Of a DNA stretch of 20,000 bases, positions 1 through 20,000 are shown piece after piece. Location: sequence record SRR31156797_601; one strand, given 5' to 3'. The stretch's first letter is position 1. Every line of letters starts with the position of its first letter. The notes beneath the pieces were generated by a model that worked only from the letters and a program-made list of their open reading frames with translations, had not been told where the DNA came from and did not search any database. The position numbers and the translations under genes are program-made.

Positions 1-1521
1 TATGAAATCCTTTTTGTTCATCCAGGTGATGCTGCTACAGACATGGACGTTGTACTAGAGGAGTTCTATAGCAGGACATCAGATAGTTTGAACTTAACAC
101 TAAGTTTTGTACAAACTGGGTGGGATGATATTGGTCAAAAAGTTAGTTTGAAGATATCTGCCGGTGAAAAGATAGACTCTGGTTTCTTGGCTCAGTGGAC
201 ATCACCATCAATTGGTCAAGCTGCACAAGATGAGCAAATACTTAATTTGGATAAATACTTTAACAATGATGATTATCCAGGTCTAAAGGCTGCATTTTCT
301 GAAGAATTCTTAAGCACAAATAAATTCTTGGGGCCTGATGGTGAGTATCATGTATACGGCATACCATTCTCTCACTCATATGAAGGCGGCTCAGTTCTTT
401 ACTATAGGAAAGACTTAGCTGACAAATATGGTGTAACCGTAGATAGTCCAGAAGGTGTAATCGCATACTTTGAAGCAATTCTTGCTAATGAACCAAGCAT
501 GGTTCCTATGTCATTCTTGGGTTCTCAGGACTTATTGACATCTATAGCTGGAACAATTATGAAAGAGGAAGCAGTAGTTGCGGCAAATACATCTGACAAA
601 GGATTATCATATTCAACACAAGTAATTATCACAGATGACGGGTCACCACACGTGGCAAGAAGTTTAGTACCTGCCAATGATCCTGAATTTAACAAATATA
701 TGGTTGATGGTTTAACATTAAAAGATGATCCATTCTATGATTACAAAATTGCAACTGAATGGTATGAAAAAGGCTATGTACCTAAAGATATTCTGAATGT
801 TCAAGACACACAAGGGGAGTTCTTGGCAGGAAGAGCTGCAAGCTTCGTACGTGGTGCAGATATTTATGCATCAGTAAATGCACAATTTACAGAACAATTC
901 CCTGAAGGTGAATTAGGAGCTTATGATATAACTTACGCAACAAGAAATGATATTATGAATTCACTCTCAACTACATTCCAAGCATGGAACTTCGCAACAA
1001 TTCCTGTAACATGTGAAGACCCTGACAGAGTTATGGAATTCTATGATTGGATATTCTCATCTCAAGAAAACTTGGACTTATTTGAGTATGGCGTAGAGGG
1101 TAAGCATTGGATAGCAGATGGTGATGATAAATACACTGCTCAAGCAAATCCAGACACTGGCAATACTTATAACTTCGGCGGTTATTTAATGACTTGGAAT
1201 CCAACTATGTATCGTGTTTCAGCTGAATTGCCAGATGATATAGTAACACTAACGAAAAAGTATTCAAACCAAGATTATTTCTACAAAGATCCATTGGCTG
1301 GATTTAGCTTTGATGAAAGTAATGTAAAGACAGAAGCTGCATTGATTAGTGAAGTAATGTCTAGAAGATACGGTGTAGGTAATGGTATGGTTTCAGACTA
1401 TGAAGCTGAAGTTGCATCTATAGATGAAGATTTAATGAAAGCAGGATGGGAAACATATTGTCAGGAACTAGAAAAACAAATTGCAGAGTTCTGGGAAGAA
1501 AACCCACCTGTACAGAATTAA
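1..1521 (+). CDS. ABC transporter carbohydrate-binding protein (LplA-like, DUF3502-type C-terminus), 5'-truncated by the window edge
   Basis: Frame 1 is open from base 1 (YEILFVHPGDAATDM...), so the true start lies upstream. Sugar-binding protein motifs: YGIPF, LYYRKDLADKYG, DPDRVMEFYDW, YGVEGKHW, and C-terminal GFSFDESNVKTE. Very acidic. Confidence 0.88.
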   Translation, partial: YEILFVHPGDAATDMDVVLEEFYSRTSDSLNLTLSFVQTGWDDIGQKVSLKISAGEKIDSGFLAQWTSPSIGQAAQDEQILNLDKYFNNDDYPGLKAAFSEEFLSTNKFLGPDGEYHVYGIPFSHSYEGGSVLYYRKDLADKYGVTVDSPEGVIAYFEAILANEPSMVPMSFLGSQDLLTSIAGTIMKEEAVVAANTSDKGLSYSTQVIITDDGSPHVARSLVPANDPEFNKYMVDGLTLKDDPFYDYKIATEWYEKGYVPKDILNVQDTQGEFLAGRAASFVRGADIYASVNAQFTEQFPEGELGAYDITYATRNDIMNSLSTTFQAWNFATIPVTCEDPDRVMEFYDWIFSSQENLDLFEYGVEGKHWIADGDDKYTAQANPDTGNTYNFGGYLMTWNPTMYRVSAELPDDIVTLTKKYSNQDYFYKDPLAGFSFDESNVKTEAALISEVMSRRYGVGNGMVSDYEAEVASIDEDLMKAGWETYCQELEKQIAEFWEENPPVQN

Positions 1522-1558
1522 TTAATCAATAATAGGCTATGGAAATATAGTGAACTAT

Positions 1559-1587
1559 GAATGAAGAAGCATCTAGCTTCTTCATTC
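1559..1587 (+). other. Intercistronic stem-loop after the solute-binding protein gene
   Basis: Perfect 12-bp inverted repeat GAATGAAGAAGC-atcta-GCTTCTTCATTC with no clear U-tract; resembles the mRNA-stabilising or partial-terminator hairpins that follow solute-binding protein genes. Confidence 0.65.
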
Positions 1588-1614
1588 TATAAAATAAATA
1601 TAAGGTGTAGTAAA

Positions 1615-2577
1615 ATGAAATTATTGCAGGAAAAGGCCGATTTTGAAAATCAAAACACAGTATATTCAAAGAACATACTTACCTTTAAAGGGGTAGATGG
1701 GTTTGATGTGTATAATACGTCTATTCCTTTTGTTTATGACGGCAAAGAATATATCTTTGGAAGAGTGGAAAAACGTGAAGACTGGGCGACATCATATTCA
1801 TCATTGTTTATAAAAACTGGAAAGGATGAATATACAATCTGCAAAGAGAGCATGATATATCCATTAGAAGATCCATATATTACATTTATCGATGGTGAGT
1901 TGATCTTGGGCGGAACTCATGTGAAGAAATCGCAGGGTAAGATGGAAACTTTTTTTGGATATTTTTACAGAGGATACAACCTATATAATCTAAAGTATTT
2001 CACAACTGGTCCTGAGAGAATGAAGGATATTCGTTTAGTACAGCTTGGTGACAGTAGAATCGGTGTGTTTTCCAGACCCCGTGGCGAAGATGTCCGAAAG
2101 GTTCATGGAAGCGAGGCTATTGTAGGATTCACGATTATTAACAGTATTGATGAATTAAATGCTGAAGTTATTGAAAATGCTACGAAGATTGAAAATTTGT
2201 TTGAAAAAGATCAATGGGGCGGTTGTAATCAATGTTATTTGTTAGACAGCGGGTTAATTGGTGTTATTGCTCATATGAGTGAGAATGCAGTAAGTGATGA
2301 CGGTCAGGAATTGTTGATATATGTTAATGTTTCCTTTGTATTTGATATGGATACACATAATGCTATGGATTTGAAGATTATTGGTACAAAAGCCAGTTAC
2401 CCAACTAGTGCTGCAAAGGTACCAAATTTATTAGACTGTGTATTCCCATCGGGTATTGTTATGAGAGATGATGGCAAGGTGGATATGTATAGCGGCATTG
2501 GTGATGTCAATGAGGGCAGAATAGTAATAGATTATCCGTTTGAGGGATATGGAAAGATAGTAAAAAATAAGTTATAA
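1615..2577 (+). CDS. DUF1861 family protein (GT108 / Leishmania MTP-like beta-propeller mannoside phosphorylase/transferase), paralog 1
   Basis: Motifs FKGVDGFDVYN, GRVE, LEDPYI, GPERMKDIRLV, FSRP, WGGCNQ. Start moved from 1561 to ATG 1615 because AAGGTG precedes it and 1561 lies inside the hairpin. Confidence 0.82.
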   Translation: MKLLQEKADFENQNTVYSKNILTFKGVDGFDVYNTSIPFVYDGKEYIFGRVEKREDWATSYSSLFIKTGKDEYTICKESMIYPLEDPYITFIDGELILGGTHVKKSQGKMETFFGYFYRGYNLYNLKYFTTGPERMKDIRLVQLGDSRIGVFSRPRGEDVRKVHGSEAIVGFTIINSIDELNAEVIENATKIENLFEKDQWGGCNQCYLLDSGLIGVIAHMSENAVSDDGQELLIYVNVSFVFDMDTHNAMDLKIIGTKASYPTSAAKVPNLLDCVFPSGIVMRDDGKVDMYSGIGDVNEGRIVIDYPFEGYGKIVKNKL

Positions 2578-2644
2578 TATCCTAAGTATATGAGTAGTGA
2601 ATGATTGCAGGTTTGCAAGATTGTAATAAGGTAGGTAAACAAAT

Positions 2645-3625
2645 ATGAAATTGTACAAAACTATTACACCACAGCCATTAAAGAAAGAATATGAAGAATT
2701 TCAAAAACATAAGCCGATAGTGAAAGGCGAATTACTTACTTTTGAAGGTGTTGATGGTTATGATGTATATAATCCGTCTGTACCATTTGAACTAGATAAT
2801 ATGATTATTATGGCAGGGCGAGTCGAATGCCGTGAAAGTGAAATGTCCAGTACGATGTTTTTTACATTAAATAATGGTATCTGGCAGCTAATAGAAGATG
2901 CACCTGTATTTGATAATCTTCAGGATCCCTTTATTACTTTTATAGGTGGTGAATTGGTTCTAGGCGGAGTCAATGTGATTTGGGAGGATGACCAAACAGT
3001 ATCCTCTTGGCAGACAGATTTTTATAAAGGTAAGTCAATTTATTCATTGGAAAAATTCTTAAGCGGTCCAAAGCATATGAAGGATATCCGACTGCTGGAA
3101 ATGGACGATAGCAGTATTGCAGTTTTTTCACGACCACAAGGCGAGTATATGCTTAATAAGTATAACTGTATAGCAAAAATTGGTTTTACAATTGTGGAAT
3201 CCCTTGATAAAATCACAACTAAAATTATAGCCAATGCTCCTCTTTTACACGACCATTTTTTGTTAGATGAATGGGGTGGGTGTAATCAGTTGTTTATGTT
3301 AAAAAACGGACTAATAGGTGTGTTAGGGCATAAATCCAGAGGTGAGGATATAGATGATATTCTGAATTTGCATTATTACTCTATATCATTTGCTATCAAT
3401 CCAATAACAAGAAAAATGACACCTGTAAAAATGATAGCGTGCCGTGATATGTTTCCTCAAGGTGATACAAAACATCCAAGATTACAGGATGTAACTTTTA
3501 CAGCTGGAATAATCAGAAACAATGATGGTACTGCTAATTTGTATACAGGTCTTAGTGACTGCCAAGTTGGAAAAATTGTGATTAACGATCCTTTAGCAGA
3601 ATATGAAACTATAAAACTTTGTTAA
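2645..3625 (+). CDS. DUF1861 family protein (GT108/MTP-like), paralog 2
   Basis: Same motif set: FEGVDGYDVYN, GRVE, LQDPFI, GPKHMKDIRLL, FSRP, WGGCNQ, LYTGLSD. RBS-like AAGGTAGG upstream. Confidence 0.82.
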   Translation: MKLYKTITPQPLKKEYEEFQKHKPIVKGELLTFEGVDGYDVYNPSVPFELDNMIIMAGRVECRESEMSSTMFFTLNNGIWQLIEDAPVFDNLQDPFITFIGGELVLGGVNVIWEDDQTVSSWQTDFYKGKSIYSLEKFLSGPKHMKDIRLLEMDDSSIAVFSRPQGEYMLNKYNCIAKIGFTIVESLDKITTKIIANAPLLHDHFLLDEWGGCNQLFMLKNGLIGVLGHKSRGEDIDDILNLHYYSISFAINPITRKMTPVKMIACRDMFPQGDTKHPRLQDVTFTAGIIRNNDGTANLYTGLSDCQVGKIVINDPLAEYETIKLC

Positions 3626-3844
3626 TATTCGAATACACCCATGTAAAATGTGTGAATATTGTTTTAAATACTTTCCTAGCGATGTAAATGATATAATATT
3701 AGTATTTAACACGTTATAAGGAAGTTGCTTATATAGTAAAAAACTGATTTATAGATTATAAGCAGCTCTTTGACATCTGCTTAAGAAAAAATCGTATTAA
3801 AAATCAATATCAATTATAATAGCAGAGTAAGTGCAGGAGGTAAA

Positions 3845-4720
3845 ATGAAATACGGTGCAATTGAAGTAGGTGGCACAAAATTTATATGTGCAGTAGCTGA
3901 TGAAGATTTAAAAATAATAGATGAAGTCACAGTAGATACACGTATTCCTGAATATACTATGAAAAAAACAAAAGACTTCTTTAAAAAGCATGATATTGTT
4001 TCTTTAGGAATAGGTGCATTTGGTCCTATTGATATTAATCAGAATTCAAAAGATTATGGAATGATAAAAAATACGCCTAAGCTTAAGTGGCGGGAATTTA
4101 ATATATTGGAATCAATAAAAGAAGAAATTGATGTACCTGTTAAAATCGATACTGATGTTAATGCTGCTGCACTGGGAGAGCAGAGAATGGGATATGGTTT
4201 TGGCAAGCGAAGTGTACTTTATATTACAATTGGTACTGGAGTAGGGGCTGGATTTGTAATTGATGGACAGACACTATATGGCTTAACTCATCCTGAGATG
4301 GGACATATTCTGGTAAGGCAGTGCGAGGAAGATGCCTTTGATGGCAGCTGTTCACTGCACAAAAACTGTCTGGAGGGACTTGTTGCAGGTTCTTCTATTG
4401 AAAAACGTTATGGAATTAAGGGAAATATGCTTTCTCCAGAACATAAAGTATGGGATTATATTGCTGACTATATAGGGCAGGCGGTAATGACATATGTTTT
4501 GGTTCTATCTCCAGAGATAATATTAATAGGCGGAGGAGTAAGTCAGCAGGAACATTTATTTCCAAAGATACGAAATGCATTTAAAAAGCATATGAATGGG
4601 TATATTCAGAATGAAGTACTTGATGGGAATTTAGAAGAATATATCAAATACCCCAAAAATGGACAGTTAGCGGGTCTGTATGGCGCTTTTCAGTTGGCTA
4701 TTGATGCCTACAAAACTTAA
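3845..4720 (+). CDS. ROK family sugar kinase (fructokinase ScrK/GmuE-like; possibly mannose-active)
   Basis: IEVGGTKF, GAFGPID, DTDVNAAALGE, YITIGTGVG, HPEMGHI and the Zn-binding CSLHKNCLEG motif; strong AGGAGG RBS at 3835-3840. Confidence 0.9.
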   Translation: MKYGAIEVGGTKFICAVADEDLKIIDEVTVDTRIPEYTMKKTKDFFKKHDIVSLGIGAFGPIDINQNSKDYGMIKNTPKLKWREFNILESIKEEIDVPVKIDTDVNAAALGEQRMGYGFGKRSVLYITIGTGVGAGFVIDGQTLYGLTHPEMGHILVRQCEEDAFDGSCSLHKNCLEGLVAGSSIEKRYGIKGNMLSPEHKVWDYIADYIGQAVMTYVLVLSPEIILIGGGVSQQEHLFPKIRNAFKKHMNGYIQNEVLDGNLEEYIKYPKNGQLAGLYGAFQLAIDAYKT

Positions 4721-4754
4721 TTTATTGGTAATAAGTAATTATATTATGGTAAGT

Positions 4755-4790
4755 AAACACTAATTTGGAAATATCTAAATTAGTGTTTTC
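4755..4790 (+). terminator. Rho-independent terminator after the ROK kinase
   Basis: AAACACTAATTTGGA-aata-TCTAAATTAGTGTTT stem ending in a T run. Confidence 0.7.
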
Positions 4791-5030
4791 GCTTTAAATA
4801 GCAGATTACTCCTGGTTTTTATACTTAATAATTAGGTGAGTGATGTTATTGTTAACTAATAGATTAGATTTTTACTTAGCTATGGGTCTTACAGAGGAAT
4901 CTAGCATAAAAGATTTAGTAATGCTTTGTATAAATATTACAAACATAATGTAGTTTTTTTATATCCTTTATGAAATTACATTAAATTACTGTTAGTATGA
5001 CTAATTTATATTATACGAAATAGAACTAAA

Positions 5031-5097
5031 CAAATTATGCAATATATTTGTCAGTTCACGAATTTCTTTTATATGCAGTGTTATTTTCAGATATATT
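5031..5097 (+). promoter_or_regulatory. Putative LytTR-binding repeat pair and -10 box upstream of the lipoprotein GH3
   Basis: CAAATTA (5031) and CAGTTCACG (5052) start 21 bp apart; TATATT at 5092-5097. Same geometry as the site at 11199-11265. Confidence 0.6.
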
Positions 5098-5133
5098 GTT
5101 TCCATCAGCTTTTTAATACGGAAGGAGAATAAA

Positions 5134-7686
5134 ATGTCAAGACTAAGAAAAATACTATCATTATTATTAGTATTTGTAATGGTTGTGTCAGTTTTTGTAG
5201 GATGTGCAAGCGACGAAAGTGCAGATCCAACTGCTGAACCAACTCAAGAATCTACAGATGTATCTTCAGAAGAGGCTACAGACGAATCTACAGATTCTAA
5301 TGAAGACGAAGTTGTACTAAAGGACCCAGTAGCAGGTGAAGAACTGGGCTCTGGAGAAGTAAAATGGTCAGAAGAGGAATCAAGTGACGGTTACATGGTG
5401 GTAACAAACGAAGGTGGCGCAACACTTTCATATTCAACTGAATCAGGTGTATCACTTATTCAAGTTGATGGTTATGCATTCAAAGACCTGAACAAAAACG
5501 ACATGTTAGATCAATATGAAGACTGGCGTGAGCCAACAGAGGCAAGAGTACAGAACTTAGCTTCACTTGTTACTATTGAAGATATAGCTGGACTTATGCT
5601 ATATAGTTCTCACCAGATGAGCATAGGGGAAGAACTTAGCGAAGACCAAATTGCGTTTTTAGAAGATGGCGGAAGAGCAGTGCTAAATGCTGCGTCAGCA
5701 ACATCTGCAGAAAATACAGCAAAGTGGAATAATGCACTTCAAGCATATGCAGAAAGCACAACTTTTGGTATTCCAGTAAATACAAGTTCAGACCCTAGAA
5801 CTACAGGTATTTCTCTATGGCCGTCAAACTTGGCTTTGGCAGCAACATTTGAACCAGAATTGGCAAAACAGTCTGGAGAAATTCTTTCTCAAGAATATAG
5901 ATTGCTAGGTATTGGAACATATCTAGGTCCACAAATTGATCTTTCAACTGAACCAAGATGGATTAGAAATGATGGAACATTTGGTGAAGATCCAGCATTA
6001 TCAAGAGATATGTCTAACGCTTTTGTAAGTGGAATGCAATCAACATATGACGAAGATGGAACGGACCTTGGTTGGGGCGAAGACAGCATGAATGCAATGA
6101 TTAAACACTGGCCAGGTGATGGTGCTGGAGAAGGCGGTCGTGAATCACATACAAGGACTGGTAATGGTACTGTTTACCCAGGTGATTCATTTGAATCACA
6201 TCTAATCCCATTTGTTGATGGTGGATTAGATCTTGATAGTGAAACTGGTTCAGCAACTGCTATAATGGCATCATATTCTATTGCTTACGGTCTTGAAGAA
6301 GAGCAATACGGCGAAGAAGTAGGATCTGCATTTAGTGAATACAAAATAAAGGATTTATTGCGCGGTGATTACGGTTACGAAGGTGTTGTATGTACAGACT
6401 GGGGAGTACTTAATGGACCAGATGATCCATTCGGTATTACTGGTTTATGGACATCATGGGGTGCAGAAGATATGACAACACCAGAACGTATATATACTGT
6501 AATTATGGCTGGTGTAGACCAATTTGGAGGATACAACAGTAGTGCTGAGGTAATAGAAGCATATGAAATCGGTATTGATGAAATAGGTGAAGAAGCAATC
6601 GATGCAAGATTCAGAGAATCTGCTGTAAGATTACTTAGAAATGTATTTACAATCGGTCTATTCGAGAACCCATATACAGATTCAGTAGAGGCTGCAGAAG
6701 TAGTTGGAAACGAAGAATTTGTTGCACTAGGATATGAAGCACAGCAAAAATCAGTTGTAATGATTAAGAATGAAGGTAATGTAATTAAAGAATCTACAAC
6801 TGATGAAAAACCAACAGTTTATATTCCAATGGTTTATTCGGCAGGAGCATCATCATTATTTGGTGCAACGTCAGCTAGTTGGAATTTACCAGTTGATATT
6901 GTAGTTGCAAGTGAATACTTTAATGTTGTAACAGATGAGCTAGGCGAGCCAAGCGGGGAAGTAGATGCTGATGGAAATGCTACATGGACTCTAGATGACG
7001 TTATTCGTGCATCAGCGGAAGAACTAGCAGAATGTGATTATGCATTACCAATAATTAGCAGTCCTCAAAACTATTCAACAGGATTCAATATAGTTGGATA
7101 TGATCTGGAAACAGAGCAATACATACCAATGTCACTACAATATGGTGAATACACAGCAGATTCCGAATATGTAAGAACGGAATCAATATCAGGTGAAATT
7201 ATTGAAGTAGAGGAAACTGGAACATACGGTGTACAAGTAGTTGAGCAAAAAGAAAATCGTTCCTACTTTGGTCAGACTGCAAATGTTACTAATTCAAGTG
7301 ATTTAGACGTAGTTTTATATGCTGTTGAAAATATGCCTGAAGACAAACCTGTAATTGTTGTTGTCAATACAAGTTCATCATTTATTGTTAATGAATTTGA
7401 AAGTCAAGTTGATTCAATTATATTGAACTTTGGTGTAAGTGATGAAGCAGTACTTGATGTTGTATCAGGTAAATATGAACCATCAGGTTTACTTCCACTA
7501 CAATTCCCAGCAAATATGGATACAGTAGAAGCTCAATATGAAGATGTGTCAAGGGATATGGAATGTCACGTAGACAGCGAAGGAAACACATATGACTTTG
7601 CATTTGGTATGAACTGGTCTGGCGTAATCGATGATGAGCGTGTAGCAACATATGCTGTTGCCGCTATAACAGAACCAACTAATTAA
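5134..7686 (+). CDS. GH3 beta-glycosidase, lipoprotein
   Basis: Signal peptide with lipobox VFVG-C24, acidic T/S/E/D linker, DLNKNDMLDQYEDWR motif, GTFGEDP, KHWPG, nucleophile motif CTDWG, PSGLLP. RBS AAGGAG. Confidence 0.9.
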   Translation: MSRLRKILSLLLVFVMVVSVFVGCASDESADPTAEPTQESTDVSSEEATDESTDSNEDEVVLKDPVAGEELGSGEVKWSEEESSDGYMVVTNEGGATLSYSTESGVSLIQVDGYAFKDLNKNDMLDQYEDWREPTEARVQNLASLVTIEDIAGLMLYSSHQMSIGEELSEDQIAFLEDGGRAVLNAASATSAENTAKWNNALQAYAESTTFGIPVNTSSDPRTTGISLWPSNLALAATFEPELAKQSGEILSQEYRLLGIGTYLGPQIDLSTEPRWIRNDGTFGEDPALSRDMSNAFVSGMQSTYDEDGTDLGWGEDSMNAMIKHWPGDGAGEGGRESHTRTGNGTVYPGDSFESHLIPFVDGGLDLDSETGSATAIMASYSIAYGLEEEQYGEEVGSAFSEYKIKDLLRGDYGYEGVVCTDWGVLNGPDDPFGITGLWTSWGAEDMTTPERIYTVIMAGVDQFGGYNSSAEVIEAYEIGIDEIGEEAIDARFRESAVRLLRNVFTIGLFENPYTDSVEAAEVVGNEEFVALGYEAQQKSVVMIKNEGNVIKESTTDEKPTVYIPMVYSAGASSLFGATSASWNLPVDIVVASEYFNVVTDELGEPSGEVDADGNATWTLDDVIRASAEELAECDYALPIISSPQNYSTGFNIVGYDLETEQYIPMSLQYGEYTADSEYVRTESISGEIIEVEETGTYGVQVVEQKENRSYFGQTANVTNSSDLDVVLYAVENMPEDKPVIVVVNTSSSFIVNEFESQVDSIILNFGVSDEAVLDVVSGKYEPSGLLPLQFPANMDTVEAQYEDVSRDMECHVDSEGNTYDFAFGMNWSGVIDDERVATYAVAAITEPTN

Positions 7687-7751
7687 TATAAGTAAAAAGT
7701 AGTTATCTCCTAACTTATAAGTAGACCTACTTGAACTTAATATCAAGTAAC

Positions 7752-7802
7752 TGACATGATGCAATTAATGAAGTAATATTTGTTAATTGCATCTGTCATT
7801 TT
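7752..7802 (+). terminator. Terminator hairpin after the lipoprotein GH3
   Basis: TGACA-t-GATGCAATTAA ... TTAATTGCATC-TGTCA followed by TTTT. Confidence 0.65.
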
Positions 7803-7951
7803 GATGTAATGAATATCATGGATAATTGATTTAAATGTATCAAACATATATATTCTTCTCAGTTAGATGTTAGGTGAAACTGTTGCTTAATTGTATTTTA
7901 AAACTTACCAATAATTAAAATTTGACTAATTATTATACAATATTTAGACAA

Positions 7952-7979
7952 TTGACAAACTAATCCTAGATGCTATTAT
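7952..7979 (+). promoter_or_regulatory. Sigma-A promoter for the LytTR regulator / kinase / glf unit
   Basis: TTGACA (7952-7957), 16-bp spacer, extended -10 TG-c-TATTAT (7974-7979); GGAGG RBS before the TTG start at 8014. Confidence 0.7.
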
Positions 7980-8013
7980 TATAGTTAAAGGTTTATATTT
8001 ATGGAGGGATACC

Positions 8014-8721
8014 TTGATTAAAGTTGCGATTGTTGATGACGATATTACCATCCAAAACATGCTAACTAGCTATATAGAAAAATATAAAAAGCAGAGTGAA
8101 TTGGTATTCAACATTAAGACATTTGACGATGCAAAACAGATAATTAGCCCATACAAGAGCGTATATGATGTCATTTTTATGGATATAGAAATGAAAGAAA
8201 CAGACGGTCTGGCTGCTGCTGAAAAAATACGAGAAGCAGATGAAAAGGTAATAATTATTTTTGTTACAAATTCAACAGAGCATGCTATTAAAGGATTCAA
8301 AGTTAATGCACTTAGCTATATTGTAAAACCTATATCCTATATAGACTTTGCTCAGCAATTAGATAGAATAGTAAAAAAGCTGGAATATAGTAATAATACA
8401 TATGTTTTGGTAAAGTCGAATAGTGAAATTATCCGACTAGCTATATCAAAAATTGCGTATATGGAAAGTGTAAAGCATACGGTTATAATTCATATGGAGA
8501 ATGAGAACATCACTATTTACAGTTCGTTAAAAGCTCTGGAAAACAAACTGGAAAAATATCATTTTGCCAGATGTAATAGCTGTTATTTGGTAAATCTGGC
8601 TCATGTAGAAAAAATAGAAAAAGATAATGTTATTATCTGCGGGGTTACTCTCGCTCTGAGCAGACCCAAGAAAAAAGCATTTGTAAATGCTTTAACTGAG
8701 TATATAGGTGGTGAATGCTGA
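8014..8721 (+). CDS. LytTR family DNA-binding response regulator (RR1)
   Basis: Receiver domain (IAIVDDD-like VAIVDDD, FMDIEM phospho-Asp, FVT, YIVKP) and LytTR domain (FARCNSCYLVNL, LSRPKKK). TTG start. Confidence 0.92.
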   Translation: MIKVAIVDDDITIQNMLTSYIEKYKKQSELVFNIKTFDDAKQIISPYKSVYDVIFMDIEMKETDGLAAAEKIREADEKVIIIFVTNSTEHAIKGFKVNALSYIVKPISYIDFAQQLDRIVKKLEYSNNTYVLVKSNSEIIRLAISKIAYMESVKHTVIIHMENENITIYSSLKALENKLEKYHFARCNSCYLVNLAHVEKIEKDNVIICGVTLALSRPKKKAFVNALTEYIGGEC

Positions 8722-10037
8722 TGACTATAGAAATACCTAGAATATATACTTCTATTGCAGAAGTTATGGCTTGCTTAATATATATTATCCCTTTGAAAAA
8801 AAGGCACACTGGTCTGACCCTGTATTTAAATATACTGGTATTTATGTCAGCAATAATAGCAATTCAACTTATTGCAGGAACCCTGCCAATTATATATTGG
8901 ATTCCTGGAATGGTAATGAGTATGTCAGCTATGTACTTTTTTATTTATAGCGTATGCGACTTATCAATGAAACAAGCTGGTTTGTTTTTTATAAAGGCTT
9001 TTTTATTGGCTGAATTTGCTGCAGCGATAGAATGGCAGTTCTATTATTATTTGATTTATAAAGGTGTGACTCATACTTGGATACTTTCATCTATTGTAAT
9101 GATCAGTGTATATACATTGTTGTTTACTATTGCTAGGTTTGTAGATGCTAAGAAGGCTTTGGAGGACTGTAATTTAGAAGTCTCTACAAGAGATTTAATT
9201 AATGCTGTGATTATAGGATTAGCTACTTTTTCAATTAACAACATAAATTTTATTGTTGATAGTCCATTTGTTGTTAATGGAGTGGGAGCCAATATAATGT
9301 ATTTAAGAACACTTATTGACTTGAGCGGTCTTCTTGTATTATTTGCATGGAATGAGCAAAGGCGTGAAATGCATGCAAATCACGAAATTAAAGCGATTAA
9401 TCACATTTTAAGAAGTCAATACGATCAATATCAAAGGTACAAAGATAGCGTACAGATTATTAACAGGAAATATCATGATTTGAAACACCAGATAGCTTTG
9501 ATTAGATCAGAAACTGATTCAGCTAAAAAGGAAGAATACCTTCGAGAATTTGATTATGCAGTAGAAGTATACGGTTCACAATATGACACAGGAAACTCTG
9601 TGCTTGATACCATCTTGACAGGCAAAAGTCATTATTGTAAGGAGCATGACATAAAGCTAAGCTGTATAGCGAATGGTGAGCTGCTTGATTTTATGCTTGT
9701 AATGGATGTTTGCTCTATTTTTGGTAATGCACTTGATAATTGCATTGAATGCGTTGAAACAATTGATGATATTAATAAACGCATTATTCGAGTTGTAGTA
9801 TTTGAAAAAAATAATTATTTGATGATGAGGTTCGAAAATTATTTTGAGCAGGAATTAATCTTTAAGGACGGATTGCCAGAAACAACAAAGTCTAATAATA
9901 ATTATCATGGATTTGGCATTAAGAGTATTAAAAAGACTATAGAAAAATATGATGGCAATCTTACAATAAAAACTGACAATAATTGGTTTGTTATGAAGAT
10001 ATTAATATCATTGTCTCAGGATAATATAAAACAATGA
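8721..10037 (+). CDS. AgrC-like GHKL sensor histidine kinase with a multi-TM sensor domain
   Basis: About 6-7 hydrophobic segments, H-box RKYHDLKHQI, N-box IFGNALDN, G-box HGFGIKSI. TGATG overlap with RR1 (alternative start 8715). Confidence 0.92.
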   Translation: MTIEIPRIYTSIAEVMACLIYIIPLKKRHTGLTLYLNILVFMSAIIAIQLIAGTLPIIYWIPGMVMSMSAMYFFIYSVCDLSMKQAGLFFIKAFLLAEFAAAIEWQFYYYLIYKGVTHTWILSSIVMISVYTLLFTIARFVDAKKALEDCNLEVSTRDLINAVIIGLATFSINNINFIVDSPFVVNGVGANIMYLRTLIDLSGLLVLFAWNEQRREMHANHEIKAINHILRSQYDQYQRYKDSVQIINRKYHDLKHQIALIRSETDSAKKEEYLREFDYAVEVYGSQYDTGNSVLDTILTGKSHYCKEHDIKLSCIANGELLDFMLVMDVCSIFGNALDNCIECVETIDDINKRIIRVVVFEKNNYLMMRFENYFEQELIFKDGLPETTKSNNNYHGFGIKSIKKTIEKYDGNLTIKTDNNWFVMKILISLSQDNIKQ

Positions 10038-10054
10038 TTTATAAGGTTTGATAT

Positions 10055-11146
10055 ATGTATGATTATATAATAGTAGGTTCAGGGCTGTATGGTTCAGTCT
10101 TTGCTAATGAAGTAAAAAAGAGAGGCAATAAATGCCTTGTCATTGAAAAAAGAGATCATATAGGCGGAAATGTATTTACAAAAAATATTCACGGTATTAA
10201 TGTTCATATATATGGTGCACATATTTTCCATACTGATGATGAGATAATATGGAACTATATTAATCAATTTGCTGATTTTAATAATTATATAAATAGTCCA
10301 CTAGCTAATTATAAGGGTACATATTATAATCTTCCCTTTAATATGAATACTTTTTACAAAATGTGGGGTAAAGCGACTCCTGCTGAAGTTGCAGATATAA
10401 TAAACGAGCAGCGAAAAGAAATAGCAGATACACCAAAGAACCTAGAAGAGCAAGCGATTAGCTTAGTAGGCAGAGATGTGTATGAAAAATTAATCAAGGG
10501 CTATACCGAGAAACAGTGGGGCAGGAAATGTACAGAGCTGCCGCCCTTTATAATAAAACGTCTGCCTGTAAGGATGACCTACAACAATAATTATTTCAAT
10601 GACAAATTCCAAGGCGTACCTATTGGAGGGTATACAAATATTATAAATAAAATGCTTGAAGGCTGTGAAATCATTACAGGAACTGATTACTTGGATGAAA
10701 AAGAAAAGTGGGATAGTTTGGGTAAAAGAGTTTTGTATACTGGTGCAATTGATGCATATTTTAATTATGAATACGGAGCACTTGAATACAGAAGCATTAG
10801 ATTCCATAATGAAACTTTGGATATTGAAAATTTTCAAGGAAATGCTGTTGTTAATTATACAGATATTGAAACTCCGTATACGAGAATAATAGAACATAAA
10901 CATTTTGAGTTCTCTAAAACTAATAAAACAATTATCAGCAAAGAATACAGCGAGGAATGGGCAGTTGATAAAGACCCTTATTATCCTATTAATGACGATT
11001 ATAATAATAGCATATATTCTAAATATTTGAAATTAGCATTAAAAGATAAAAAAACAATCTTTGGCGGCAGGCTTGGAGAATATAAGTATTACAATATGGA
11101 TACAATTATCAAAAAGGCTTTGGAGAAAGCAAGTATTGAGATTTAA
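10055..11146 (+). CDS. glf: UDP-galactopyranose mutase
   Basis: FAD motif IVGSGLYG, HIGGN, YGAHIFHT, YTEKQWG, TRIIEHKHF, PYYP, GGRLGEYKYYNMD. Confidence 0.96.
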   Translation: MYDYIIVGSGLYGSVFANEVKKRGNKCLVIEKRDHIGGNVFTKNIHGINVHIYGAHIFHTDDEIIWNYINQFADFNNYINSPLANYKGTYYNLPFNMNTFYKMWGKATPAEVADIINEQRKEIADTPKNLEEQAISLVGRDVYEKLIKGYTEKQWGRKCTELPPFIIKRLPVRMTYNNNYFNDKFQGVPIGGYTNIINKMLEGCEIITGTDYLDEKEKWDSLGKRVLYTGAIDAYFNYEYGALEYRSIRFHNETLDIENFQGNAVVNYTDIETPYTRIIEHKHFEFSKTNKTIISKEYSEEWAVDKDPYYPINDDYNNSIYSKYLKLALKDKKTIFGGRLGEYKYYNMDTIIKKALEKASIEI

Positions 11147-11198
11147 TACTGCTGATTTATTTATAATTGGTACTATTTGTTTTTTCGTTTAGTGCTTG

Positions 11199-11265
11199 CA
11201 AATTAAGTTGTTAAAACTACCGTTCACGGAATTATTTCTTGCATATTTACAGCTTATGATACTAT
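11199..11265 (+). promoter_or_regulatory. Putative LytTR-binding repeat pair and extended -10 upstream of the GT2 operon
   Basis: CAAATTA (11199) and CCGTTCACG (11220) start 21 bp apart; TG-a-TACTAT with the hexamer at 11260-11265. Offsets identical to the 5031 site. Confidence 0.6.
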
Positions 11266-11385
11266 TAAAAGCATCACAAATGGTGGTGTTTTAATATTTA
11301 ATGCTTAAAAACTTGGATTTTTACTTAAAGATTAATAATTAAGTGAAAAATTTAGTAATTAACATTTTTTATATGGAGAATGAGG

Positions 11386-12402
11386 ATGAATATTTTATCA
11401 GTAGTTATACCTAGCTATAATTCTGAAAGCTATTTTGCCAATTGCATTGAATCTTTGCTGAAAAGTGGTGATGGAATTGAGATTTTGATTGTAAATGATG
11501 GATCTTCAGATAGAACTGGAGAGATAGCTGACAATTATGCAAAAAAATATCCAAATAAAATAAAAACTATTCATCAAGAGAACTCTGGTCATGGCGGAGC
11601 CATTAATACAGGGCTTAAACATGCAACAGGAAAATATTTTAAAGTTGTTGATAGTGACGACTGGGTTAATCCTGATGCGCTTAAAAAAGTTGTTAATAAA
11701 CTTAATAGCTTTATTGTCGATGATAAAAGAGTAGATTTGGTACTTGCAAACTTTGTATATGACAAAGCAAGCAGCTCTAAAAAGAAAGTGATGAATTATA
11801 AAGGTATAATACAACAAGACCAAATAATAACGTGGAATGATGTGAAAAAGTTTAAGACATCAAGATATATTTTGATGCATTCTGTAATCTATAGCACTGA
11901 CATACTTAAAGAGTGCAAACTTGAACTGCCAAAGCACACTTTTTATGTTGATAATCTATTTGTATATTTACCGCTTCAATATGTTAATACCATGTATTAC
12001 ATAGACGAATGTGTCTATCACTATTTTATCGGTAGGGACGAGCAATCTGTAAACGAGAAAAATATGCTCAAAAGAATAGACCAGCAGATATTGGTTAACA
12101 AAATCATGATTAAAAGTGTTGATTTAAGCACTATACAACCTACTAGTAAAAGAGAGTATATGATTCACTATTTAAATGTAGTAACTACGGTTTCATCTGT
12201 TTTACTGATTAAAAAAGGAACTGCTGAATCAAGATGTAAGAATAAGGATTTGTGGAAAAGTATCAAGACAGCGGATTCAAAATTATATAGTAAAATGCGG
12301 AAAACTGTACTTGGCAGGATTATTCACCTACCAGGTTATTTGGGCAGAAAAATAACATTGTATGCTTACAAGCAGGCGCAAAAAAATGTTGGATTTAACT
12401 AA
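11386..12402 (+). CDS. Family 2 glycosyltransferase (GT-A fold, no TM segments)
   Basis: SVVIPSYN, IVNDGSSD, GHGGAINTG, DxD motif VDSDDW, HTFYVDN, YFIGRDEQSV. GGAG spacing favours ATG 11386 over 11380. Confidence 0.92.
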   Translation: MNILSVVIPSYNSESYFANCIESLLKSGDGIEILIVNDGSSDRTGEIADNYAKKYPNKIKTIHQENSGHGGAINTGLKHATGKYFKVVDSDDWVNPDALKKVVNKLNSFIVDDKRVDLVLANFVYDKASSSKKKVMNYKGIIQQDQIITWNDVKKFKTSRYILMHSVIYSTDILKECKLELPKHTFYVDNLFVYLPLQYVNTMYYIDECVYHYFIGRDEQSVNEKNMLKRIDQQILVNKIMIKSVDLSTIQPTSKREYMIHYLNVVTTVSSVLLIKKGTAESRCKNKDLWKSIKTADSKLYSKMRKTVLGRIIHLPGYLGRKITLYAYKQAQKNVGFN

Positions 12403-12438
12403 AAATTTCAGTGATAAAATAAGGAAAGAAGAGGGAAT

Positions 12439-14826
12439 ATGACAGATTATAATATTATTATAAATGAAATGACCCTAGAAGAAAAAGCCTCTTTGCTTTC
12501 AGGAAAAGATTTCTGGAAAACAAGAGAAATAAAGAGACTGAACGTTCCTCAGATGGCACTAGCTGACGGACCTCATGGACTTAGGAAACAAGCAGAAGCA
12601 GGTGACCATTTAGGGCTTGTAAAAGGTGTTGATGCAACTTGCTTTCCAACCTCTGCAACTGTAGCAAATAGTTGGGACGTAAAGCTATGCGAAGAAATCG
12701 GACAAGCACTTGGAAAAGAAGCAGCTCATCATGATGTGAATGTTTTGCTTGGACCTGCACTAAATATAAAAAGGAATCCATTGTGCGGTCGTATTTTCGA
12801 ATATTACTCTGAAGATCCTTATCTATCCGGAAAAATGGCAGCAGCATCTACAAAAGGGATTCAAAGCAATGGCGTTTCAGTATGCCTGAAACATTTCGCA
12901 GCAAATAATCAAGAATACCTAAGAATGACAAATGATTCTATTGTAGATGAGAGAACTCTGCGAGAAATTTATCTTACTGGTTTTGAAATAGCAGTTAAAG
13001 ATGGTAAAGCAAAGTCAGTAATGTCATCTTATAATAAGATAAACGGCGTATATGCTCACGAAAATAAAAAACTTCTCAGAGATATATTGGTTGATGAATG
13101 GGGGTTTGAAGGAATCGTAGTATCTGATTGGGGCGGAAGCAATGATAGTGTCAGAGGTGTCAAAGCAGGATCTCACCTAGAGATGCCCGCAACTGGTACT
13201 GACAGCAGAGATATTCTGGTTGAGGCAGTGAAAAATGGTGAATTAGAGGAAAGTGAACTGGATGCTAGAGTACTGGAATATTTACAGTTTTTATATGAAG
13301 TCCAATTAGATGAGCAAGTCGAAGTTGATTACGAAAGTCATCATGAATTAGCTAGAAAAGCCGCAGAAGAATCTACAGTGCTTTTGAAAAATGATAATGC
13401 ACTTCCTTTATCTAGCGGTACAAAGGTTGCAGTAATCGGTGATTTTGCTGATTATCCAAGATATCAGGGAGCAGGCTCCAGTTTAGTCAGCCCTTATAAG
13501 CTTGAAGGTACTCTTGATGTTATTGAACAAGCAGATTTAGAATTAGTTGGTTACGCCAAAGGATATGACAGAACTGGCAAAACAGATAAAAACAAGATAT
13601 CAGAAGCTGTGGAGATTGCAAAAAAAGCTGATGTAGCATTGCTGTATATCGGACTTATTGAAGTTGATGAAGTAGAGGGCTATGACAGACCTCATATGAA
13701 GATTGCACAAAGCCATATTGACCTTCTTGAAGCAGTTGAAAAAGCAGCAAAGAAGACTGTTGTAGTATTAAGCGGCGGTGCAGCAATTGAAATAAACTGG
13801 GATAAGCATTGCGATGCTATAGTTCACGGTTATTTGTCAGGACAATCTGGTGCTAGTGCAATGCTTAATGTATTGACTGGTAAAGTTAATCCAAGCGGAA
13901 AACTAAGTGAAACTTATCCTTTAGTTTATGAAGATTGTCCGACTGCTAAATACTTTCCTGGGGCTGAAAGAACAAGTGAATATAGAGAAGGTATTTATGT
14001 AGGATACAGATATTATGACAAATGTAATGTGCCAGTAAAATACCCCTTTGGATTTGGACTTAGTTATACTACTTTTGAATACAGTGACTTGGATATTAAG
14101 GCAGGTAGTATTACTTGCAAAATTACAAATACTGGAGATATAGCCGGTAGTGAAATCGTTCAATTATATATTGGTAAAGAGCAAAATAAGATTCACAGAG
14201 CAAAAAAAGAATTAAAAGGATTCGAAAAGGTATTCCTAAATCCAAAGGAAAGTAAAACAATAACAATTCCTTTCGATGAATATTCATTCAGATATTTTGA
14301 TATCAATGATATGAAATTCAATATAGAAAAAGGTACGTATGAAGTATATATTGGAAGTTCATCACAGGACATTAAATTATCAGGAGAAATAACTGTTGAT
14401 GGAGTAGAGCCAAAAAGTGGGAAAATATCAGAACTAAAAAAGTACTTCGATGGAGATATTAGTGATGTTTCATCAAAAGAATTTGAAAACCTCTATGGGA
14501 AAGCTGTACCGGATGCAAATTGGGATAGAAACAAAGAGCTGGGGATTAATGATTCTGTTAGCCAGATGATTTATGCAAAAAGCGGGATTGCTAGATTTGC
14601 TGTTAAAGTTTTGGGGTGGATGAAAAACAGATCTATTAAAAAAGGTAAACCCGATTTAAATCTATTCTTCCTTTACAATATGCCCTTTAGAGCTATTGCA
14701 AAAATGTCCAATGGAACCATATCAATGGAAATGGTAAGAAAAATATTGATTATTGTAAATGGACATTTTTTCAAAGGGGTAGGCGGATTTATAAAATCGT
14801 TTTTTATATATAAGAGGAGGAGGTGA
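12439..14826 (+). CDS. GH3 beta-glycosidase, cytoplasmic, with FN3-like domain and a basic amphipathic C-terminal extension
   Basis: ADGPHGLR, FEYYSEDP, KHFAANNQE, nucleophile motif VSDWGG, EGIYVGYRYY, PFGFGLSYT; no signal peptide. Confidence 0.93.
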   Translation: MTDYNIIINEMTLEEKASLLSGKDFWKTREIKRLNVPQMALADGPHGLRKQAEAGDHLGLVKGVDATCFPTSATVANSWDVKLCEEIGQALGKEAAHHDVNVLLGPALNIKRNPLCGRIFEYYSEDPYLSGKMAAASTKGIQSNGVSVCLKHFAANNQEYLRMTNDSIVDERTLREIYLTGFEIAVKDGKAKSVMSSYNKINGVYAHENKKLLRDILVDEWGFEGIVVSDWGGSNDSVRGVKAGSHLEMPATGTDSRDILVEAVKNGELEESELDARVLEYLQFLYEVQLDEQVEVDYESHHELARKAAEESTVLLKNDNALPLSSGTKVAVIGDFADYPRYQGAGSSLVSPYKLEGTLDVIEQADLELVGYAKGYDRTGKTDKNKISEAVEIAKKADVALLYIGLIEVDEVEGYDRPHMKIAQSHIDLLEAVEKAAKKTVVVLSGGAAIEINWDKHCDAIVHGYLSGQSGASAMLNVLTGKVNPSGKLSETYPLVYEDCPTAKYFPGAERTSEYREGIYVGYRYYDKCNVPVKYPFGFGLSYTTFEYSDLDIKAGSITCKITNTGDIAGSEIVQLYIGKEQNKIHRAKKELKGFEKVFLNPKESKTITIPFDEYSFRYFDINDMKFNIEKGTYEVYIGSSSQDIKLSGEITVDGVEPKSGKISELKKYFDGDISDVSSKEFENLYGKAVPDANWDRNKELGINDSVSQMIYAKSGIARFAVKVLGWMKNRSIKKGKPDLNLFFLYNMPFRAIAKMSNGTISMEMVRKILIIVNGHFFKGVGGFIKSFFIYKRRR

Positions 14827-14831
14827 GATAA

Positions 14832-15365
14832 ATGATTAAGTTGATCAGGAATTTTAAAGAAAAAAATGCGGAATTATATGAGTTTATCATGTTCAATATT
14901 TTAAGCAACATTGCAACGATTACGAATTTTGCTGTATTGAATATTGGCAACAGTATTTTATTTAAGTCTTTTGCAGATAAAGCCTTTGATTTTTGGATTT
15001 TTAATTATACTGTTGAAAGCGGCGGACTTGGTGGATTTTTGGCTTTTCTAACTAGTTTTTTCTGCGCACAGGCTGTAAACTTTGTTGTTCAGCGAAAGCT
15101 GGTATTCAATTCTAATAATAAGCTGGGATTAGCAATACCGATATATATTTTAACGGTTATAGTAGTGTATATCATATGCATGTATATTCCAACAATAATA
15201 TTAGAGCCAATATCATCAGTTGTTGGAGACTTTTGGGGAGTTAACTTAACTAATGCTATCAATATTTTAGTGCAGGTAATAATTATTTATCCAGTACTGA
15301 AATTTGTGGTAATGAAAAAAATACCAAACGACGAAGTAGTGGTAGTTACAGAATATAACGATTAG
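14832..15365 (+). CDS. GtrA-like small membrane protein (putative lipid-linked sugar flippase)
   Basis: 177 aa with about 4 hydrophobic helices; VNFVVQRKLVF resembles the GtrA N-x-x-x-N/Q-R-x-x-V-F motif; C-terminal KFVV. RBS AGGAGG lies in the end of the upstream gene. Confidence 0.65.
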   Translation: MIKLIRNFKEKNAELYEFIMFNILSNIATITNFAVLNIGNSILFKSFADKAFDFWIFNYTVESGGLGGFLAFLTSFFCAQAVNFVVQRKLVFNSNNKLGLAIPIYILTVIVVYIICMYIPTIILEPISSVVGDFWGVNLTNAINILVQVIIIYPVLKFVVMKKIPNDEVVVVTEYND

Positions 15366-15385
15366 AATTTGTGAAGGAGGATATT

Positions 15386-18277
15386 ATGAGCAAAGACAAG
15401 AAAAAGAAGACAGGTAAGATTATACTAATAATTGGTTTAGTGCTGGTTTTAATAATTAATGCCGGATTGATAATTTTTGAAGGTCATGCGAACCTTTATC
15501 TAGGTCAGGGAGATGTAGTTGTTGAGAATGCATCAGGAACAGAAAATTGGGATAGTGAATACTATACAATGGATTATGACAGTTCCGAGGCACTTGAAGC
15601 AGCGGCTGCAGAACTGGTTCAAGACATTTCATATGAAGGTTTTGTACTGTTGAAAAATAATGGTACACTGCCTCTTGCTGAAAATTCAGCATTAACATTA
15701 TTAGGCAGAGGGAGTGCAGACCCTGTTTATGGTGGTTCAGGATCAGGAGCCGCTTCTACAGAAGGATTGGTAGATATTAAGAAAGGCTTAACTGATTCAG
15801 GGTTTGAAATTAACGAGACTGTATATGCAATATTATCAGAATATGCTGCTTATGAACTTAATGGAACTACTAGAGTTTATACTAATCCAAGGTCTGAAAT
15901 AGTAATGGATAGTCCAAAAAAGTCATCATATAATTCCGGTGAAATGCCAATAGAAAACTATACAGATGAAGCAATTGATAGTTTCAAAGATTATAACGAT
16001 GCAGCAATCATTACAATCAGCCGACCAGCAGGTGAAGGTGGAGACCTTTCTCAGGATGTGGAAGACTGGGAAGAACATTACGAAGATGGACAGCATCAAT
16101 TAGAGCTGACATATGATGAAAAACAAGCTATCGAATTAGCTAAGGACAATTTTGAGAACGTTATTGTTTTGATTAACTCAAGTGCTGTAATGGAACTTGG
16201 TGAATTGGAAGCAGATGAAGGCGTCGATGCAATATTATGGGTTGGATTCCCTGGAAAAACTGGATTTAACTCTGTTGGAGCTATACTAGACGGACGTGTA
16301 ACACCATCTGGACATACAGTTGATATTTATGCAGCAGACTTTACAAAAGACCCTACTTTCGTAAACTTTGGAGATTATGAATACAAGAATATCTCCAAGA
16401 AAAATGCAATAGGTGATGCTACATTTGTGCAGTATGAAGAAGGTATTTATGTAGGATACAGATACTATGAAACAGCTGCGGTTGAAGGATTTATTGATTA
16501 TGACGAAGCTGTTGTATATCCATTTGGATATGGCTTAAGTTACACAACTTTTGATTGGGAGATTGAGAGTCAATCATTAGGTTCAACGACTGAAGATATT
16601 ACAATAGATGTTAAGGTAACAAATACAGGTGACTATTCAGGTAAAGACGTAGTTCAAGTGTATTTCTCAGCTCCATATTATGAGGGAGGCATTGAAAAAT
16701 CTGAAGTAGTACTTGCAGACTTTGCAAAGACTAGTTTGCTGGCTCCAGGTGAATCAGATGTGGTTACTTTGACATTCCCTGTTGAAGACATGGCATCATA
16801 TGACTACAAAGTTGAAAAAGCATATGTACTAGATGAAGGCGATTATGAAATCAGAATACAAACTGATTCACATAATATGAAAGAAGGAATTGATGCAATA
16901 ACATACTCAGTTTCAAAAACTCTTATCTATAATGAAGGCAATGCACGCTCATCAGACGTAGTAGCTGCAACAAATCAATTTGATGATGTTTCAGCGATGT
17001 TTACAGATACAAAAACTGAAGGTTATGCAACAAATATGTCTCGTGCTGACTTTGAAGGAACATTCCCAACTAAGCCTATGGCAGTTGATAAGGAAGCCAG
17101 TGATGAAATTATAGCGGGATTCCAGCCATATGTTGTGGCTGATAATGAAGACCCAGATGCTGAGATGCCAACAACTGGAGAAAATAATGGACTCATGTTG
17201 ATTGACTTAAGAGGTAAAGATTATGATGATCCATCATGGGATTTACTGCTTGATCAGATTGAAGCAGCTGAGATAATAAGTGTTATCCTTGACGGTGCTT
17301 ATACATCTTTGGAAGTAGAATCTGTTGCAAAGCCAAAAACAATTGATATAGACGGACCTGCTGGCTTAAGCTCATTTATGGGAACAGAACTAAAAGGTAC
17401 AGCGTACCCTTCAGAAGTAGTTATTGCTTCAACATATAATACAGATTTAGCAAATGAAATGGGACTGATGGTAGGTAACGAATCTCTGGATATGGGAGTC
17501 AGTGGTTGGTATGCACCAGCACTTAACGTTCACCGTTCACCATTTGCAGGACGTAACTTCGAATACTATTCTGAAGACCCAATTATAAGCGGCAAAATGA
17601 CTGAAGCAGTTATTGAAGGCGCAGCAGAAAAAGGATTGTATGCATACATCAAGCACTTTGCACTAAATGACCAGGAAACAAACCGTGTAAACAATGGTAT
17701 TGCTACATGGGCAAATGAACAGGCTATAAGAGAAATATATCTGAAAGGTTATGAAAAGGCTATTAAAAACGCTACAACAACCATCAAATATATCGGTGAT
17801 GAAAATGGCACAATAGCGGAAAAAGAAATGAATGCAGCTACAGCTATTATGAGCTCATTCAATAGAATAGGTACTACATGGGCAGGCGGCAGCATTGCTC
17901 TGATGGAAAATGTTTTGAGACAAGAATGGGGCTTTGAAGGCGTAGCTATTTCAGACTTTAACCTATATGATTACATGTATACAGATCAAGGCATTGCAGC
18001 AGGTACAGATTACTTTATTACATTCTCATCTATGAAGTCTCTGGAAGATCAAACAAGCGCAACTGCAGTAACTAACCTAAGAAGAACTGCTCATAGACTA
18101 TTCTATACAGTTGTTAACAGTAACGCTATGAATGGCATAATTCCGGGAACAACAATAACCTTTAAAATGGCAACATGGAAAAAGATACAATATATTGTAG
18201 ATATACTAATAATATTGGGCTTGGCAGGCTATTTTGTATCAAAATTGTTGAAAAAGAAAAAACAAAAGACTGCTTAA
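15386..18277 (+). CDS. GH3 beta-glycosidase with permuted domain order, anchored by N- and C-terminal TM helices
   Basis: The usual C-terminal domain comes first (EGFVLLKNNGTLPL, GGSGSG, EGIYVGYRYY, PFGYGLSYT), followed by the barrel (DGPAG, GRNFEYYSEDP, KHFALNDQE, ISDFN). Lys-flanked hydrophobic helices at both ends. AAGGAGG at 15374-15380 supports ATG 15386 over GTG 15371. Confidence 0.92.
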   Translation: MSKDKKKKTGKIILIIGLVLVLIINAGLIIFEGHANLYLGQGDVVVENASGTENWDSEYYTMDYDSSEALEAAAAELVQDISYEGFVLLKNNGTLPLAENSALTLLGRGSADPVYGGSGSGAASTEGLVDIKKGLTDSGFEINETVYAILSEYAAYELNGTTRVYTNPRSEIVMDSPKKSSYNSGEMPIENYTDEAIDSFKDYNDAAIITISRPAGEGGDLSQDVEDWEEHYEDGQHQLELTYDEKQAIELAKDNFENVIVLINSSAVMELGELEADEGVDAILWVGFPGKTGFNSVGAILDGRVTPSGHTVDIYAADFTKDPTFVNFGDYEYKNISKKNAIGDATFVQYEEGIYVGYRYYETAAVEGFIDYDEAVVYPFGYGLSYTTFDWEIESQSLGSTTEDITIDVKVTNTGDYSGKDVVQVYFSAPYYEGGIEKSEVVLADFAKTSLLAPGESDVVTLTFPVEDMASYDYKVEKAYVLDEGDYEIRIQTDSHNMKEGIDAITYSVSKTLIYNEGNARSSDVVAATNQFDDVSAMFTDTKTEGYATNMSRADFEGTFPTKPMAVDKEASDEIIAGFQPYVVADNEDPDAEMPTTGENNGLMLIDLRGKDYDDPSWDLLLDQIEAAEIISVILDGAYTSLEVESVAKPKTIDIDGPAGLSSFMGTELKGTAYPSEVVIASTYNTDLANEMGLMVGNESLDMGVSGWYAPALNVHRSPFAGRNFEYYSEDPIISGKMTEAVIEGAAEKGLYAYIKHFALNDQETNRVNNGIATWANEQAIREIYLKGYEKAIKNATTTIKYIGDENGTIAEKEMNAATAIMSSFNRIGTTWAGGSIALMENVLRQEWGFEGVAISDFNLYDYMYTDQGIAAGTDYFITFSSMKSLEDQTSATAVTNLRRTAHRLFYTVVNSNAMNGIIPGTTITFKMATWKKIQYIVDILIILGLAGYFVSKLLKKKKQKTA

Positions 18278-18318
18278 TGACATAATTCTAATAGTATCAT
18301 AAACTATAATATTACTTT

Positions 18319-18376
18319 GTAAAAAAAGTCAAGCTATTGGTAGAAATTCTCATGTGTCAATGCTTGACTTTTTTAC
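18319..18376. terminator. Rho-independent terminator, potentially bidirectional, ending the GT2-GH3-GtrA-GH3 operon
   Basis: AAAAAAAGTCAAGC-t-ATTGG ... TCAAT-GCTTGACTTTTTT with an A-tract before and a T-tract after the stem. Confidence 0.8.
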
Positions 18377-18413
18377 TATAATAAGATGAACAATTATTCA
18401 TAAATTCTTAAAA

Positions 18414-18441
18414 TTGAACAGTAATATGTTTATGATATAAT
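18414..18441 (+). promoter_or_regulatory. Sigma-A promoter for the second LytTR regulator
   Basis: TTGAAC (18414-18419), 16-bp spacer, extended -10 TG-a-TATAAT (18436-18441). Confidence 0.7.
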
Positions 18442-18473
18442 TGTCTGTGAGGAAAACAAGTAAGGAGCATGAT

Positions 18474-19184
18474 ATGCTGAAAATAGCGATTGTTGACGAT
18501 GATCTTCACTATTTAGATATACTAGAATCGCATATTACTCGTTATCGAGACGAAAACAATATAGAGCTGGAGGTAACAACCTTTTCTAGCGGACTGCATT
18601 TGATTATGGACTATAAACCTGTATTTGATATTTTGTTTTTTGATATTGAATTACCTCATATGAATGGTATAGAAGTTGCAAAGCATATTAGAGAAATAGA
18701 TCCTTATGCAGTTATAGTTTTTATAACCAATATGGAGCAATATGCTATAAAAAGTTATGAAGTGAACGCCTATGATTATATGGTTAAGCCAATAGATTAC
18801 TCTCTATTTTCAATTAAATTAAGTGAAATTATTAATTCAATTAACAATACCAGATATCAAGATATATTGATTTCAATAAAAGATGAAAACCATCGGATAA
18901 AAGCAAGTGAGATACTCTTTATTGAGGTAAGAGATCATTTGCTAACTGTACATACAAAAGAAACTGAATATCAGATGTTCAGGTCACTAAAGGAGATAGA
19001 GCAGGAGTTGGAGAATTGCTGCTTTGTGAGGTGCAATAAAAGCTCCATTATTAACCTTCGATGTGTTACCAGAATGCGTGCAGACAGACTTGTTTTACAA
19101 GGTAAATATACTGTTAAAATATCTAGGAGCAGGCGTAAAGAAGTACAAGACGCATTTGTTGAATATTACAGTAATAATATGTAG
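18474..19184 (+). CDS. LytTR family response regulator (RR2), orphan
   Basis: MLKIAIVDDD, FFDIEL, FIT, YMVKP, FVRCNKSSIINL, ISRSRRK. AAGGAG at 18462-18467 places the start at ATG 18474; the ORF-track TTG at 18441 overlaps the -10 box. Confidence 0.92.
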   Translation: MLKIAIVDDDLHYLDILESHITRYRDENNIELEVTTFSSGLHLIMDYKPVFDILFFDIELPHMNGIEVAKHIREIDPYAVIVFITNMEQYAIKSYEVNAYDYMVKPIDYSLFSIKLSEIINSINNTRYQDILISIKDENHRIKASEILFIEVRDHLLTVHTKETEYQMFRSLKEIEQELENCCFVRCNKSSIINLRCVTRMRADRLVLQGKYTVKISRSRRKEVQDAFVEYYSNNM

Positions 19185-19627
19185 TGGTGATTTTGGTATC
19201 ACTTTGGATAATTAGAATTACAGGATACTTTCTTATGTTTAGAATTAGAAATGTATTATTTGAACATACTATTCTGTGTTGTTTAGTTAAAAAATTGAAT
19301 ATTCTGTTACATTGAAAAGAATAAAATAGTCTACTCGATTTTTCTCAATTCACATTAATTCCAAAATTAATTTTTTACCATATTTAAAGTATGAACAGAT
19401 TTAATATCTATTATATCACATATCTAATTATCAGCAATTCCCTATATACTGCATTAATCATTATACTATGTAAAAATACCTAATAAATATAGAAACAAGT
19501 CAATGATAAAGTGCATTGTACACTTAAATATCTGTGATAATAATCTATTTTGCAAACATATCAGGACTTTGCAAAATATTATTGGAAATAACGTATTTAG
19601 GGAGATGATTATTTAGAGGTATTTTTT

Positions 19628-19930
19628 ATGAAGATTGATAGACTTTTTGGGATATTAATATAATTACTAAACTCTGATAAAGCTAAAGTAAAACAATTAG
19701 CTTCAAAATATGAGGTATTTGAGCGAACTATATTTAGAGATATAGAAACCCTGTCAAAATCCGGGATTCCAGTATACGGAATAACTGGAACTGATGGTGG
19801 TATAAAAATCATGGATAGTTTTTCTTTAAATAAAACAATGCTGTCAAATGAAGAAAAGCAGGTTGTATTATTCGCATTAGAAAAAAGCATCTGCTTGAAA
19901 AAAGCAGATGCTTTGTGTGTAAATATGTAA
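19628..19930 (+). pseudogene. YafY/WYL-family (HTH_11) transcriptional regulator, disrupted and truncated
   Basis: Manual translation: MKIDRLFGILI*LLNSDKAKVKQLASKYEVFERTIFRDIETLSKSGIPVYGITGTDGGIKIMDSFSLNKTMLSNEEKQVVLFALE... In-frame TAA at 19661-19663; no WYL domain follows; GAGGT RBS upstream. Confidence 0.85.
19880..19914 (-). terminator. Rho-independent terminator of the convergent minus-strand gene
   Basis: 13-bp perfect inverted repeat AAAGCATCTGCTT-gaaaa-AAGCAGATGCTTT; the A-run at 19881-19886 gives the U-tract on the minus strand. Confidence 0.8.
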
Positions 19931-19936
19931 AAATTC

Positions 19937-20000
19937 TTAAGATTCTGCTTCCTTTTTTGCTGTTGCCTTTTTAGCAGTAGACTTAGCAGCTGTAGTAGTC
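19937..20000 (-). CDS. 3' end of an unidentified gene with a Lys/Ala-rich C-terminal tail
   Basis: Minus strand reads ...TTTAAKSTAKKATAKKEAES* with the stop at 19937-19939, followed by the terminator. Confidence 0.65.
   Translation of the reverse strand, partial: TTTAAKSTAKKATAKKEAES

Follow-up and report, generated by a model that had tools for sequence, protein, structure and literature searches.

The question raised by the locus studied here is what common task a small GtrA-like membrane protein, several family-3 glycoside hydrolases (GH3) and a LytTR two-component pair could share when they are encoded side by side in a gut-type Clostridia bacterium. The DNA analysed is a stretch of 20,000 nucleotides, called the window below. 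An earlier note on it had proposed a membrane glycosylation cycle built on galactofuranose (Galf), with the processing of amphipathic glycosides as another option. Of this interpretation, the GH3/GtrA-like/LytTR system and the amphipathic-glycoside idea are supported by the present results, while the placing of glf and a family-2 glycosyltransferase (GT2) at the core as makers of a Galf-lipid is not. In the reading that we prefer, and to which we give a probability of about 45%, the cassette would be a two-sided machine that handles beta-glycosides with their non-sugar part seated in the membrane, either lipid-linked sugars or amphipathic glycosides.

Gene calling and Pfam searches find every gene that had been named, all on the + strand. 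The first is a GH3 lipoprotein, GH3_1 (5134–7686), with a lipobox-type signal peptide and the Pfam GH3 N and C domains. The LytTR response regulator RR1 (8014–8721; Response_reg 64.8 bits, LytTR 65.7 bits) and a GHKL sensor histidine kinase (8715–10037; HATPase_c_5 109.3 bits) follow, with a gene overlap of 7 bases; the kinase has a multi-helix N-terminal part, with hydrophobic segments within residues 31–146. Starting 17 bp past the kinase gene, glf (10055–11146) encodes a UDP-galactopyranose mutase, which scores 413.8 bits against TIGR00031 (cut-off 303.75 bits) and 266.1 bits against Pfam GLF. Next come the genes of a soluble GT2 of 340 aa (11380–12402; Glycos_transf_2 123.2 bits), of the cytoplasmic, beta-glucosidase-type GH3_2 (12439–14826; N, C and Fn3-like domains, without a signal peptide), of the GtrA-like four-helix membrane protein of 177 aa (14832–15365) and of the extracellular GH3_3 (15371–18277), a permuted enzyme in which Pfam places the C domain first, then the Fn3-like and the N domain. 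These four genes form the tight run that the earlier note had described with gaps of 36, 5 and 20 bp. The figures hold if GH3_3 starts at the ATG at 15386, and taking the GTG at 15371 as the start shortens the last gap to 5 bp.

The operon is closed by an intrinsic terminator on the + strand (18319–18376), a hairpin followed by a U run. This element, too, proved real, with a folding energy of −19.7 kcal/mol and a z-score of −5.46, and none of 200 shuffles folds as well; a simple terminator scan missed it because its loop is long. On its 3' side lies an orphan LytTR response regulator, RR2 (18441–19184), assigned by Pfam. Neither a GT-C nor Wzx/Wzy nor a sugar transporter was detected by Pfam from 5.1 to 19.2 kb, which bears out the absence noted before.

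We now turn to the conservation of this arrangement. The GtrA-like protein, used as query in 301 Lachnospiraceae-family genomes, was found in 30 places in 28 of them; in a phylum-wide sample of 401 genomes, its profile matched in 5. A detailed comparison covered 32 related loci, and two further short loci were added later, which gives 34 places. The GtrA-like gene adjoins a glycosidase gene in 33 of these (31 of the 32 loci and both short ones), L074 being the sole place without such a neighbour. In 25 of the 32 loci, no more than 150 bp separate the GtrA-like gene from a full GH3_2 orthologue, and the doubly anchored GH3, the orthologue of GH3_3, is present in 26. Orthologues of RR1 (37–44% identity) occur in 17 loci and those of the kinase (28–48% identity) in 20. 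Beyond this core set, the genes on the outer flanks vary from genome to genome, and neither in the window nor in the related neighbourhoods does the cassette hold a transporter gene. Judged by these neighbourhoods, the conserved unit consists of the LytTR regulator and the GHKL kinase, a cytoplasmic glycosidase, the GtrA-like four-helix protein and a permuted GH3 anchored at both ends by a transmembrane (TM) helix, with the GtrA-like protein as its invariant centre. The gene arrangement is far from chance, its core recurring in 33 of the 34 GtrA-like places. The inner enzyme is not always a GH3; it is a GH2 in L075 and L083 and a GH43 in L088, and L062 has a GH2 in addition to GH3_2. This swapping suggests the breakdown of varied glycosides rather than one biosynthetic step.

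A literature search found no published description of this cassette, which is apparently an undescribed system, as the earlier note had suspected for the set of GH3 enzymes, GtrA-like protein and LytTR pair lacking a transporter and GT-C of its own. The co-occurrence that it expected across genomes is seen for the GtrA-like protein, the GH3, the permuted GH3 and the LytTR/kinase pair, but not for the GT2, which adjoins the cassette in three of the 32 other loci (L058, L071 and L084), or for glf, which does so in two (L054 and L071).

The earlier note had also counted GH3_1 and RR2 as members, and neither recurs with the cassette in the 32 loci. GH3_1 is the best match of no open reading frame there. 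The full-length LytTR regulators of the related cassettes match RR1, except in L086, which holds the sole LytTR-type protein in the 32 loci with RR2 as best match, about 7 kb from the cassette; the RR2-best match in L082 extends over 82 aa of receiver and belongs to an AraC-type regulator. GH3_1 and RR2 are thus not part of the conserved cassette, and RR1 is the cassette's own regulator. Upstream of the glycosidase operons in the related loci there is a direct-repeat motif, CA[GA]TTT[GA]TG, with a spacing of 20–21 bp. It occurs 17 times, compared with 2.0 in shuffles, and forms 3 spaced pairs, compared with 0.005. This putative operator was not convincingly found in the window, which has no spaced pair. 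Its best half-sites there reach 8.3 (at 11250) and 10.5 (at 5031), compared with 11.3–19.9 for the sites from which the matrix was built.

The GtrA-like protein itself has four hydrophobic helices. Its score against GtrA_DPMS_TM, 24.3 bits, is just under the Pfam cut-off of 26.1 bits, and 29 of 30 orthologues match this family at E ≤ 0.01. The AF2 model (pLDDT 88.8) has as its top three PDB fold matches in Foldseek the dolichyl-phosphate mannose synthase (DPMS) entries 9ep0, 5mlz and 5mm1, with probabilities of 0.93–1.00 and TM scores of 0.56–0.60 over 162–164 columns, but with weak E-values of 0.17–1.1 despite the high probabilities; sequence similarity to DPMS was not detectable. The DPMS membrane domain holds the lipid phosphate next to the soluble catalytic domain. 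A search for fusions yielded 47 long proteins matching the GtrA-like profile. In at least 14 protein clusters, a full GH3_2-type enzyme and, after it, the GtrA-like domain make up one chain, and 5 more of the 47 are partial fusions in the same order. Pfam assigns the N and C domains of GH3 and an Fn3-like domain to all 14 full fusions, and a C-terminal GtrA_DPMS_TM to 11 of them. One of them, P0143, is 54% identical to GH3_2 of the window over 792 residues, after which a short linker leads to the GtrA-like part. The fused proteins are gene predictions from contigs, and some could be frameshift or gene-calling artefacts; the 14 separate clusters, several with 5–19 members, argue against this. 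The fusions and the DPMS-like fold of the model lend support to the idea of a membrane-embedded or amphipathic glycoside.

The two enzymes on either side were then considered. GH3_2 matches the solved beta-glucosidases 8j9f (7.6e-198) and 7ms2 (6.5e-192), both spanning residues 3–655 only. Its residue D230, the Asp of the SDW motif, which we take to be the catalytic nucleophile of the GH3 family, is the same in all 25 sequences that were aligned. Past the matched part there is a C-terminal extension (residues ~660–795, nucleotides ~14416–14826), conserved in 25 orthologues and all-helical in the AF2 model (pLDDT 74–94), for which no PDB match was found. The GH2 and GH43 substitutes end at their known domains without it, so it cannot be a universal docking piece. 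GH3_2 is very near ordinary soluble beta-glucosidases of the cellobiase type, which counts against a two-sided machine, and a plain, soluble beta-glucoside would suit it no less. For GH3_3, solved permuted relatives are 5wug (1.2e-79) and 5k6l (4.7e-65), and the GH3 motifs are intact in 28 aligned sequences. Hydrophobic helices with lysine-rich ends are predicted at residues 11–43 and 938–962, and such helices at both ends are kept in nearly all of 27 proteins of this type. A tether of this kind would keep the enzyme at the membrane surface.

In the two-sided machine that we favour, the LytTR two-component pair would sense at the membrane and act as the switch. The permuted GH3 would trim glycosides at the outer membrane face, the GtrA-like protein would hold or flip the remaining glycoside, and the inner enzyme would take off the last sugar in the cytoplasm, so that the flow would be inward. 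The cytoplasmic glycosidase would be docked on the GtrA-like protein in this organism, the two being fused in some bacteria. The products of glf and the GT2 gene may add sugar again, from the cell interior, to this acceptor or to a related one.

These last two genes carried the earlier reading, in which UDP-Galf comes from Glf, the GT2 builds a Galf- or Glc-lipid for the GtrA-like protein to flip, and the anchored GH3 trims this lipid or passes its sugar on where a GT-C would otherwise act, as a regulated cycle of surface glycosylation and deglycosylation. In the window as well as in L054, L058, L071 and L084, one or both of them do adjoin the cassette, and in L071 they follow each other, glf then GT2, 5 bp apart. 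Three GT2 adjacencies in 32 loci clearly exceed a rough expectation of ~0.2 (about one copy per ~3 Mb genome). In the GT2 tree, L058 and L084 form a clade at 100/99, L071 stands apart and the window GT2 sits on a long branch; cassette-linked GT2s thus come from more than one lineage, which suggests repeated recruitment. Away from the cassette, this subfamily is found next to further membrane proteins that are small or flippase-like, namely LPG_synthase_TM at 4 of 11 loci and, in the Saccharibacteria locus L009, PF06695. The genome G150 has a second GT2 copy about 11 kb from its GtrA-like gene. However, the GT2 is absent from 29 of 32 cassettes and glf from 30, and the subfamily occurs in 245 of the 301 Lachnospiraceae genomes (E ≤ 1e-60) irrespective of the cassette and mostly in housekeeping surroundings; of five genomes with this GT2, four carry no GtrA-like gene of this type. 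The GT2 has no hydrophobic segment, and among solved structures it is closest to soluble GT-A enzymes that act on polymers or proteins, namely GalT1 (5hea, 1.2e-21) and the 'Glycosyl transferase' entries 5tze/5tz8 (4.2e-16), presumably TarS, whereas polyprenyl-phosphate GT2s match far more weakly (DPMS 1.8e-9, sll0501 7.5e-6). The cycle also leaves no role for the cytoplasmic GH3, which accompanies the GtrA-like protein more constantly than any other partner and in places is fused to it, and the GH3s resemble pyranoside beta-glucosidases. We consider the cycle unlikely, and glf and the GT2 are facultative additions rather than the core of the system.

A different option is the uptake and breakdown of a soluble beta-glucoside, which we regard as possible, if somewhat doubtful. 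Here the outer GH3 would shorten oligosaccharides on the surface of the cell, the GtrA-like protein would be a small facilitator or channel, and the docked or fused inner glycosidase would split the product at once and so pull uptake forward. Both GH3s are near solved beta-glucosidases and keep the family motifs, the cassette is without any other transporter, the inner enzyme is exchanged among GH3, GH2 and GH43 as in catabolic loci, and the fusion of enzyme and membrane domain would also suit vectorial uptake. If true, this would give the GtrA family a new role, with ordinary chemistry. On the other hand, we know of no GtrA-family member that carries free sugars, the closest fold is a lipid-phosphate-binding domain, and an outer enzyme tethered at both ends is unusual for enzymes acting on soluble polymers; the literature, in the parts available to us, treats the family as flippases of lipid-linked sugars. 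Relief of the lipid carrier, in which the inner GH3–GtrA pair and the outer GH3 would hydrolyse surplus undecaprenyl-phosphate sugars and free the carrier under envelope stress sensed through LytTR, is a special case of the preferred reading with an endogenous substrate. It would need no transporter and agrees with the DPMS-like fold, with the fused catalytic domain in the same order as in DPMS and with the membrane-embedded kinase. The cassette lacks a polyprenyl-phosphate-type GT2 and GT-C, however, its presence in only about 9% of the sampled family genomes is low for a general envelope-stress function, and GH3 hydrolysis of a sugar-phosphate-lipid is a putative activity, which makes this special case quite improbable. 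Finally, each family is common in Clostridia, and the GtrA-like gene in L074 has no glycosidase neighbour, as one would expect if unrelated beta-glucosidase genes, a stray GtrA and a two-component pair were chance neighbours. This is contradicted by the neighbourhood counts, the pairing being kept in 33 of 34 places despite differing outer flanks, and by the natural fusions, and we give it hardly any credence.

It remains to compare the two-sided machine with the closest known systems. Three-component glycosylation, as described in the available part of PMC7389260, combines a GtrB/CsbB-type GT2, a GtrA/GtcA flippase and a GT-C (GtrC/YfhO/GtlB). As far as that description goes, both systems have a small four-helix GtrA-family protein at the centre and one enzyme on each side of the membrane. 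In the cassette, however, these flanking enzymes are glycoside hydrolases instead of transferases, there is no GT-C, the only GT2 is optional, helix-free and unlike the polyprenyl-phosphate type, and the set includes a LytTR two-component pair of its own. The permuted-topology GH3 subfamily, represented in the accessible portions of its reports by GlyA1 (PDB 5k6l, PMC5104943) and BrGH3A (PMC11233000), shares with GH3_3 the order C domain, Fn3-like, N domain; compared with what is given there, GH3_3 and its orthologues have a TM helix at both ends and stand in a fixed cassette with the GtrA-like protein. Over residues 3 to 655 or 686, GH3_2 aligns with the cytoplasmic three-domain GH3s 8j9f, 7ms2 ('Thermostable beta-glucosidase B') and 5wab (E-values from 7.6e-198 to 1.8e-169), to which it adds the helical extension of ~130 residues and the pairing or fusion with a GtrA-like domain. 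In fold, the GtrA-like model comes closest to the Pyrococcus furiosus DPMS (5mlz, 5mm1, 9ep0). The fusions share with it the order of a soluble catalytic domain, a helical linker and a GtrA/DPMS membrane domain, but here the catalytic domain is a GH3 hydrolase of about 800 aa rather than a GT-A transferase, and the window encodes this enzyme and the membrane domain in separate genes with 5 bp between them.

The window carries thirteen genes on the + strand, and a Pfam and NCBIfam scan recovered every gene family that the earlier note had named in it. GH3_1 (5134-7686), a lipoprotein with the GH3 N and C domains (Pfam), is followed by a two-component pair of the LytTR type, consisting of the first response regulator RR1 (8014-8721, receiver plus LytTR domain) and a GHKL kinase (8715-10037, HATPase_c_5 with a hydrophobic multi-helix N-terminal part), the two genes overlapping by 7 bases. 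Next come glf (10055-11146), which is a UDP-galactopyranose mutase equivalog (TIGR00031, 413.8 bits against a cut-off of 303.75, residues 1-359), and GT2 (11380-12402, 340 aa), in which hydropathy analysis finds no hydrophobic segment. These are followed by GH3_2 (12439-14826), a cytoplasmic GH3 enzyme without a signal peptide, by the 177-aa GtrA-like protein (14832-15365), and by GH3_3 (15371-18277), a permuted GH3 with hydrophobic helices at residues 11-43 and 938-962 and lysine-rich ends. The spacing of this GT2-GH3-GtrA-GH3 run is 36, 5 and 5 bp, the final gap becoming the previously claimed 20 bp when the ATG at 15386 is used. As had also been proposed, the run ends at a terminator, a hairpin at 18319-18376 with a U run; its folding energy is -19.7 kcal/mol (z -5.46), a value equalled by 0 of 200 shuffles. 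Beyond it lies the second LytTR regulator, RR2 (18441-19184). The claim that GT-C, Wzx/Wzy and sugar transporter genes are missing holds, according to Pfam, for the whole GH3_1-to-RR2 stretch.

Upstream of these genes, window 43-4720 is occupied by a sugar cluster with an ABC solute-binding protein (SBP_bac_1 and DUF3502), a tandem pair of DUF1861 proteins (376.9 and 331 bits), which we take to be relatives of the GH130-like beta-mannoside phosphorylases, and a ROK kinase whose best match is the fructokinase ScrK (283.5 bits against a cut-off of 400). GH3_1 may belong with this cluster. Its lipobox is followed by a long acidic low-complexity stretch, and about 270 residues separate its GH3 N domain (168-462) from the matched part of the C domain (736-827). 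At the other end of the window, an open-ended minus-strand ORF of 129 aa (19609-19998, -) has no Pfam or NCBIfam match and is preceded on that strand by a strong terminator-like hairpin (19914-19884).

Using GT2 as the query, 23 loci with 24-56% identity were obtained from Lachnospiraceae, other Clostridia and Saccharibacteria. The GtrA-like gene is present in 0 of the 23, a GH3_2-like gene is nearby in L014 alone, and glf in L002 alone. The GtrA-like query matched 28 of 301 sampled genomes of the family, at 30 places, which is a lower bound, since the corresponding profile found a genome of the family sample (G267) that the single sequence had missed. In a sample across the phylum, the profile matched 5 of 401 genomes. 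For the comparison, 32 loci were fetched, that is, 28 of the 30 family places and four phylum places, and two short places were inspected separately.

The GtrA-like gene adjoins a glycosidase gene in 33 of these 34 places, the sole exception being L074, where a GtrA-family gene has unrelated neighbours. A full GH3_2 orthologue (49-58% identity) is found <=150 bp from it in 25 of the 32 loci, and in L058 the GH3_2 gene beside it is truncated by the contig end. The inner enzyme is a GH2 in L075 and L083, a GH2 plus GH3_2 in L062 and a GH43 in L088; in L060 and L087 a GH3_3-type gene is the immediate neighbour, and in both short loci a GH3 is. The doubly anchored GH3_3 type occurs in 26 of the 32 loci; four of the six misses end at a contig edge (L058, L065, L081, L085), and two are without GH3_3 (L054, L074). 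Orthologues of RR1 and of the kinase are present in 17 and 20 of the 32 loci, respectively. Farther out, the neighbours vary by genome and include chemotaxis receptors, sigma factors, DNA polymerase subunits and defence genes. From this recurrence it follows that the conserved unit, called the cassette below, consists of the two-component pair, the inner glycosidase, the GtrA-like protein and the anchored GH3.

The module proposed in the earlier note is thereby trimmed. Its GtrA-like, GH3 and LytTR/kinase genes do recur together, but GT2 (3 of 32 loci; L058, L071, L084) and glf (2 of 32; L054, L071) are optional. Two of its three GH3 types belong to the core, while no orthologue of GH3_1 is found in any of the 32 loci. 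Similarly, RR1 is retained but RR2 is not: the full-length LytTR regulators in the cassettes are RR1 matches, and the only LytTR-type match that is best to RR2, in L086, lies ~7 kb away from the cassette.

Cassette variants that have GH2 or extra unknown genes also contain small membrane proteins of 135-143 aa without a Pfam family (L061 14101-14511; L062 6783-7214; L075 12987-13418; L083 8597-9004). The idea that these represent a free-standing form of the C-terminal extension of GH3_2 was rejected, as BLASTP gave no similarity and the proteins are hydrophobic. Unknown proteins of 361-552 aa are located inside the cassettes of L061 and L064.

The GtrA-like protein of the window scores 24.3 bits against PF04138, the GtrA/DPMS transmembrane domain (cut-off 26.1, E 3.8e-5), and has no NCBIfam match; 29 of 30 orthologues reach E <= 0.01 with this Pfam model (GtrA_DPMS_TM), 7.7e-9 being the best value. 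Hydropathy analysis gives four hydrophobic stretches. The AF2 model (pLDDT 88.8) has four long helices preceded by a short one at the N-terminus, and the basic residues lie at both termini and in the loop that joins helices 2 and 3. Among the Foldseek matches listed for this model, the top three are DPMS entries (9ep0, 5mlz and 5mm1), with probabilities of 0.93-1.00, TM values of 0.56-0.60 over 162-164 columns, and weak E-values of 0.17-1.1. The sequence profile, run against solved structures, gave a single match at chance level. To our knowledge, DPMS is the only solved member of the GtrA/DPMS membrane-domain family; its membrane domain holds the lipid phosphate next to the catalytic domain.

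The GtrA-like profile also matched 47 long proteins, which were classed by means of purpose-built GH3_2 and GtrA-like profiles. In 14 of them (928-1161 aa), a full GH3_2-type enzyme is followed by a whole GtrA-like domain. Five are partial fusions with the same order, six combine the GtrA-like domain with fragmentary or permuted GH3 pieces, and 22 are without a GH3_2 part. According to Pfam, all 14 full fusions contain the GH3 N, GH3 C and Fn3-like domains, and 11 of the 14 have a C-terminal GtrA_DPMS_TM domain. Several fusion clusters contain 5-19 member sequences. One fused protein, P0143, has 54% identity to the GH3_2 of the window across 792 residues, then a short basic linker, and then the GtrA-like part. 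Because such natural fusions exist, the GH3_2 and GtrA-like genes of the window, which are 5 bp apart, can be considered to form one working unit. The fusions also place the GH3 inside the cell, and therefore the N-terminus of the GtrA-like protein inside too. Hydropathy, the AF2 model, the basic residues and the fusions all point to the same predicted topology, with four membrane helices and both ends cytoplasmic.

Concerning the two glycosidases, GH3_2 matches the Pfam GH3 N and C domains with 135.3 and 157.9 bits, and GH3_3 with 97.6 and 86.3 bits. No NCBIfam equivalog cut-off was reached, the best score being 719.8 bits against 1300 for exo-alpha-(1->6)-L-arabinopyranosidase. Residues 3-655/686 of GH3_2 match solved beta-glucosidases (8j9f, 7.6e-198; 7ms2, 6.5e-192; 5wab, 1.8e-169), and the aspartate of the SDW motif (D230) and the KH motif are invariant across 25 orthologues. 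The last ~130 residues are conserved as well. This C-terminal extension has no match among solved structures, forms eight helices in the AF2 model (pLDDT 87.9, pTM 0.92), and is also present in ~800-aa GH3s whose named sources are Lachnoanaerobaculum gingivalis, Fusibacter bizertensis and Thiospirochaeta perfilievii. In GH3_3, the Pfam domains have the permuted order C domain (92-363), Fn3-like (426-500) and N domain (658-802); the protein matches the solved permuted enzymes 5wug and 5k6l, and the KHFALNDQE and EWGF...D motifs are retained in 28 GH3_3 sequences.

A further observation concerns the C-terminal hydrophobic helix of GH3_3. Around residues ~936-944 (nt ~18176-18202), it contains a Trp followed eight positions later by an Asp, and both are kept in most of the 28 aligned sequences. 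Such a charged residue could serve as a point of contact with the GtrA-like protein.

As to the regulation, 67 stretches upstream of related glycosidase operons contain the word CA[GA]TTT[GA]T 17 times, where 200 shuffles give 2.0 on average and never more than 6; three pairs are 20-21 bp apart, against a shuffle mean of 0.005. The candidate LytTR operator is made up of direct repeats of CA[GA]TTT[GA]TG followed by an A-rich stretch, at a spacing of 20-21 bp, and it is seen in L064, L072, L073, L084, L086, L087, L089 and others. Paired, spaced direct repeats are the layout of LytTR operators. The candidate operator was not found in the window's own sub-clade. Within the window, a matrix derived from the related loci yields only half-sites, which are weak (11250 and 5031), and no spaced pair; a direct search for repeats, covering four intergenic regions, turned up a single weak pair (14 nt, 51 bp apart) upstream of GT2. 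Control of the window operon by RR1 is suggested by the gene order alone. No RNA run was listed for 11380-18277, and one DNA run contains 0.38 of the sampled words. Two weak half-site-like words sharing TTATGATACT, at 11250-11263 (+) upstream of GT2 and at 18293-18306 (-) upstream of RR2, may be due to chance. Among the window proteins of >=80 aa, Pfam finds no AgrB/AgrD-like pheromone genes.

We now turn to GT2, whose subfamily is present in 245 of the 301 family genomes at E <= 1e-60, mostly in single copy and typically among housekeeping genes such as mutY. Its closest solved relatives are soluble GT-A enzymes, namely GalT1 (5hea, 1.2e-21) and the 'Glycosyl transferase' entries 5tze/5tz8 (4.2e-16), presumably TarS, while the matches to polyprenyl-phosphate GT2s are far weaker (DPMS, 1.8e-9; sll0501, 7.5e-6; ArnC-type, 8.6e-6). 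GT2 adjoins the cassette in the window and in L058, L071 and L084, and it lies ~11 kb away in G150. This adjacency exceeds a rough chance estimate of ~0.2 in 32 loci, and the cassette-linked GT2s span more than one lineage in the tree, so that the link between GT2 and the cassette is real but optional. The same applies to glf (window, L054, L071). Extra GT2 copies were considered as another sign of a link, two copies being present in 9 of the 28 genomes that have a cassette and in 14 of the remaining 273. This was discarded, because in five of the two-copy cassette genomes neither copy is on the cassette contig and genome size may explain the enrichment.

Some features of the wider GT2 family can be mentioned here. 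An LPG_synthase_TM (flippase-like) gene follows GT2 in 4 of 11 loci examined. A second conserved trio, composed of a GT2 from the sub-clade at 42-46% identity, a conserved soluble 182-202-aa protein without a Pfam family and an LPG_synthase_TM protein (L011 3496-6160; L016 9076-11838; also L013 and L015), may be a separate module for glycolipid synthesis and flipping. Five Saccharibacteria loci (L004, L005, L008, L009, L019) have a GT2 of the Lachnospiraceae type at 50% identity, and the one in L009 (about 9974-11017) comes directly after a small membrane protein of family PF06695 ('small multidrug export'). Both Saccharibacteria sequences included in the tree (L004, L009) nest within the Lachnospiraceae group, which, judged from these sequences, looks like a transfer across phyla.

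The reading of the cassette that we prefer, with a probability of about 0.45, and hence tentatively, is that of a two-sided machine acting on beta-glycosides that are embedded in the membrane by their non-sugar part. GH3_3, pinned at both ends, would trim such a glycoside on the outside, the GtrA-like protein would hold or flip the trimmed product, and the inner glycosidase, docked on or fused to the GtrA-like domain, would take off the last sugar. Candidate substrates are endogenous lipid-linked sugars on the one hand, and plant glycolipids or saponin-like glycosides on the other. This reading is suggested by the anchored outer enzyme, the inner enzyme fused to, or presumably docked on, a DPMS-like domain and the lack of a transporter, together with the membrane-embedded sensor kinase and the fact that the inner enzyme can be swapped between GH3, GH2 and GH43. 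It includes as a special case the relief of sequestered undecaprenyl phosphate, which would suit a domain related to one that holds a lipid phosphate; we regard this case as very unlikely. The uptake of a soluble beta-glucoside via the GtrA-like protein would agree with the beta-glucosidase relatives of GH3_2, and the anchoring of GH3_3 and the DPMS-like fold point to a membrane-bound substrate; on balance this option is unlikely.

The Galf-lipid cycle around GT2 and glf, put forward in the earlier note, can draw on links to the cassette that are real, and it has to face the small number of cassettes that have either gene; it appears quite improbable. Another option considered was lipid-linked glycosyl transfer by retaining glycosidases, without a nucleotide sugar or a glycosyltransferase. 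Here, a retaining cytoplasmic GH3 on the DPMS-type domain would move glucose, from for example cellobiose, onto polyprenyl phosphate, in a step that would parallel the action of DPMS with GDP-mannose. The GtrA-like domain would flip the product, and the outer retaining GH3, lying flat on the membrane via its two helices, would hand the sugar to a surface acceptor. We judge such a scheme highly improbable. That the genes are chance neighbours is barely credible in view of the 33 of 34 places with an adjoining glycosidase and of the fusions.

As far as we know, every role described for a GtrA-family protein is in surface glycosylation, as the partner of a glycosyltransferase. In this cassette, a member of the family is tied to a glycoside hydrolase on each face of the membrane, and in some bacteria the inner one is fused to it. 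In the full texts searched outside subscription journals, no paper was found to describe a GtrA-family protein that is either paired with a GH3 or fused to one. If the two-sided machine is correct, it would show how Lachnospiraceae of the gut and rumen handle membrane-embedded glycosides, be they their own lipid-linked ones or plant glycolipids and saponin-like compounds, and it would give the GtrA/DPMS membrane domain a second type of catalytic partner. Since the cassette is small, self-contained and regulated, and since GH3s with the extension occur in cultured species, the question is directly testable.

Finally, the cassette can be compared to known systems. In the classical three-component system, the polyprenyl-phosphate GT2 has C-terminal membrane helices, whereas the GT2 of the window has no hydrophobic segment and this type of GT2 is absent from 29 of the 32 related cassettes. 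The outer-face GT-C of that system has no counterpart among the 14 window proteins or the 74 flanking proteins of related loci that were scanned. If the glycosyl transfer scheme were true, glycosidases would replace both the GT2 and the GT-C. The permuted domain order of GH3_3 is shared with the GlyA1 subfamily (PMC5104943, PMC11233000). Unlike the GlyA1-subfamily enzymes, as far as is known, GH3_3 has a hydrophobic segment at each end, as do nearly all orthologues. The component families are all known; the architecture, in which a GtrA/DPMS domain is flanked by a hydrolase on either side and placed under a LytTR switch, is new as far as the searched literature shows.
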